Shown: piece by piece, positions 1-64,000 of the stretch
Numbering within the stretch: the stretch's first letter is position 1
Layout: every line of letters begins with the position of its first letter
NCBI GenBank assembly: GCA_964406665.1
Contig: CAYOSQ010000010.1
Location: 2,870-66,869, forward strand
Reading direction: 5' to 3'
Origin: an uncultured Planctomycetia bacterium
GTDB lineage: Bacteria; Omnitrophota; Gorgyraeia; VGKH01; JBHPFN01
Length of the DNA stretch: 64,000 nt
Notes under the pieces: generated by a model
Database searches by the model: none
Seen by the model: the letters and a program-made list of their open reading frames with translations, nothing else
Told to the model about the DNA's origin: nothing
Made by a program: the position numbers and the translations under genes

Positions 1-844
1 TGAATGGAAGCGACAATTTCTTGAAAGTCAACTTTCTAAATGGTACTTTGTCAAAACATAAGCCGCCATAAATAATATCATGAAAATTATTCATTAAATT
101 TAATGTTTCAATCAATGTTTTGTACCATCTGAATTTTTTTGCCTGTTTAAAAATTGCATCAAAATTAACAGCAGGAATAAGATTAAACAGATATATTAGC
201 TCTGAAAAAGTCATGTGCAGCGGTTCAAAATTCATATGGGCAAGATGGATTAAGAAATCAGCACTCGCATTTGGAATTACAATCTCTTTTCCAAAGAAAA
301 TTACTTTTCTCGGGTTAGAAATGATAAAATCCTCATTCATAAAATAGGTCCAAGCCCAAGTAATAGAACTTTGTAGATGAATCTTTGCCTGATCTTGCTT
401 TAACAAACCAACCGACTTTTCTTTTTTATCGTAGTTTTCAATTTCGTATCCCATAGAAACAAAAGAAGACATCGCAGAATCAAAATCATTTACCAAAACA
501 TCTATATCGCTAGGGATTCTTTCAAAGCCTCTATATGTTTTAAAAATTATACCCTCATTAACATGTTCATTTATCTCATCAATGCTTTTGCGCATTGCAG
601 TTATTTTTAATTTAGCGTCAGAAATTATTTTCTCAAATCTGTCTTTTTTGGCAAAAGATGATTCTGCCTTGGCAGAAATCTTTTTCATAACATAAAATAA
701 AATATTATTGCGTGAAGCACTATCAACAAATTTATCAACATCTACTTCAGAAATATCAATATCACTCGCTGAAGATTTTCTATATAAATCTTCAGTAAGC
801 TTTACAATTAACTGTGTTTCTTTATTTAGCTTATTCACAATCAT
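1..844 (-). CDS. Nucleotidyltransferase-family protein (NTP_transf_5-like), C-terminus cut by window edge; not in the ORF track because no stop lies in the window
   Basis: Reverse-strand ATG at 842-844 opens a frame that runs off the window start with no stop. Translation MIVNKLNKETQ...IIFKTYRGFERIPSDIDVLVNDFDSAMSSFVSMGYE...LIHLAHMNFEPL resembles the uncharacterised nucleotidyltransferase family (conserved D-x-D-hhV then a hLHhxxH motif). The stop is 3 nt from the next gene start, giving an operon fit. Confidence 0.45.
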   Translation of the reverse strand, partial: MIVNKLNKETQLIVKLTEDLYRKSSASDIDISEVDVDKFVDSASRNNILFYVMKKISAKAESSFAKKDRFEKIISDAKLKITAMRKSIDEINEHVNEGIIFKTYRGFERIPSDIDVLVNDFDSAMSSFVSMGYEIENYDKKEKSVGLLKQDQAKIHLQSSITWAWTYFMNEDFIISNPRKVIFFGKEIVIPNASADFLIHLAHMNFEPLHMTFSELIYLFNLIPAVNFDAIFKQAKKFRWYKTLIETLNLMNNFHDIIYGGLCFDKVPFRKLTFKKLSLPF

Positions 845-847
845 TTT

Positions 848-1822
848 CTATTCAAAAAACCCTATGTTCTTATTTTGCTTTATTAATTTTTTGTAAGAAT
901 CAACTTGCCTAGAAATCTTAAGGCCATCTTTTATACCTTTCAACATTGTAGAGATTTTTTTGGGATAAGTATTTTTATTGTATAAATTCTTAATAAGGTT
1001 TACACAAAATGGTATCATGACAGCAAACAGTTTTGATATAAAATACTGAAAGATATTCTTACTCCAAAGAGCCTGAGCAATAATAATACTTCTAGTACCA
1101 TAATAATAAATTTCATATTTATTTGCTAGAGACCCTGTAGATCTATCGTGCCAAACTTCTGCTGAAGGTAAACAAAAATTCTTATAACCTAAAAATCTTA
1201 ATCTCATACAGAAATCTAGCTCTTCATGAAAAAATGGAAATAATTCTGAATTAAAATACCCTGCTTGTTGAATAACTTTTTTTCGTATCATAAAACTAGT
1301 CAACAAACAATCGCACTCAATTATACTTTCCCTTATCTCTACGGCTTGCCTACCCTTATAAGGAAAAGCAGCTATACCGGTCCAAATATTCATTCTTGCT
1401 CCAGCAGACCAAACTTTACCATGGTCATTATGTTCACATATCAAAGGACCTAAAGCTCCCGTGTTTCTGTTTTCTTGGAAATATTTAACTAGCTCAGGCA
1501 AAGTATCACTATCTAAATATACGTCATCATCGACAAAAAATATATACTCCCCCTTCGATTGCTTAATTCCTCTATTGCGTGATTTAGAAACAAGCTCTGA
1601 TTTGCTATTTCCTAATAGCATAAGATTGTTATAATTTCCGTACTTATCTTTTACTACTTCTGAGGTATTATCAGTAGAGGCATCGTCAATGATAATAATT
1701 TCCATCCTGCTCTTATCATAATAAGACTTTTCAATTGAGCTTATCAGGCGAAGCAACTTCTCTACCCTGTTGTGAGTTGGAATAATAAAACTAATGAAAG
1801 GTAATGTTTTAACAGTTTCCAT
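848..1822 (-). CDS. Family 2 glycosyltransferase
   Basis: N-terminal FISFIIPTHNR...EIIIIDDASTDNT and DXD-like FFVDDDV, a classic GT-A/GT2 signature. Confidence 0.8.
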   Translation of the reverse strand: METVKTLPFISFIIPTHNRVEKLLRLISSIEKSYYDKSRMEIIIIDDASTDNTSEVVKDKYGNYNNLMLLGNSKSELVSKSRNRGIKQSKGEYIFFVDDDVYLDSDTLPELVKYFQENRNTGALGPLICEHNDHGKVWSAGARMNIWTGIAAFPYKGRQAVEIRESIIECDCLLTSFMIRKKVIQQAGYFNSELFPFFHEELDFCMRLRFLGYKNFCLPSAEVWHDRSTGSLANKYEIYYYGTRSIIIAQALWSKNIFQYFISKLFAVMIPFCVNLIKNLYNKNTYPKKISTMLKGIKDGLKISRQVDSYKKLIKQNKNIGFFE

Positions 1823-1823
1823 A

Positions 1824-3056
1824 TTACTTTGACATCTTCTCTAAAGTATTACTATAAATATTCTCCCAAGAATGTTTTCTTGCTTTATCTATTACTTTTA
1901 ATCTGATACTCTTAAATAATATTTTATCTTTTAAAAGAGTTAAACAATGTTCAGCAATATTTTTTGCATCAAAATCTACCACGAATCCTAAGTTTTCTTT
2001 ATTAATCTCCTCAGAAAGAGGAACTGCGCTTGTAGTTATAACGGGTAAACCACAAGCAATATAATTTCTTATTTTGATGACATCGCTGTAAAGTTTTTTG
2101 GAAAAGGGAACCGGCTTATATGGAGCAACAGCAACATGAGATTTAACCAACAGTTTATCTACCTCCTCTTGATTATTAAAATGACCGGCGATAATTACAT
2201 TATTTAATCCGTATTCATTAATTTTTTGTTGCATTTCTTCAAAACAATCTCCGTCACCAACGATGACTAACTTAAAATCTCCAGAGCTTTTGGCTATCTC
2301 TCTAGCAATATCAGGTAGCAACATTGCACCATTTTCTTCTGATATATATCCTGAGTAAACAATTGTATTTGGATTCTCAGCAATTTCATCATTTACCAAA
2401 TTTTCTCTAAATGGCATCCCATAAGGAACGGTAATTTGCCTGCCCATTCTTCTTTCACTAAACTTTAAATTCTGAATTCGTGCATTAGCAATACTATTTG
2501 AAATATTCCAAATATAATTAGAATGATAACAAGCAAACTTATCGAAAAATAAATATATCGAATTAAAAATAGGATTTAAAAACCACTTTATTGACCAATC
2601 AAAGATATAATAAACGACATTCTCGATCTTAAGATAGTTTCTAACCCAGCTCCCAGCAACCGCATTTACTGATTCAACTCCAAAATAAATACATATTGGT
2701 TCATCCTTTACAAAACGTCTGATAATTTTTGAAAAATACAATACGCTGACAAAATCTCTTATCTTAAGCCTCAAAGAAGTTTTGTTCATTCTTAACCTAA
2801 CTGGAATATTGAAAATAAAGTTATTAAAATAAAATTTTTCTTTTAAGACACCATTTTTATATATAAATAAAAATGGCGATAAAGAATCTTTCACATATGG
2901 CGGAGGTTGACCGATTAAGAAAAAATAATTAATCTTTTTAGAAAAATAATTAAGCAAAGGAAGCGTTGGTCCACTTCTTAGATTAAACTCACCATCTACA
3001 AGATGTGCGTGAGTAGCCAGAATCACATTTTTATCTTTAAGATTTTCTATATCCAT
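1824..3056 (-). CDS. Family 1 (GT4-like) glycosyltransferase
   Basis: C-terminal GT-B donor-binding region (EEVDKLL...VAVAPY...ACGLPVITT). Overlaps the upstream gene by 10 nt. Confidence 0.65.
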   Translation of the reverse strand: MDIENLKDKNVILATHAHLVDGEFNLRSGPTLPLLNYFSKKINYFFLIGQPPPYVKDSLSPFLFIYKNGVLKEKFYFNNFIFNIPVRLRMNKTSLRLKIRDFVSVLYFSKIIRRFVKDEPICIYFGVESVNAVAGSWVRNYLKIENVVYYIFDWSIKWFLNPIFNSIYLFFDKFACYHSNYIWNISNSIANARIQNLKFSERRMGRQITVPYGMPFRENLVNDEIAENPNTIVYSGYISEENGAMLLPDIAREIAKSSGDFKLVIVGDGDCFEEMQQKINEYGLNNVIIAGHFNNQEEVDKLLVKSHVAVAPYKPVPFSKKLYSDVIKIRNYIACGLPVITTSAVPLSEEINKENLGFVVDFDAKNIAEHCLTLLKDKILFKSIRLKVIDKARKHSWENIYSNTLEKMSK

Positions 3057-4015
3057 AACTTATGATGCAATTTAATGCTTTCTATGCTTTTATCAGTGCT
3101 TGATGAACGCAATATGTAGAACTTTGTCTTTTTAAATAAAGACAATAAGATTTCTCTCTGAGCTTTCTGTGTCCCTAAAAATGAATATCCGTCTTCCACA
3201 TAAGGAACGAATGACAATAATCTTTCATTAAAATAAGGAACTATTTTATTATTGATTACACATAATTTTTCAACACCTATTTCTGCATTAACTTCCTCAA
3301 TACAATTTGATGAAGACTGCTCTAGAAAATAAACATCAGGATACCCTTTAAATTTTTCTGAAATTCTGTCTTTATATTCTTCAGCCGGATCCAAGAATTT
3401 ATGAATACTCACTGATGCTAAATTATACTTTCTTATTTTTATCATTGAAGGAAAATTATAAATTTGGTCTCCAGAAATAATCATTAAATCATCACAGATA
3501 AACTGGCAGTCAGTATTATCCATCAACGAAAGAATAGTTGTGGTCTTACCAGAACCATAAGTACCCGTTAAAATAATTCCCTTGTCTTTTGAAACCACCA
3601 TTCCACCAGCAACAAACATACATTTTTTAGCCAAAAGCTTCATCTGCATAATCATCTTAACTAAGGGTTCTAGTTGATAAACAGATGAAACTGGGACTTT
3701 AAAAACATGTTGGGAAATAAATTTATATGAACTACTAAATTCAAATTGCGTATTTTCCTGTAAAAGATTCTTAATTGACCAAGAAACTCTCAATCCTAGA
3801 ATATTCAAGTTCGAAACAATCTCGTTAGCATCCTTAGAATAATAGAGTCCATGAGCAATCTGTTGAAACTTAGATTTATCAATACGCTTATAGGGAACTT
3901 CTTTTATTATTAAATTATATTTACTCAAATCTTCTTCTTTTCTGAAATAATTTAGACGCAAATCAATATCCGATTTTACTGTTAAAAAGTTATGAATATT
4001 ATAAATATAGCTCAT
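3047..4015 (-). CDS. HprK-related P-loop kinase-like protein (HPr kinase C-terminal-domain fold)
   Basis: VAGGMVVSKDKGIILTGTYGSGKTTTILSLMDNTDCQFICDDLMII parallels the HprK C-domain pattern hVxhxGxGVLIxGxSGxGKSExALxLIxRGHxLVADD. No other domain recognised. Confidence 0.45.
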   Translation of the reverse strand: MSYIYNIHNFLTVKSDIDLRLNYFRKEEDLSKYNLIIKEVPYKRIDKSKFQQIAHGLYYSKDANEIVSNLNILGLRVSWSIKNLLQENTQFEFSSSYKFISQHVFKVPVSSVYQLEPLVKMIMQMKLLAKKCMFVAGGMVVSKDKGIILTGTYGSGKTTTILSLMDNTDCQFICDDLMIISGDQIYNFPSMIKIRKYNLASVSIHKFLDPAEEYKDRISEKFKGYPDVYFLEQSSSNCIEEVNAEIGVEKLCVINNKIVPYFNERLLSFVPYVEDGYSFLGTQKAQREILLSLFKKTKFYILRSSSTDKSIESIKLHHKLWI

Positions 4016-4025
4016 TGACTTCCTT

Positions 4026-5525
4026 TCATAAATGTATCAATGCCCTAATCGGCTCTAAAACTGTACTCCAGCCATAATTTTTCAGCAGCAAAAAATTTCT
4101 TTTCATAAATCTTAATAGCCATACAGGATCAATAACTTTATGAAGAACCATAGATTTTATTGCTTTTTTCCGAAATGCCTCGATTTCATCTGCCTTTAGC
4201 CCTTCTCCATCAAAGGCGCAGGTTAAAGTACCATCAAACGCATCCCAATCTTCTTTCTTAAGACTGCCACGCTCAATTAATTTTTTATAATATCTCGTTC
4301 CAGGAAAAGGTGTGGTAATCGAAGTCTGAGCAGTATCAAACTTTATTCTATTAGCAAGTCGTAAGGTTTCTTCCATGGTTTCTTTAGTTTCACCATCAAG
4401 CCCAAATGAAAAGGTTGCATGAGTTAATATTCCATACTTCCTGCACCAATTAGCTACATCAACCGCCTTTTCAGGATTAAGCGGCTTTCCAATATTCTTT
4501 AAAATCTGTTTATTGCCGCTTTCCACCCCAAACTTCATAAATATACATCCAGCTTCTGCCATAGATTTTATCATCTCTTCATCACAAGCCATGGCATCAC
4601 CCATGCAAGACCATTTAATCTTAAGGCCTCTTTTATTTATTTCATTACAAATTTCTAAAACATGATTCTTATTAATGCAAAAATCGTCATCATCAAAATA
4701 TATCTCTTTAGCGCCATAATTTTTTATTACGTGCTCCATTTCATCAACAACACGCTTTGGTTCAAACATCCTGTAGGGGCCGTTGTCATACATAATTTGA
4801 TTCCACATACAAAAATCACATTGAAAAGGACATCCTCTTGAAGAATGCAATGTCACTGCAGGCCAATATGTACAAATTCCATCGCGATAAATTGCAAGAT
4901 CCGGGCCATCGTTTATAGGAAACAAATCAAAAGCAGGGTATGGTAAAGAATTAATATCTACAATAAATCCTTTTTTCTCAGAAACCCAAACTTCTTTTGT
5001 TGTCCTATAGCCTAAACCTTGAAGCTTCAAATCTTTTTTATTTGATTGAAGCCTTTTAACCAATTCTAGAACAGTAAATTCATATTCACCTAAAGCAACA
5101 AAGTCTATAAAATCGTTAGCTGAAATCAATTCACTGGCAAATTCGGTAGCATGTGCCCCAGAAAGCAATATATAAGAATTTGGCAATGCATCTTTTATCT
5201 TTTTACAAAGTGATAAATCATGATTTATTGCATGCGTTGCAGTTTCAATAACAATTAGATCAGGAGATACTTCTTTTACTCTATTTAAAAAATCATCCTC
5301 CTGCATATCTAAGGCAACGCCGTCAATCACAGAAACACCAAAACCAGCATCTCGTAAAATATTTGCAGCATATGCAAGAAAGAATGGAAAAAAACAATTA
5401 GTGTTCTTGTCTTTTTTATTCTTTACACAGGACCACGGCCAACGACTACCAGCTTTAATAAAATAGCGTTCTCGCTTCTTGTCAATTGATACTCTTGTAG
5501 CTGGATTAGTCAATAATATTTTCAT
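4026..5525 (-). CDS. B12-binding domain radical SAM enzyme (class B rSAM), paralog 1
   Basis: N-terminal Rossmann-like B12-binding region, then SSRGCPFQCDFCMW (CX3CX2C). Confidence 0.85.
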   Translation of the reverse strand: MKILLTNPATRVSIDKKRERYFIKAGSRWPWSCVKNKKDKNTNCFFPFFLAYAANILRDAGFGVSVIDGVALDMQEDDFLNRVKEVSPDLIVIETATHAINHDLSLCKKIKDALPNSYILLSGAHATEFASELISANDFIDFVALGEYEFTVLELVKRLQSNKKDLKLQGLGYRTTKEVWVSEKKGFIVDINSLPYPAFDLFPINDGPDLAIYRDGICTYWPAVTLHSSRGCPFQCDFCMWNQIMYDNGPYRMFEPKRVVDEMEHVIKNYGAKEIYFDDDDFCINKNHVLEICNEINKRGLKIKWSCMGDAMACDEEMIKSMAEAGCIFMKFGVESGNKQILKNIGKPLNPEKAVDVANWCRKYGILTHATFSFGLDGETKETMEETLRLANRIKFDTAQTSITTPFPGTRYYKKLIERGSLKKEDWDAFDGTLTCAFDGEGLKADEIEAFRKKAIKSMVLHKVIDPVWLLRFMKRNFLLLKNYGWSTVLEPIRALIHL

Positions 5526-5538
5526 ATACGATTTACTC

Positions 5539-7257
5539 TTATTTGATGTTCGGATCTAGTGATTCAGCTATAACCTGATAAACTTCAATATCATCGAATT
5601 TCCTAACAAATCTTAAGCCATTATTAACGGAAATTCCTTCAATCTTCTTTCCTTCTTCAATGTCATCATTATCTTTATACCATTTAACATTAAGCAAAAC
5701 AAAATCAGCTCCTAACCAACTTAAAATACCTGCAGAATCTTCATCTCCTAAATTCTCTATTTTGTGCAGTATTTTATTTGCCCTACTTCCCGGGACAGTT
5801 CCATTAACCATCCTTTTCTGATGAATTGTTTGATAAAAATTATACTTTGCATTTTGCCCATCTAAGTCCAGTGGATATTGAGCGATAACTATTTCTTCTG
5901 GTTGAACCTTAACCCAATCGTAAACCTTAGGATACTGAGTAAGATCAATAACTTTAGAAGGTGGATAATTCATGAATTCGAAAAGGACTAATAAAACAAA
6001 TAAAATAGTTGTAGAAATTTTCAGCTTATCAGCCTTCAATCTTTCTAAAATAAACTTCATCCCAAACCCTACCAACATTGCAAGAGAAAACATTACAACT
6101 ACTCCAAAGCGACAATATGCTCTAAACATTGGCAGTATTTTATACATAAAATAACTTGGCATAAAAATTCTAAACGGCCCCCATCTCCACCAAGGAGGTT
6201 GAGAAAAAAACCAAGCTGCAATACTTAAAATAACAAAAAAACCAATATAAAATCTTTCCTGTTCAGAAAAGCCTTGTTTTTTCTTCCATAAACTAAAAGT
6301 CAAAACCCCTAAAACCAATGGAACCCATCCTAAATACAGTGCGTGTTCAATTAAGCTCTTCCCATAAAAAGAAGAACCGGCAAATTTCTCAGTAAAAGAC
6401 CCAAATAAAGGATGATAAACAGTTGGCAAAAAGTAACTAAGAGGCCTTGCAGCCTGATTAAATAAATCATCAAAAGGACGATGATAAGGATTAAACGCCG
6501 AAGGAGAACTTCCAACATGAGAACCTGACGCAGAAACTATCTGTAAAATTTGAGGAATTAAAATAACAAAAGCTACTGATAGAAGAACAACCATACCACC
6601 TAAATACCTCTTATTTATCTTCCAATTCCCCATAAGATAAACAAGAAATATGCCCATTATAAAAGCAGAATAATAAGCAACGCCAAAATTAATCGAAGAG
6701 AAAGCAAAACAGGCAACAAAAATTACTTTCAAATAAAGTTTATTTTCTTCTCTTAGTCGAAACCCACTCCATAACAAAAAAGGTATAGGCCATAAAAATG
6801 TTTCAGCCATAAGTTGCCAAGAGTGAACAATAATATAAGGACAAAAACCAAAAGTTATTCCGGCAACAATACTACTTAATTTATTCTTAGTAATATAATT
6901 AGCTAATAAATAAGTAAAAAAAGCAGTTAAAAAAATACTTCCTACAATTTGAATGTTGTAAGTAGCGATTGGAGAAAAAACAAGCGACAAAATAAAATTG
7001 GTAAATGTAAAAATAAAATTTATTGGTCTATTAGCATAAACATCAACACCAAAAGGATATCCCCAGAAAAAAGTGCTCTCTGCAGATATATTATTAGCAA
7101 AAGAAAACTTCAGCCACCAGGCACCCCAAATCGAAGAAAAAGGTTCATTACTAATAGAGCAACCAGCTATATGACTATTCATATTAAAGGCTAAAGGAAA
7201 AGTCACAATAGAAGTTAAAATCAAAAATAATAATATTATTAGTACATAGCGCTTCAT
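5539..7257 (-). CDS. Large polytopic membrane protein with C-terminal soluble domain (GT-C / YfhO-like architecture; candidate glycan transferase or polymerase)
   Basis: About 12 hydrophobic segments over ~420 aa followed by a ~150 aa hydrophilic C-terminal domain. No motif-level assignment. Confidence 0.35.
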   Translation of the reverse strand: MKRYVLIILLFLILTSIVTFPLAFNMNSHIAGCSISNEPFSSIWGAWWLKFSFANNISAESTFFWGYPFGVDVYANRPINFIFTFTNFILSLVFSPIATYNIQIVGSIFLTAFFTYLLANYITKNKLSSIVAGITFGFCPYIIVHSWQLMAETFLWPIPFLLWSGFRLREENKLYLKVIFVACFAFSSINFGVAYYSAFIMGIFLVYLMGNWKINKRYLGGMVVLLSVAFVILIPQILQIVSASGSHVGSSPSAFNPYHRPFDDLFNQAARPLSYFLPTVYHPLFGSFTEKFAGSSFYGKSLIEHALYLGWVPLVLGVLTFSLWKKKQGFSEQERFYIGFFVILSIAAWFFSQPPWWRWGPFRIFMPSYFMYKILPMFRAYCRFGVVVMFSLAMLVGFGMKFILERLKADKLKISTTILFVLLVLFEFMNYPPSKVIDLTQYPKVYDWVKVQPEEIVIAQYPLDLDGQNAKYNFYQTIHQKRMVNGTVPGSRANKILHKIENLGDEDSAGILSWLGADFVLLNVKWYKDNDDIEEGKKIEGISVNNGLRFVRKFDDIEVYQVIAESLDPNIK

Positions 7258-8321
7258 TGCTCGCTATTCCTCTCCTCTTTGACAAACTCAACAAACCTAA
7301 CCCCTATGCCGATTAATAAACAAAAATAAGCAACATTAGCAACTTGAACAGCAATAAAATCTAAGTTAAGTAAAAGTAATAATGCGGACAGCAAAAGAGA
7401 AACGATAAAGACAGAAAGACACTTTTCGAAAAGTTTTCTTGAATAAAACCACAGAGCTACAAAAATAATAATCTTATAGATCCTGGGAACATTAAATCTC
7501 CCAAGCAATGCCTCTCTTTCTTGACTATTCTCAAGTTTCTGCCGAATAAGCTTCTTTCCATTTTTTTTGAAAATTCTATACCAAATTACCACTTTGCTGT
7601 TTATTTCTCTCAATATAAATACGCTAAAAAGAAAAAATTGTGTCATACCTATTACAGATATACATAAAACAGAAAAATATCCTATGGAAATGACAACATG
7701 ATGTGGAGAGAATATTGAAAAAATATAAATCAATAACTCTAATAAAATACACATTGCAAGAGAACAAAAATATATAGATTTAATTTTTTTAAAGGAAAAT
7801 TGTAAATATTCTTTATTGAAATGTAAAATTAGTATCCAACTACCCAAAAATAAGCAAAGAACTATCACAACAATTGAAATTAATCGGATGACACCCAAGT
7901 GTCTCTTTTCAAAAATTGGGGATGAATCAAATAAAATATAAGCCCTTCCCGATTCTAGTTTGCCGTAATAGTTTCTAATTTTAATACTATAGTCACTTGC
8001 GCTGATAATATTTAAATAATTACTTCTTTTTTTAATATTTTCTGAAGACAACTCAAAATAAAGCTCCTTGCTTTCACCCCTATCTCGAGAATGAAAAGAC
8101 GATATTGGTTCATTATTAAAATAAACTGCTTCGGGCCATTCAAGTCCCCATATTTTCAACAAATAAGTATCCTTTTCAGGAAAATTAAGATTAACTCTCT
8201 TAACATCAAAATACTTTTCGTCAAAATCTTCAAATTTACCAATTACAATATTGCTTTGAAAAAACGTAAAAGTTAAGCTGAAAACTATAATTAGAAACAA
8301 TATTTTCTTCTGCACTAACAT
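7254..8321 (-). CDS. Hypothetical membrane protein
   Basis: Signal/TM segment at the N-terminus and 5-6 hydrophobic helices in the C-terminal half. Start and stop overlap the neighbouring genes. Confidence 0.35.
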   Translation of the reverse strand: MLVQKKILFLIIVFSLTFTFFQSNIVIGKFEDFDEKYFDVKRVNLNFPEKDTYLLKIWGLEWPEAVYFNNEPISSFHSRDRGESKELYFELSSENIKKRSNYLNIISASDYSIKIRNYYGKLESGRAYILFDSSPIFEKRHLGVIRLISIVVIVLCLFLGSWILILHFNKEYLQFSFKKIKSIYFCSLAMCILLELLIYIFSIFSPHHVVISIGYFSVLCISVIGMTQFFLFSVFILREINSKVVIWYRIFKKNGKKLIRQKLENSQEREALLGRFNVPRIYKIIIFVALWFYSRKLFEKCLSVFIVSLLLSALLLLLNLDFIAVQVANVAYFCLLIGIGVRFVEFVKEERNSEQ

Positions 8322-10174
8322 CTTTTCACCTTTTTATACACGAACCTCATTAACAAATACACTAGACTCACAACGAGTGCAACAATGGAAATTATAAAAC
8401 CAATGTAAAAATAACTTTGGGGAGAAAAATAAATCACTAGATTAAAATCTTTCTTTTCTCCTAGGCTAATCGGCTCCAAATACCATCCATTGGCATATCC
8501 ATTAACTTTATAATGAGGAGCGCTTATTTGCTTTCTGAATAAATAAGCAATATCTTGAAAAACAAATTTCAAAAACTGCTTAATCTCTTCCGAATGCAAA
8601 GAATTAGAATATCTTTGGGAAATCATTGCAGTTTCCGACAGATTTGAAGCATTATTTTGATAAGAATATAATCGCCATTGTTGATGAAAGCGCTCACCAA
8701 ACACTAACCAAAAAGGTTCAGTCGCTCCCCTAATTTTAACCAAATATTTAGTAGGGTTTATTCTTTTAAGAGAAATTTTTGCTCCATTGCTAATTATATT
8801 TTCTTTATTTTTTGAGAAACATTTAAAAGCAACAGAGTCGACATCAAATGTCTGATTCTCAAACTTTTTGAAAGTATGCTCTCCTTTGGATAACTCAATC
8901 TTCTTAGAAAGCTTATTTACTTCAAAAAGCTCATGTTTTTTAGGTTCGTTGAAATCATCAAGATAAAACATACTTCCATCAATTTCTATCAAAGGAAAAT
9001 TAATGTTTTTGACTAAAGAAAGAAATCTTTCTTTTTGATCTTTTGATAATAAAGGATATGCAAACTTAGTAAATAATTTCAATTTACTGATTCCGAGATT
9101 AAATCCATAATCTACAGGGTATCTAAAAGAAACAATCAAAAACTTTAAATCATTAATATTAGAAATAAGCTTAGGAATATCAAGTTCAATATATCCCGGA
9201 TCTCTTGTGTATTTCTCGGGCGAAAGTATAATAGTTTTATCAGAAAAGTCCCCTTTAACAACAATAGCCAAATCTATTTTTTGGACTTCAGGATTAGTTA
9301 AAGTATACTCAAAAGAAAATAGAGGAAAGTTTTTAACATCTTTATCTACTAAACTAATATAAACCTTTGTTCCTAAAAAACCACCTGGCTTAATGGTAAT
9401 GTCATCTTTCTTCTCAGTTACTTGACTATTTATTTCTTCATCTTCAAAAAATAAATCTTTCTTATGAAAAGTATTTTTTTCTAATATTAAAGAACGTTTG
9501 CTGTAAAAACTAATTTTTTCCAAGCTCGGGTTAGATTTTTGTCTTAGTTCATCGTTTTCAGGAATATTCTGTATCAAAAAAATTACCTCTCTAAGAATAT
9601 AGCTTTCAATTTTCCTCAAGTCTCTTCCTTCTTCTATAGCCATTTGCAGAATATCGACCTCACCAAAATCATCAATTCTTATATACCTATCTATTTTTTT
9701 ATCTCCAAGATAATCTATACCTAAAAAACAAGATACATATCCTCCGATAAATTCTTCTCCGAAAGAAAAGAAGGGAAATTCTTCAATATTTATCTCAACA
9801 TTGCGGCTTAACACTCCCGCTTTTCCATCCGGTAAATAAATTTCCAAACTATCTTTTGCTGGAATTAAAAACTCACCCTCTTCAGAAAATTCAGTAGTTT
9901 TTAATTGATTTATAATCTGATCATTGCTAAAGAAATAAGGATATAATTCTACGAATTCACTCAGGCGAGTAGTGCGAAAGCACCAATTAGGCAAATCATC
10001 ATCCCAGTTGAGAAATTTCTCTGCCCTCCAATATGTTTTAATCTCAGCTACTTTTGGAGTTAGTTTCAATTTTAGCTCATGTGCTTCTACACAATAAGAA
10101 AACAGTGTTAAAATTAAAACGCTAACAAATAAAATTATTACTTTTTTGTAAATCATTTTAAATATTTTCATCAT
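8315..10174 (-). CDS. Hypothetical exported protein with N-terminal signal peptide and C-terminal TM anchor
   Basis: MMKIFKMIYKKVIILFVSVLILTLFSYCVEA signal-like N-terminus. Long hydrophilic body. C-terminal IGFIISIVALVVSLVYLLM followed by basic residues. Confidence 0.35.
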   Translation of the reverse strand: MMKIFKMIYKKVIILFVSVLILTLFSYCVEAHELKLKLTPKVAEIKTYWRAEKFLNWDDDLPNWCFRTTRLSEFVELYPYFFSNDQIINQLKTTEFSEEGEFLIPAKDSLEIYLPDGKAGVLSRNVEINIEEFPFFSFGEEFIGGYVSCFLGIDYLGDKKIDRYIRIDDFGEVDILQMAIEEGRDLRKIESYILREVIFLIQNIPENDELRQKSNPSLEKISFYSKRSLILEKNTFHKKDLFFEDEEINSQVTEKKDDITIKPGGFLGTKVYISLVDKDVKNFPLFSFEYTLTNPEVQKIDLAIVVKGDFSDKTIILSPEKYTRDPGYIELDIPKLISNINDLKFLIVSFRYPVDYGFNLGISKLKLFTKFAYPLLSKDQKERFLSLVKNINFPLIEIDGSMFYLDDFNEPKKHELFEVNKLSKKIELSKGEHTFKKFENQTFDVDSVAFKCFSKNKENIISNGAKISLKRINPTKYLVKIRGATEPFWLVFGERFHQQWRLYSYQNNASNLSETAMISQRYSNSLHSEEIKQFLKFVFQDIAYLFRKQISAPHYKVNGYANGWYLEPISLGEKKDFNLVIYFSPQSYFYIGFIISIVALVVSLVYLLMRFVYKKVKRC

Positions 10175-10965
10175 TCAGTAACAATGAATTTACCTTTATT
10201 TTTTGTAAACAAATAACTTAATGCTGTATCAGAGCTACTTAAAATTTGGATAAGTTGATTTTCCGTAACTTCTCGTTTGCTTTTACTAACAAGATAGAAC
10301 TTAAGACGCTTTTGATTCTGAGCTCTATAATTGAAATAAAAAACTGATATTGCGTACTCTCCTTTTCTTCTAAATTCAAATTCGCCTAATTTCTTATAAT
10401 TTATACTGCCATCCGTCAAAAGGCTTAATCTAGAAATAAACTCACCATTTACTTTTACAGCAAACTTGACTGATTCTTCCTCTTTTTCTGAAACATCATA
10501 AAAAAATTCATATACTCCAGAATCGTTAATATTTACCTTGGTCTCCTTACTTATAAATTCATCCCTACCTGGAAAAATGTCCACAGAATAACCTATATTC
10601 TCTATTAAAAAATCTTCGTAATTCGAATCAACAAAAATAAAATTGACAGCGCTTACTAAATATTTGGGAATATCTTCGACAATGCGTCTTTGAGCTTGTT
10701 TTTTTAATGCTATAATTGGCGATTCTCTATTTTCTCTTATTGTCATAATCAATTCACAAGAATTAATATCGCCATTATTAATAACTGTTGGCTTATTGGC
10801 ACTAAAAAAATAGCTGCTTTCACCTCCCAGCCATGATTTATTATCCACTCCCCTCTCATCCGCAAAACAAATGACAGATACTAATACAGTCGCTGTAACA
10901 ACTAAAAAGATTAATGATTTTAAGTTAAGTGATTTCATTTTAGTATAAGATTCAATATTACTCAC
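10171..10965 (-). CDS. Hypothetical exported protein
   Basis: N-terminal hydrophobic signal (LIFLVVTATVLVSVICFA). No recognisable domain. Confidence 0.35.
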   Translation of the reverse strand: MSNIESYTKMKSLNLKSLIFLVVTATVLVSVICFADERGVDNKSWLGGESSYFFSANKPTVINNGDINSCELIMTIRENRESPIIALKKQAQRRIVEDIPKYLVSAVNFIFVDSNYEDFLIENIGYSVDIFPGRDEFISKETKVNINDSGVYEFFYDVSEKEEESVKFAVKVNGEFISRLSLLTDGSINYKKLGEFEFRRKGEYAISVFYFNYRAQNQKRLKFYLVSKSKREVTENQLIQILSSSDTALSYLFTKNKGKFIVTE

Positions 10966-12738
10966 CTACATATCCTTATATTCAAACATAACAAAATACT
11001 CATTTTCCAAAACCAACCCCAACCATTTTTCCTTAAATGCTTCATCCATTAATTTCTTTATAAGTAAACCAGAATTCTTTCCATAAGCCATCGAACCTAT
11101 CGATTTTTCTTCTGAATAATCCCGATGAATAATTACATATCTTACGGAAGCTACCTTTAACTTATTTTTTAACCAAGAAAAATTTGAAATTAGATACGGC
11201 GAATCGTTGAATTTTATAATTTCTGGAAATAAAGACATGTTTCCGCCACTATCTCCTATCGTTGGCAAATACGTTAAGCGATTCACAATATCCGGCATAT
11301 GCAGATCTGGCCACCATTTATACACAACATAACTTTCTTTAACCCAGGGTAAAGTAAGTATCCTCTCTCCGATTTTTATATTATTTTTTAAATAATCCCG
11401 AAGGTCATAATATTCTTTCGGAATCTTAACATAGGGAATATGATTTTGTGTAAGAAGGGGAATTCTTTCGGGCAATATAAAAGACTTTCCGTGAACAAAG
11501 ATTATAAGAGTAAACAAAAATGCAAAACTAATACTTTTATAACGAGTAACGCGAAATTGCGATAATTTAAGGCCATCGAAATGCTTCCATAATATTTCAG
11601 TTGATACTCCCAAGAGGACTGCTAGAAAAATCGGAAAGAAAACTAAGCAGTAGTTCGGATCTACTAACGTTATAAAAAGACCGATTTTTCCAGAAAGAAA
11701 AGCGTATATTTTGGTGGTTAAACCAAAATAAGCAACAGTAGATAAAACCATCGCCGCAGCAGCCAATAATGAAATAATAATAGCTTTTTCCCTCTCTTTT
11801 TTATAGCTAACAAATAAAAAGGGTATAAAAGCATATATCGGGAAGAATAATGTCAATGCTTTAATAAGAGGATTGGAAAAATAAATCCCCATACCATTGC
11901 CTTTATGTCCTAATAGCCTAAATACAAATAACGGAGTTCCAACCCCCATTTCATGATATCCTTGAATATAGCTAGAGCGAGTTTGTAGCACCCCTTCAGA
12001 AGAAGCAAATTCGGATGAGTTGCTTTCAATGAAAGTTCCTACGGCAGGAACCAAAATATATGCGTTAATCAATAAAAACATTACAAATAAAATTACTAAT
12101 GTCTTTTTATGAATTACCAACTTTTTATAACCACGGATTATTAAAAGAAGTGCTATAAATAAAGCAATAAATAGCATGACTATAGCGGTGAATCTCACAA
12201 CTATTAATGTTAAAGAGATTCCTATAGCAGCGATTACAGAATATTTAAACCTTTCTTCAGAATTAAAATACACTAAGCGAAAGATTGCCCCAAGCGTCAT
12301 CATGTTTCCAATCATACCGATCTGCCATAAAGGAGGCAACTGAAAAGGTATTAACATAATATAACTCGCAGCAATAAGACATCCTAAATATGAATACCGC
12401 TCCCTAAATAAACTTCGGTATAAATAACACATTGATATGCCTGTCAAAAAAGAAGGAAGAAGTAACCATAATCTGTTCATAATCCACAAAGGTATCTTGA
12501 GGAAACTAAGGATATAAACCACTAATGCTACTGGAAAGGTATTTGAAATCAAATTAGGATAGCCGAATGGATCTTGGATATTCCAAGAATAAATACTGAC
12601 TTTAAAATAATCCTGGGGACTAAATGGAAAAACTGAATCTACTCCATTGTAAAATGTATCTTTCTCAAAAAAGTTAGGGCTAAACCAAATAGCAAAACTT
12701 ATTAAAAGAATTATGACAATAATCAGATATTTCATCAT
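10966..12738 (-). CDS. Large polytopic membrane protein (candidate GT-C-fold transferase / polymerase)
   Basis: More than 12 hydrophobic segments spanning ~430 aa plus a hydrophilic C-terminal domain. Abuts the preceding gene with zero spacing. Confidence 0.4.
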   Translation of the reverse strand: MMKYLIIVIILLISFAIWFSPNFFEKDTFYNGVDSVFPFSPQDYFKVSIYSWNIQDPFGYPNLISNTFPVALVVYILSFLKIPLWIMNRLWLLLPSFLTGISMCYLYRSLFRERYSYLGCLIAASYIMLIPFQLPPLWQIGMIGNMMTLGAIFRLVYFNSEERFKYSVIAAIGISLTLIVVRFTAIVMLFIALFIALLLIIRGYKKLVIHKKTLVILFVMFLLINAYILVPAVGTFIESNSSEFASSEGVLQTRSSYIQGYHEMGVGTPLFVFRLLGHKGNGMGIYFSNPLIKALTLFFPIYAFIPFLFVSYKKEREKAIIISLLAAAAMVLSTVAYFGLTTKIYAFLSGKIGLFITLVDPNYCLVFFPIFLAVLLGVSTEILWKHFDGLKLSQFRVTRYKSISFAFLFTLIIFVHGKSFILPERIPLLTQNHIPYVKIPKEYYDLRDYLKNNIKIGERILTLPWVKESYVVYKWWPDLHMPDIVNRLTYLPTIGDSGGNMSLFPEIIKFNDSPYLISNFSWLKNKLKVASVRYVIIHRDYSEEKSIGSMAYGKNSGLLIKKLMDEAFKEKWLGLVLENEYFVMFEYKDM

Positions 12739-12759
12739 TGGTCTCTTCCTAAAATCAAC

Positions 12760-14508
12760 TTATTGAACTTCATAAACTCTCCATAACACCGCTCCGGAAG
12801 GAGCATAAATAATAAACGGGGTTAGCTCTGGATGAATTTTCTCAAAAATAACACGATAATTATCGTCCGTTTTATATTGCCACCCCTCGGGTAACTGCGT
12901 GTAAGAAACAAAACAATAATAGATTCTATCACTTTCCTTTTTAAGATTAGATTCACGCTCGAGCCAATCTTCTTTTGTTACAGAAGGAGCATCTATAAAA
13001 TCGGGGAATGTAAAAAATTCATTCGTTAATGATATAACTTCAGGAACATTTCCAGTAAAAAGACGCATTAACATATTATGGAAATATGCATTATATGTAG
13101 TAAATACAATCTTCGTTGCCTTGGAATATCCCTTCTCAGCAATGTATTCGTAGGCTTTATAAGTACCTGCAGCAGAGATGCTATGATAATAATTCTTTTT
13201 AGGTAGAAATTGAAAAATCCAAAACACTCCAGAAAAAATAGATGACAAAATAATGAAAAGCGATATGAAACCTACCAATACATTTTTTGATAATTTCTTA
13301 AATTTACTATGTATATATTCTCCAATCGGATATACTGAGCGAGCCGCTAAAATAAACATTGGCGGAATTATCCAAACGCAAATATTCTTTAATTTCATTA
13401 CGATAATAAAAGAGTAAAAAACTAAAAAAGTGCTAAACCAAATCAGAGAAAAAATATCCTCTTTCTTTCTTTTTTTCGAAGAAACCCAATAACCAATTAA
13501 AAAGAAAAATGAAACTACATAATTATACATAAGAGGAACACCCGGAGGCTCAATTGAATAATGTCCTCCCAGGCTCTTTCCATTGATGAATACTCCTAAG
13601 AAAAACATTTTAAAATTCAACAACAAGCGCTTAATATCGAACAAAACCATCCCGTATATTGAATGAGATGCTGACTTATGACTAGCAAAATATGATTTAA
13701 AAAAACCAAGAGCTACACTCTCAGATAAGTTGAAGTATAAGTAACGCAAATAATCGAGAATAAAAGCAGAAAAAACAGCAACAATTAAAAACAAGGCAAA
13801 ATAAGATATATATGGACGTATCTTTTTTATAGTATATGCATTCCATGCACAATATATAAAAAGAGCCAAAGGTATCATGAAAGAACCGGTGAAAAAAGAA
13901 AATGATAAACTCATGCCAGAGAATATACCCGCAAGAATAATAAAATGTTTATTTTTAAATCTTTCTGCAAGCAAGAATAAATAAATAATCAATAAACTAA
14001 AAACAATATTGTGCCCCCGCAAAAAAGGATCAATTACATTAAAGTGAAGAAATACATGGGGAGAAAAAACAATTAAGACGCCAGCTATAAGTCCAACGAT
14101 TGGACCATATAATAAATTCCCGATAAGAAAAGTAAGCATAACAACGCTTATTCCTAAACAAGAGATATACACCCTATAGGCAAGCCATAGCTTAACATCC
14201 TTGAAACCAAAGATCTTATAAAAACAATGCGCAGGCAAGTTTCTATAGCTATTCCAAGACAGATTATCCATTACTTTCTTTTTATCGCCAAAAAACTCGA
14301 GGAGAAAAGGATCATCTTTAGCGGCAATAATCTGATTCCAATCTTCGTGTCTGGCTTGATCTTCATATTCAATAAGAAGCAGTTGGTAAGGATTAGAAAA
14401 AAATAAGTTTGTTTTTCCATAATCAAAAAAACTGAACGTTACAGAAATAAGCAACAAAACAAAAAAGCAAAGCCATGCTTTTCTATTAAAAATATTTCCT
14501 TCAGACAT
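12760..14508 (-). CDS. Large polytopic membrane protein (ArnT/PMT-like GT-C architecture, candidate lipid-linked sugar transferase)
   Basis: N-terminal TM followed by an acidic loop (YEDQARHEDWNQ...DDPF). About 11 more TM segments, then a ~140 aa C-terminal soluble domain. Confidence 0.4.
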   Translation of the reverse strand: MSEGNIFNRKAWLCFFVLLLISVTFSFFDYGKTNLFFSNPYQLLLIEYEDQARHEDWNQIIAAKDDPFLLEFFGDKKKVMDNLSWNSYRNLPAHCFYKIFGFKDVKLWLAYRVYISCLGISVVMLTFLIGNLLYGPIVGLIAGVLIVFSPHVFLHFNVIDPFLRGHNIVFSLLIIYLFLLAERFKNKHFIILAGIFSGMSLSFSFFTGSFMIPLALFIYCAWNAYTIKKIRPYISYFALFLIVAVFSAFILDYLRYLYFNLSESVALGFFKSYFASHKSASHSIYGMVLFDIKRLLLNFKMFFLGVFINGKSLGGHYSIEPPGVPLMYNYVVSFFFLIGYWVSSKKRKKEDIFSLIWFSTFLVFYSFIIVMKLKNICVWIIPPMFILAARSVYPIGEYIHSKFKKLSKNVLVGFISLFIILSSIFSGVFWIFQFLPKKNYYHSISAAGTYKAYEYIAEKGYSKATKIVFTTYNAYFHNMLMRLFTGNVPEVISLTNEFFTFPDFIDAPSVTKEDWLERESNLKKESDRIYYCFVSYTQLPEGWQYKTDDNYRVIFEKIHPELTPFIIYAPSGAVLWRVYEVQ

Positions 14509-14516
14509 ACATTCTC

Positions 14517-15647
14517 CTATTTACCCAACGAAAGTCTCTTTATTATCTTTACTATTCTTTTTGATGCCTTGCCATCCCATAATGCTATAGGCTTATTTTT
14601 TCTACGTTTACAACCGATGTCTTCAAAATGTTTGAGGATATTTGATGATTTTATACCAACAACGGTATTAGTGCCTTTGCAAACGGTGATGGGTCTTTCT
14701 GTAGACTTTCTTAATGTGAGACATGGAATTCCCAGAAATGTAGTTTCTTCTTGTATCCCTCCAGAATCTGTTAAGGTACAATAACTATCCTTAATCAATT
14801 TCATAAAGTCAAAATATCGCATAGGTGACACAGCTATTAAATTATTGTTTGCTGCGGCTCCCCTCTTTGCAAAAAATGATTTGATATTTTTTGATGTCCT
14901 GGGATGAACAGGAAAAACAACTTTAAAATTCTGCGCAATGTTATTAATGGCAACTAGAATAGAATTTAATGTATCAATATTATCAACGTTAGATGGTCGA
15001 TGTAATGTTAGAACCACATAATCTTCTTTCTGCAAATTCTTAGTTCTTAAAATATTGGAGCTTTCGATTCGCTTAATGTTTTTTGAAAGAGAATCAATCA
15101 TGGTATTGCCAACAAAATGTATTCTATGCTTATCAATTCCCTCTTTTAACAAATTCTCATTCGCATCTTCTGATGGAGTAAAAAGAATATCAGAAATTGC
15201 ATCAGTAGCAACTCTGTTTATTTCCTCTGGCATATCTCTGTCATAGCTCCTTAGTCCCGCCTCTACATGAGCAACCATAATTCCCATCTTTTTTGCAGCC
15301 AATGCACACGCAATAGTTGAAGTAACATCTCCGTAAACAATGACTAATTTAACATTGAGGTTTTTGATTGATTCCTCAAATCTCAACATAATACGTGCCA
15401 TCTGAGTAGTTTGAGAAAATGAACCAATATTTAATGAAATATCTGCTCTAGGTAACTCTAAATCCTCAAAAAATACTTTAGACATATTCCTATCATAGTG
15501 CTGTCCTGTGTGGACTAAAAATGAGCGCAGCTTGTGAATCTTTCGCATCTCATCAAATACAGGAGCAGCCTTCATGAAATTTGGTCTTGCACCAACAACA
15601 TGAACAACGTTTATTAAAGATTTATAGCGTGACATTCCTCTTACCAT
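14517..15647 (-). CDS. wecB: UDP-N-acetylglucosamine 2-epimerase (non-hydrolysing)
   Basis: VVHVVGARPNFMKAAPV...HTGQHYD and overall length are typical of WecB/MnaA. Confidence 0.85.
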   Translation of the reverse strand: MVRGMSRYKSLINVVHVVGARPNFMKAAPVFDEMRKIHKLRSFLVHTGQHYDRNMSKVFFEDLELPRADISLNIGSFSQTTQMARIMLRFEESIKNLNVKLVIVYGDVTSTIACALAAKKMGIMVAHVEAGLRSYDRDMPEEINRVATDAISDILFTPSEDANENLLKEGIDKHRIHFVGNTMIDSLSKNIKRIESSNILRTKNLQKEDYVVLTLHRPSNVDNIDTLNSILVAINNIAQNFKVVFPVHPRTSKNIKSFFAKRGAAANNNLIAVSPMRYFDFMKLIKDSYCTLTDSGGIQEETTFLGIPCLTLRKSTERPITVCKGTNTVVGIKSSNILKHFEDIGCKRRKNKPIALWDGKASKRIVKIIKRLSLGK

Positions 15648-15660
15648 GAATGATATACAT

Positions 15661-17301
15661 TTAAACTTGAGCCTTATTTCTCAATATTAATGCATCTTTT
15701 CCATCTAAATCATTCAAAATATTCTGCTTACCAGAACCATCTGCTAAAAACTCATTTTTTTGAAAGTATTTTGACGATCCCATATGCAAACCAGTAAATT
15801 GATTGTCTTTTTTAAGAAATACCAATTTTGTTTTTTTAATATTAGCTATCTTGTCGACTATTTCTACCGTTTTATCATAAAACGTTATTTCTCTTGAAAG
15901 TGAACAAGCTGTTTTTTCTCTTTTATAAATTAGAGATTTCACAAGTGAAAATTTCAAAAAATTGCTAAAAAACATACATCTTCCCAAGCTTAGTGAAACA
16001 ATACGGAATAAAATAAACAAAAGCGGACTAAAAACTTTTTGGGGTAATTTGAATAAATGAGAAAAAACAGTAACTTTATTTTCCGAAAAACTAATTTGAT
16101 TATCCCTAACTAATGATTGGCTTGTAAATACTTCACCTTTTTGAGTTCTACCCCAATAACCGCAATCACTATACTTCAATTTTGATTCTCTTTTACTAAA
16201 GATTTTAATTACTCCTCCCTTATTTACTCCTAAAATTGCATAGTAATAATCAGTGCTTTTAACTAACAAGCCAGCATCACTGAAATGCTTTGACATATTA
16301 TTTCTAAAGGGGAGTTCTTCAGAAAAAGAATAATTATCCATATTTAACCCAGCAAAAAGATAATTATTAAGTAAGGGGAAAAAATTGTACGAATCAACAG
16401 CTGAGAGACCCACGACAGTCTGCGACTTAACAGCATCCCTCATAAACTGTGCGATTGTTCCTGCAAGAGGAATCTTTTTTGCTAATATTTCAAAACCTGC
16501 AGGAAAATAAAATGTTGTGTTCCTGCTACCATATTCTCCACCTAGAGTAGAATCGGGATGTATAAAATAAGAAATAAACTCAATGGATTTCCTAAGACTC
16601 CTAAGAAGAGTTTCATCTTTTGTATGTTGCCAAATCTTTGATAGAAAAAATATACTGTGCGTCTGATATCCTATATCAGCACCCCCATATTCTTCATACC
16701 AGCCTTCTCGTGACTGATGTGAATATATCTTTTGAATATAATAGTCACATCTACTTTTAAATTTCTCTTCACCGGTAATCAAATAAATGTTGTACAGTGC
16801 GGCTGCGGCGGCGGATAAATGATTTGATAAAAATCCATGTTTTTCATCATGCCTACAAAGCCACTGCCCTGCCCAGGAAAATACTCCAATAAGCTCGCTG
16901 CGAAATTCATCTGTAATTTTATTTGAAAGCAAAAGAAATGCCTCTGAAACGTAAAACGAGGTAAATGCTGTTGCGGCTAAACTATGTTCATGGGGATAAG
17001 CTTCATCAAAAGAACCATCTCTGTGTTGAATCTTTGACCAAAATCTCATTGCTGAAAGAATGCATTCCAAAGTTTTTTCATGAGCAAATAAATAATTCCC
17101 TGGGAACTGATTAGAATACAAAAATGCCAAAGTGCAAACCCCTTCTTGAAATCTGGCACCTGGAAAATCACTAAATTTCCAACACCAATAATTCCTATCA
17201 AAACAACCATGAGTTCTAGTCAATTGCTCTCTATCAAGCATAGACATCACTAAAGGAACTTTACTCAATGCCAAAATATAGTATGGATTATTCTTTACCA
17301 T
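15661..17301 (-). CDS. Hypothetical soluble protein, aromatic-rich (possible alpha/alpha-toroid, heparinase II/III- or lyase-like)
   Basis: 546 aa with no TM. Trp/Tyr/His-rich stretches (FDRNYWCWKF, REGWYEEYGGADIGYQTH). Family not securely recognised. Confidence 0.25.
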   Translation of the reverse strand: MVKNNPYYILALSKVPLVMSMLDREQLTRTHGCFDRNYWCWKFSDFPGARFQEGVCTLAFLYSNQFPGNYLFAHEKTLECILSAMRFWSKIQHRDGSFDEAYPHEHSLAATAFTSFYVSEAFLLLSNKITDEFRSELIGVFSWAGQWLCRHDEKHGFLSNHLSAAAAALYNIYLITGEEKFKSRCDYYIQKIYSHQSREGWYEEYGGADIGYQTHSIFFLSKIWQHTKDETLLRSLRKSIEFISYFIHPDSTLGGEYGSRNTTFYFPAGFEILAKKIPLAGTIAQFMRDAVKSQTVVGLSAVDSYNFFPLLNNYLFAGLNMDNYSFSEELPFRNNMSKHFSDAGLLVKSTDYYYAILGVNKGGVIKIFSKRESKLKYSDCGYWGRTQKGEVFTSQSLVRDNQISFSENKVTVFSHLFKLPQKVFSPLLFILFRIVSLSLGRCMFFSNFLKFSLVKSLIYKREKTACSLSREITFYDKTVEIVDKIANIKKTKLVFLKKDNQFTGLHMGSSKYFQKNEFLADGSGKQNILNDLDGKDALILRNKAQV

Positions 17302-17306
17302 TTACC

Positions 17307-18725
17307 CTAGTTCTCTTTCTGAGCGGTTACCATATCATACGCCGCCAATGCCAATCTTTTAAAATCAGCAAAGTTAGAGATACCACGCAACTCACGAAAA
17401 ATCATTTTTGGATTTATATATGCATCGGAGAATGCTTTTCTATAAAAATAAATTAATTGCTGTTTAGTTAAATCCTTTGGCACAAATGTAGGATTATGAG
17501 ATAACGCCAAATCGCTAAATCTGCTGAAATCAAAGGTACCAAATTCTTGAACCCTATTCCAAAGTTCTGTTCCTGGAAAAGGCGTCATTAGAGAAAATGT
17601 AGGGTAATCAATTATTGAAGCTCTAGCAAACTTTATAGTCTTTCTAATTGTTTCTTCGTTATCCAAAGGATTGCCTAAAATAAAAGATGCCTGAATTCTA
17701 AGACCAACCTCTTTTGCCCAGTCACAGACTTTTTTGACATGTGTTATTGTTATCCCTTTTTTAAGAACATCTAAAATTCGCTGATCAACACTTTCTATTC
17801 CAATCCTAACTAACCAACAACCGCTCTCCTTCATTGTTTTCAAAACATCCTTATTTTTAATCGCATCAACCCGTAAATTGCACGACCACGAAATATCAAT
17901 TTTTTTTCTTTTTAAAATATTGCAAATCTCAAAAACTCTTTTTTCGTCTAAATTAAAAGTGTCATCATTTATTTTAATCTCTTTTATTCCAAAATCTTCT
18001 ACCAGTTGAGTTATCTCATTAATAACATATTGTGGACTGTGAAAACGAACCCGTTTACCAAAAGGAGTTTGGCAAAAAATACACGCAAATGGACAACCCC
18101 GAGAAGTAAATATATGAGCAACTGGTTCTCTACGAGAAAGCATAAACTTCGAACGATAATCCCGCATGTCTGGCAAAAGATGTCGTGAAGGAAATGGCAA
18201 ATCATCAAGATTCTCAACTAGATCCATCGGTTCGTTCTGATAAACTTCTCCATCTCTATGATATACGAGCCCTTTAAGATCTTCTATTTTTCCACTCTTC
18301 GTTTCTAAATATTTGACAAGATTTAAAAAGCTAACTTCTCCTTCACCAATTATGCCAAAATCAAAAGATTTACACTGCAAAGTATCCTTACCATAACCTG
18401 ATACATGAGGCCCTCCTAGTACAATCACTATGTGTGGAAAATATTCTTTTATACACTTTGCTAATTCTTCAACTCCCTCTATACCCAAACTTGTTGCATA
18501 TATCCCAACTATTTGTGGGTCTTGACCTTTAATCATTTCTATAATTTCGACGTTAGGCAACTGCAAAAGATTGGCATCAATAATTTCAACAGGATAGCGT
18601 TCTTTTTCTAATATACCTGCTAAATAACACAAGCCCAGAGGTGGTAAAACTGCCCCTAATCTCTTGAATCTTTTACCGTAGGCAATTTCTTGGCTGATAC
18701 ATGGATTAATAAGAGTTATCTTCAT
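17307..18725 (-). CDS. B12-binding domain radical SAM enzyme, paralog 2
   Basis: TSRGCPFACIFCQT (CX3CX2C) after an N-terminal B12-binding-like domain. Confidence 0.85.
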   Translation of the reverse strand: MKITLINPCISQEIAYGKRFKRLGAVLPPLGLCYLAGILEKERYPVEIIDANLLQLPNVEIIEMIKGQDPQIVGIYATSLGIEGVEELAKCIKEYFPHIVIVLGGPHVSGYGKDTLQCKSFDFGIIGEGEVSFLNLVKYLETKSGKIEDLKGLVYHRDGEVYQNEPMDLVENLDDLPFPSRHLLPDMRDYRSKFMLSRREPVAHIFTSRGCPFACIFCQTPFGKRVRFHSPQYVINEITQLVEDFGIKEIKINDDTFNLDEKRVFEICNILKRKKIDISWSCNLRVDAIKNKDVLKTMKESGCWLVRIGIESVDQRILDVLKKGITITHVKKVCDWAKEVGLRIQASFILGNPLDNEETIRKTIKFARASIIDYPTFSLMTPFPGTELWNRVQEFGTFDFSRFSDLALSHNPTFVPKDLTKQQLIYFYRKAFSDAYINPKMIFRELRGISNFADFKRLALAAYDMVTAQKEN

Positions 18726-18742
18726 AATTAAATTTATTTAAT

Positions 18743-20164
18743 TCACCTTAAAATATCTTTAGCAACGCGAATCTTGTGTATTAAATCACTAAAAGACCTA
18801 ACCTTAAATATAGATTTCAAAATATAGGATGGCCGAAGATAAAATTTCTTGTAAGCCAATTTATGAAAATGTTTAAGCTCTGTTAAAGATAAACCTGTTG
18901 GAATATATAAAGGTTCAGAATATCTGGCATTCCTATAACGCTCCCAGCTAGAAAGAACTGTACCTTCCTTGCAAGCAGTCTCATAAAATTCCGTCCCCGG
19001 ATAAGGAGTTGCTAAAGAAAAAGTTGCATAGTCTGCGTCAAGCTCAACTGCAAAGTCTATGGTATTCTCAAGTGTATTTTTATTTTCACCAGGTAGCCCT
19101 AGTATAAATGACGTATTTACCGGAATACCTACCTTCTTCGCAATACTTACCGCTTCTCTACACTGATTAAGAGTAATTTTCTTATGAGCTCCATCAAGGA
19201 CATCTTGATTTCCAGATTCTATCCCGTAAAAAATAAAGATGCAACCAGCCAATTTCATTAACTGGAATAATTCTTCGCTTACAAGATCAACCCTACCCAT
19301 AGCTCCCCATTTTATCTTAATCCCACGCTTCTTTATCTCATTACACGTTTCCTTCACTAAATCTGGATTAGCAGTAAAAGTGCTATCTTCAAACAAAAAT
19401 ATGTTAACACCAAAGTCTTTTTGTATCTTCTCTAACTCATCAACGATTCTCTTATAATTTCTTTTTCTTACGCTGTGTTTAAATATTATATCCTGCCCAC
19501 AAAAACTACAGCTGAAAGGACAACCTCTTGTTGCCATAATATTAGCTAATTTGTCACCAAAAAATTCTAGGTAATCACTTGCTCTGTATTTATCCATAGA
19601 TAAAAGGTGTCGAGCTGGAAAAGGGAAAAAATCAATATCTTTAATTAATTCCCTTTCAGAATTATGAATAATCTTATTATCTTTCTTATAAGAAATACCC
19701 ATAACCTCACAAAAATCTTTTCTATCTCTAACACACTCCAAGATTTTTTCAGTCGTTAACTCGCCTTCTCCCCTAACAATGATATCAATTTTTGAACTCC
19801 TCAAAGTCTCCTCTGGTAAGGCAGTAACATGAGGACCGCCTGCGATAACAACTATTTCTTTGTCAAAAGCTTTAACCGTATTAACCATATTTATAATAGT
19901 TGCAATAAGTGGAGTTGTACAACTGAAACCAATTACTTTTGGCTTTAATGTTTCTAAAATTCCGCTGAAATTCTTGGATGTTATTGCTTCAGCATCACAA
20001 TCAATGATTTTGACTGAATATCCCCTATGTTCTACAAAAGCAGCAATATACCCTATGCCTAATGGCTGACGATACCCGCGTGCTTCTTCCAAAATACCAT
20101 AGATATCTTCTGCCGGCGCATTAACTAAAAGTAAGTCCATCTCCATATTCTTTTCAATTATCAT
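18743..20164 (-). CDS. B12-binding domain radical SAM enzyme, paralog 3
   Basis: ATRGCPFSCSFCGQ motif. Same architecture as the adjacent paralog. Confidence 0.85.
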   Translation of the reverse strand: MIIEKNMEMDLLLVNAPAEDIYGILEEARGYRQPLGIGYIAAFVEHRGYSVKIIDCDAEAITSKNFSGILETLKPKVIGFSCTTPLIATIINMVNTVKAFDKEIVVIAGGPHVTALPEETLRSSKIDIIVRGEGELTTEKILECVRDRKDFCEVMGISYKKDNKIIHNSERELIKDIDFFPFPARHLLSMDKYRASDYLEFFGDKLANIMATRGCPFSCSFCGQDIIFKHSVRKRNYKRIVDELEKIQKDFGVNIFLFEDSTFTANPDLVKETCNEIKKRGIKIKWGAMGRVDLVSEELFQLMKLAGCIFIFYGIESGNQDVLDGAHKKITLNQCREAVSIAKKVGIPVNTSFILGLPGENKNTLENTIDFAVELDADYATFSLATPYPGTEFYETACKEGTVLSSWERYRNARYSEPLYIPTGLSLTELKHFHKLAYKKFYLRPSYILKSIFKVRSFSDLIHKIRVAKDILR

Positions 20165-20185
20165 TCTCTCTCTGAAAGAAATAAG

Positions 20186-21307
20186 CTAACACAAATGTGA
20201 CCTAATACTAAATAAAGAACTTAACTCGCTATGACAAGGAAAAAAACACTCCCGACATTTAGCAAGACTACTTCTAATATCCCCGTACTGTTTCGAATAC
20301 CATAATTTCTTCAAAGTACCGTTATCAATATGATCAATTGCTTTACCCATTTCTACATAACCCTGACATGGAAAAATATTGCCATAACAATCAACATAAA
20401 GAGAGCTATAATCGACATAACACTTAATCGGCAATTCTCCCCCCCTAAATTGATGTTTCATTAACTTTAAACCATAAATAGAATTATCTATGAAATCAGA
20501 TTTCTTCTTATGTTCAATTAAAACATCCATAGATCTATCAATCTCTTCTTGCAACTGCAGAGTAATTTTAGGCATGTTATTATTAAGCTCAACATTGTCT
20601 TTTATGGCCATAGATTCAAACCCAATAAAACTAATATTATCTACCCCTAAATTCCTGGCGGTTTCAATCATTTCTAAAATATATTTATGATTTTCAGAAG
20701 TAATACACATTGAGACTATTAATTTGGTATTGTACTTACCTTCGTTTCTCTCCTTAACAATGTTCTGAATTCCTTTAACGGCTTTAGAAAAAGACCCTTC
20801 AACTCCTCGAATTGCATCATGGATTTTTGCATCAGGAGCATCAAGAGAAATTTGAACACTAGAAACACCAGTATCTAGAATCTTCTTTGATCTCTCTGCG
20901 TCAAGAAGCACTCCATTAGTTCCAACACTTGTTAAAATCTTCTTACTTTGTGCGTACACTATTAGCTTTTCTAAATCATGGTACAATAACGGCTCTCCTC
21001 CGGTAAATCCTATGCCGCTTACACCAAGCTCTGCGTATTGATCAATAATAATCTTAAAATCAGCCACATCCATTTCTTTACTAAAAAGCTTAGAATATCG
21101 ATTATTTTTGCTGACATAATCACACATAATACACTGTAAATTACACCTATAAGTAACAATAATTCCACCAAGTATAGGGCCAGATAAAGGACGTCTAATC
21201 TTGGAACCAGCAAAAACGAGAAAGTATTTCTTAATTTGTTTTTTCAACCAATTAAAATCTTTACTAGAGATTTTATTTTTTATTACTCTATAATGCCGTG
21301 TTTTCAT
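20186..21307 (-). CDS. Radical SAM enzyme with C-terminal Cys-rich SPASM/twitch-like domain
   Basis: YRCNLQCIMCDY (CX3CX2C) near the N-terminus. C-terminal cluster of 7 Cys (CYVDYSSLYVDCYGNIFPCQG ... KCRECFFPCH ... C). Confidence 0.65.
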   Translation of the reverse strand: MKTRHYRVIKNKISSKDFNWLKKQIKKYFLVFAGSKIRRPLSGPILGGIIVTYRCNLQCIMCDYVSKNNRYSKLFSKEMDVADFKIIIDQYAELGVSGIGFTGGEPLLYHDLEKLIVYAQSKKILTSVGTNGVLLDAERSKKILDTGVSSVQISLDAPDAKIHDAIRGVEGSFSKAVKGIQNIVKERNEGKYNTKLIVSMCITSENHKYILEMIETARNLGVDNISFIGFESMAIKDNVELNNNMPKITLQLQEEIDRSMDVLIEHKKKSDFIDNSIYGLKLMKHQFRGGELPIKCYVDYSSLYVDCYGNIFPCQGYVEMGKAIDHIDNGTLKKLWYSKQYGDIRSSLAKCRECFFPCHSELSSLFSIRSHLC

Positions 21308-21944
21308 GTGTTAAGTCTATTTTTTGTAAAATCAAACACGCGCTCTTCCAAGAACGCAGTGACTGAACTAATTTAAAACCTACAATATTTTTCAAAGGGT
21401 TTTTCTCCCAAAATAGAGACAACTCTTCTTTTTCTTCGTCTGATCTTAATCTCCATTGCTTTAAAACCTTTACCGGCAAAACAAATGATGTAAAATACAA
21501 AAATTTTCTGAAAAAAGTATTGGAAGGTTCGTGAAAAAAAATAAATCCATTCGGCTTCAAACATCTATTCATTTCTTTTAAAGCCATAGCATATTCTTCC
21601 TCAGAAATTAAATGATGAAATGCATTTATCAGGATAAGTGAATCAAAAGAATTATCGCGAAATGACATCGCTGTCATAGATCCTTTTACAAAAGGAAAAT
21701 CTATAACTTTTTCATAATCTACAATATCTATTCCCCAAACATTCTCATAACCACATTTTTTAATTGCCTTTATCGCAGAACCATCTCCGCAACCAATTTC
21801 CAGCACAGAAGAATCAAATTTAAGCCTATCGCATATTCCTAGCCTACGAAGCCTTTTAGCATACAATAAATCAAGAAATTTTCTATATTTATTGCTACTT
21901 TCCTTAAAAGCATTATCCCAAGATGTTTGATTTTTAATCGGCAT
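21288..21944 (-). CDS. Class I SAM-dependent methyltransferase
   Basis: VLEIGCGDGS motif I and downstream acidic motif II (LILINAFHH). Confidence 0.7.
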   Translation of the reverse strand: MPIKNQTSWDNAFKESSNKYRKFLDLLYAKRLRRLGICDRLKFDSSVLEIGCGDGSAIKAIKKCGYENVWGIDIVDYEKVIDFPFVKGSMTAMSFRDNSFDSLILINAFHHLISEEEYAMALKEMNRCLKPNGFIFFHEPSNTFFRKFLYFTSFVLPVKVLKQWRLRSDEEKEELSLFWEKNPLKNIVGFKLVQSLRSWKSACLILQKIDLTHENTAL

Positions 21945-21992
21945 AATATTCTTTTCTTATCCTAAGCAAACTATTAAATAAAACTAGCGATA

Positions 21993-22967
21993 CTATTTTT
22001 TCTTTTTACTAATCTCCGCATAAATTCGTATTAATTCACGATGCAAATTTCTTATTTGGGAAGAAAGCAAAGAAAACACCATAACAAGCAAACCAACAAT
22101 TAAACAAACAAAAGAGTAGACTGGAAAATAAGGGATATTTAATAAACTAAAACCAATCACCTTAAAGAAAACTATTGTTGCTATTCCGATACATCCAAGA
22201 ATAAAAAACATTAATCCAAGCAAACCAACAAAATGAAGAGGAGATTCTACAAAGCTGAAATAGAGATGTGATAAAATTAATCTTTTTGCTTCAAAATTTT
22301 GCTTACGCTCTCCTTGCTTCCTTCTTTTTTTCCATGAAATAACTCCTGGAATCTCTTTGATTTTTGCACCAATTGCAAGCAAGTTAGAAATTATTTCTAG
22401 ATGAATCTCTTTTCCATCCATCTGAAGAATCATGCTTTCAATTATCTCTTTTTTGTATCCTCTTGTCATTCCGGTTACCATTGTTAATTTAACCGGTAGC
22501 CCAAATGTAAGAATTTTGTTTCCAATTCTAGAAAGAAATCTTCTCTTTAGAGGCACATTAATTAAGCCGTTTTTTTGAATATAAGGAGAAACGATAACGG
22601 CATCTATGTCGTTTGAAACTAATGAATCAAAAATCTTTCTAATGATACCTTCTCCCCAACTCAAATCTGACTCTGTAGTTATTATATATTTGCCCTGGGC
22701 ATGACTAAAACCTTTACGTAACGCAAAGCCTCGACCTCTGTTAGGGCTATATGAAATCACGCATGCATTTGGTTCTTCCATTAATGCTTTTTCAGCCTGT
22801 TCTCTTGTATCATCAATACTTCCATCATCAATAGCAAAAAGTTCCCACGTTACATCCATTTCTTTTAACACCTTCAATACAGATACAAGATCGGCATAAA
22901 TATTTTCAGCTTCATTATACATCGGGAGAATAACGCTTATTTCTGGCTTGTTGTTATCTTTATTCAT
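21993..22967 (-). CDS. GT2 polyprenyl-phosphate glycosyltransferase (DPM1/GtrB-like) with C-terminal TM helices
   Basis: ISVILPMYNEAENI...AIDDGSIDDT, then two C-terminal hydrophobic helices as in GtrB/ArnC-type enzymes. Confidence 0.75.
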   Translation of the reverse strand: MNKDNNKPEISVILPMYNEAENIYADLVSVLKVLKEMDVTWELFAIDDGSIDDTREQAEKALMEEPNACVISYSPNRGRGFALRKGFSHAQGKYIITTESDLSWGEGIIRKIFDSLVSNDIDAVIVSPYIQKNGLINVPLKRRFLSRIGNKILTFGLPVKLTMVTGMTRGYKKEIIESMILQMDGKEIHLEIISNLLAIGAKIKEIPGVISWKKRRKQGERKQNFEAKRLILSHLYFSFVESPLHFVGLLGLMFFILGCIGIATIVFFKVIGFSLLNIPYFPVYSFVCLIVGLLVMVFSLLSSQIRNLHRELIRIYAEISKKKK

Positions 22968-23056
22968 CTTATTTCTCCTTTAATAATTTTGGCGCTACCT
23001 GTTTCTAAATCTGCTTTAGTCCTGCCATCCGATGAGCTTTTTTAAACCTATTCTCA

Positions 23057-24451
23057 TTACTTTTTTTGATACCAGGGTTTACCAAAGATGTTGCGCAAAG
23101 AATCTACAATTATACCTGGATTTTTTAAAACATGCTTAAAGCTGACTACGGGATTCTCTAAAGCTAATCTTAATCGCTGGAAAGCAGAAAACCTAAGCCA
23201 CTTATCTAGAGCTTCCATCCTCTCTTGACTGGTAAAATCCTCGGTGTCAAATAAAACGGATTGAGTAGAATACCATGTTTCATAGTCTCTATTTATCCAA
23301 CGACCGTTTTGCTCAACCCAAATAAATAAATCTGTTCCAGGAAATGGAGTGGCAATTGCTGGAGAAACTAAATTTACTTTATGTTTCTTTACATAGCGCA
23401 TTGTCTCCATGCTTCTATCATAAGTATCTCCTGGCATGCCGATTGTTATAAAAGCATTTACGATAAAACCACATGATCTAGCTAAGGCAATAGCATTAGC
23501 TATACTATCGGGAGTAGTTTTCTTTCTCATGCCGGCTAGAACCTCAGGAACCGCAGACTCCAAACCAAACCACAAACTCTTCACTCCAAGTTGTTTCAAA
23601 AGATCAAAAACTTCCTTATCAATAATATCCATTCTAGTGCCATGATTAAGATTAAGCATAACTTTATCTTTATAGCCATTTTCTATTATCAAACTGCAAA
23701 TTGCTTTAAATCTTTCTTTGCTAATAAGCGGATTATCATCCATAAACCTAATCGTATCAACGCCAAAATCATCAACTAACTCTTTTATAACATCAAAGAC
23801 ATATTCAGGAGAATGGGGCCTCCAACTTCTACCAAATTGCTGTGAACAAAAAACACAATTAAACGGACACCCTCTACTAGACGTAATAGTTCCCTTGACT
23901 ACATATTTATCCATAGGCAATAATGACCAATCTATTTTAGGTATCCGATCTACCTCTTGGATAAACGACCTGGGTTCGTTGATAATCGCTGAACCGTCTT
24001 CTGACCTGAATATTAAACCGTCTAATTTAGCTAAATCGCCCCTACTATTCAATGCTTTTACTAAAGCAAATAGAGTCTCCTCACCTTCTCCGATGACCAC
24101 AAAGTCTAAGCTTAAAGAAAATGCCCCTGCCTTTATCGCAGATGCATGCGGACCACCTAAAACAATATGAATTGAAGAATCAATTTTTCTAATATGCTCT
24201 AACAATAAACGGATATCCCTAGCCATAGTTGTTACACCCGTAACACCTATTAGATCAGGCTTAAAGGAATTTATGAGAATCTCTAAATCGACATCTTCAA
24301 CTGAAAGATCTACAACCTTAACATTGATTTCAGGTAACTTATGCTTAAGATAAGTAGCTACATATCCTAAGCCCAAAGGTGGAGAGAAATTTAATGCCCC
24401 TCCCGCTGGCTGTAGAAATAATACGTTGTTAATTTTTCTTTTCTTTAACAT
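23057..24451 (-). CDS. B12-binding domain radical SAM enzyme, paralog 4
   Basis: SSRGCPFNCVFCSQ. Confidence 0.85.
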   Translation of the reverse strand: MLKKRKINNVLFLQPAGGALNFSPPLGLGYVATYLKHKLPEINVKVVDLSVEDVDLEILINSFKPDLIGVTGVTTMARDIRLLLEHIRKIDSSIHIVLGGPHASAIKAGAFSLSLDFVVIGEGEETLFALVKALNSRGDLAKLDGLIFRSEDGSAIINEPRSFIQEVDRIPKIDWSLLPMDKYVVKGTITSSRGCPFNCVFCSQQFGRSWRPHSPEYVFDVIKELVDDFGVDTIRFMDDNPLISKERFKAICSLIIENGYKDKVMLNLNHGTRMDIIDKEVFDLLKQLGVKSLWFGLESAVPEVLAGMRKKTTPDSIANAIALARSCGFIVNAFITIGMPGDTYDRSMETMRYVKKHKVNLVSPAIATPFPGTDLFIWVEQNGRWINRDYETWYSTQSVLFDTEDFTSQERMEALDKWLRFSAFQRLRLALENPVVSFKHVLKNPGIIVDSLRNIFGKPWYQKK

Positions 24452-24454
24452 ATC

Positions 24455-26050
24455 CTAAGACTCACTAGTAACTTTATTTGCGATATCCGAGCTTAATTCC
24501 TTTTCTGGATTTCTGATAGATACATTTGAGATATCTTTTCGAGTAATCATCTTTATAATCATATTCATGGGAAAGCTTATCAATTTAAACATATACTTCA
24601 AATCTTCAATAGATTTTATTTTTCTAAGAATATTTACGTATGTTTGAAATGAAAATATTTTATATTTGAGAAACTCTTTGTACAAATTGGATAAAATGTG
24701 CTGTAATTCTTCGTTAGAAAAATGTAAAGATTTAAAACCATTACAATAGGTAATGCTAATCTTATACCAATCTTCAGAATGCGGATCTATATAGCTATCT
24801 AAATCTATAAGACCCTGCTCTTTGAATATCTTATATACTTCAGTACCAGGCTGTGGCGTAAGTAAATATACGATTGCAAAATCCATATTTGTACTTTTAA
24901 TGAAATCAATGGTTGCCCGTATTTCTTTCATAGTATCGTGTGGAAAACCGATTATAAACGTTCCGCTGGTCCAAAAACCTATTCTGTTAGCATCAGCTAT
25001 AACCTCTTTAGCCTTGTTTAAATTTATTCTTTTCTTGATTATCTTCTGACATTCCTGATCCCCTGTCTCTAATCCAAAACAAAGCCTGTAAAAACCCGCT
25101 CTTTTCATTTTCTGCAAAATTTCTTTATCTAATGTAGCGATGGCAATACCTGTTGGCGTTGCTACTTTTATATTTAAATTACGCGCAAGTATTTCATCGC
25201 AAATTTCATGCATCCTTTTCTTTGAAACAGAGCTATTATCATCAACAAAATGAAATTCACAACAGCCAAACTTATTCTTAAGAAACTCAATCTCATCAAC
25301 TATATTCTTTGCACTTCTAGCTCTCCATTTTCTCGACCAAACAAGCTTAACTGAACAAAAATAGCAATCGTTAGGACAACCTCTGCTTGTTAGAATATAA
25401 CCAATAGGTCTTCTCATAAGAAACTTATTCTTCTTGTGCTCTTGCCAAATTGTCTCTAATTCTTCTTCAAGCAGATCCCAGGCAGGGAATGGTATCTCAT
25501 CTAAATTCTCAATAAATTCCCTGGCAGATTCTTTTTTTACAACTCCATTTTCTCTATAAGATATACCTTTAACACCCTCAAGCTTTTCCCTATCCTGATA
25601 ACTTCTTAGAAGCTCTACTATAGTCCTCTCGCCCTCTCCAATTACCGCAACATCAACATTAGAATCTTTCATAACTGAATCAGGAAATATAGACGCATGA
25701 GCTCCACCAAATATAACAAAAATATCTTTATTATACTCTTTAACTATCCTAGCAATATTATGGGCATCCTTAAAATATGAAGTAAACATACTAGAAATAC
25801 CAACAACTTCAGGATTAAAAGATTTTATCTCCTCTAGAATTTGTTCATCTGGAATCCCATGCCTTCTAAAATCTGAATCTACTGCAAAATTAGCGAGGGA
25901 AGACTTTAAACAATCTAGAATCTTCACTGTGTGTCCAGCTTTCTGAAGAACCGAGCCAATATAACCTAATCCTACCAAGGCAGATTTTGAAGGCGGGCTT
26001 ACATCTAACCTATGTAAAGTAATCGGAGGATAAATAAGCAATACTCTCAA
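24455..26050 (-). CDS. B12-binding domain radical SAM enzyme, paralog 5
   Basis: TSRGCPNDCYFCSV. Stop to start 3 nt from paralog 4. Confidence 0.85.
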   Translation of the reverse strand: MRVLLIYPPITLHRLDVSPPSKSALVGLGYIGSVLQKAGHTVKILDCLKSSLANFAVDSDFRRHGIPDEQILEEIKSFNPEVVGISSMFTSYFKDAHNIARIVKEYNKDIFVIFGGAHASIFPDSVMKDSNVDVAVIGEGERTIVELLRSYQDREKLEGVKGISYRENGVVKKESAREFIENLDEIPFPAWDLLEEELETIWQEHKKNKFLMRRPIGYILTSRGCPNDCYFCSVKLVWSRKWRARSAKNIVDEIEFLKNKFGCCEFHFVDDNSSVSKKRMHEICDEILARNLNIKVATPTGIAIATLDKEILQKMKRAGFYRLCFGLETGDQECQKIIKKRINLNKAKEVIADANRIGFWTSGTFIIGFPHDTMKEIRATIDFIKSTNMDFAIVYLLTPQPGTEVYKIFKEQGLIDLDSYIDPHSEDWYKISITYCNGFKSLHFSNEELQHILSNLYKEFLKYKIFSFQTYVNILRKIKSIEDLKYMFKLISFPMNMIIKMITRKDISNVSIRNPEKELSSDIANKVTSES

Positions 26051-26119
26051 TTTTTATATCCCTCTTATTAATATATTTAATTTATATACCATAATTACAA
26101 CCACCCCTTTTTAACACTC

Positions 26120-26866
26120 TTATTTCGACAAAACGAACATAGCTATGCCAAAATTATTAGCATCTCTGTCAAATGCAAAAGCCTCATCACAAACCAACCA
26201 ACGCCTTCCATCAAAATATCGATACTCTACTTCCAAAAATTTACCTAGAGACATTAATTCTTTTAAACGCTTTGACCCATAACGAACTTCCCCGTCCAAC
26301 TCACATGTATTTCTACAGATATTAGTAGTAATTATTAAACGGCCTCCCGGTTTAAGTATTCGAAGCATTTGTTCAACTGCAATAGTATCTCCACCTTTAG
26401 GGCTTTTGGGATCACCATATTTGCCCATACCTACATGCTCAATTACAGAAATACAAGATATGCCATCAAAGGAATTTTCTTCGATTTGTAAATCCATTAT
26501 ATTTCCTTGATAGAAAATAATCGATTTAGGGAATGGAGATTTCGGAGACCTTTGGTCTAAACAAAAAGTCTTATAGCCAGTAGAATTAAGCTTATAGGGA
26601 AAAAGGCTTGTAGTAGAACCGATATCGATTACCTTGGCAGGAGGGTTAGGTAATTTTTTTAATACAAATTGCCACTCTACCAATCTTGGATAATTAACTC
26701 CACCAATAAAAGGCAGCATTTTGTATACTCCAACAAGAATATTAAACCTCACAGGATTTAACCTAGGAACATCTAACTTGTTCCACAATCTTCCAAAAGA
26801 ATTTACAATTGTCTGCTTCATGCTCTCTCCAAAACTATTTTTTCCTGCAATCATTTCTTCAAACAA
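26120..26866 (-). CDS. Class I SAM-dependent methyltransferase (tandem paralog A)
   Basis: LPNPPAKVIDIGSTTS...GGRLIITT. Shares motif order with the next gene. Confidence 0.65.
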   Translation of the reverse strand: MFEEMIAGKNSFGESMKQTIVNSFGRLWNKLDVPRLNPVRFNILVGVYKMLPFIGGVNYPRLVEWQFVLKKLPNPPAKVIDIGSTTSLFPYKLNSTGYKTFCLDQRSPKSPFPKSIIFYQGNIMDLQIEENSFDGISCISVIEHVGMGKYGDPKSPKGGDTIAVEQMLRILKPGGRLIITTNICRNTCELDGEVRYGSKRLKELMSLGKFLEVEYRYFDGRRWLVCDEAFAFDRDANNFGIAMFVLSK

Positions 26867-27537
26867 AGCAAAGCCAGACCATATCTAGAAGCGCTTCCCT
26901 TAAAAGTTTCGCCATGTTCGCCACTGCATTCACACCAATCATCATTTTTATTAAGACAATAAAACTTTTGTTCAATAATCTCAAAACCAGAAGAAATAAT
27001 TTTGATTCCAGCTAAATTATATATTCTCTGGTAAGGAGCAAAAACTTCAGCCTTACCAAACGGCACTGTTATTATTGCCCTACCCCCTGGTTTTAATACT
27101 CTTTTTATCTCTTCAACCATCTTGATATCACCTTCAGAATCATCCCCAGAACCATATCTTCCTTTTAATCCTATGTGCTCCAATACTGAAATGCACGTAA
27201 CCACGTCAAAACCTTCTTCTTGAAGGCTATGTTCACAAATATTTTTCTGCAAAAAAGTAAAATTATTGAATTTAACTTTATTAAGAATTTTATAAGGACG
27301 AATATCACATCCAGTAACATCATAACCAAGCGAAGATACTATTAAAGGAAAAAAGCTACCAGCACTACCAACATCCAAAATTTTAGCGGGTAATTTAGGC
27401 AGATTCTTAAAGACGAACGGATACTCCAGATATCTATCTGTAGGCCTTAGCGGCTCACTTGCAAAATACTCCGGAAAAATCTTAGTAAGTACCTTAATTC
27501 CTGTTCCTGCGATAAACTTATATACTTTTTCCTTCAT
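26851..27537 (-). CDS. Class I SAM-dependent methyltransferase (tandem paralog B)
   Basis: LPKLPAKILDVGSAGS...GGRAIITVP. Clearly paralogous to 26120-26866. Confidence 0.65.
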   Translation of the reverse strand: MKEKVYKFIAGTGIKVLTKIFPEYFASEPLRPTDRYLEYPFVFKNLPKLPAKILDVGSAGSFFPLIVSSLGYDVTGCDIRPYKILNKVKFNNFTFLQKNICEHSLQEEGFDVVTCISVLEHIGLKGRYGSGDDSEGDIKMVEEIKRVLKPGGRAIITVPFGKAEVFAPYQRIYNLAGIKIISSGFEIIEQKFYCLNKNDDWCECSGEHGETFKGSASRYGLALLCLKK

Positions 27538-27559
27538 CTTTTATTTTCTCCTAAAACTA

Positions 27560-29593
27560 TTAAATTTTTACAAAAATGATAAAACTATTCCAACTTAAAG
27601 GATATTTTGAAAAACAGCTCATGAGCAGCTTTTGTAAATAGATCTTACAAATAACCAAAACTTTAATAACTCCTTTAAGATTTTTTCTTATATAAGAAAC
27701 GTAAGAACTCCAATTCTCGTTATTAGAATAAATTTCATCTCCGCTTACTAGCGATATACAGCTTGCTCCACTTTTATGAAAAATTGTTCTGTAAAGCTTC
27801 ATACTATGCATTGTTTCATTAATTGTTGTATTTAGATTCATGAACCTGGAAAGAAGCCTGCTTACTATTCTACTTATAACTATCATAGGGTTATCTCCAC
27901 AGGGTTCATTAATTGCGATAATGTTTCTTCTGGCAACTCTCATCAACTCACCGGAACATCTATCAAGACTTGGAAGATGGTGTAAAACTCCATTCAAAAA
28001 TACAAAATCAAAGGAATTAGTTTGAAAAGGTAAAAATTCCAAATCCAGATTTACTTTTGAACACTCTATATCATCTTTAAAATTTTTAAGCTGAGCAAAG
28101 GCAATGTCTCCTAAAAAAGAATTTATTGTTAAGTTCGGATATGATTTGCGCAAGGCGCTTGTAAACATACCATCACTTCCTACTTCTAGAATGTTTACAT
28201 TAACTAAGCTAGACAAATCTAATTGTCGCTCGATAAACTTAATAGCTCTATCAAGCACATCCTCTTGATGCTTTACTTGATGCTCTGCGTCAACATCTAC
28301 CCTTGCAATGCTTTGATTAAGATTGTCATAAAATTCTTTTTCTGCCTCTTTATTCTGCATCCTTTCTTTTCTAAATCGAGATACAGAAACATCTTCTTGA
28401 ATTTTATCAATATGTTTAGCCTCTTCAAATGCAGTATTGAAAATATTTTCAGCCAAACAATAGGGCCTAAATTTCTGGATACCTTCTAGATAAGACTGAA
28501 CTCTTTCTTTGTTTGAGAATAATCTTTCAACAGTATCAACAAAATTATCAACATCATAATTAATCATTTCTCCGGCTCCTAAATCAGATATCAATTTTGC
28601 AACCCAGGGAGCAGAAGTGATGATTATTGGTAAATCTAATAATGCATAAAGTTTAGGCTTTCCTGGATCAGCGTATAAAGAATTATCCGCTTTATCTCCA
28701 GTCCAAGTAGCTAATCCAACCATACAGCGTGAAAGGATATCAAAAACTTCCTCATCATCTTTAACAAAACCATGAAATATAAAATGGTCTTCCATTCCGT
28801 TTTCTTTCACCATCTGTTTTAACTGTGGAGCATAGGGACCATGACCAATAACCCTTACCTTAATTTTGGGAAATTTTTTAATTAGCTTTGGCATAGCAGT
28901 AATTACCATCTGCAATCCCTGATTTTCAGTGAGGGTACCCACAAAACCAAGAGTCCATTCCTCCCTTTCTTCAACATTTAATTTTCTCTGCACATAATCA
29001 GCATAGCCCAAAGGAACAATCTGCTGAGGATAAGAATTTTTCGGGATTCCGGCAAAAATCTCTCTCGCTTGGGCGATTCGCGGAGTTAGCTCCCAAACTA
29101 CATCAACACGTTTAATAAGCCATCTATCTAAAGCCTTATAAATTGGATAAATAAAACTATTAAAACTAAACTTTGGTGGCGGAGGATAATAATCAAGACA
29201 ATAATAGATAACTTTATTTACTTTTTTTATTTTTTTCAACAGTATTGCTAATAAAGATGGAAAAGTAGCAACTCCTACACATAAATCAAACTTTTCTTTC
29301 AATCTTAAACCAGCAAAAAAAGTTGCCCAAACATATAAAGCAAAAGAAATACTCATCAAAGGACGATTCCACCATTTTACACTTTTAATGCTAAAGCTAG
29401 GAAGACAGAATTCCTTAACTTTTTCTCCATTTTCAAATAAAGAACAACGAGATTCACTATGAGTTGCAAATGGACTCATAAGACCAATTACGCCTAATTT
29501 CTTAACTTTCTTTAAGAAATATTCTTCCAGCGTTTCAGTACGGCTAGTTTTTAGCTGCCCGATTACCAGAATTTTTTTATCTTTTACATCCAT
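27560..29593 (-). CDS. Fusion protein: N-terminal GT1 (GT4-like) glycosyltransferase + C-terminal SAM methyltransferase domain
   Basis: GT-B C-domain motifs (GFVGTLTENQG...HGFVKDDEE) in the first ~400 aa. Then NILEVGSDG...FDFVFLNGVLHHLP methyltransferase motifs. Confidence 0.65.
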   Translation of the reverse strand: MDVKDKKILVIGQLKTSRTETLEEYFLKKVKKLGVIGLMSPFATHSESRCSLFENGEKVKEFCLPSFSIKSVKWWNRPLMSISFALYVWATFFAGLRLKEKFDLCVGVATFPSLLAILLKKIKKVNKVIYYCLDYYPPPPKFSFNSFIYPIYKALDRWLIKRVDVVWELTPRIAQAREIFAGIPKNSYPQQIVPLGYADYVQRKLNVEEREEWTLGFVGTLTENQGLQMVITAMPKLIKKFPKIKVRVIGHGPYAPQLKQMVKENGMEDHFIFHGFVKDDEEVFDILSRCMVGLATWTGDKADNSLYADPGKPKLYALLDLPIIITSAPWVAKLISDLGAGEMINYDVDNFVDTVERLFSNKERVQSYLEGIQKFRPYCLAENIFNTAFEEAKHIDKIQEDVSVSRFRKERMQNKEAEKEFYDNLNQSIARVDVDAEHQVKHQEDVLDRAIKFIERQLDLSSLVNVNILEVGSDGMFTSALRKSYPNLTINSFLGDIAFAQLKNFKDDIECSKVNLDLEFLPFQTNSFDFVFLNGVLHHLPSLDRCSGELMRVARRNIIAINEPCGDNPMIVISRIVSRLLSRFMNLNTTINETMHSMKLYRTIFHKSGASCISLVSGDEIYSNNENWSSYVSYIRKNLKGVIKVLVICKIYLQKLLMSCFSKYPLSWNSFIIFVKI

Positions 29594-29610
29594 AATTACT
29601 TATCGCTTTA

Positions 29611-30654
29611 TCAGAAATACCCAGCCCAACGAGGTGTTCTTCCATATATTAAAAAATCAAAGAATATTCTAATTTTTTCTGGTCTTTTTAACATTTTTCT
29701 TATGATAACAAAGTCATTTACTTTCCTAAAAGATTGAACCTTGCGCCTTAAAAACAATGTTTTTTTAAAATTACATATATTCCAAAATACAGCCTTAACC
29801 CCTGAACGAGCAATATCGAACTTACCCATAGCAGCAAAAAATAATAATTCCAGCATCAAAATAACCAGATGTGCTGGAAGTATAAAAAACAAAAAGCCGC
29901 CAGAATAATTCTTAAGTAAAGTTCTTATTGTATTTCTTTCGGAAATATATCTTTTCTGGGCTCTGTTATGTGTTGTGCTTAAAGTCGCACTTACTCTATG
30001 ATAAAGAAATGCTTTAGGCTCAGCAACAACCTTATAGCCCAAAAGATGAACGCGCCAAGATAAATCTGTATCATCAACTAAAGTTAAATAATCAGGATCA
30101 TAGCCTCCAATTATCGAAAGAAGATCTTTTTTAATAAACATTGCTCCACCGAATGAGAAGAAAATATCAGAAAAATGATCGTATTGACCATTATCCCGTT
30201 GATTTATTCCTCTGGAAGCAGGAAATGCAAAAATATCCACGTCCGCACCAACGCTATCGATTTCCTGAATTAATTTATCGTCTTTGATTCTCAACATCTT
30301 TACGGTGCAAATCCCTATATTTTCATCAGACTCACAACGATCAACTAGATGATTTAATATTTCAGGGTCAAACTCCATATCATTACTTACCCAAAAGATG
30401 TATTTCCCTTCCGCTTCCTTAATTGCAACGTTACTACCTTCAGCCGTACCAAGATTTTCCTTATTTTCAATAATCTTAAATTCAGGATAATTCTCTTTCA
30501 CAAACTCTACACTTCCATCTTCTGAGGCATTATCAACAATAATGACCTCATAGTTTGGATAATTCAAAGCCTTCAAAGAAGGTAAGTGTTTCTCTAAAAG
30601 TTTCCTGCCTTTCCAGGTAACATTAACAATTGAAATTAATGGCAATGTTTTCAT
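29611..30654 (-). CDS. Family 2 glycosyltransferase
   Basis: ISIVNVTWKGRKLL...YEVIIVDNASEDGS. C-terminal hydrophobic helices. Confidence 0.75.
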   Translation of the reverse strand: MKTLPLISIVNVTWKGRKLLEKHLPSLKALNYPNYEVIIVDNASEDGSVEFVKENYPEFKIIENKENLGTAEGSNVAIKEAEGKYIFWVSNDMEFDPEILNHLVDRCESDENIGICTVKMLRIKDDKLIQEIDSVGADVDIFAFPASRGINQRDNGQYDHFSDIFFSFGGAMFIKKDLLSIIGGYDPDYLTLVDDTDLSWRVHLLGYKVVAEPKAFLYHRVSATLSTTHNRAQKRYISERNTIRTLLKNYSGGFLFFILPAHLVILMLELLFFAAMGKFDIARSGVKAVFWNICNFKKTLFLRRKVQSFRKVNDFVIIRKMLKRPEKIRIFFDFLIYGRTPRWAGYF

Positions 30655-30656
30655 TC

Positions 30657-32366
30657 TTATCTCTTATTACTAGCTAGAAGATAATTGCTTTCAATTAATG
30701 CTAAACCATCAACAATATACTCATCAAACTCACCAATAAAGAATTTTATTCTAATTTCTTTAGGCTCTTCATCTAACAGAAGAGGCAATGCAACAAAATA
30801 ATATGAATTTTCAGGAAATAAAAAAATAGTCTGGCTATAAATTTCATTATCAATATAAATAACTATTTTGCTACGATCGTCAGTTTTTTTAGAAAGAAAC
30901 TTAACCCAAGCTCCCAGGATAAATTGCCTACCAACAATATTATGATTTTTCTTAGTAGAAATCATAAAATCTATAATAGTTTCTCCAGAACTATTTGTTA
31001 TTTTATTATGAATAAATCGATTAACAAGTTCATTGAACGAGGAGGCATCTTTTTTTCGAAAAGGTCCAGATGATGAAGGTGCTTCCGATACAAGTAAAGA
31101 TACTACAGATTCTACACCTGACTCAACATAATCTAACTCCCACTGCTTAAGAAGATTTTCTGAATTTTGTAACGGAAGAAAAATATCCTGCATATATTTA
31201 AATGACTGCTTTTTATTCAATAAGAGATCATCATGCTTCATCAAGTTTTTCGCAACAATTTCACCAACAAGCTCATTTCCTAAAGCAGAAAGAAGATAAT
31301 CTCCTGAAACATAAAGCCGCTGAGCAAAATTCTCACTGAAACCAGTTATCTTATCAAATTCTTCAACTAAATTAATAATATTTAATTCAAGTGGCTGAAG
31401 CTCTTCAATCATCCAATTATTAAGGTTATACTTAAACATGCTGGAATAATTGATAACAATAGAAGGAATCGCCATTACTAAAAAATTAGCGTTTCCTTGC
31501 TCGCAAAGTTCTCTAATCTTTACTACATGTTCAGTAAATAATTGGGAAGCTTTACGTATCTTATCATATTTTTCTAATTCCTTTCGATCAATATAATACG
31601 CATCCCAAGGATGAATGAGATCAGACATTCTTTGCATCTCTTCATTAGTTTTTTGTTTATCATGTGAATACTGACTCGCACTCACCTTTTCCAACAAAAG
31701 TGCAATCCTAACCCTAACAAATTTGTAAAATTGACTTAAACGAAAAAGCATAAAGTCTATATCTTGTAAACAATTAGTCTCTTCTGTATAGCGCTTAACT
31801 AAATAACCACCCATTACTTGATGCTTTTCGAGGATAAAACGATAGTTATCAACTAAATCGTTTTCCAAATAAACTTGTAAAATGACAAAATCTGGATTAA
31901 ATTGCTTTAGATATTTGTCAAAAATTAAATATTCTTGAACAGTTCCATAACCTGGAACGCCACCGTTATAAACTTCAAAAGTTAAATCTGCTTCATCATA
32001 AAGGCTATTTAATTTTTCCTTCAAGATAGCCGAATAAGTATCTTCTATTGAGCAACCTGCTCCAAAAGTAAAAGAATCTCCCAAAGAAACAATGCGCATA
32101 ACATTTTCTTTTTTCTTCTGATAAAAAGGAGCATCTGCTCTAAAACCTTGAGCATTGGTAGCATAGCGAATAACATCAATTTTTTCAAAATTGCTCTTCA
32201 GGCGCCAACGAAGATCGACATCATTTTGATAAAAATCGTTTATCAAAATTTTGTCAGGAATAACTGAAATATCGAATACTCTAAAAAATACCTCACAGAT
32301 AATAAAAGTCACGCTGACAGCTAGAATAATTGCAATTATCGAAAAAAGAAAATTCTTTCTATTCAT
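30657..32366 (-). CDS. Membrane-anchored SGNH/GDSL-fold hydrolase-like protein (candidate sugar O-acyl esterase/transferase)
   Basis: N-terminal TM, then SLGDSFTFGAG (GDS(L) block I). Remainder unassigned. Confidence 0.4.
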   Translation of the reverse strand: MNRKNFLFSIIAIILAVSVTFIICEVFFRVFDISVIPDKILINDFYQNDVDLRWRLKSNFEKIDVIRYATNAQGFRADAPFYQKKKENVMRIVSLGDSFTFGAGCSIEDTYSAILKEKLNSLYDEADLTFEVYNGGVPGYGTVQEYLIFDKYLKQFNPDFVILQVYLENDLVDNYRFILEKHQVMGGYLVKRYTEETNCLQDIDFMLFRLSQFYKFVRVRIALLLEKVSASQYSHDKQKTNEEMQRMSDLIHPWDAYYIDRKELEKYDKIRKASQLFTEHVVKIRELCEQGNANFLVMAIPSIVINYSSMFKYNLNNWMIEELQPLELNIINLVEEFDKITGFSENFAQRLYVSGDYLLSALGNELVGEIVAKNLMKHDDLLLNKKQSFKYMQDIFLPLQNSENLLKQWELDYVESGVESVVSLLVSEAPSSSGPFRKKDASSFNELVNRFIHNKITNSSGETIIDFMISTKKNHNIVGRQFILGAWVKFLSKKTDDRSKIVIYIDNEIYSQTIFLFPENSYYFVALPLLLDEEPKEIRIKFFIGEFDEYIVDGLALIESNYLLASNKR

Positions 32367-32370
32367 AGAA

Positions 32371-33783
32371 TTAAGCGTTATCTTTCTTTGCTAAATCTAC
32401 TAAATTATTTTTGAAGAAAATTGAAATAAATTTGTTAAGTGCAAATTTGATCATATTAAAGGAACTAAGATATCTTAATAAGGTTTTTGGTCTTAAATAA
32501 CATCTTAGAATGGCTGATTTTCTGATTCGCTCTAATTCTCCGATAGTTATTCCTTCAGGAGCATAAGTTACCTTATTCTGAGCCAAAACAGTGAAATCAA
32601 AATCCTCTGGCAATTCATTATTCTCCATAAGCAATTTTGTTGCTTCTGTTCCCGGCAAAGGCTGAAACGCAGTAAAACTAGCCTCGGTTATGGGAAGACT
32701 CAATGCAAGCTTGATAGTTTTTTCCATCTCTTTTTTTGTTTCTGTTGGATAACCTAATATGAAATATCCCGTAGGCTCAAAACCCATCTTCTTCATTAAG
32801 TTAACTTTTTCCCAAATCATCTTTAAATTAGTATTTTTTTTCATTAGCTTCAGCATGCGCTCAGAACCAGATTCAATTCCTAAAACAATAGTCTTTTCAA
32901 AGTTACTTTCTGCCATTGTCGTTAGCAATTCTTCATCAATAATATCTAACCTCATGCCTACTCCCATAGAAAATAAGGCTTTGATATTTTCTTGTTTTAC
33001 TCTTTTGCAGAACTCCATGATGAACTGCTTAGTAACGCCAAAACCTTCATCTTCGATAATGAATCTTTTAACATCATAATCTTTCTGTAAAATACATAAC
33101 TCTTGAAAAATGTGATCCATGCTTCTACGCCTTAGGTTCTGCCCGGATGTAACTTTGGCAGCACAAAAAGTACAAGGACAAGGGCAACCTCTGGAGAAAA
33201 ATACCGGCACACTATGTTGACCCACGCTTAGAAACTTAAAATACTCTTTCGGGTTTATTAAATCCCATGCCGGGAAACCATATTCATCAACATTCTTGGC
33301 AAAATAAGGAGGATTGCAGATTTCATCAACTCCTTCTTTATAAATTAAACCAGGAATATCTCTTAGATTACTTTTCTTCTTGTCAATACTATCTACCAGC
33401 ATCCTTAAAGGAACCTCTCCCTCACCTCTTATGGCAAAATCAATATTCTTGAAATAATCATAAATTCTACCTGGCAAAGAAGAAACATGTGGCCCACCCA
33501 AAATTATTATTTTCTCGGGCATTTTATCTTTTATTAGATCTATCATTTTCTTCACAAACGGAACAGAAATCGAAAACAGATTAAATGCAACAACATCCGC
33601 AGATGATTTTTCAACGTTGTCTAAAAATCCATCATAATTAAAATTATCTTTCAGGCAATCCAATATCTCCACCGAATGATTACTCTTTCTAAGTGAAGTA
33701 GCTAAATACCCCAACCCTACAGGAGGATAAGAATCTCCGTATAATCCCGGTTCTTTAAACGGCTGTACCAATAAAATTTTCAT
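32371..33783 (-). CDS. B12-binding domain radical SAM enzyme, paralog 6
   Basis: FSRGCPCPCTFCAA. Confidence 0.85.
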   Translation of the reverse strand: MKILLVQPFKEPGLYGDSYPPVGLGYLATSLRKSNHSVEILDCLKDNFNYDGFLDNVEKSSADVVAFNLFSISVPFVKKMIDLIKDKMPEKIIILGGPHVSSLPGRIYDYFKNIDFAIRGEGEVPLRMLVDSIDKKKSNLRDIPGLIYKEGVDEICNPPYFAKNVDEYGFPAWDLINPKEYFKFLSVGQHSVPVFFSRGCPCPCTFCAAKVTSGQNLRRRSMDHIFQELCILQKDYDVKRFIIEDEGFGVTKQFIMEFCKRVKQENIKALFSMGVGMRLDIIDEELLTTMAESNFEKTIVLGIESGSERMLKLMKKNTNLKMIWEKVNLMKKMGFEPTGYFILGYPTETKKEMEKTIKLALSLPITEASFTAFQPLPGTEATKLLMENNELPEDFDFTVLAQNKVTYAPEGITIGELERIRKSAILRCYLRPKTLLRYLSSFNMIKFALNKFISIFFKNNLVDLAKKDNA

Positions 33784-33784
33784 A

Positions 33785-34441
33785 CTATTTACCTAATTCT
33801 ACTTTAGAGGCAACCACCATCTGCCCCCGAGGAATAAACCCAAAGTATGTCCTGTTTTTCTGATAATCAATTACTTCAAAACCTTTTTGTTTAAGAATAT
33901 CTGCAAGATTCTTTCTTGTAAAATACCTTATATGAGGAGAAGCAGGATAAAAATAATCGTCCAGAGCCTTAAGAGCAATTAAAATTGTTTTAATGCGTGT
34001 TAATTCTGATGTAGCAATTAACATATTGCCTCCGGGCTTCAGTACCCTGTTAATTTCCATAAGAATTAACTCTACATCTAATACATGCTCAAGGACATCT
34101 ACAACTGAAACAGTATCAAAAGAATTATCTTCAAACGGAAGCAAGCAAGCACTCTTTAATTCATGAAACTCCAAGTTAGGATAATTGTTTTTTGCCTTTT
34201 CTATGGCAACTTGAGAAACATCTATCCCAGCACCAGAATCAATATAATCATTAACCATATGCAAAAACTGGCCGTCTCCACATCCAAAATCCAACAGGCG
34301 GCCGCTAATGTATGGCTTAAAAAACTTCAAATGGTAATCGAAATTCTCCTGTGTCCACTCACCAGGTAAAACATCAAAAGGATTTACCTTTATGTGTTCA
34401 TCCCGCCAATACCTATTGTAAAATGATTTTGCCTGACCCAT
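33785..34441 (-). CDS. Class I SAM-dependent methyltransferase
   Basis: LLDFGCGDGQF motif I. VSVVDVLEHV. Confidence 0.7.
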   Translation of the reverse strand: MGQAKSFYNRYWRDEHIKVNPFDVLPGEWTQENFDYHLKFFKPYISGRLLDFGCGDGQFLHMVNDYIDSGAGIDVSQVAIEKAKNNYPNLEFHELKSACLLPFEDNSFDTVSVVDVLEHVLDVELILMEINRVLKPGGNMLIATSELTRIKTILIALKALDDYFYPASPHIRYFTRKNLADILKQKGFEVIDYQKNRTYFGFIPRGQMVVASKVELGK

Positions 34442-34448
34442 GATGCTA

Positions 34449-35420
34449 TCAACTCACTTTCACAGAACCTACTTTTTCATTTATCCATTCATAAGTCCTT
34501 TTTAGTCCTTCTTCAAGGCTTATGCTTGGCTCCCATTTTAAGACTTCTCTTAATTTTGTATTATCGCTATTTCTCCCCCTTACACCTTGAGGCTTGGAAA
34601 GATCATGCTGCTTAGAAATCTTTTTCCCGGCAGCAGCAGCTACAATATCAACCAGCTCATCTATGCTAATAAGCCTATCCTGTCCAAGGTTAAGAGGTTT
34701 AAAATAGTCTGAATTCATTAATCTATAAATACCTTCAACACAATCATCAATATAGCAGTATGAACGAGTTTGCTTTCCGTCCCCCCAAACTTCGATTTCA
34801 TCTTCATTCTTTGCCAAGGCTATCTTTCTACAAATTGCGGCCGGTGACTTTTCTCTTCCTCCCTCGTAAGTTCCTAAAGGCCCAAAAATATTATGAAAAC
34901 GCACAATGTGAGTTTTTAAATCGTGATCTTCGGTAAAATACTGACAGGCTAATTCAGAAAAAAGCTTCTCCCAACCGTAACCTGGCTCTGCATCTGCTGG
35001 ATAAGCATCTTCTTCTTTGAGTCTTTTTACATTTGCATCTTTCTGCAAATATTGAGGGTATATGCAAGCTGAACTTGTATATAAATAGTTTTTGATTTTA
35101 TTCTCCTTAGCTGCTTCAAGCATATGCAAATTTATTAAGGCATTGTTTCTTAAAACAACGGCGTGGGATGAGGTGATATAACCGATGCCGCCCATATCAG
35201 CAGCCAATTGATAAACTTCTTCTACTCCCTGGCATGCCTTCATGCAATTTTCAAACTCTCTTAAATCCAATATTTGAAAATCGTCTGCAGCTGTTTCCTC
35301 AAATTCAGGATTTTTCAAATCTACTCCCCTAACCCAAAAACCCTTATCTTTCAAATATTTTACAAGATGATGACCTATAAAACCACCAGCTCCGGCAACT
35401 AAAACTTTTTTACCTTTCAT
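34449..35420 (-). CDS. NAD-dependent nucleotide-sugar epimerase/dehydratase (SDR)
   Basis: KKVLVAGAGGFIGHHLV Rossmann N-terminus. YxxxK region. Confidence 0.7.
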   Translation of the reverse strand: MKGKKVLVAGAGGFIGHHLVKYLKDKGFWVRGVDLKNPEFEETAADDFQILDLREFENCMKACQGVEEVYQLAADMGGIGYITSSHAVVLRNNALINLHMLEAAKENKIKNYLYTSSACIYPQYLQKDANVKRLKEEDAYPADAEPGYGWEKLFSELACQYFTEDHDLKTHIVRFHNIFGPLGTYEGGREKSPAAICRKIALAKNEDEIEVWGDGKQTRSYCYIDDCVEGIYRLMNSDYFKPLNLGQDRLISIDELVDIVAAAAGKKISKQHDLSKPQGVRGRNSDNTKLREVLKWEPSISLEEGLKRTYEWINEKVGSVKVS

Positions 35421-35432
35421 AAATCTTCTCCT

Positions 35433-36767
35433 TTACGCACAAATGCCTTTTCCAATGAACTGTATTTTTGCCTTAATATTTTTATCTTTTAAAATACCCC
35501 AGCAATCCAAAATGCTGGCACTGTTTTTTAATTCGCTATCTTTGATATCCTTAAATTCTCCCCAAGGAGTTGCAACTACCACAATGTCTGCATCTTTAAT
35601 ACATTCTCTTCTACTATTTGCATATGTTACGCCGTCTCCAAATACTCCTCTTGCAAAATCCTGAGCTTGGGGATCATAGACTGCAACTTTATAGCCTTGG
35701 TTAATCAACAATTCTACAATATCTATAGCCTGTGAATCTTCGATTATATGCGTGTTGGGTTTATATGAAAGACCTAATACACCAACACATATATCAGACT
35801 TTACTTTTTTTGATTTATTAGATAGGGCATTTATAATTTTCTCGATTCTAACAACCTGATCCCTATTAACCTCATCAACCATCTCAGCTAACTTTGCCTT
35901 TTGATCTACTTTCCTGGCGAATGCAGCGAAGGCAACGTTATCCCTAGGAAAACACGGGCCCCCATAACCTAAACCAGGTTTTAAATACTTCCTCCCTATA
36001 CGAGAATCTAAACCAATTCCACTAGTAATAGTTTCTGCATCAGCACCGGGAACTTTTTCACAAACAGCTGCTAAAGAATTAGCATAGGTTATTTTCATAG
36101 TAACATAGCAATTAAGAGAAATTTTAGCTATTTCAGCGCTGACGGCATTCATTCTCGCAAAACTTGGCTCATTTTCGCATGAGTTATTATAAATTGACTC
36201 TAGCATCTCTCCGTCTTTTTTATTCATCTCTCCAATCAAAATAAAATCAGGATTAAGGAAATCATGGATCACGCTGCCTAAAGCAATAAACTCCGGATTG
36301 TAAGCTAAACCAAAATCCTTCCCACACTTCTTCCCAGAAGATTCTTCCAAAATAAATTTAGCTACATGCTCTGTAGTCCCAGGCATGACCGTTGACGTAA
36401 TTACAACTAAATGATAAGTATTTTTTTCTTTTAAAACAGGGCCTATCTGCCTCAGCGATTCTTCAAGCTGCTGATTAGAAAAAGATCCATCAGCCTCTGA
36501 AGGAGTGGCAACAACGATAAAAGTTGCGTCTGTTTTGAGAATCGCATCTTCATAGTCAGTAGTTGCAGTGATATTTTTCTTATTATCTTTTAGATATTTT
36601 GATAAATCGGTTTCATTAATTGGATTATTTCCGCTATTTATCAAATCAACATGATTTTTGTTAATGTCTACACCAATAACTTTGTTTTTCTTTGCAAAGC
36701 AAGCTACCATACATAATCCTAACTTGCCTAGCCCAACTACCGAAATACCATTTTTCAAATCCTTCAT
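35433..36767 (-). CDS. UDP-glucose/GDP-mannose dehydrogenase family nucleotide-sugar dehydrogenase
   Basis: ISVVGLGKLGLCMVACFA N-terminus. Catalytic GGPCFPRD motif. Confidence 0.75.
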   Translation of the reverse strand: MKDLKNGISVVGLGKLGLCMVACFAKKNKVIGVDINKNHVDLINSGNNPINETDLSKYLKDNKKNITATTDYEDAILKTDATFIVVATPSEADGSFSNQQLEESLRQIGPVLKEKNTYHLVVITSTVMPGTTEHVAKFILEESSGKKCGKDFGLAYNPEFIALGSVIHDFLNPDFILIGEMNKKDGEMLESIYNNSCENEPSFARMNAVSAEIAKISLNCYVTMKITYANSLAAVCEKVPGADAETITSGIGLDSRIGRKYLKPGLGYGGPCFPRDNVAFAAFARKVDQKAKLAEMVDEVNRDQVVRIEKIINALSNKSKKVKSDICVGVLGLSYKPNTHIIEDSQAIDIVELLINQGYKVAVYDPQAQDFARGVFGDGVTYANSRRECIKDADIVVVATPWGEFKDIKDSELKNSASILDCWGILKDKNIKAKIQFIGKGICA

Positions 36768-36845
36768 CTTTTCTCCTTAAATATTCTTCTAACGAACTTT
36801 TTTATCTATGGATATTGAGGCTTCTATCATTTCTATAAATAAAAA

Positions 36846-38021
36846 TTACCTAACATATCGCTCTAATATATCCTTAAGTCTTTGAGCATAGCTATGCCAA
36901 GAATATTTTTTGGCAACTTCCCATGCCCTCTTCCCCATAGAAGAAGATCTACCTAAATCATCAAATATCATTTTCGCGTACTTAATAAATTCATTGGCAT
37001 TGCTTTCTTTAGGAAAGTATCCATGAACACCATGTTCAAATAAATCAGCAACACCTGAACCCTCTGGTATCATCACCGGACAACCACATGAAGCCGCCTC
37101 TAGTGTCTGCATTCCGAATCCTTCATGAACAGGATGAATATGAAGCATAGCAGTAGAACAAAGACTATGAATCATCTCTTCATCCAGAGGTCCGAGTAAA
37201 TTAACTCTATTTTGCAAACCTCTTTTTTCAACCTGTAAAACAAATTCGTCATAAAGCGACTTCGGGTGCCAAAAACCACCGATGGTTAAAAAGACATCAT
37301 CTTTTTCTATCCCTTCAAGAATATCTAAGAAAATATTAGGAATATTGCCTATATCCCAACGGTCGTAAGTTAAAATCATTCTTTTTCTAGAAGAAAAATC
37401 CGGCAGATTCTCACTGGGAAAACAACCAGTTGGTAAAACCTCTATCGGCTTGTTTGTAATTTTTTTCAGATAATCATGATGAAACTTACCACTGGTGACT
37501 ATCGCTTCACATTCTTTAAATGCAAAATTATCCAACCAGCGAGATGCCCTATAAAGTAAAGGATATTTCCAAGCAAACCTTTCTTTATAAATCTTTCTGG
37601 CAGTATACGTAGACGGATCCCAAATCAAAGTTAAAAAAGGAAGAGAAAAATGTTTTTTTAAGTTCCTAGCAACAAAAGTGCTGTATTGACAATTTGCAAT
37701 AAGAATATCAAATTCTCCTGGGTTAAAACTTCGGTGGGAATAGAAAAAACTTGCCACATGATGCAAAGAAAAAAAAGACATTCCGGGAAACTTAAAATTA
37801 AATTTTTTAAAAAGCCAAGGATATTTTGGAAAAAGATATCGAATCTTTGTTCCGCCTAAATGAAAATCGTAAAATTCTTTGTGCTTCTGCCAATGATCTT
37901 TTTCAATCATAACAATGGCTTCAGCATCAACTCCAATTTTCGCCAACTCCTTAATTGGCCACCCAATCAACTTTGGAGTGCTCCCTGGTGCTAATTCATC
38001 TATAATTAATCCAACCTTCAT
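36846..38021 (-). CDS. Family 1 (GT4-like) glycosyltransferase
   Basis: EGFGMQTLEAASCGCPVMIPEGSG donor-binding motif. Confidence 0.7.
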   Translation of the reverse strand: MKVGLIIDELAPGSTPKLIGWPIKELAKIGVDAEAIVMIEKDHWQKHKEFYDFHLGGTKIRYLFPKYPWLFKKFNFKFPGMSFFSLHHVASFFYSHRSFNPGEFDILIANCQYSTFVARNLKKHFSLPFLTLIWDPSTYTARKIYKERFAWKYPLLYRASRWLDNFAFKECEAIVTSGKFHHDYLKKITNKPIEVLPTGCFPSENLPDFSSRKRMILTYDRWDIGNIPNIFLDILEGIEKDDVFLTIGGFWHPKSLYDEFVLQVEKRGLQNRVNLLGPLDEEMIHSLCSTAMLHIHPVHEGFGMQTLEAASCGCPVMIPEGSGVADLFEHGVHGYFPKESNANEFIKYAKMIFDDLGRSSSMGKRAWEVAKKYSWHSYAQRLKDILERYVR

Positions 38022-38042
38022 AAATTTATTTTCAAAAACCTT

Positions 38043-39659
38043 TCACTTTTTTGTTAAATAAAACGGTCCAATACCCATAACGTCAATTCCTGTAGAGTAA
38101 AAATTCTCAATAGCCTGCCTAGGAGAACACGCAATAGGCTGACCCATAACGTTGAGCGAAGTATTAAGCACCATAGGAACCCCTGTAATTTTTTTAAACT
38201 CAGAAATCAATTTATGATATTTAGAATTGGCATTTTTATTAACTGTTTGAACTCTAGCAGTACCATTAACATGAGTTATCGCAGGTACAACTGAAGCTTT
38301 ATCTTCTTTAACCTTAAAAGTAACCGTCATATATGGGGAACTGCTGATATTCTCAAAAAAGTCTCCAGCATCCTCTTCAAGAACTGAAGGAGCAAATGGC
38401 CTAAAAGATTCTCTGAATTTTACCAATCTATTTATAGTTGCGGTCATATCCTTTCTTCTGCAATCAGCTAAAATACTTCTGTTTCCTAATGCTCTAGGAC
38501 CAAACTCCATCCTTCCTTGAAACCAACCAGCAATTTTTCCATTCGAAATATCTTTTGCGATACACTGCTCTAAATTTTTTGGCCTTGAATACTTAGCACG
38601 GCAACTATCTAAGATTTTCTTGATATCATCAATATTATATTCTGGCCCTAGATAAGGATTTTCTAATCTCTGGATATTATCTTTTTGCTTAATGCTTTGC
38701 AACAAGCAGCAACCTACAGAAAGACCAGCATCTGAAACATTTGGCGGGACAAAAAGGTTTTCCACCAAACCAGATTCTTTGATTTTATGATTCATTGAAC
38801 AGTTTAAAGAAACCCCACCAGCAAGACACAAATTTCGAGATCCAGTTTTCTTAACCAATTTCTCAATCAAATGCAAAACTATATCTTCAAGTAACTTTTG
38901 TCCACTTGCTGCTACATCTTTATAGTAATCTGTTATTTCTTCATCCGATAAACGTCCTGGATTAAGCAAAGATAAGTTTTTGCTATAAATCCTCTCCTGC
39001 TTTGAAGGCGCAGGCATATTAGGAGAAACAGCAGATTTCAAGTAATCTTGATTTAATTTATAGACTTCACCATCTTTTGACAGAACTTTGCTAAGATCAT
39101 ATTTAGGCTTTCCATAAGCAGCAAGCCCCATTACTTTATATTCATCATTATCTTTCTGGAATCCCAAATACTGAGTTAGCATAGAATAAAATATACCTAA
39201 AGAATTTGGTTTAGCTATTCTATAAATTTCCTCAATAGCGCTATTTTGACCAACAGAAGCAGTAGTGCTTACTCTATCACCAGAAAAATCCATAGTTAAT
39301 ATTATAGATTTATTTAATCCAGAAAGGTAAAAAGTTGAGGCGGCATGAGCAGAATGATGATCAACTAGAACTATTTTAGGAGAATATCCAAAAGTAAAAT
39401 CAAAATAATCTTTTAAGATCTTTTCAAAATTTTTGTATGTTGCTCCAGCAAAAGAAACACTTTCCACATCCTTTATTTCAATACCGGCAAATTTGAGGCA
39501 AAATTTAATTGCATTCTTAGGAAGCAAACCAGAGGCATGCTTAATCCTAAGAAATCTTTCTTCTTCTGCCGCTGCTACAACAATCCCGTCTTTTATCAAT
39601 GCCGCAGCACCGTCCTGATTTCCCGACATCACTCCTCCGCTAATTCCTAAAAAATACAT
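38043..39659 (-). CDS. Carbamoyltransferase (NodU/CmcH family)
   Basis: MYFLGISGGVMSGNQDGAAALIKDGIVVAAAEEERFLRIKH matches the Kae1-like N-domain of O-carbamoyltransferases. Length ~540 aa. Confidence 0.75.
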   Translation of the reverse strand: MYFLGISGGVMSGNQDGAAALIKDGIVVAAAEEERFLRIKHASGLLPKNAIKFCLKFAGIEIKDVESVSFAGATYKNFEKILKDYFDFTFGYSPKIVLVDHHSAHAASTFYLSGLNKSIILTMDFSGDRVSTTASVGQNSAIEEIYRIAKPNSLGIFYSMLTQYLGFQKDNDEYKVMGLAAYGKPKYDLSKVLSKDGEVYKLNQDYLKSAVSPNMPAPSKQERIYSKNLSLLNPGRLSDEEITDYYKDVAASGQKLLEDIVLHLIEKLVKKTGSRNLCLAGGVSLNCSMNHKIKESGLVENLFVPPNVSDAGLSVGCCLLQSIKQKDNIQRLENPYLGPEYNIDDIKKILDSCRAKYSRPKNLEQCIAKDISNGKIAGWFQGRMEFGPRALGNRSILADCRRKDMTATINRLVKFRESFRPFAPSVLEEDAGDFFENISSSPYMTVTFKVKEDKASVVPAITHVNGTARVQTVNKNANSKYHKLISEFKKITGVPMVLNTSLNVMGQPIACSPRQAIENFYSTGIDVMGIGPFYLTKK

Positions 39660-39667
39660 ACTATCTC

Positions 39668-40669
39668 CTATTTAGCTTTTTTCAAAAAAACGTCTTTGAT
39701 AAAACCTCTGCCCTCTTGAGTTGAAACGGTCAACCAAGAATATGTAACGAATTGTAGAAAACTTAGAATCGGATGATAAAGCCAGTATTTATTCTTATTC
39801 TTAACTGCTAAAAATAGAGCATGAATACCAGAAAACACAGGAATTCCTGCATAGAAAAACCAAATAAATAATTTTTTGAAAAAGAATTTATCAATGATCC
39901 AATTCAAATTTCTTTTTTTCCTATGCTTAAGAAAATGCTGGAAATAATTTCTTTTAAGCTTAGATCTCCATTCCCTAACTGAGCTTACATGGTGATGAAT
40001 AATATTCAGATTAGGTATATAGCCGATTAAATCATGGTTTTCTTCTATCATTTTCTGGAATATATCATTATCTCCGATAAAATCTTCTTCCAAAAAATAT
40101 TTCTTAACAAAGTCATATCTAAGAACTAAACCATTGGCACCCCAAACTAACGGCCTTTGAGAATCCATTCTGAAAAAATTTATTTCTTTTTCTTTAGAGT
40201 TAACTGACTGACTTCTTTCTAAATAATAACTTATATTTTTATTCAAGAAATAAGATAATGGTTCGCTTTGTATTAACGAAAAATAATGATTTACAGCAGC
40301 GTCATGCTTATCCGCAACAATCCTTCCCCAGGCAGCTGCAAGCTCTAAATTGCTTTCAAAACAATCATTTACGGTAGAAAACCAATCATTCCCCACCAGT
40401 TCATTATCTGCAGCAAACATAACAGTAAGATCTCCCGATGCTAACTCTCCATAAATAGTAAAAGCGTAATGTGCTAGTTTTCTTTTATTGATATGAAATT
40501 TTACAGGATACCGAGAAGCTATTTCTTTGGTATTATCAGACGAGCCTCCATCAACGATAATAACTTCGATCTTCTCCTTAGGATAATTCTGATAATATAT
40601 GCTATCTAAGCATTTTTTCAACCACTTCCCAGCATTATACGTCGGAATAAAAACAGAAAATTTAAACAC
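39668..40669 (-). CDS. Family 2 glycosyltransferase
   Basis: FSVFIPTYNAGKWL...EVIIVDGGSSDNT. Confidence 0.75.
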   Translation of the reverse strand: MFKFSVFIPTYNAGKWLKKCLDSIYYQNYPKEKIEVIIVDGGSSDNTKEIASRYPVKFHINKRKLAHYAFTIYGELASGDLTVMFAADNELVGNDWFSTVNDCFESNLELAAAWGRIVADKHDAAVNHYFSLIQSEPLSYFLNKNISYYLERSQSVNSKEKEINFFRMDSQRPLVWGANGLVLRYDFVKKYFLEEDFIGDNDIFQKMIEENHDLIGYIPNLNIIHHHVSSVREWRSKLKRNYFQHFLKHRKKRNLNWIIDKFFFKKLFIWFFYAGIPVFSGIHALFLAVKNKNKYWLYHPILSFLQFVTYSWLTVSTQEGRGFIKDVFLKKAK

Positions 40670-40683
40670 TTTTTAACTACCTT

Positions 40684-41361
40684 TTATATCTTAGATTTTG
40701 AACTATAACCTATTTTTCGTGCAGGTATTCCTGCAACTGTTATTCCTGCAGGTACATTTCTAACAACAACCGAACCAGCACCTATTAAAACATTAGAACC
40801 TATCTTTATATCGGGAACAATTTTTGCTCCTGCACCAACAAAAGTATTTTTGCCCACTCTTGCATTTGAAGAAAAGTTTACTCCTGGCCCAATATAAACA
40901 TTGTCTTTTAAGATTGTTTCATGCTCAATAGTTGAATTTGAGTAAACAACACAATTATTACCAATTTTTGCAAAAGCATTAACCACAACACCAGGATTAA
41001 TAACCACACCCTTGCCGACATTAGCAAACTTACTAATATACGCTTTAGAATGAATCAATTTAGGGATTTCTAAATTTAACTTCTGAATTGCAGAATACAG
41101 CTTTTCCCTAACCTTCATATATCTGTTTGAAATACCGATAGTGGCACAATTAACTTTAAGTTTTTTGACAATTTTGGTGATATCTTTTATGCTGCCCAAC
41201 ACAGGATAACCTAGTATTTTTTTATTAAATAAAGCTGAATTATCATCTAGATACCCGACTATTTCTATTTCTTTACCATGACATTCTTTTACCATGGCAA
41301 CAATTACCTTAGCATGTTGCCTGGCTCCCAAAATTATTAATCTTTTCATATTTATTCCCAA
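40684..41361 (-). CDS. Sugar N/O-acetyltransferase, left-handed beta-helix (NeuD/PglD/WbpD-like)
   Basis: N-terminal Rossmann-like LIILGARQHAK...GYLDDN plus C-terminal hexapeptide repeats. Confidence 0.7.
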   Translation of the reverse strand: MGINMKRLIILGARQHAKVIVAMVKECHGKEIEIVGYLDDNSALFNKKILGYPVLGSIKDITKIVKKLKVNCATIGISNRYMKVREKLYSAIQKLNLEIPKLIHSKAYISKFANVGKGVVINPGVVVNAFAKIGNNCVVYSNSTIEHETILKDNVYIGPGVNFSSNARVGKNTFVGAGAKIVPDIKIGSNVLIGAGSVVVRNVPAGITVAGIPARKIGYSSKSKI

Positions 41362-41384
41362 TTATTTTTTAAAAAAGAAACGGT

Positions 41385-42419
41385 TTATTTTTTTCGCAAT
41401 CTAACAGGCTTACCTTTTTTATTAATTGACTCCCCAACAGCAAGCAAAACCCTTAGAACATCTAGGCCATTAATTCCATCAGTCAACGGGTTATTTTTTT
41501 TCTGGACACATTCTAAAAAATGCTTACATTCAACCTTTAATGGTTCATCTTTTCTGAATCTCGGAGAAGAAACCTGACCATCATCCTGAATAATCATTTG
41601 AAACTCAGGAAAAGAATCATAGTCATGCTTATACTTCTTTTTCATTACACGCTTATCATAAAGTTTAATTGGTTCTTTTAAATCAAGATCATCAAAAACA
41701 ACCATTTTTTTACTACCAACAATAGTTATCTCCCGAACCTTTCTAGGATCAAGCCAACTAACATGAATATTGGCAATTATTTTTTTAGGATACATTAAAG
41801 TTATAAAAGCAACGTCCTCTTTCCCTTTTTGTAAATAATCCTGTCCTCTAGCCATAACCTTCACCGGCAAAGAACCAAGTAAATATAGAAAAATTGAAAT
41901 GTCATGAGAAGCCAAATCACCTGTTGCTCCAACATCTTTTCGCAGAGGACCTAAATTTGTTCTTTTAGAATGCAAATAATATACTCTTCCCAATGTCTTT
42001 TTCTTAACAATCTCTCTCATTTTTCTTATCGCAGAATTATAGAGGAAAGTATGTCCAATCATTAAAATTCGTTTTTCTTTTTTAGCTAAATTTACCAGCT
42101 CCTCAGCCCCTGAGAGATCTAGGGCTATTGGCTTCTCAGCCAGAACGTGTTTCTTTAAAAGCAACGCCTCCTTAATCAACTTATGGTGAGTAGCCGCTGG
42201 TGTTGATACAACAACAGCATCAATATCTTTATTGTTCAATATTCTTTTATAATTAGTGTGGAATTCTGCACTTGGACAGAACTGTTTTACGTGCTTCAAC
42301 CTTTTCTTATCCATATCACAAACACCCACAACTGAAGCGTTTGGGAGTCGACTGAAATTTCTTACAAAATTCGGTCCCCAGTGCCCACATCCGATAATGC
42401 CGATATTAACTTTTTTCAT
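41385..42419 (-). CDS. Gfo/Idh/MocA-family sugar oxidoreductase (WbpB-like)
   Basis: MKKVNIGIIGCGHWGPNFVRNF N-terminus. EKP motif. Confidence 0.7.
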   Translation of the reverse strand: MKKVNIGIIGCGHWGPNFVRNFSRLPNASVVGVCDMDKKRLKHVKQFCPSAEFHTNYKRILNNKDIDAVVVSTPAATHHKLIKEALLLKKHVLAEKPIALDLSGAEELVNLAKKEKRILMIGHTFLYNSAIRKMREIVKKKTLGRVYYLHSKRTNLGPLRKDVGATGDLASHDISIFLYLLGSLPVKVMARGQDYLQKGKEDVAFITLMYPKKIIANIHVSWLDPRKVREITIVGSKKMVVFDDLDLKEPIKLYDKRVMKKKYKHDYDSFPEFQMIIQDDGQVSSPRFRKDEPLKVECKHFLECVQKKNNPLTDGINGLDVLRVLLAVGESINKKGKPVRLRKK

Positions 42420-42427
42420 AATTACCT

Positions 42428-43918
42428 TTAGTTACATAATTGAGTTTTGGACTTTCCAAAACCAAAATCAATAATATGTCCTATGACTTTTAAAAAAGCG
42501 CGCCAAAAATATTTGATGTCGTCAATCTCTCTTACGCTAATTATTTTTCTAAAAATAAACTCAGGTGAAAAACTCACAGAATACATTCCTTTAACAAGAT
42601 TTAAAAGGTCCTTGCGATCAAAAGATAGTTTCATTACAGGATTTTTCATATCATAATAAGACCAATCTAAACTATAAAGCAAATCCTTATCGCGACATTC
42701 TTGAAACAAAGGAGTATTAGGATAGGGTATAACCACTGTTGCTTGCATAGTATATGCATAATCTTTTTTGAGTAACCACTTACCTAAATCGAGAGTTTTT
42801 CTAGCATCTTCATAACTTTCCCAGGGATAACCAAACATCATCGTAATGTGAGGATAAAGACCCACTTTTCTTGCATCTTTGCAGGAACTTATAATTGTTT
42901 CTACTTTTAGATTCTTTTTTATTCGATCTAAGGTTGATTGATTTGCTGATTCTAAGCCAAAAAGGAGGAATCTAAAGCCCGCCTTCCTCATTAATTTGTA
43001 TCCATCAAAATCAACAGCACCAAATCGTAGATTGCAATCAAGGGTAATCTTTTTATTAAGACCTCTTTCTATCATTCCGTTACAGAATTCAACCAACCAT
43101 TCTCCAACAGGAAAAGTTCCTGAATCATCCATGATTTCTTTAACTTTATATTTATTATGCAGTAATTCTATTTCATCTAAAACGTTCTTTACGCTTCTAG
43201 ATCTAAAGCGCGGATAAAGTTGTGGCCAACTGCAAAAACTACACTGGGCCCACCAACAATCTCTACCGCTCATAATGTAAGTTCCAGGAGTTCTGCGATA
43301 ATTTCCGTTCTTATAAGCATAAAGTTCCCACTTAGTAAGCTCTCTATCTATGAATGGTGCTAAATTTAAATCGTGATTTAACTCAAATTTTCCCGTATTC
43401 TTGACCCTTTCCCCATGTCTATACCATATGCCTGGCTCTAAATTATCAATTTCAGAAATCGAACCAGATACATTTAGATTTCTGCAAAGATTCAACATAA
43501 GAAAATCATAATCTCCACCTGTTAATACAAAATCAACCTTTGAATTAACAAATGATTCCCCAGGTAATCCGGTAACATGATCACCAAATAACACAATTTT
43601 TGTTTCTGGAGAAACTGACTTTATTTTATTAATAATTTCCCAATGTTGTTTAATAACAGGGGTTTTTGTTTCAAATGCAATTAGGTTAAATTTCTCTGCC
43701 TTAAGCAACTTAATGTAATTCTCAAAGCTAATATCCTCTGCTGCACAGTCATTCCATGTCACATTAAACCCATTTTGTTTAAGCATGGTTGCAGCAGTTG
43801 CAGGAACAACAGGATAAATAAAGGTTGGCTCTTTGAAATACTGAAACTGTCTATTCTGTCCAAGGGTCGGAAACCCTTTATCGTTACAAAGAGGTGGATA
43901 AGAAATTAAGATTTTCAT
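42428..43918 (-). CDS. B12-binding-domain radical SAM-like enzyme, paralog 7, with atypical CX4CX2C cluster
   Basis: Rossmann-like N-domain, then SGRDCWWAQCSFCSW: spacing C-4-C-2-C rather than the canonical C-3-C-2-C. Confidence 0.6.
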   Translation of the reverse strand: MKILISYPPLCNDKGFPTLGQNRQFQYFKEPTFIYPVVPATAATMLKQNGFNVTWNDCAAEDISFENYIKLLKAEKFNLIAFETKTPVIKQHWEIINKIKSVSPETKIVLFGDHVTGLPGESFVNSKVDFVLTGGDYDFLMLNLCRNLNVSGSISEIDNLEPGIWYRHGERVKNTGKFELNHDLNLAPFIDRELTKWELYAYKNGNYRRTPGTYIMSGRDCWWAQCSFCSWPQLYPRFRSRSVKNVLDEIELLHNKYKVKEIMDDSGTFPVGEWLVEFCNGMIERGLNKKITLDCNLRFGAVDFDGYKLMRKAGFRFLLFGLESANQSTLDRIKKNLKVETIISSCKDARKVGLYPHITMMFGYPWESYEDARKTLDLGKWLLKKDYAYTMQATVVIPYPNTPLFQECRDKDLLYSLDWSYYDMKNPVMKLSFDRKDLLNLVKGMYSVSFSPEFIFRKIISVREIDDIKYFWRAFLKVIGHIIDFGFGKSKTQLCN

Positions 43919-43921
43919 TAG

Positions 43922-44878
43922 TTATTTTTCTTCGCTTAATTTGCTTGAAAATAGGCCTTTTAGCAGGTTCCAGCCATATACCATATGAGATAAAATTATA
44001 CCAAAGAATTTCAAATAAATCAATCGTAAATCTTTGGAAATGCTACAAATAAGAACCAGCAATAAATATGCGCCTGTGCCTAAAAAATACAGCAAATTGA
44101 GCCTAGGAAACAGGAAAGTTGCAATAGCCCCAAAGAAAATAAAGCTAAGCAATAATGAAGGCAGGAAATAAGAAAGCTTCCTGGAGGTTTGAGGGAATTT
44201 TTTCATAAAATATCCCCTGTGAAGTGCATAATTAGCGATTTGCTGCAGATGTTTCTTAAATAAAGTCCTTCTATGGTGATAAACTATTACTTCCGGATCA
44301 TACAAAATCCTCTTATTCAGCTTTTTTGTTATTTCTAAACATAAAATTGTATCTTCGCCTGGCCAAAAATCTACATTAAAACCTCCTATTTGTTGAAAAA
44401 CTGACTTACGGATAATAAAATTGCACGATGGATAATCTTCTACGTAACATTTAGTTTTAGGTTTATACCTTAAAGAATAAAATCCGCTCACTAAAATAGA
44501 TTCATAACAACTTCCACTTGCACTTTGTCTAGGACTGTCGTTGAGGGGTGTTATCGCAGGACCACCTACTGCAGCAATTTCTGGATCGCTAAAATGCCTT
44601 ATTGCCTTTTTTAACCAATCCCTATTTTTGGGATATGCATCATCATCGATAAACGCTAAAATTTCTCCCTTAGCCTCTTTTAACGCTATATCTCTTTTTT
44701 TAGGTGCAGAAATCTTTCCAGTTTCTATAATTCTAACTTTTGGGTTATCAAAAATAAATCTCTCGTCGGGAAAGACGATTATTTCAAAATCATGATAATC
44801 CAAATTACAACACTTCTCAAGACACTCTTTTAGATTGTCGTTGAAGGTTTTTACGGCGATAATAATCGATACGGTCAT
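43922..44878 (-). CDS. Family 2 glycosyltransferase
   Basis: MTVSIIIAVKTFNDNL...FEIIVFPDE; AFIDDDAYP. Overlaps the upstream GT2 by 62 nt. Confidence 0.7.
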   Translation of the reverse strand: MTVSIIIAVKTFNDNLKECLEKCCNLDYHDFEIIVFPDERFIFDNPKVRIIETGKISAPKKRDIALKEAKGEILAFIDDDAYPKNRDWLKKAIRHFSDPEIAAVGGPAITPLNDSPRQSASGSCYESILVSGFYSLRYKPKTKCYVEDYPSCNFIIRKSVFQQIGGFNVDFWPGEDTILCLEITKKLNKRILYDPEVIVYHHRRTLFKKHLQQIANYALHRGYFMKKFPQTSRKLSYFLPSLLLSFIFFGAIATFLFPRLNLLYFLGTGAYLLLVLICSISKDLRLIYLKFFGIILSHMVYGWNLLKGLFSSKLSEEK

Positions 44879-45605
44879 AATATTTTAAAATATGCATCCG
44901 ATAAAAAATTGCCAATGTATCAATACCTGTTTTATACATTGCCTGCCAACCTATTCTGCCAAACGGTCTTTTAGTTTGCAAAACAACCGGTGCCTCTGCA
45001 ATCTTAAAACCTAAATGATATGCATTTACAAGAATTTCTAAATCGAAGGCAAACTGTTTTACTAAAATTCTCGGAAATATTTCTTTGATTGCCTCTTTTT
45101 TGAAAAGCTTTAAACCGGTCTGAGTATCATGAATTGGTAATCCAAATAAAACTTTTATGATCAAAAAGTATATACGGCTAATAAGTTTTCTGCGCCAAGG
45201 ATAATCAACAACAGAATTTGGATGCATCTTAGAACCTATAACAATATCTGCATCATCAAGCCTCATTATATCAATAAACGTCTGTAGCTGAGCAGGATGT
45301 AGATCCATATCCGCATCAAGAAAAACAATATAATCGCCCGTTGCGTAACGTATTCCTTTCTTAATTGCCCTTCCCTTTCCATAGTTTTGCCAATTCTTTT
45401 TTATGAAAACATTATTGTTTTTGCGGCAAAGTTTCTGCACTGCCTCATAAGTTCCATCAGTGCTTCCATCATCCATAATAATAATTTCATACTGACATCC
45501 GAACTCCTCGAATGTTTTTATTGTCTCCTCGAGTGAAGAAAAAATTCTTGAAAGTTCGTTGTGAGCAGGAATTATAACTGAGACTTTACCCATTAAAGTT
45601 TTCAT
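44817..45605 (-). CDS. GT2 polyprenyl-phosphate glycosyltransferase (DPM1-like)
   Basis: VSVIIPAHNE...IIIMDDGSTDGT; VFLDADMD. Confidence 0.75.
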   Translation of the reverse strand: MKTLMGKVSVIIPAHNELSRIFSSLEETIKTFEEFGCQYEIIIMDDGSTDGTYEAVQKLCRKNNNVFIKKNWQNYGKGRAIKKGIRYATGDYIVFLDADMDLHPAQLQTFIDIMRLDDADIVIGSKMHPNSVVDYPWRRKLISRIYFLIIKVLFGLPIHDTQTGLKLFKKEAIKEIFPRILVKQFAFDLEILVNAYHLGFKIAEAPVVLQTKRPFGRIGWQAMYKTGIDTLAIFYRMHILKYYDRIDYYRRKNLQRQSKRVS

Positions 45606-45608
45606 TGA

Positions 45609-46868
45609 TTAAGATTTCCAATCAACATTAAATAATCCAGCTATAAATACTATTGATGAAGTAACAACTAGAGCAATAAGAACATTGGTTAGATTCCCAT
45701 GAAATAAAGTTATCAGGGTAGTCTGCAAAATTACTCCACCTACTAAATAAGGAATAAATCTTAAACTATGAACAGATAAAAAATAAAAGATAAGAATTTG
45801 TACTAAAGCATAAAAAGTCATTGCAGTACAAAATAATCTTACTAATGGAATACACTCAACAAACATTTTACGTGTTAAAGTCTTCATAACAAAAGAAGGA
45901 AAAGAAAAACAAACAATATCTGCAGAAATACACAAGACAGCAGCCAAAATAATCCCTTTCAACAAAAACGGAGCAACTCTTCTATTTTTTGCAACAGCCT
46001 CACTCATCTTAGGAAAAAGTACTATTCCAACAGTCCCGGGTAAAAAAAGAATGATTTTACCGACCATCTGTGCCACTGAGTATTTTCCTGCCAAAAGAGG
46101 TGAGAAAAAATGTTTTACCAAAATAACATCGCTGTTAATTAAAGCCATATAGCACAACATGCTGATTGCAACAGGAAAGAAAAAAGAATAGATCTCACGT
46201 AAATTAAGCTCTGAAACGTGACAGCTTCTTGCTTTAAATATCTTCTTAGGAATGAACGAAAAAGCTACAACAAAAGAAGAAATACTTGCTAAAATAAATC
46301 CCCATAAAGCTCCACCAGCTCTAAATCCTAAATTAACAAAAGATATCCCAGTAATCAGACGCACCAAACCATTAGTTACAGAATTAACTGCCATAGCGCC
46401 GAAGCGTTGAATTCCCTGAATAGTTCCCATGGTAATCGGTAGAAAAAGAGCAACAAACAAACCAAAACCTGTTATAACTATCAAAATTGTCGATTCTATC
46501 TGCAAGAAATGAGCTATATTCTTACTAAACAACATAAAAACTAAAAATACACCGAATCCGAAAACAAATAACCTTTTACCGAAATAATGAAAAAAACATT
46601 TAATTTTTTCTTTCTGATCAAAACTATGAAAACGAGAAACAAACTTAGTTACAACCGTCTGGAATGTACCCATGGGTAATCCGACAATCATCAACAAGGA
46701 AAGTAAGGAATTAAGCGTACCATAATCAACAGGATCTAACTTCCTGACCATAAAAAGCCAGAAAACTAAATTGCAGACATTCATAAATACGTTGGCAAGA
46801 AAAAGTAAGCTACTTGAACGCAAAAGGTCGCTAATCGATCTTATTCCTGAACCAATTAATTGTTTCAT
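45609..46868 (-). CDS. wzx: Polysaccharide flippase (Wzx-like, MOP superfamily)
   Basis: About 12-14 TM helices, 419 aa, immediately next to the GTs and nucleotide-sugar genes. Confidence 0.65.
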
Positions 46869-47778
46869 TTAACCCTTCTTCTAGTTTTATTTTTGGAAGC
46901 CATCGAAGGTATTTCTTGGCTCTGGAAATATTAGGCTGGCGCTGCTTCGGATCATCCTGCGGCAATGCTTTGAAAATAATTTTACTGCTACTGTTAGTTA
47001 ATTTGATAATTCTTTTAGCTAATTCATTAATAGTAAACTCACCGGGATTTCCTAAATTGACCGGCTCAATTAAAGAAGTCTTCATTAACCTACAAATTCC
47101 TTCCACTAAATCATCAATATAGCAGAAAGACCGGGTCTGTTTTCCATCCCCGTATGTGGTCAATGATTTACCATCTAATGCTTGAGTAATGAAATTCGGA
47201 ATAACTCTCCCATCATGACTTCTCATACGAGGACCATATGTATTAAATATACGTACTATTCGTGTGTCAATTTTATGTTCCCGATGATATGCCATAACAA
47301 TTGCTTCTGCAAATCTTTTTGATTCGTCATAACAACCTCTTATGCCTATAGGATTTACATGACCCCAATAACTTTCTTTCTGAGGATGCTCTTTCGGATC
47401 TCCGTAAACTTCTGATGTAGATGCAAGTAAGAATTTTGCTTTTTTAAGCTTAGCTAAACCAAGTGTATTGTGGGTTCCCAAAGATCCAACTTTTAATGTC
47501 TTAATTGGATATGTTAAATAATCAACCGGGCTAGCAAGAGAAGCAAAATGCAAAACATAATCGATATTACCTTTAAGAGAAATTGGCTTGCTGACATCAT
47601 GCATCAAAAACTCAAAGCTTTTGTTTTTAGCCAAATGCTCGATGTTTTCCATTGCTCCAGTAATCATATTATCCAAACAAATAACTTTATATCCGTCGGC
47701 AAGCAATCTATCACATAAATGTGAACCAATGAAACCTGCCCCACCAGTAATTACAATAGTTTTTCTTTTTCGAACCAT
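46831..47778 (-). CDS. uxs: UDP-glucuronate decarboxylase (UDP-xylose synthase)
   Basis: [32 protein letters not shown] and overall UXS-like sequence. Confidence 0.8.
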
Positions 47779-48692
47779 TTTATTGTCAACCTTAACCCTT
47801 TCTCAAAATCAACTTTTGGTTTAAATCTTAATATTTTCTCAGCCTTAGCTATATCTGCAAGAGTTTTAAAAACATCTCCAGGTCTAGAATTTTCAAAAAC
47901 TGGCAATACATTCTTACCCATAATGTTATTTATGGCATCAACTAATTCTAAAACTGAGTTATCTTTGCCGTTAGCTATATTTATGGCTGCCCATTTAATA
48001 TCAGGTGTTTCCGCAGCCAAAATATTAGCTTCTACAACATTATCTATATAAGTAAAATCTCTTGATTGTTTACCATTGCCATATATCGGCGGCGGTTGAT
48101 TTTTAGCAATGCAAGTTATAAATTTAGGCACAACTACTGCATATTCATCATCAAGCGACTGCCTAGGACCGAAAACATTAAAATATCTTAATGCCACAGC
48201 AGACAAACCAAATATCTCACTGAATATTCTACAATAATATTCACCGGCTATTTTTGTCAAAGCATAAGGAGAAATTGGCTGAGGCATAATCTCTTCATTC
48301 TCTGGAAAGCTTTCAGTATCACCATAAATAGAACTTGAAGATGCAAAAACTAAGCGCTTAACCTTATTTTCAATACATGATTGAAGCAAATTAACCATGC
48401 CGTCAATATTCACCTCATTATATTCATGCGGCACAGTTAAAGATTTAGGCACAGATCTAAGCGCGGCTTGATGTAAAACAAAATCAACACCTTGCGTTGC
48501 TTTCTTCACCAGCTCACAATCTCTTATATCTCCTTCAATTAACTCTATTTTATTTAAAACACCAGCAATATTTTCTCTTTTTCCTGAGCAGAAGTTATCG
48601 ATTACCCTCACATTATGACCATCTTTAACTAATCTATCAACAATATGAGAACCTATAAATCCAGCACCACCAGTAACTAGATAATTGCTCAT
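47751..48692 (-). CDS. UDP-HexNAc(A) 4-epimerase (WbpP/TviC-like SDR)
   Basis: [37 protein letters not shown]. Paired with a TviB-like dehydrogenase. Confidence 0.7.
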
Positions 48693-49987
48693 AATCTTTT
48701 TATCCTCTTATCATTCTTACCTGAATAAACATTTCTCGTATCAAAAATTAGGTTTGCATTCTTTAAAATATTGCTATAGTTAATTTTCTCATGATCAGAA
48801 ACAATTACCACACAATCAAACCAACTTAGATTCTTTTTATTCATCAAAACAGATTTTAGATGAATATCGTTAAATCTTAAGTATGGAATTAATGGGTCAG
48901 AATAAGAAACATCTACCCCAAAATCTTGCAAGCGAGCAATCATATCAAGCGCCGGAGATTTTCTTAAATCTTTCACATCCTTTTTGTAAGTAACTCCCAA
49001 AATTAAAATCTTTGCTGCTTTTAAACTTTTCTTATTATCTTTAAGAATTTCTTTTAAGCGCTCAATGATGTAATAGGGCATACTTGAATTTATGTCTGCA
49101 GCTAACTTTATAAAACGAGAACGAAAGCCGAATTTACGCGCTTTCCAGTATAAATAAAGAGGATCCTTAGGAATACAGTGTCCCCCTACTCCCGGCCCCG
49201 GATAAAACGGCATAAAACCAAATGGCTTAGTCTTAGCACCCCTTATTACTTCCCAAATATCTATATCCAATTTATGGCACATCATCGCTACTTCATTTAT
49301 TAATCCGATATTAACGATACGGAAAGTGTTTTCAAGAAGCTTTACTGTTTCAGCAATTTTTGCCGAAGAAACTGAATGAACTTTTTTTATCGCTTTCTGA
49401 TACAAAAGCTTTGCAAGGATTGTTGATTCTTTTGTAACCCCGCCAACGATTTTTGTTATTTTCTCGACGCTATAAACTTTATTACCAGGGTCAATTCTCT
49501 CAGGAGAAAACGCAAGGAAGAAATCTTCTCCACATTTAAGCCCACCTTTTTCAAACAATGGCAAAATTACCTCATCTGTAGTTCCCGGATATGTAGTACT
49601 TTCTAAAACAACAAGCTTACCCTTAATGTACTTTCTAATCTTTTTAACAGCACTTAATATAAAAGAAATGTTCGGATGATATTTTCTTTTTAAAGGAGTG
49701 GGTACACAAATAAAAATTATATCGATATCTTTTAAAACCTTAAAATCAGCAGTGCCTTTAAGTTTTTTACTTTTGATTAGACGTTGCAGATCATCTTTTT
49801 TCACATCCAAAATATATGGAATTGCTTTCTTGAGCCTGCTAATTCTATCTTTATCCGTATCAATACCACAAACTTCAAACCCTGCCTTTGCAAAACTTAC
49901 TGCCAAAGGAAGACCAACATAACCAAGACCGACAACAGCAATTTTTGCTTTTTTACTAATGATATTTTTCTTTAGTTTCTTATACAT
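48689..49987 (-). CDS. UDP-N-acetyl-hexosamine 6-dehydrogenase (TviB/WecC/Cap5O-like)
   Basis: IAVVGLGYVGLPLAVSFAKAGFEVCGID. Catalytic GGHCIPKD. Confidence 0.75.
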   Translation of the reverse strand: MYKKLKKNIISKKAKIAVVGLGYVGLPLAVSFAKAGFEVCGIDTDKDRISRLKKAIPYILDVKKDDLQRLIKSKKLKGTADFKVLKDIDIIFICVPTPLKRKYHPNISFILSAVKKIRKYIKGKLVVLESTTYPGTTDEVILPLFEKGGLKCGEDFFLAFSPERIDPGNKVYSVEKITKIVGGVTKESTILAKLLYQKAIKKVHSVSSAKIAETVKLLENTFRIVNIGLINEVAMMCHKLDIDIWEVIRGAKTKPFGFMPFYPGPGVGGHCIPKDPLYLYWKARKFGFRSRFIKLAADINSSMPYYIIERLKEILKDNKKSLKAAKILILGVTYKKDVKDLRKSPALDMIARLQDFGVDVSYSDPLIPYLRFNDIHLKSVLMNKKNLSWFDCVVIVSDHEKINYSNILKNANLIFDTRNVYSGKNDKRIKRL

Positions 49988-50023
49988 TGAAAATTCTCTT
50001 AGAATTGAATAAAGAATGGAATA

Positions 50024-51394
50024 CTACGACTTCCCTCTTCCTATTGTATAATATTTAAATCCCAGCTTTTTCATCATTTTTTCGTCGTAAATATTTCTAC
50101 CGTCAAAAATAACAGGATGTCTTAAAAGTTTCCTTAGTTGCTTAAAATCAAGTTCTTTAAACTGATTCCACTCAGTGACTAAAACCAAACAATCACTCCC
50201 ACGGGCAACATCATAAGGATCTTTGCAGAATTTAACATCACTTAAAACCTCTTTTGCCTTAGGCATAGCCTGCGGATCAAAAACCTTTATCTTCGCACCC
50301 TCTTCCTGTAAAGTGTTAATAATATCAATTGAAGGAGAATTCCTCATATCATCCGTGCCAGGTTTAAATGATAAACCTAAAATACCGATTACTTTATCTT
50401 TCAGAATCCAGAGTTTTTTCTCTATAAGGCTAACGAACATTTTTTTCTGATCTTCGTTAATTCTTCTCACTTCTCTCAATAATCTAAAATCATACCCATG
50501 CTTCTCGCTAATTTTTATAAAAGCATCTATATCTTTAGGAAAACAGCTTCCGCCATATCCAATACCCGCATCAAGAAAACCTCTTTCAATACGTTTATCT
50601 AAGCCCATACCTTCGGCTACTTTAACCACATCGGCTCCCACACAATCACATATTTGAGAAATAGCATTAATAAAAGATATTTTTGTAGCCAGAAAAGAAT
50701 TAGAAGCATGCTTAATAATCTCTGCAGACTTTATATCAGTAATCACAATTGGTGCTTTAAGCGGACTATATAAATGAGTCAAGATATCCTTTGCCTTCTT
50801 TAACTCAACTCCAACAACCACCCTATCAGGATGCATAAAATCTTTAATCGCTGAGCCCTCCCTTAAAAATTCAGGATTAGAAGCAACGTCAAACTTAACC
50901 TTATTTTTCTTATTGCTTTGAATAGTATGTTTTATCCATTCACCGGTTTCAACCGGAACGGTAGATTTTTCTACAATTACTTTATATGAATTTAGCCCAC
51001 TGGCAATATCCAACGCTACTTTCTCAATACTTGTTAAATCTGCTTCACTGTTAACCTTTGGTGGAGTTCCCACGGCGATAAAAACAACTTCCGCCTTCCT
51101 CATTCCATCTTTTATGCTATGCGTAAAAGAAAGCCGCTTTGCCTGGACATTACGCAGAACCATTTCTCCTAACCCAGGTTCATAAATTGGCATAATGTTC
51201 TTTTTTAACTGCTTAATTTTTTCTTTATTATTATCAACACAGACAACGTTATTGCCTAACTCAGCAAAACATGCCCCTGTAACTAATCCTACGTAACCTG
51301 TACCGACTATTGCAATATTCATTACTCCTCCGTATTTATTGCTCTGATGATTGGGAACCTGTCTTGCGGCCATTATAGCTTTTGTTAATTTCAA
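50024..51394 (-). CDS. ugd: UDP-glucose 6-dehydrogenase
   Basis: MNIAIVGTGYVGLVTGACFAELG; GGSCFPKD. The true start is probably the internal Met at ~51322; the listed ORF has a 24-aa non-conserved extension. Confidence 0.8.
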   Translation of the reverse strand: MKLTKAIMAARQVPNHQSNKYGGVMNIAIVGTGYVGLVTGACFAELGNNVVCVDNNKEKIKQLKKNIMPIYEPGLGEMVLRNVQAKRLSFTHSIKDGMRKAEVVFIAVGTPPKVNSEADLTSIEKVALDIASGLNSYKVIVEKSTVPVETGEWIKHTIQSNKKNKVKFDVASNPEFLREGSAIKDFMHPDRVVVGVELKKAKDILTHLYSPLKAPIVITDIKSAEIIKHASNSFLATKISFINAISQICDCVGADVVKVAEGMGLDKRIERGFLDAGIGYGGSCFPKDIDAFIKISEKHGYDFRLLREVRRINEDQKKMFVSLIEKKLWILKDKVIGILGLSFKPGTDDMRNSPSIDIINTLQEEGAKIKVFDPQAMPKAKEVLSDVKFCKDPYDVARGSDCLVLVTEWNQFKELDFKQLRKLLRHPVIFDGRNIYDEKMMKKLGFKYYTIGRGKS

Positions 51395-53513
51395 AGCCAG
51401 TTTCAGGAAATGCCTTGATTCTAAAAACCAACCAAATGGTAGAGCCCTCTCCTCTAGTCTGATTAAAACTTAATTCTACACTCCAGCTATGAAGGTCTCG
51501 ATAAATCGTATATTCCTGTTCTTTCAAATCTCCAACATCAAATTCAAAGCGCTCATACGCCCTTATTCTCCACTTAGGATTAATCTTATATGACAATTCT
51601 GCAGTTAATTGTTTGTTAAACTTTCTTTCATATCGATGCCCTACGCCGATAGACCAATCATCATCCTGAAATGTATATAAATCAGTATTAACCGTTTTAA
51701 CGTACCTACCTTTTGTCCCATATCTTGCTTCGTCAAAACCGTAGATAACTTCGTTATCAAACCGCAACCAATCATTAGGTCTAAATTCTAAATCTGATCT
51801 TAGATCTTCAAATTTCCCGTTCCAGTGCGATGAAAAAACATGATCACTGGTTAATGTATGCCTTACTAAATCAACAGACTTACCATTCCTTTTTGTTTGC
51901 AGTTTATTATCTAATTGAATAGTAAATTTATTTTCGCCTTCTAAACTATCTATTCCATCGAACGAATGCAATTTAGTATAAGGAACACTCGGAGGATGAA
52001 TATAGCTATAATTTATTGCAGGATTAAAAACATGTCGAAGTCTTTTAATATCCATTCCCATAAAATCTGACTCAACTTCAAATATTTTATAAAATTTAGT
52101 GCTTAAATCAATACCGCTATAAAATGCACCTCTGACAACATCTTCATAACCATTTTCCTTAGTATCTCCGTAATAAGTTGCACGATAACCAACATAAGGA
52201 TTTGTCTCAATAAAACCAATCTTCTTAGGTATTGAGAATTTATTAAATGTATCTATGCGCGTTGAACTATCTTCCATATCTGTGGGAGAAATCTGTCTAT
52301 CTGTTAAATACGCTGCGGAAGTTGTACTTTTAAAATATACCGGAGAATTTCCGATTTTTCGGCTTACTGTTTCTAGCTTAAGCTCAGGAAGCTTCTCAAC
52401 CTCGGCATAAAATCTGTTTAAACGCTTTTGTGATAATAAACTTAAAGTATAATTTTGATTATAATGTTTAAGTAGAAAATATGATTTAGGGGCTATATCC
52501 TTCTCGTATTCTTTATAATAATAATCTTCAAGAAAATCTATGTCACTCATTTTATTAAGTTCCATAGTAATATCGGTAGTATCGTTTATTTCTTTGTAGT
52601 GGCGAAGCTGGATACGAAAGCGCTCTCTCTCTGAAGTAGGTCCTCCTTCTTCATCCATAATCTTTTTATATAAACGCTTAGCTTCAATAGCTCTCTCATT
52701 CATATAATATGTTCTAAGAATACCTTCTCCGAAAAATCCGGTTTCATATTTTAAGTCTAAACCAGAGCCGACATCTTTTCTTTCTCGATAATCAACATGT
52801 AATTTAGCCTCAACATTATCCGCCAGATAAAAACGCCAAGATGTAAGAAAAAATATCCCCCAGTCCTTGTCTTTTCCAGGAATAACTCTAATTTTTGGAC
52901 GATTTTCATCCAGGCGATGGGTATATTTAGGAAGCCAAAGTACGGGGACTTTTCCAATTAAAAATTTTGCATCTTTTGCAGAAATCTTTTCATCGGGAAC
53001 AATGCTTATTTCGTCAACAGTAAAACGATAATGAGGGTTATCTAAATCAGAAGTAGTCATATATCCGTTTTTAATAACCATCTCATTTTCAGAAACTCGT
53101 TCTATCCTATCTCCATGAACATAATAAGGAGCAATGGCTACATCTGCATTAATAATAGTACCAAAATTTTTCTCGAAATTGTATTCCATCCTTTCCCCGA
53201 CTAAATTTCCCTTCGGAGAATACAACCTTACATTCCCCTCTGCAACAGCAACTTTTGTTTCTGTATTAACTGTAACCTTATCACAGAGTAGTTTAGAATC
53301 CTCATGTACAACTTCTACATTACCCTCAGCAACTACAGTTTTGCCTTCAAACAGAAATTCAACTGTATCCCCATTAACTTCTATAGGAATCTTTTTTGCA
53401 ACTTTTTCACCCTTATCTGCTAAAGAATCATCTTCGGATATAGCAAAATTTACTGCAGTCAATGCAAATAAAAATAGAAACAGTAAACTAAAAACAAAAA
53501 CTTTTTTTATCAT
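51336..53513 (-). CDS. lptD: LPS-assembly outer-membrane protein LptD (OstA-like N domain + beta-barrel)
   Basis: Signal peptide [18 protein letters not shown]. OstA-N-like region. Long C-terminal beta-rich region. The track ORF starts at a TTG at 53534, so the ATG at 53513 is preferred. Confidence 0.7.
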
Positions 53514-54157
53514 TTTTGAGCAACCTTCTTCCAATCCTCTAGAAATCTTTCAATACCTATATCTGTTAATGGATGTTTAAGTAGCTGTTCAATTACCTTA
53601 AAAGGGATAGTCGCAATATCTGCGCCTAATCTTGCAGCATCTAAAACATGCAAAGGGTTTCTGATACTGGCAACTATAATTTCAGTCTGAAAATCATAAT
53701 TATCATAAATCAAACGAATATCTTCAATAATACTCATGCCTATATGACTTATGTCATCCAGCCGTCCGATAAACGGACTAATATAAGTGGCTCCGGCCTT
53801 CGCGGCAAAAAGTGCCTGAGATGCAGAAAAACAAAGTGTAACATTGGTTTTTATATTTTCTTTAGATAACACCCTAACTGCCTTTAAGCCCTCTTTATTT
53901 AAGGGGATTTTGATAACAATATTCTTATGAATCTTAGCTAAAACCTTTGCTTCTTCAACCATGATATCCGCTTCAAGAGAAATTACTTCTGCGCTAATAG
54001 GTCCGTCCACTATAGAGCAAATTTCTTTTAAAAGTTCATTTGGTTTACGATCTTCTTTAGACATTAAAGTTGGATTTGTAGTTACACCATCTATTGCTCC
54101 CCAACTTGCAGCTTCCCTTATCTGATCAACATTTGCTGTATCGATAAAAATCTTCAT
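53510..54157 (-). CDS. Fructose-6-phosphate aldolase / transaldolase family protein (short TalC/Fsa type)
   Basis: [31 protein letters not shown]. 215 aa. Confidence 0.8.
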
Positions 54158-54168
54158 TCAACGTTCCC

Positions 54169-55101
54169 CTATAATTTCTTTTGCAAATTTTCTTTAACTA
54201 AAATAGCTGCACCCAAAATTCCAGCATCAGAACCAAGCTGTGCCTTTAAGATCTTCACTGCTCTGGAATGATTAGGCATCGCTCTAGACTTCACTGTTTT
54301 ATTAATACTGTCAAAAAGAACTTTTCCCGCATTGGACACACCGCCGCCAACAACAATCTTTTTTGGATTTAAAAGATTCACAACTCCACTTAAAACAACC
54401 CCTACCTTCTCTCCGACATCTTGCCAAACCTTTATTGCTTTTTTATTACCCTGTTTAGATAATTTAGATAATCCTTCTAAAGTAATGTGAGGGCTAACTT
54501 TACTTCTTGCGATAGCTAAGATATTCCTATTTCCCACATACTTCTCAAGACATCCTCTGCCGGTACAGCTGCATTTAGAACCATGTTCATTGATTGGCAT
54601 ATGCCCAATTTCTCCAGCTAAGAAACTAGAACCCCTGTACATCTTTCCATCTAGAATCAATCCTCCGCCAACTCCAGTGCCTAAAGTAATACAAATCATA
54701 TCTTCAGAACCTCTTCCAGCTCCTAGCTTCCATTCTCCTAAAGTAATAACATTAACATCGTTGTCGATAAAAGTTTTAATTCCGGCAGTCTCTTGCATCC
54801 AACGTTTTAAAGGAAAGTTTTTCCATCCCGGAATATTAGGCAAAAAATGAACCAGGCCTTTATTTACATCAACAGGACCTGGCACCCCAATTCCAATACC
54901 CAAAACTTCATTTTTTCTGATGTTTCTTTTATCAAGAAGCTCATTAACTTGCCTTACCATCTCCTTTAACAAGCTTAATCTATTTGAATATTTCTTCGTA
55001 GAGATGCTTTCTTTCTCAAGCATCTTCATATTGGGATTTAACAATCCAATTTTTACGAAGGTTCCACCTAAGTCTATGCCAATTATAAACTTATTTCTCA
55101 T
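54169..55101 (-). CDS. ROK-family glucokinase
   Basis: FIIGIDLGGTFVKIGL. Cys-rich zinc motif GHMPINEHGSKCSCTGRGCLE. Confidence 0.75.
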   Translation of the reverse strand: MRNKFIIGIDLGGTFVKIGLLNPNMKMLEKESISTKKYSNRLSLLKEMVRQVNELLDKRNIRKNEVLGIGIGVPGPVDVNKGLVHFLPNIPGWKNFPLKRWMQETAGIKTFIDNDVNVITLGEWKLGAGRGSEDMICITLGTGVGGGLILDGKMYRGSSFLAGEIGHMPINEHGSKCSCTGRGCLEKYVGNRNILAIARSKVSPHITLEGLSKLSKQGNKKAIKVWQDVGEKVGVVLSGVVNLLNPKKIVVGGGVSNAGKVLFDSINKTVKSRAMPNHSRAVKILKAQLGSDAGILGAAILVKENLQKKL

Positions 55102-55136
55102 TGCTAAGGATAGTTTTTTGCTTAATTTTGGATTGA

Positions 55137-55164
55137 TTATAGCCTAAATCAAGATGGATTGCAA
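55137..55164 (-). promoter_or_regulatory. Candidate sigma70-like promoter (TTGCAA-17 nt-TATAAT) upstream of the ROK kinase gene
   Basis: Minus-strand reading ttgcaatccatcttgatttaggctataat sits in the 75-bp gap between the GGDEF stop and the ROK start. It is about 35 nt upstream of the ATG. Confidence 0.3.
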
Positions 55165-55176
55165 GCTTATTTGAAG

Positions 55177-56187
55177 CTATTTTTGTTGATAGTGGCCGAA
55201 AATGCAGACTTGATTCTTACCTAATTTCTTTGCCCGATAAAGCGACCAGTCGGCTTTATCTATGAACTCTTCCGGGTTCTTAGAATCCTCTGGAAAGGTT
55301 GCAATGCCTATACTTATAGTCACGCTGAATTTCTCATCATATGTTTTAATCTGTTTTTTGCTTACTGCAGTACAAATACGTTCTGCAACTAGCTTTGCAG
55401 CACCCTTAGCAGTGTCAGTTAGAACAACGGAGAATTCTTCCCCACCGTAGCGACCAGCTAGGTCAATCTCTCGTATGTTTTCCTTTATTATCTCAGCAAC
55501 TTCCCTTAAAATTACGTCACCGGAAAGATGGCCATATCTATCGTTAATAGATTTAAAGTTATCAACATCTAGCATAAGAAAAGAAAGATCGAGTTTATAT
55601 TTTTTAGCTCGTTGAATTTCTTCGTTATATCTTTCCATAAAATATCGACGAGTAAACAGTTGAGTTAAGCTATCCGAAATTGCAAGATGCTCAATCTCTT
55701 CGTACAACCTAACCCTTCTTAAGTGCAGTGCTAGCTGACTAAGTAAGACGTTCATTCTCTCCTTATCAAAATCAGATAAACCCTTTACCGCAAGATTTCC
55801 CAAAGTCTTTCTGTGAGAACGAATCGGAAATGTTTCATATTCTGAAAACGATTCCAGATTTATATGGTGACTTAATACCCGACAGTCATCAAACTTCATA
55901 TAATCCCGTAATTTAGATATGAAAACATTAACAACATCATCCTCGGTTAATGATTTAGTTAAATCTTTAGTAAGATCATACAGAGTAAATATATCATGAG
56001 CAGAGGTTTCAAGCTTAGTTATGGAAAAATCGTGTAATTCACTTTTTTCCTTAAGATCATCACAACGCTTTTTTAATTTTAGGAAATCATGATTTAAATT
56101 AATAAAACGGTCAGATAGTATTTTGCGAAATTGCAACAAAATCAGCATTGAGAAAACTATTAACAAAAGCAACATTAACAACTGCAT
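55177..56187 (-). CDS. GGDEF-domain diguanylate cyclase
   Basis: RYGGEEFSVVL active-site motif. N-terminal TM and coiled-coil. Confidence 0.8.
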   Translation of the reverse strand: MQLLMLLLLIVFSMLILLQFRKILSDRFINLNHDFLKLKKRCDDLKEKSELHDFSITKLETSAHDIFTLYDLTKDLTKSLTEDDVVNVFISKLRDYMKFDDCRVLSHHINLESFSEYETFPIRSHRKTLGNLAVKGLSDFDKERMNVLLSQLALHLRRVRLYEEIEHLAISDSLTQLFTRRYFMERYNEEIQRAKKYKLDLSFLMLDVDNFKSINDRYGHLSGDVILREVAEIIKENIREIDLAGRYGGEEFSVVLTDTAKGAAKLVAERICTAVSKKQIKTYDEKFSVTISIGIATFPEDSKNPEEFIDKADWSLYRAKKLGKNQVCIFGHYQQK

Positions 56188-57470
56188 ACTCTATCTTTTC
56201 CTTTTTGTTTTGCTTTATACAATGCGCTATCAGCCTTTTGCACCAACTCTTCTTTCTGGCGTAAATCCTTAGGGAAAGAAGCAACACCAATAGAAACAGC
56301 TATAGGAATATACTTATTTCTAAGAAGAATTTGGGTTTCTTTAACTTTTTCTCTGGCTTGTTCTGCCAGCTGCAAAGCAGATTTCTTAGAAACATTTGGC
56401 AGCAGCACAGCAAACTCCTCACCACCATACCTGCAAACAATATTACCTGCTTGACTAAAAACACTCAATAAAGTCTTGCTTATGTGCCTCAAAAGAATAT
56501 CTCCGGCAATATGGCCGAATTTATCGTTATAAGTTTTAAAATTATCAATATCTATCATCAATAAAGAAATTTCTGATTCACTTGATACAGCTCTTTGAAA
56601 CTCGATGTTTAGTCTATCAAAGAAATACCTTCTTAAAAATAAACCAGTTAATCCATCTTTAATTGCTAGCTCCTTAGTTCTTCTAAACAACTGTGCATTC
56701 TCAATTGCAATTGCACCTAAATCGGCAATGGTAGAAAGTAATCTTAAATCCTCCGATGAAAACTCGTGGTCTTTTCCATTATCAATCCTTATTATACCAA
56801 TGATTCTTTTTCCAATAATCAAAGGCGCGCTGATAATAGAGCGCATCTTTCTGGGATTTTCATTGCTTATCTTCTCAAAATCAAAACGGAAATCATTTTT
56901 TACATCTTCAACCAATAGCGGTTGCATTTTACTTAATACCCAACTATCAAAAATATCTCCCTGCTTGGTCTGAATTCCATATTTTACGCTTGGCCGTTTA
57001 GTTGCTTCAATAGAAAGCTGTTTTGTTTTTTTATCCACCAGATATAGAATATAAGTATTATCTTTTTTCTGAATCAGTCGATAAATTTCCTTAATAAGAA
57101 TTTTAATAGTATCTTCCAAATCAAAATTCTTACCTAAATTCTCTGTTAATCCTTTTAGAGAACTGTATCTGGAAATTGATTTGCCTAAAGACTCAATTCT
57201 TAAATCATCCTTATGAGCTCTATCGGAAAATAAATTTATCTGCTCTTGAACATTTTCCTTATCGAGCAGTAAAATACCTCTATTCTTTTGATATTGTTTC
57301 CATATGCCAATAAAAAAACAAGCAAATATAAAATACGTTATGCTTGTTATTTTTAAAAAATCCGGATTGAATTTAAAGCTATAAAAGAGAAAAAGAGACA
57401 GGTAGACTACAAAAGCAGCCACTAGAAGAACAACGCTATTAAATAATGGTTTTTTCTGTTTCCTTATCAA
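56175..57470 (-). CDS. Membrane-anchored GAF-GGDEF diguanylate cyclase
   Basis: Two N-terminal TM helices, central GAF-like region, RYGGEEFAVLL. Confidence 0.75.
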   Translation of the reverse strand: MIRKQKKPLFNSVVLLVAAFVVYLSLFLFYSFKFNPDFLKITSITYFIFACFFIGIWKQYQKNRGILLLDKENVQEQINLFSDRAHKDDLRIESLGKSISRYSSLKGLTENLGKNFDLEDTIKILIKEIYRLIQKKDNTYILYLVDKKTKQLSIEATKRPSVKYGIQTKQGDIFDSWVLSKMQPLLVEDVKNDFRFDFEKISNENPRKMRSIISAPLIIGKRIIGIIRIDNGKDHEFSSEDLRLLSTIADLGAIAIENAQLFRRTKELAIKDGLTGLFLRRYFFDRLNIEFQRAVSSESEISLLMIDIDNFKTYNDKFGHIAGDILLRHISKTLLSVFSQAGNIVCRYGGEEFAVLLPNVSKKSALQLAEQAREKVKETQILLRNKYIPIAVSIGVASFPKDLRQKEELVQKADSALYKAKQKGKDRVCSC

Positions 57471-58542
57471 AGAAATGAACCTTACTCATATCGAAGACTA
57501 GGTCAATATCGCGGTTGATCTCTGGTCTATCATGCGCTCCGACTCGAGCAATAAAAGTATGTTTGCCAGTATTAAGGTATAAATACACCTCTGAACCCAT
57601 GGGCTCAAACACTTCACAATTAACTCTTACGATGTTCTCTGGCGGGGCTTCAGACACAAATAATTTATCATAAACATCTTCGGGTCTTATCCCAAGGATG
57701 ATTTCTTTTCCTATGTATTTCTTAAGATAAGGATACATATCCTCAACTATTTTAACATTTACTTTACCTTCATCGAAATAAAGACGCCCATCTTTTTTCA
57801 CTATGTTTCCTTCTAGGAAATTCATCGGAGGAGTACCAATAAAACCGGCAACGAACTTATTCGCCGGCTTATCGTATACTGTTATAGGATCAGCAACTTG
57901 CTGAATCTTTCCATCTTTCATAACAGCAATCCTATTCCCCATTGTCATAGCTTCGGTTTGATCGTGAGTAACATATATCATAGTTGTTTGAAGTCTTAAG
58001 TGCAGCTTGTGAATCTCAGTGCGCATTTGAACACGCATTTTTGCATCTAAATTACTCAAAGGTTCATCGAACAAAAATACTAGAGGCTTACGCACAATAG
58101 CCCTTCCCACTGCTACCCTTTGACGCTCTCCACCTGATAGTTGCTTAGGCCTTCTATCAAGTAATTTTTTAATTCCTAAAATCTCTGCCGCCTCAGCAAC
58201 GCGTCGCTCAATCTCCATTTTGGGATAGCGTCTTAACTTAAGCCCGAATGACATATTTTCAGAAACGGTCATATGAGGATAAAGCGCATAGTTTTGAAAT
58301 ACCATGGCAATATCTCTATCTTTGGCGGGAATATCGTTTACTATTCTATTGCCAATAAAAATTTCACCTTCAGAAATTTCTTCTAATCCAGCAATCATTC
58401 TAAGCGTAGTAGACTTTCCACAGCCGGAAGGTCCGACTAAAACCATAAATTCTTTATTTTCAATGCCTAGATTTACGTCGGAAACAGCACGGACTTTACC
58501 TGAGTAGATTTTATTAATTTTTCTTAGGCTTACTTGAGCCAT
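57439..58542 (-). CDS. ABC transporter ATP-binding protein, MalK/UgpC/MsmX-type with C-terminal TOBE domain
   Basis: Walker A GPSGCGKST, LSGGERQRVAVGRA signature, Walker B LFDEPLSNLD. No permease adjacent. Confidence 0.8.
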   Translation of the reverse strand: MAQVSLRKINKIYSGKVRAVSDVNLGIENKEFMVLVGPSGCGKSTTLRMIAGLEEISEGEIFIGNRIVNDIPAKDRDIAMVFQNYALYPHMTVSENMSFGLKLRRYPKMEIERRVAEAAEILGIKKLLDRRPKQLSGGERQRVAVGRAIVRKPLVFLFDEPLSNLDAKMRVQMRTEIHKLHLRLQTTMIYVTHDQTEAMTMGNRIAVMKDGKIQQVADPITVYDKPANKFVAGFIGTPPMNFLEGNIVKKDGRLYFDEGKVNVKIVEDMYPYLKKYIGKEIILGIRPEDVYDKLFVSEAPPENIVRVNCEVFEPMGSEVYLYLNTGKHTFIARVGAHDRPEINRDIDLVFDMSKVHFFDKETEKTII

Positions 58543-58566
58543 TGCTACCTCTTGATTTAAGTGTTA

Positions 58567-58594
58567 ATTATAGCAAATGGAGATCTTATTTCAA
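58567..58594 (-). promoter_or_regulatory. Candidate sigma70-like promoter (TTGAAA-16 nt-TATAAT) upstream of the ABC ATPase gene, overlapping the accD stop
   Basis: Minus-strand reading ttgaaataagatctccatttgctataat, then an AGAGG RBS about 8 nt before the ATG at 58542. Confidence 0.3.
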
Positions 58595-59430
58595 CCAAAA
58601 TAATCAATTAATTTACTTAATGTTGCCTTCATATCTTTTCTATCCACTATCGTATCTATTAAACCGTGCTCCAACAAAAATTCAGAACTTTGGAACCCAT
58701 TTGGTAATTTTTGTTTTGTTGTCTGTTCAATTACCCTAGGACCAGCAAAACCAATAAGCGCTTTCGGCTCGGCGACAATCACATCTCCCAAACCTGCAAA
58801 AGACGCCATAACTCCACCCATAGTAGGATTAGTCAAAACGGAGATATAAGCTAACCCGGCATCATGGTGCTTAGCCAAGGCAGCTGATGTCTTAGCCATC
58901 TGCATCAGAGAAAACATACCTTCATACATTCTTGCCCCACCACCTGAACCTGATACTATTATAAGAGGAAGCTTTTTTTCAGTAGCAAGCTCAGTAGCCC
59001 GGACAACTTTTTCTCCCACAACAGAACCCATTGAACCCATTATAAAACGAGAATCTGTTACACATAAAACTACTTTCTTTCCCTCAACTTTTCCTTCGCC
59101 GGTAATCGCCGCATCTTTTAACCCGGTTTTCTTCTGATCCTGGGAAAGTTTCTCAATATAAGTTTTTGGGCCTTTAAAATTAAGAGGATCTACTGATTGT
59201 AATCCAGCATCAAATTCTTTGAATGTGTTTCTATCGATTACTGACTTAATCCTCTCATGTGCAGTTAGGGAAAAATGATAATTGCACTTAGGGCAAACTT
59301 TTGAGTTCTCATCAAGGTTCTTTTTATAAAGTGGCTGCGAACAACCTTCGCATTTTTTCCAGAGACCATCAGGAATTATTTTTTTCTTAACCCTAACAGT
59401 AGTATATTTTCTTCTTCCAAATAATGCCAT
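58591..59430 (-). CDS. accD: Acetyl-CoA carboxylase carboxyltransferase beta subunit
   Basis: N-terminal zinc ribbon CEGCSQ...CPKCNYH, then the carboxyltransferase domain. Confidence 0.85.
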   Translation of the reverse strand: MALFGRRKYTTVRVKKKIIPDGLWKKCEGCSQPLYKKNLDENSKVCPKCNYHFSLTAHERIKSVIDRNTFKEFDAGLQSVDPLNFKGPKTYIEKLSQDQKKTGLKDAAITGEGKVEGKKVVLCVTDSRFIMGSMGSVVGEKVVRATELATEKKLPLIIVSGSGGGARMYEGMFSLMQMAKTSAALAKHHDAGLAYISVLTNPTMGGVMASFAGLGDVIVAEPKALIGFAGPRVIEQTTKQKLPNGFQSSEFLLEHGLIDTIVDRKDMKATLSKLIDYFG

Positions 59431-59455
59431 AGTTATCTTCTATCCTACTAGAAAA

Positions 59456-60703
59456 TTACTTAATTTTAAACTTATTTATCGTAAGTCCAGATAAAACCTT
59501 AGGATAAAAATACGTTGACTTTGGCGGCATCTTTTCTCCTTTAGATGCAATATTGCTTAGCTGTTCGGCTCTAACCGAATTCAGGAAAAATGCTGCCTGA
59601 GCTTCACTATTATCTACCATCTGGATTGATTGCTCGGCTCCTTTAATAAATACCACATCGCCTGAATCAATTCTAAGTTTCTTAAAAACAATATCCTGCA
59701 ATATGTTTACATCTAAGATATCATCATTTGAATAAAGCTTATTATCTTTTATTTTCAAAAAACTATAACTATTTTTGTGATAAAGACCAAACACTCCTGC
59801 TTTTAAAGCCACTTTTTCAAGAAACGTAAATAGCTCTTTTTTATTTTTGCATTTTTTTATTTCAAAAATTTCACCTAACTGTTTCTCATTAATCTTTTTC
59901 TTAACTACTCTATGAACTGGCAATATCTGGAGTTTATCAGAATTCATATCAGTAAAATAAGTCATCAAATACTCATAAGACCTTGGTAAAGTAACCTTCT
60001 TCTTATGCATCTTTTTCATATGATCTCTAAACGCAAGACCAACTTCATATCTATGATGTCCATCAGCAATAAAAATATCTTTGCCACTTACTGTTTTTTC
60101 CAATTTAGCAATTAAATTCTTATCATCCAAACACCAAAGCATATGCCTTACATCATCTCTATCTGTAACATCAATTATTGGATCTGCATTCTTGAAGCTT
60201 TTATCAAAAGTAGTCTCGATTACTTCCTTATCATCCTGAAAAAGAACAAAGATAGGACTTAAATTAGCCCTAACCTTTTCAATAAGCTGAAATCTGTCTT
60301 CTTTTGCTGCCGCCTGAGTATTTTCATGTGGAAAAATCTTGGACTCCCTATCTTTAGCCAGCCTTAACAGACCGATAAACCCCAACCTTTCTCTTTCTTG
60401 CCCACCATAAGTATAGCGCTGTAGATAAAAATAAAAACTTCTGAATCTGGTTTTTTTAAATGCCCTATCCTCAACCCACTCATCAAATAATTTCTTGGCC
60501 CTAGAATATCTATTATTCTTTTCATTATCATCTGGATAAAGTCTTCCTAATATAAGCCTGATGAAATTATAGGGGTGAATTTTATGATAAAACTCCTGGT
60601 CACTCGGGGATATTACATCGTAGGGAGGACACACAACTTTGGAAACATCACTGATCTTTTCTTGATTATAAATAGTAGCTCTAAATGGCTTAATCTCTAC
60701 CAT
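59456..60703 (-). CDS. DUF1015-family protein (conserved, function unknown)
   Basis: MVEIKPFRATIYNQ...VVCPPYDVIS N-terminus is characteristic of DUF1015. Confidence 0.6.
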   Translation of the reverse strand: MVEIKPFRATIYNQEKISDVSKVVCPPYDVISPSDQEFYHKIHPYNFIRLILGRLYPDDNEKNNRYSRAKKLFDEWVEDRAFKKTRFRSFYFYLQRYTYGGQERERLGFIGLLRLAKDRESKIFPHENTQAAAKEDRFQLIEKVRANLSPIFVLFQDDKEVIETTFDKSFKNADPIIDVTDRDDVRHMLWCLDDKNLIAKLEKTVSGKDIFIADGHHRYEVGLAFRDHMKKMHKKKVTLPRSYEYLMTYFTDMNSDKLQILPVHRVVKKKINEKQLGEIFEIKKCKNKKELFTFLEKVALKAGVFGLYHKNSYSFLKIKDNKLYSNDDILDVNILQDIVFKKLRIDSGDVVFIKGAEQSIQMVDNSEAQAAFFLNSVRAEQLSNIASKGEKMPPKSTYFYPKVLSGLTINKFKIK

Positions 60704-60715
60704 GAATAAAACTTT

Positions 60716-60994
60716 CTATTTTTTCGCCGGACATTCTGACGCAGATGCCTTACAAGAAGAGCAAGGATTTTTTTCTGGCTCTTTAAGGCCTTTTTTCTTG
60801 CTATAATCAGGTTTTCTGTAATCTGTGGCGTAGAATCCTGAACCTTTAAAGATTACTCCAGCACCTGCACCAATTAATCTTTTCAATTTAAGCTTTCTAC
60901 ACTTAGGACACTTTTTTAAAACTGGTGCACTCATTGATTGAAACTTATCAAATTCAAAACCGCAATTATTGCATTCATATCCATACGTTGGCAT
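60716..60994 (-). CDS. FmdB-family zinc-ribbon protein
   Basis: MPTYGYECNNCGFEF...CPKCRK. Confidence 0.7.
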   Translation of the reverse strand: MPTYGYECNNCGFEFDKFQSMSAPVLKKCPKCRKLKLKRLIGAGAGVIFKGSGFYATDYRKPDYSKKKGLKEPEKNPCSSCKASASECPAKK

Positions 60995-61013
60995 ACAATA
61001 CTCCTTAATTCAG

Positions 61014-62177
61014 TTATTTAAAAGCTCTTTTGATTTTATCAGTAAAAGAAGCGCTGTCAACTTCTTCACCGCTTACCTGAGCAAATTCTTCAAGAATTTT
61101 CTTCTGCTTTGATGTTAAACTCGTCGGGACTCTTACCTTTACCACAACAAATTCATCACCCTTACTATAACCTCGCAAATCAGGCATGCCTTTTCCGCGG
61201 ATCCTAAAAACTTTCCCGCTCTGAGTTCCAGCAGGGACTTTCATCTTTACTTTTCCCTCTAGGGTAGGAACTTCAATTTCTCCTCCTAAAGATGCCTTAG
61301 TAAAACTTATCATGCTTTCTATATATAAATCGCTGCCATCTCTTTTAAAAGCTTGATGGGGCTTAACGCCAATCAAAACATAAAGATCACCCTTGCCAGC
61401 AACGCCCACCTCACCCTCTGCTCTAATGCGCAGATGGGAATTACTGTCAACTCCCGGAGGAATCTTAACTTGAATTTTTCGTGTTACCTTATTTCTTCCC
61501 TGTCCATTACATTTAACACAAGGTTGTGTTACTACGGTTCCCTCGCCTGAACACTGAGGACATGTTTGAGACATCCTGAAAAAGCCACTGGAAAGCAAAA
61601 CTTGTCCTTGGCCTTTACACTGAGAACACTTTGATCTTTTAGTACCCGGCTTGGCTCCAGAACCACTACATGTATTACATGTTTCATATCGAGGAACTTT
61701 CAAAGTCTTTTCAATGCCGGAGAATGCCTCTTCCAAGGTAATGTCAACCTCAATCTGAATATCTCTGCCTCTTTGCCTACGAGAAGAACCAGCTCTTCTT
61801 CCTCCGCCAAAAATATCAAAACCTAAATCAGAGAAAATATCATCGAAAGATCCGCCGCCGAAACCAAAACCACGTAAGATATCAGAAAAATCAGCGCCGC
61901 GGAAAATATCTTCGTGTGTATATTGTTGATCGATACCGGCATGACCATACTGATCATATAATGCACGTTTCTTTGAATCAGATAAAACAGCATATGCCTC
62001 GGAGATTTCCTTAAATTTTTCCTCAGCTTCTTTTTTCTTATCTGCAGGAACCCTATCTGGATGATGCTGTAAAGCTAAAGATCGATATGCTTTTTTTATC
62101 TTATCCAGCGGATCGCTTTTTTCAACACCTAGGATTTCGTAATAATCACGCTTCATTGTTTGAGTTCTTTCTGGCAT
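61014..62177 (-). CDS. dnaJ: Molecular chaperone DnaJ
   Basis: J-domain DYYEILGV...HPDR. Gly-rich linker. Four CxxCxGxG repeats. Likely true start MKRDYYEIL at ~62156. Confidence 0.9.
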   Translation of the reverse strand: MPERTQTMKRDYYEILGVEKSDPLDKIKKAYRSLALQHHPDRVPADKKKEAEEKFKEISEAYAVLSDSKKRALYDQYGHAGIDQQYTHEDIFRGADFSDILRGFGFGGGSFDDIFSDLGFDIFGGGRRAGSSRRQRGRDIQIEVDITLEEAFSGIEKTLKVPRYETCNTCSGSGAKPGTKRSKCSQCKGQGQVLLSSGFFRMSQTCPQCSGEGTVVTQPCVKCNGQGRNKVTRKIQVKIPPGVDSNSHLRIRAEGEVGVAGKGDLYVLIGVKPHQAFKRDGSDLYIESMISFTKASLGGEIEVPTLEGKVKMKVPAGTQSGKVFRIRGKGMPDLRGYSKGDEFVVVKVRVPTSLTSKQKKILEEFAQVSGEEVDSASFTDKIKRAFK

Positions 62178-62199
62178 CGTCGGCTAAACAAAAATACTT

Positions 62200-64000
62200 T
62201 TACTTCTTATCTTCGTCTTCTACCTTATATTCTGCATCAACAACATCCTCATTCTTTTTAGAGTCAGCTTTTGGTTCTTCTTGCTTTTGACCTTCAGCTT
62301 GTTGACCTGGTTGCTGTTGTTGAGCTTGCTGCTTTGCACTAGAAGCCTTATACATCTCTTCTGCTAATTTATGAGCTGCCTTAGATAAATCTTCCATACC
62401 TTTCTTTATCTTATCAGCATCTTTTGTCTTTACTGTTTCTTTTAATTCTTTCAACTTTGATTCAATGCTTTCTTTATCTTCAGCTGATACCTTATCACCA
62501 AAATCCTTCAAGGATTTCTCAGTTGAATAAATTAAACTATCCGCCTGATTACATACCTCTACTTCTTCTTTTCTCTTCTTATCTTCGGCAGCGTATTGTT
62601 CTGCCTCTTTAACCATCTTATCAATATCTTCTTTATTAAGCTTCTTAGGTGCGGTAATCTTAATTGACTGCTCCTTACCGGTTCCTAGATCTTTAGCCGA
62701 AACATGAACGATTCCGTCGGCATCAATATCAAAAGAAACTTCTACTTGCGGTACTCCGCGTGGCGCTGCAGGAATCCCAATTAAATCAAACCTGCCTAAT
62801 TCAACATTATCATTGGCCATTTTACGTTCACCCTGCAAGACCCTCACAGTTACGGCTGTCTGATTGTCTGCTGCGGTAGAAAACACCTGAGACTTTTTTG
62901 TCGGTATAGTAGTATTTCTCTCAATTAAATTCGTACAAACCCCACCTAATGTTTCTATACCTAAAGATAAAGGAGTAACGTCCAAAAGTAGAACTTCTTT
63001 TGCATCACCTTTGATAATTGCCGCCTGAATAGCTGCTCCCATAGAAACGCATTCCATAGGGTCAACTCCACGCTCAATCTTTTTACCGACTTCTTTTTCA
63101 ACAAACTGCTGAACTACCGGCATTTTTGTTGGACCGCCGACCAAAATTACCTTATCAATTTTATCAGCATCTAATCCAGCATCTTTTATCGCCTGATGCA
63201 TTGGATCGCTACATTTTTCAACAATAGGACCGATTAACTCCTCAAGCTTTGCCCTGGCAATGCTCATGGTTAAATGCTTAGGTCCTGTTGCATCGGCTGT
63301 GATAAACGGAAGATTGACATCAGTTGTAATTGTGCTAGAAAGTTCAATTTTAGCTTTTTCTGCTGCTTCGCGCAGACGCTGAATCGCCATTTTATCATTC
63401 CTTAAATCTATTCCGGAGTCTGTTTTAAATTGATCAGCGATATATTCAATTATTACATTGTCCATATCGGTTCCGCCTAAAAAGGTATCTCCTGAAGTTG
63501 ACAATACCTCGAAAGTTGCAGCTTTAGTTGCATCATCCCAGCCCATTTCTAAAATAGTAACATCCAGAGTTCCACCACCAAAATCGAAAACCATGATCTT
63601 CTGCTCTTTACCAGCTTTATCTAAACCGTATGCAAGACAAGCCGCAGTCGGCTCATTGATAATTCTTAAAACTTTAAGACCAGCAATTTCTCCAGCATCT
63701 CTTGTTGCTTGTCTTTGATTATCATCAAAATAAGCCGGGCAGGTAATGACTACCTCTTCAATCTTATCACCTAAATAAGCTTCTGCGTCATTTTTTACTT
63801 TCTGCAAGATAAAAGCAGATATCTGTTGAGGGCTGAATTCTTTGCCAGATATCTTGAATTTGAAATCAGTACCCATCTTTCGCTTTGCCGCCTGGATAGT
63901 ACCCTCAGGATTAACTGAAGCTTGTCTGCGTGCAGGCTCTCCGACTAAAAGCTGTTCGTCTTTACCAAATGCAACATAAGACGGAAAAGCCTTACCACTT
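62200..64000 (-). CDS. dnaK: Molecular chaperone DnaK (N-terminus beyond window end)
   Basis: The frame stays open upstream of the listed Met through 64000 (…[41 protein letters not shown]…). DnaK hallmark motifs (DLGGGTFD-like [25 protein letters not shown]) are present. Confidence 0.9.

Follow-up and report, generated by a model that had tools for sequence, protein, structure and literature searches.

Described kinase and nucleotidyltransferase pairs

Phospho-substituents are made by several routes that combine a kinase, a nucleotidyltransferase and a transferase, including LicA/LicC/LicD for phosphocholine, Cj1415–1418 for MeOPN, and Fom1/Fom3, in which the B12-binding radical-SAM enzyme Fom3 works on a substrate carrying the cytidylyl handle added by Fom1. 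HprK-related kinases are also found in radical-SAM/SPASM peptide loci, and P-loop regulatory kinases are often encoded in polysaccharide loci. In the biosynthesis of the lasso peptide pseudomycoidin, the HprK-type kinase PsmK puts a phosphate on a Ser, and PsmN, an uncharacterised nucleotidyltransferase in the source paper, is needed for the one to two hexoses on the phosphate; PsmK D158A/D159A is inactive, and Asp 134 and Asp 136 of PsmN are essential (PMC6993621). In a family of phosphonate small-molecule clusters, a thymidylate-kinase-like gene (Tmk) and a PF14907 nucleotidyltransferase gene together flank PEP mutase (PMC8942020). The first-pass annotation of the DNA described here called its kinase and nucleotidyltransferase a recurring but functionally undefined pair. 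The recurrence stands, as set out below, and the second half of the description is partly outdated, the roles of PsmK and PsmN having been studied in pseudomycoidin biosynthesis (PMC6993621, PMC8498205).

A conserved gene set in a surface-glycan operon

The window, the whole 64,000-nucleotide stretch that was analysed, comes from an uncultured Candidatus Omnitrophota bacterium and carries a giant operon of the cell-surface-sugar type with more than 45 genes. Pfam annotation places a Wzx-like flippase, sugar-nucleotide enzymes and many glycosyltransferases in this operon, and found no PEP mutase (phosphonate) gene in the locus. Five consecutive minus-strand ORFs at the window start belong to the cassette considered here, and are listed with their motifs and the neighboring membrane protein:

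1..844, minus strand: PF14907 (NTP_transf_5) nucleotidyltransferase-fold protein, N-terminal 281 of 337 aa, with the C-terminus beyond the window edge
491..508, minus strand: DIDVLV (DxD) putative metal-binding motif, residues 113–118, with Asp 113 and Asp 115 invariant in the alignment
848..1822, minus strand: GT2 glycosyltransferase, 324 aa, soluble, with an FFVDDDV motif (Pfam Glycos_transf_2, 98.5 bits)
1824..3056, minus strand: GT1/GT4 glycosyltransferase, 410 aa (Pfam Glycos_transf_1, 67.7 bits)
3047..4015, minus strand: PEPCK/HprK-fold P-loop kinase-like protein, 322 aa (AF2 model and Foldseek)
3488..3493, minus strand: DD pair after the P-loop helix, Asp 175 and Asp 176, aligning with the HprK 'DD' pair
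3542..3565, minus strand: Walker A loop GTYGSGKT, residues 151–158, with Gly 156 and Lys 157 invariant in a 53-sequence alignment
4026..5525, minus strand: B12-binding radical-SAM enzyme, 499 aa (Pfam B12-binding and Radical_SAM)
4809..4832, minus strand: CxxxCxxC radical-SAM cluster motif CPFQCDFC, residues 232–239
5539..7257, minus strand: 572-aa polytopic membrane protein with about nine TM-like segments and a C-terminal soluble domain (TM scan)

The Pfam assignments agree with the earlier description of two glycosyltransferases and a B12-type radical-SAM enzyme beside the kinase and nucleotidyltransferase. Adjacent genes overlap by 4–10 nt (10 nt between the GT1/GT4 and kinase genes), which suggests translational coupling. 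A hydropathy scan found no TM-like segments in any of the five proteins, consistent with soluble, cytoplasmic enzymes.

These genes had been placed last in the run, as the operon's distal end. That placement is an artefact of the window edge, since the 88 kb JGI contig Ga0115649_1000937, which matches the window with no mismatches over 14,015 nt, runs past position 1 into at least eight more co-directional genes. Beyond the edge, the NTP_transf_5 gene is completed to 337 aa, and after it come genes for a GT4, a thymidylate-kinase-like protein, a membrane protein of 611 aa, a DUF3108 protein, a GT4, a GT2 and ManC, in that order. The thymidylate-kinase-like gene lies two genes past the window start; it is absent from the first-pass annotation and is the third recurring partner. 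Its product belongs to the thymidylate kinase family (Pfam, 40.3 bits), its profile matches the TMPK structure 2yof in the PDB (E 2e-17), and both the P-loop and the DR[YF] motif are kept.

The product of 1–844 had been read as an NTP_transf_5 protein with a DIDVLV motif, and it indeed scores 37.3 bits against PF14907, above the gathering cut-off of 31.2; the full-length copy in locus L001 scores 36.3 bits and orthologues in L018, L009 and L016 are 37–40% identical. Within the cassette, conservation is highest for the B12 radical-SAM enzyme, 71–73% identical to its L009 and L018 orthologues, whereas the other members of these loci are 31–48% identical. Its best NCBIfam match is HpnJ at 238.7 bits, below the cut-off of 577.6. 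Orthologues of the GT1/GT4 enzyme (34–52% identical) adjoin family kinases in L012, L013, L009, L018 and L007, and the GT2 enzyme shows only weak orthology to GT2s in L009 and L018, at about 30% identity over about 110 aa. The 572-aa membrane protein has no Pfam, NCBIfam or PDB sequence match. It is co-conserved with the cassette, being 40% identical to a 609-aa protein of L018, and the 611-aa protein beyond the window start is its paralogue.

The kinase and its recurrent neighborhood

Searched as a single sequence, the kinase scores far below every relevant cut-off: 22.5 bits against HprK_rel_B (cut-off 200), 13.5 bits against HprK_rel_A (200), 14 bits against Hpr_kinase_C/PF07475 (33.3) and 14.7 bits against TIGR00679 (240). 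It gave no match to the Pfam PEPCK_ATP model. The HprK-related A and B models proposed earlier as a check were matched only weakly. An AF2 model built with the 53-sequence alignment as input reached a pLDDT of 96, and all 50 listed Foldseek matches to PDB structures are ATP-PEPCK or HprK/P. The best is a whole-length match to ATP-PEPCK (E 1.7e-7, TMq about 0.5, identity about 11%), and the N-terminal domain of the model resembles the PEPCK substrate domain. HprK/P (1kkl, E 4.4e-6, 3.5 Å rmsd) superposes its C-domain on the P-loop core over 113 columns, with 3.4–3.5 Å rmsd and 17–18% identity among the HprK/P matches, which bears out the predicted resemblance to that domain. In the alignment to 1knx, LSDD of the kinase falls on VGDD, and Asp 176 is nearly invariant. 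The likeness to HprK is thus real, as judged from the predicted model, and is visible only at the level of profile and fold; it is the model and the Foldseek matches, not the single-sequence HMMs, that place this P-loop protein in the HprK/PEPCK kinase superfamily, as had been supposed. A generic AAA/ABC fold for 3047–4015 was rejected because the matches listed are all ATP-PEPCK or HprK/P.

An exhaustive search recovered 1283 representative relatives of the kinase at E ≤ 1e-3. Neither Pfam nor NCBIfam has a model dedicated to the subfamily, whose members weakly match the HprK_rel_A/B, hpr-ser, FomB, ScmC and PEPCK models. One member, P0113, has an N-terminal membrane extension that is putatively GtrA-like and hints at a lipid-linked acceptor.

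We examined the gene neighborhood of the family kinase in 14 independent metagenomic loci. All 14 are rich in glycosyltransferases, and seven have PF14907 only a few genes away from the kinase, so the supposed pairing of kinase and nucleotidyltransferase is recurrent and non-random. The recurring neighbors are PF14907 (NT5 below), the thymidylate-kinase-like gene, the B12 radical-SAM enzyme and a GT4, usually a GT2, and often a membrane protein of about 600 aa. The radical-SAM gene (rSAM), often directly adjoining the kinase, is mainly of the B12 type and in sugar contexts. The gene orders are as follows:

window and L001: rSAM-kinase-GT1-GT2-NT5-GT4-Tmk
L009 and L018: rSAM-GT1-GT2-NT5-kinase
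L014 and L016: Tmk-kinase-NT5
L007 and L017: Tmk-kinase-rSAM
L020: NT5, Tmk and kinase together
L021: GT4-NT5-kinase

Neither PF14907 nor the Tmk-like gene was seen in L023 and L024, and many contigs end too soon to show whether these genes are present. The suggested fusion of the cassette onto a glycan locus fails because the kinase subfamily was seen only in loci rich in glycosyltransferases among the 14 examined.

Proposed function and its alternatives

A phosphorylation or nucleotidylation step on a glycan, as first suggested, fits this context, and the likely task of the cassette is to attach to a glycan, and not to a peptide, a unit that is phosphate-linked or nucleotide-activated. The five genes seen in the window belong to a conserved cassette of probably cytoplasmic enzymes in a Wzx-type surface-glycan operon. 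Our tentative preference, held at rather less than even confidence, is that a relay from kinase to nucleotidyltransferase in this cassette makes or attaches a phosphate-linked sugar unit. The kinase would phosphorylate a sugar-type small molecule at a hydroxyl group, and the PF14907 enzyme would join the phosphate with an NTP to give an NDP-linked, nucleotide-handled intermediate, along the lines of LicA/LicC, or of Fom1, which adds the cytidylyl handle needed by the B12 radical-SAM enzyme Fom3. The B12 radical-SAM enzyme might then tailor this intermediate by C-methylation or rearrangement, and the dedicated GT4 and GT2 would move the product onto the lipid-linked glycan. The Tmk-like enzyme, whose role here is pure inference, could re-phosphorylate the released NMP or add a second phosphate. 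The relay would resemble either PsmK/PsmN phosphoglycosylation or Lic/Fom-type nucleotide activation. A small-molecule relay is favored because the kinase matches PEPCK over its whole length and, as a family, the FomB and PEPCK models besides those of HprK, and because the Tmk and PF14907 pair independently flanks PEP mutase (PMC8942020).

Several observations count against a small-molecule relay, among them the putative GtrA-like extension of P0113 and the two loci with neither PF14907 nor Tmk. We also know of no substrate, product or activity within the kinase subfamily. The one comparable pair studied genetically, PsmK/PsmN, modifies a macromolecule directly and not a free small molecule (PMC6993621). 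Almost as probable as the small-molecule relay is that the kinase phosphorylates a hydroxyl on the growing lipid-linked oligosaccharide, or on its carrier, and that the PF14907 enzyme builds a sugar or nucleotide on this phosphate, the resulting phosphodiester branch being extended by GT4 and GT2. PsmK followed by PsmN is the only experimental precedent for such a pair (PMC6993621; reviewed in PMC8498205), and the DD and DxD motifs whose mutants are inactive there (PMC6993621) are both kept here. Direct phosphoglycosylation would also suit the apparently membrane-anchored P0113, the alkaline-phosphatase-superfamily (Phosphodiest/Sulfatase) genes in the related loci L020 and L021, and the faintly AftD-like GT-C protein that adjoins Tmk-kinase-NT5 in L015 and L016. 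It leaves the constant thymidylate-kinase-family partner unexplained, however, and over its whole length the kinase is closer to small-molecule PEPCK than to HprK. PsmN is likened to the PF14907 enzyme by analogy only, and even in the source paper PsmN is no more than a candidate for the glycosyl-transferring enzyme (PMC6993621).

The remaining explanations are much less probable. A kinase with a regulatory role, comparable to HPr kinase or the capsule BY-kinases, that controls the output of the glycan machinery by phosphorylating one of its proteins, beside unrelated PF14907 and Tmk neighbors, would fit the frequent presence of P-loop regulatory kinases in polysaccharide loci. HprK/P and the lasso kinases do phosphorylate Ser on proteins or peptides (PMC8498205). 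We consider this quite unlikely given the tight, order-shuffled co-conservation with a nucleotidyltransferase, an NMP-kinase family, radical SAM and GT4 in diverged loci, the PEPCK-like substrate domain, and the lack of an HPr-like or other obvious protein-substrate gene. That independent accessory enzymes merely lie side by side is very unlikely; an operon of this size offers many chance juxtapositions and cross-locus GT2 orthology is weak, but the same set recurs in varied orders among loci with proteins of only 26–48% identity, and the overlaps suggest coupled translation. A role for the kinase and nucleotidyltransferase in tailoring a ribosomal peptide, with its gene close by or past the window start, is extremely improbable. 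The proposal could draw on the HprK-related kinases of radical-SAM/SPASM peptide loci, on the weak HprK_rel_A/B and ScmC matches of the family and on the radical-SAM gene often beside the kinase. Lasso loci, too, contain HprK-related kinases (PMC6993621, PMC8498205). The HprK_rel_A/B scores are nevertheless about 10% of the curated cut-offs. Intergenic gaps are at most 89 nt in the glycan run and at most 23 nt over the 7 kb that follow past position 1, where a PqqD-like or small precursor ORF had been suggested; no sign of a RiPP, and no lasso or SPASM-peptide machinery, was seen. Pfam annotation, which covered 49 of the window's 52 large ORFs and these 7 kb, detected no lasso cyclase, B1/B2 or PqqD, and neither these nor a protease or peptide ABC exporter occur in the window or the 14 loci, where all neighbors are sugar or glycan enzymes; the sole SPASM radical-SAM enzyme of the window is likewise surrounded by sugar enzymes.

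Comparison with known systems

By analogy, the cassette resembles the PsmK/PsmN and PadeK systems of the lasso peptides pseudomycoidin and paeninodin in combining an HprK-type kinase with an 'uncharacterised nucleotidyltransferase'. With PsmK/PsmN it shares the kinase DD pair and nucleotidyltransferase DxD motif, and would share the order of phosphate first and building on the phosphate second. It differs in its Wzx-type glycan operon without lasso machinery or precursor peptide, in its extra constant partners (Tmk-like, B12 radical SAM and GT4), and in a kinase with a PEPCK-like N-terminal domain that scores below every HprK model cut-off. HprK-related kinases A/B (TIGR04352/TIGR04355) and ScmC (TIGR04249) belong to the same superfamily, are the best NCBIfam matches of the window kinase and many family members, and like these often lie beside radical-SAM genes. 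The cassette is set apart from those radical-SAM/SPASM peptide cassettes by scores of 13.5–22.5 bits and by a radical-SAM partner mainly of the B12 type, in a sugar context without PqqD or a peptide partner.

HprK/P shares the P-loop core and the aligned G-x-G-K-[ST] ... DD pattern, but has a different N-terminal domain and an HPr or PTS context that is lacking here. ATP-PEPCK, the best whole-length structural match, is larger (about 530 aa against 322 aa). Several family members match the PEPCK and FomB (fosfomycin-monophosphate kinase) models, both of small-molecule kinases; the locus has no phosphonate (PEP mutase) gene. The Lic, Cj1415–1418 and Fom routes use different enzyme families (choline kinase, GlmU/LicC-type nucleotidyltransferases and APS-kinase-like proteins), and the analogy with them, which is functional only, would lie in a shared logic of kinase, nucleotidyltransferase, NMP/nucleotide-kinase-type P-loop enzyme, tailoring and glycan transfer.

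Gene content of the cassette and of the glycan run

The five genes at positions 1–5525 are tightly spaced, with gaps of 1 to 10 nt or a 10-nt overlap, and a hydropathy scan found TM-like segments in none of the five products.

Genes of the cassette (position, strand, product, Pfam score)
1–844, minus: PF14907 (NTP_transf_5) nucleotidyltransferase, 281 aa inside the window, cut by the window edge; 37.3 bits, cut-off 31.2
848–1822, minus: GT2 glycosyltransferase, 324 aa; 98.5 bits
1824–3056, minus: GT1/GT4 glycosyltransferase, 410 aa; 67.7 bits
3047–4015, minus: P-loop protein, 322 aa; no family over threshold with single-sequence HMMs
4026–5525, minus: B12-binding and Radical_SAM protein (B12-rSAM), 499 aa; both domains by Pfam

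The ORF positions, the Pfam scores and the DIDVLV and CPFQCDFC motifs bear out the five gene calls of the first-pass annotation and its four easy family assignments. All 52 large ORFs of the window (52/52) are on the minus strand, GC skew is negative in all 2-kb bins with a GC content of 30–39%, and there are no tRNA genes in the 64 kb. The DnaK encoded at the window end is 73–77% identical to DnaKs all named Candidatus Omnitrophota.

The 88-kb JGI contig Ga0115649_1000937 (L001) carries the kinase sequence and shows no mismatch to the window in the shared 14,015 nt. Past position 1 it encodes, in the same direction and with gaps of at most 23 nt, the remainder of the PF14907 gene, a GT4, a thymidylate-kinase-family (Tmk-like) protein, a 611-aa membrane protein, a DUF3108 protein, a further GT4, a GT2 and ManC. 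Because these genes continue on the same strand, the glycan run reaches from about 51.4 kb through position 1 and on for at least 7 kb, and the placing of the cassette at the distal end of an operon was an artefact of the window edge.

The glycan run encodes UDP-sugar dehydrogenases, epimerases/dehydratases, a UDP-GlcNAc 2-epimerase, an acetyltransferase, a carbamoyltransferase and many SAM methyltransferases, together with about ten GT2/GT4 proteins and a Wzx-like flippase. It also contains eight B12-rSAM genes and one SPASM radical-SAM gene, co-directional on the minus strand, which is an unusually heavy radical-tailoring load for a polysaccharide locus. None of these radical-SAM genes reaches any NCBIfam cut-off, the best matches being to HpnJ, BchE and P-methyltransferase models at about 25–45% of the cut-offs.

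Radical-SAM genes and large unassigned genes of the run
B12-rSAM, minus: 4026–5525, 17307–18725, 18743–20164, 23057–24451, 24455–26050, 32371–33783, 42428–43918
SPASM radical SAM, minus: 20186–21307
Large proteins without a significant Pfam or NCBIfam family, minus: 5539–7257, 7254–8321, 8315–10174, 10171–10965, 10966–12738, 12760–14508, 15661–17301

Most proteins of the unassigned block (5539–17301) are polytopic membrane proteins with about 6–9 TM-like segments, and they may be GT-C-like polymerases or transferases. The first of them, of 572 aa (5539–7257), has the 611-aa protein past the window start as a paralogue and a 40–44% identical orthologue near the cassette in the related metagenomic locus L018; a profile of the 572/611-aa protein found no relative among PDB sequences. 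A 677-aa fusion (27560–29593, minus) joins a GT1/GT4 domain (residues ~207–361) to a SAM methyltransferase domain (~469–589). Directly upstream of the run, with a 59-nt overlap into the first gene call, lies a gene for an LptD-like outer-membrane protein (51336–53534, minus), from which we conclude that the organism has an outer membrane. Two tandem GGDEF diguanylate cyclase genes lie further upstream (55177–56187 and 56175–57470, minus), one with a GAF domain, and may give c-di-GMP control over the surface glycan.

Family and fold of the kinase-like protein

The P-loop protein at 3047–4015 had been taken for an HprK-like kinase. As a single sequence it scored 13.5 bits against HprK_rel_A (TIGR04352) and 22.5 bits against HprK_rel_B (TIGR04355), where the cut-off is 200, and for HPr kinase/phosphorylase (HprK/P) it reached 14.7 bits with TIGR00679 (hpr-ser; cut-off 240) and 14 bits with PF07475 (Hpr_kinase_C; cut-off 33.3). 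Generic AAA, PilT and ABC P-loop models matched at levels similar to those of the HprK models. A word-indexed search of 5.8 billion proteins returned only four close relatives and a later word-indexed profile search only 3 more proteins; an exhaustive profile search gave 1283 representatives with E ≤ 1e-3, 155 of them with E ≤ 1e-10, and nearly all have lengths of 300–370 aa. The close and distant sets join over their full length in a profile–profile comparison (hhalign E 4e-43). A scan of genome contigs with the kinase gave one distant relative only, from Polyangia, a metagenome scan gave 3 loci, and tblastn with the kinase and the nucleotidyltransferase gave no match in PLSDB plasmids.

None of 131 scanned family members reached any curated family cut-off. 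The best HprK_rel_A/B E-values were about 1e-8 to 6e-10, still far below the cut-off, and the weak matches fell almost exclusively within one superfamily.

Models matched by family members (53-sequence alignment A2; 78-member set A3)
HprK_rel_A: 17/53 in A2, 55/78 in A3
HprK_rel_B: 22/53 in A2, 37/78 in A3
hpr-ser: 7/53 in A2, 19/78 in A3
ScmC: 5/53 in A2, 12/78 in A3
FomB: 6/53 in A2, 3/78 in A3
PEPCK models: some members in A2, some in A3
Hpr_kinase_C (PF07475): 9/53 in A2 at E < 0.01

The AlphaFold (AF2) model calculated with the 53-sequence alignment has a pLDDT of 96 and a pTM of 0.92; it supersedes a run with a 4-sequence alignment that was unusable at pLDDT 48.7. The 4-sequence profile, compared with PDB sequences, likewise returned P-loop noise only, such as KaiC. 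Foldseek found 59 PDB matches to the model at E ≤ 0.001, of which the best 50 are all ATP-dependent PEP carboxykinase (PEPCK) or HprK/P, with probability 1.00 and E-values from 1.7e-7 to 7e-5. Among the matches listed, PEPCK structures align across the whole length of the protein (TMq ~0.5, best E 1.7e-7), and the match to the HprK/P C-domain covers about 113 columns with an rmsd of 3.4–3.5 Å and 17–18% identity. The Walker A loop GTYGSGKT comprises residues 151–158 and is followed, after a helix and a strand, by the pair D175–D176; an HMM alignment with M. pneumoniae HprK/P (1knx) spans the strand, the Walker A loop, the helix and this "DD" pair. G156 and K157 never vary in the family alignments, and D176 is at least 90% conserved.

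Since the best 50 of 59 Foldseek matches of the pLDDT-96 model are to PEPCK and HprK/P only, the HprK "DD" pair aligns and G156, K157 and D176 are conserved, the reading of the P-loop as a generic AAA or ABC fold fails. At the level of the predicted fold the protein is a member of the PEPCK/HprK-like P-loop kinase superfamily, and to that extent the first-pass assignment stands; it does not extend to HprK_rel_A/B or HprK/P proper, and the protein is a branch of the superfamily for which there is no family model. No fusion of the kinase to the nucleotidyltransferase or to a Tmk-like domain occurs among 150 relatives. One relative from the exhaustive search, P0113 (522 aa), is extended at its N-terminus by about 140 aa of membrane sequence with repeated motifs of the type W-N-F..T..W-V-F-K-R that look GtrA-like; if the extension is GtrA, the fusion would tie the kinase to lipid-linked sugar handling.

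Partner proteins and conservation of the gene set

The full-length PF14907 protein from L001 (337 aa) scores 36.3 bits, which, with the 37.3 bits of the window fragment, exceeds the gathering threshold of 31.2 and upholds its identification as NTP_transf_5. DIDVLV (residues 113–118, window 491–508) is a putative DxD metal-binding motif of the pol-beta-type NTase fold, in which D113 and D115 are invariant in the nucleotidyltransferase alignment. A PF14907 profile found no match among PDB sequences. The Tmk-like gene lies at 15379–15987 of L001, about 1.4–2.0 kb beyond window position 1, so that this partner is not visible from the window alone. Its 202-aa product matches PF02223 with 40.3 bits (Pfam cut-off 27), its profile matches the TMPK structure 2yof (E 2.3e-17), and a P-loop GxDGxGK[ST]T and a DR[YF]F motif are conserved in its alignment; judged by sequence, its membership of the thymidylate kinase family is real at family level. 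The cassette B12-rSAM matches PF02310 (49.5 bits) and PF04055 (86.6 bits) and has the cluster motif CxxxCxxC as CPFQCDFC at residues 232–239. Its score against HpnJ (TIGR03471), 238.7 bits, is below the equivalog cut-off of 577.6, and the window's other seven B12-rSAMs give similarly sub-threshold HpnJ or BchE matches.

We compared 14 independent loci whose kinase members are 19–48% identical to the window protein, annotating the neighbours with precomputed Pfam matches, Pfam scans and HMMs built from the cassette proteins.

Gene content around the kinase (NT5, PF14907 nucleotidyltransferase; rSAM, radical SAM)
Window/L001: B12-rSAM, kinase, GT1, GT2, NT5, GT4, Tmk-like, 611-aa membrane protein
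L013: B12-rSAM, kinase, GT1
L009: B12-rSAM, GT1, GT2, NT5, kinase; Tmk-like further along
L018: B12-rSAM, GT1, GT2, NT5, kinase; Tmk-like and 609-aa membrane protein further along
L014, L016: Tmk-like, kinase, NT5
L007, L017: Tmk-like, kinase, non-B12 rSAM
L010: kinase, non-B12 rSAM
L012: GT1, kinase, B12-rSAM-like
L020: NT5, Tmk-like, 730-aa protein, kinase
L021: GT4, NT5, kinase
L023 (Wolfebacteria): GT-rich; NT5 and Tmk-like not detected
L024: GT-rich; two rSAM genes

No gene neighbours the kinase family more constantly than the Tmk-like gene, which directly adjoins the kinase in L007, L014, L016 and L017. The unit is larger than the first-pass annotation saw, with one constant partner outside the window; nor is the cassette a foreign insert in a glycan locus, as had been suggested, since each of the 14 loci compared for this kinase subfamily is a glycan locus. 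Cross-locus identity is 71–73% for the B12-rSAM and lower for the other proteins, at 26–48% for the kinase, 37–40% for NT5, 34–52% for GT1, 31–48% for the Tmk-like protein and 40–44% for the membrane protein. A short ORF fragment in L007 (3273–3464) matches the profile of the cassette-type B12-rSAM with 62 bits and, as this locus otherwise has the Tmk-like, kinase and non-B12 rSAM arrangement, may be the relic of a replaced B12-rSAM gene.

Possible function and relation to known systems

The proposed phosphorylation/nucleotidylation step on a glycan is judged to be right from the glycan context. Our preferred reading, held tentatively, is a relay that makes a sugar donor. The PEPCK/HprK-fold kinase would phosphorylate a sugar-type small molecule, and the PF14907 protein would link that phosphate to a nucleotide, giving an NDP-linked intermediate for the strongly constrained B12-rSAM to tailor; the GT4 and GT2 would then move the product onto a lipid-linked glycan, and the Tmk-like enzyme would handle the NMP or add a second phosphate. 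We favour this relay because the likeness of the kinase to PEPCK covers its full length and FomB is matched by members of the family, because a gene of the NMP kinase family is a constant partner, because Tmk and PF14907 also pair in a phosphonate small-molecule cluster, and because the Lic, Fom1/Fom3 and MeOPN pathways, which are precedents for a kinase followed by nucleotide activation, appear by analogy to share its logic.

The main rival, possible though rather unlikely, is direct phosphoglycosylation of the lipid-linked glycan in the manner of the kinase PsmK and the nucleotidyltransferase PsmN of the lasso peptide pseudomycoidin. It matches the sole experimental precedent: the HprK-type kinases PadeK, of paeninodin, and PsmK place a phosphate on the C-terminal Ser of lasso precursors, PsmN, an "uncharacterised NTP transferase", is needed for one or two hexoses on that phosphate, and mutation of DD in the kinase or DxD in the NTase gave inactive proteins (PMC6993621; review PMC8498205). 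The authors do not decide between PsmN being a new type of glycosyltransferase and PsmN supplying a host enzyme with its donor (PMC6993621). The possible GtrA-like fusion in P0113, as suggested by its sequence motifs, and the alkaline-phosphatase-superfamily and GT-C-like neighbours in related loci also speak for this rival. That the kinase is instead a regulatory protein kinase we regard as improbable, and chance co-location as quite improbable; the recurrence of the gene set, differently ordered, in diverged loci speaks for a functional unit.

A RiPP precursor or PqqD hidden nearby or past the window start had also been envisaged. The HprK_rel_A/B models are defined by a context of a PqqD-family protein, an rSAM/SPASM maturase and a small precursor. 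This peptide-modification context was not found, with no PqqD annotated by Pfam among the window ORFs or in L001 and no intergenic gap in the glycan run larger than 89 nt. Neither PqqD, lasso cyclase, B1/B2, peptidase nor peptide exporter was found by Pfam among 49 of the 52 large window ORFs, in the 7 kb past the window start or in any of the 14 family loci, and the Pfam annotation of the window, L001 and these loci contains no lasso cyclase (C), B1/B2, precursor peptide or ABC exporter; the search gave no sign of a hidden RiPP, which is extremely unlikely. Phosphonate decoration was considered in view of the FomB matches, the sub-threshold P-methyltransferase matches of the rSAM proteins and a published phosphonate small-molecule cluster in which Tmk and PF14907 form a pair beside PEP mutase (PMC8942020), so that this pair is also known from a small-molecule setting. 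It was rejected because PEP mutase and Ppd are absent among 49 of the 52 large window ORFs by Pfam.

A wider, and doubtful, proposal is that the kinase and PF14907 (here with the Tmk-like protein) form a general, substrate-agnostic "phosphate-then-build" system with which Omnitrophota, CPR and further uncultured bacteria would produce units of their envelope glycans, either sugar-phosphate-sugar (phosphodiester) or nucleotide-handled; PF14907 would represent a novel class of transferases that build glycans and have no relation to GT-A/B/C, Stealth and TagF, and the B12-rSAM would tailor sugars in a manner dependent on the nucleotide handle. The cassette suggests that the envelope glycans of uncultured phyla, Omnitrophota and CPR among them, involve a phosphate- or nucleotide-dependent step not recognised so far, and its compact, heterologously expressible set of six genes makes a tractable system for PF14907 function.

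The glycan-locus cassette is not described in any paper that literature searches brought up, and the one genetic precedent for pairing an HprK-type kinase with PF14907 comes from a lasso peptide. The glycan loci offer a second, far wider context for working out the function of PF14907, with a distinct kinase branch of about 1,300 representative clusters whose fixed partners there are PF14907, the Tmk-like gene, the B12-rSAM and GT4. The cassette is a variation on this known enzyme pairing, in which the kinase comes from a subfamily without a model of its own and is joined by Tmk-like and B12-rSAM partners.
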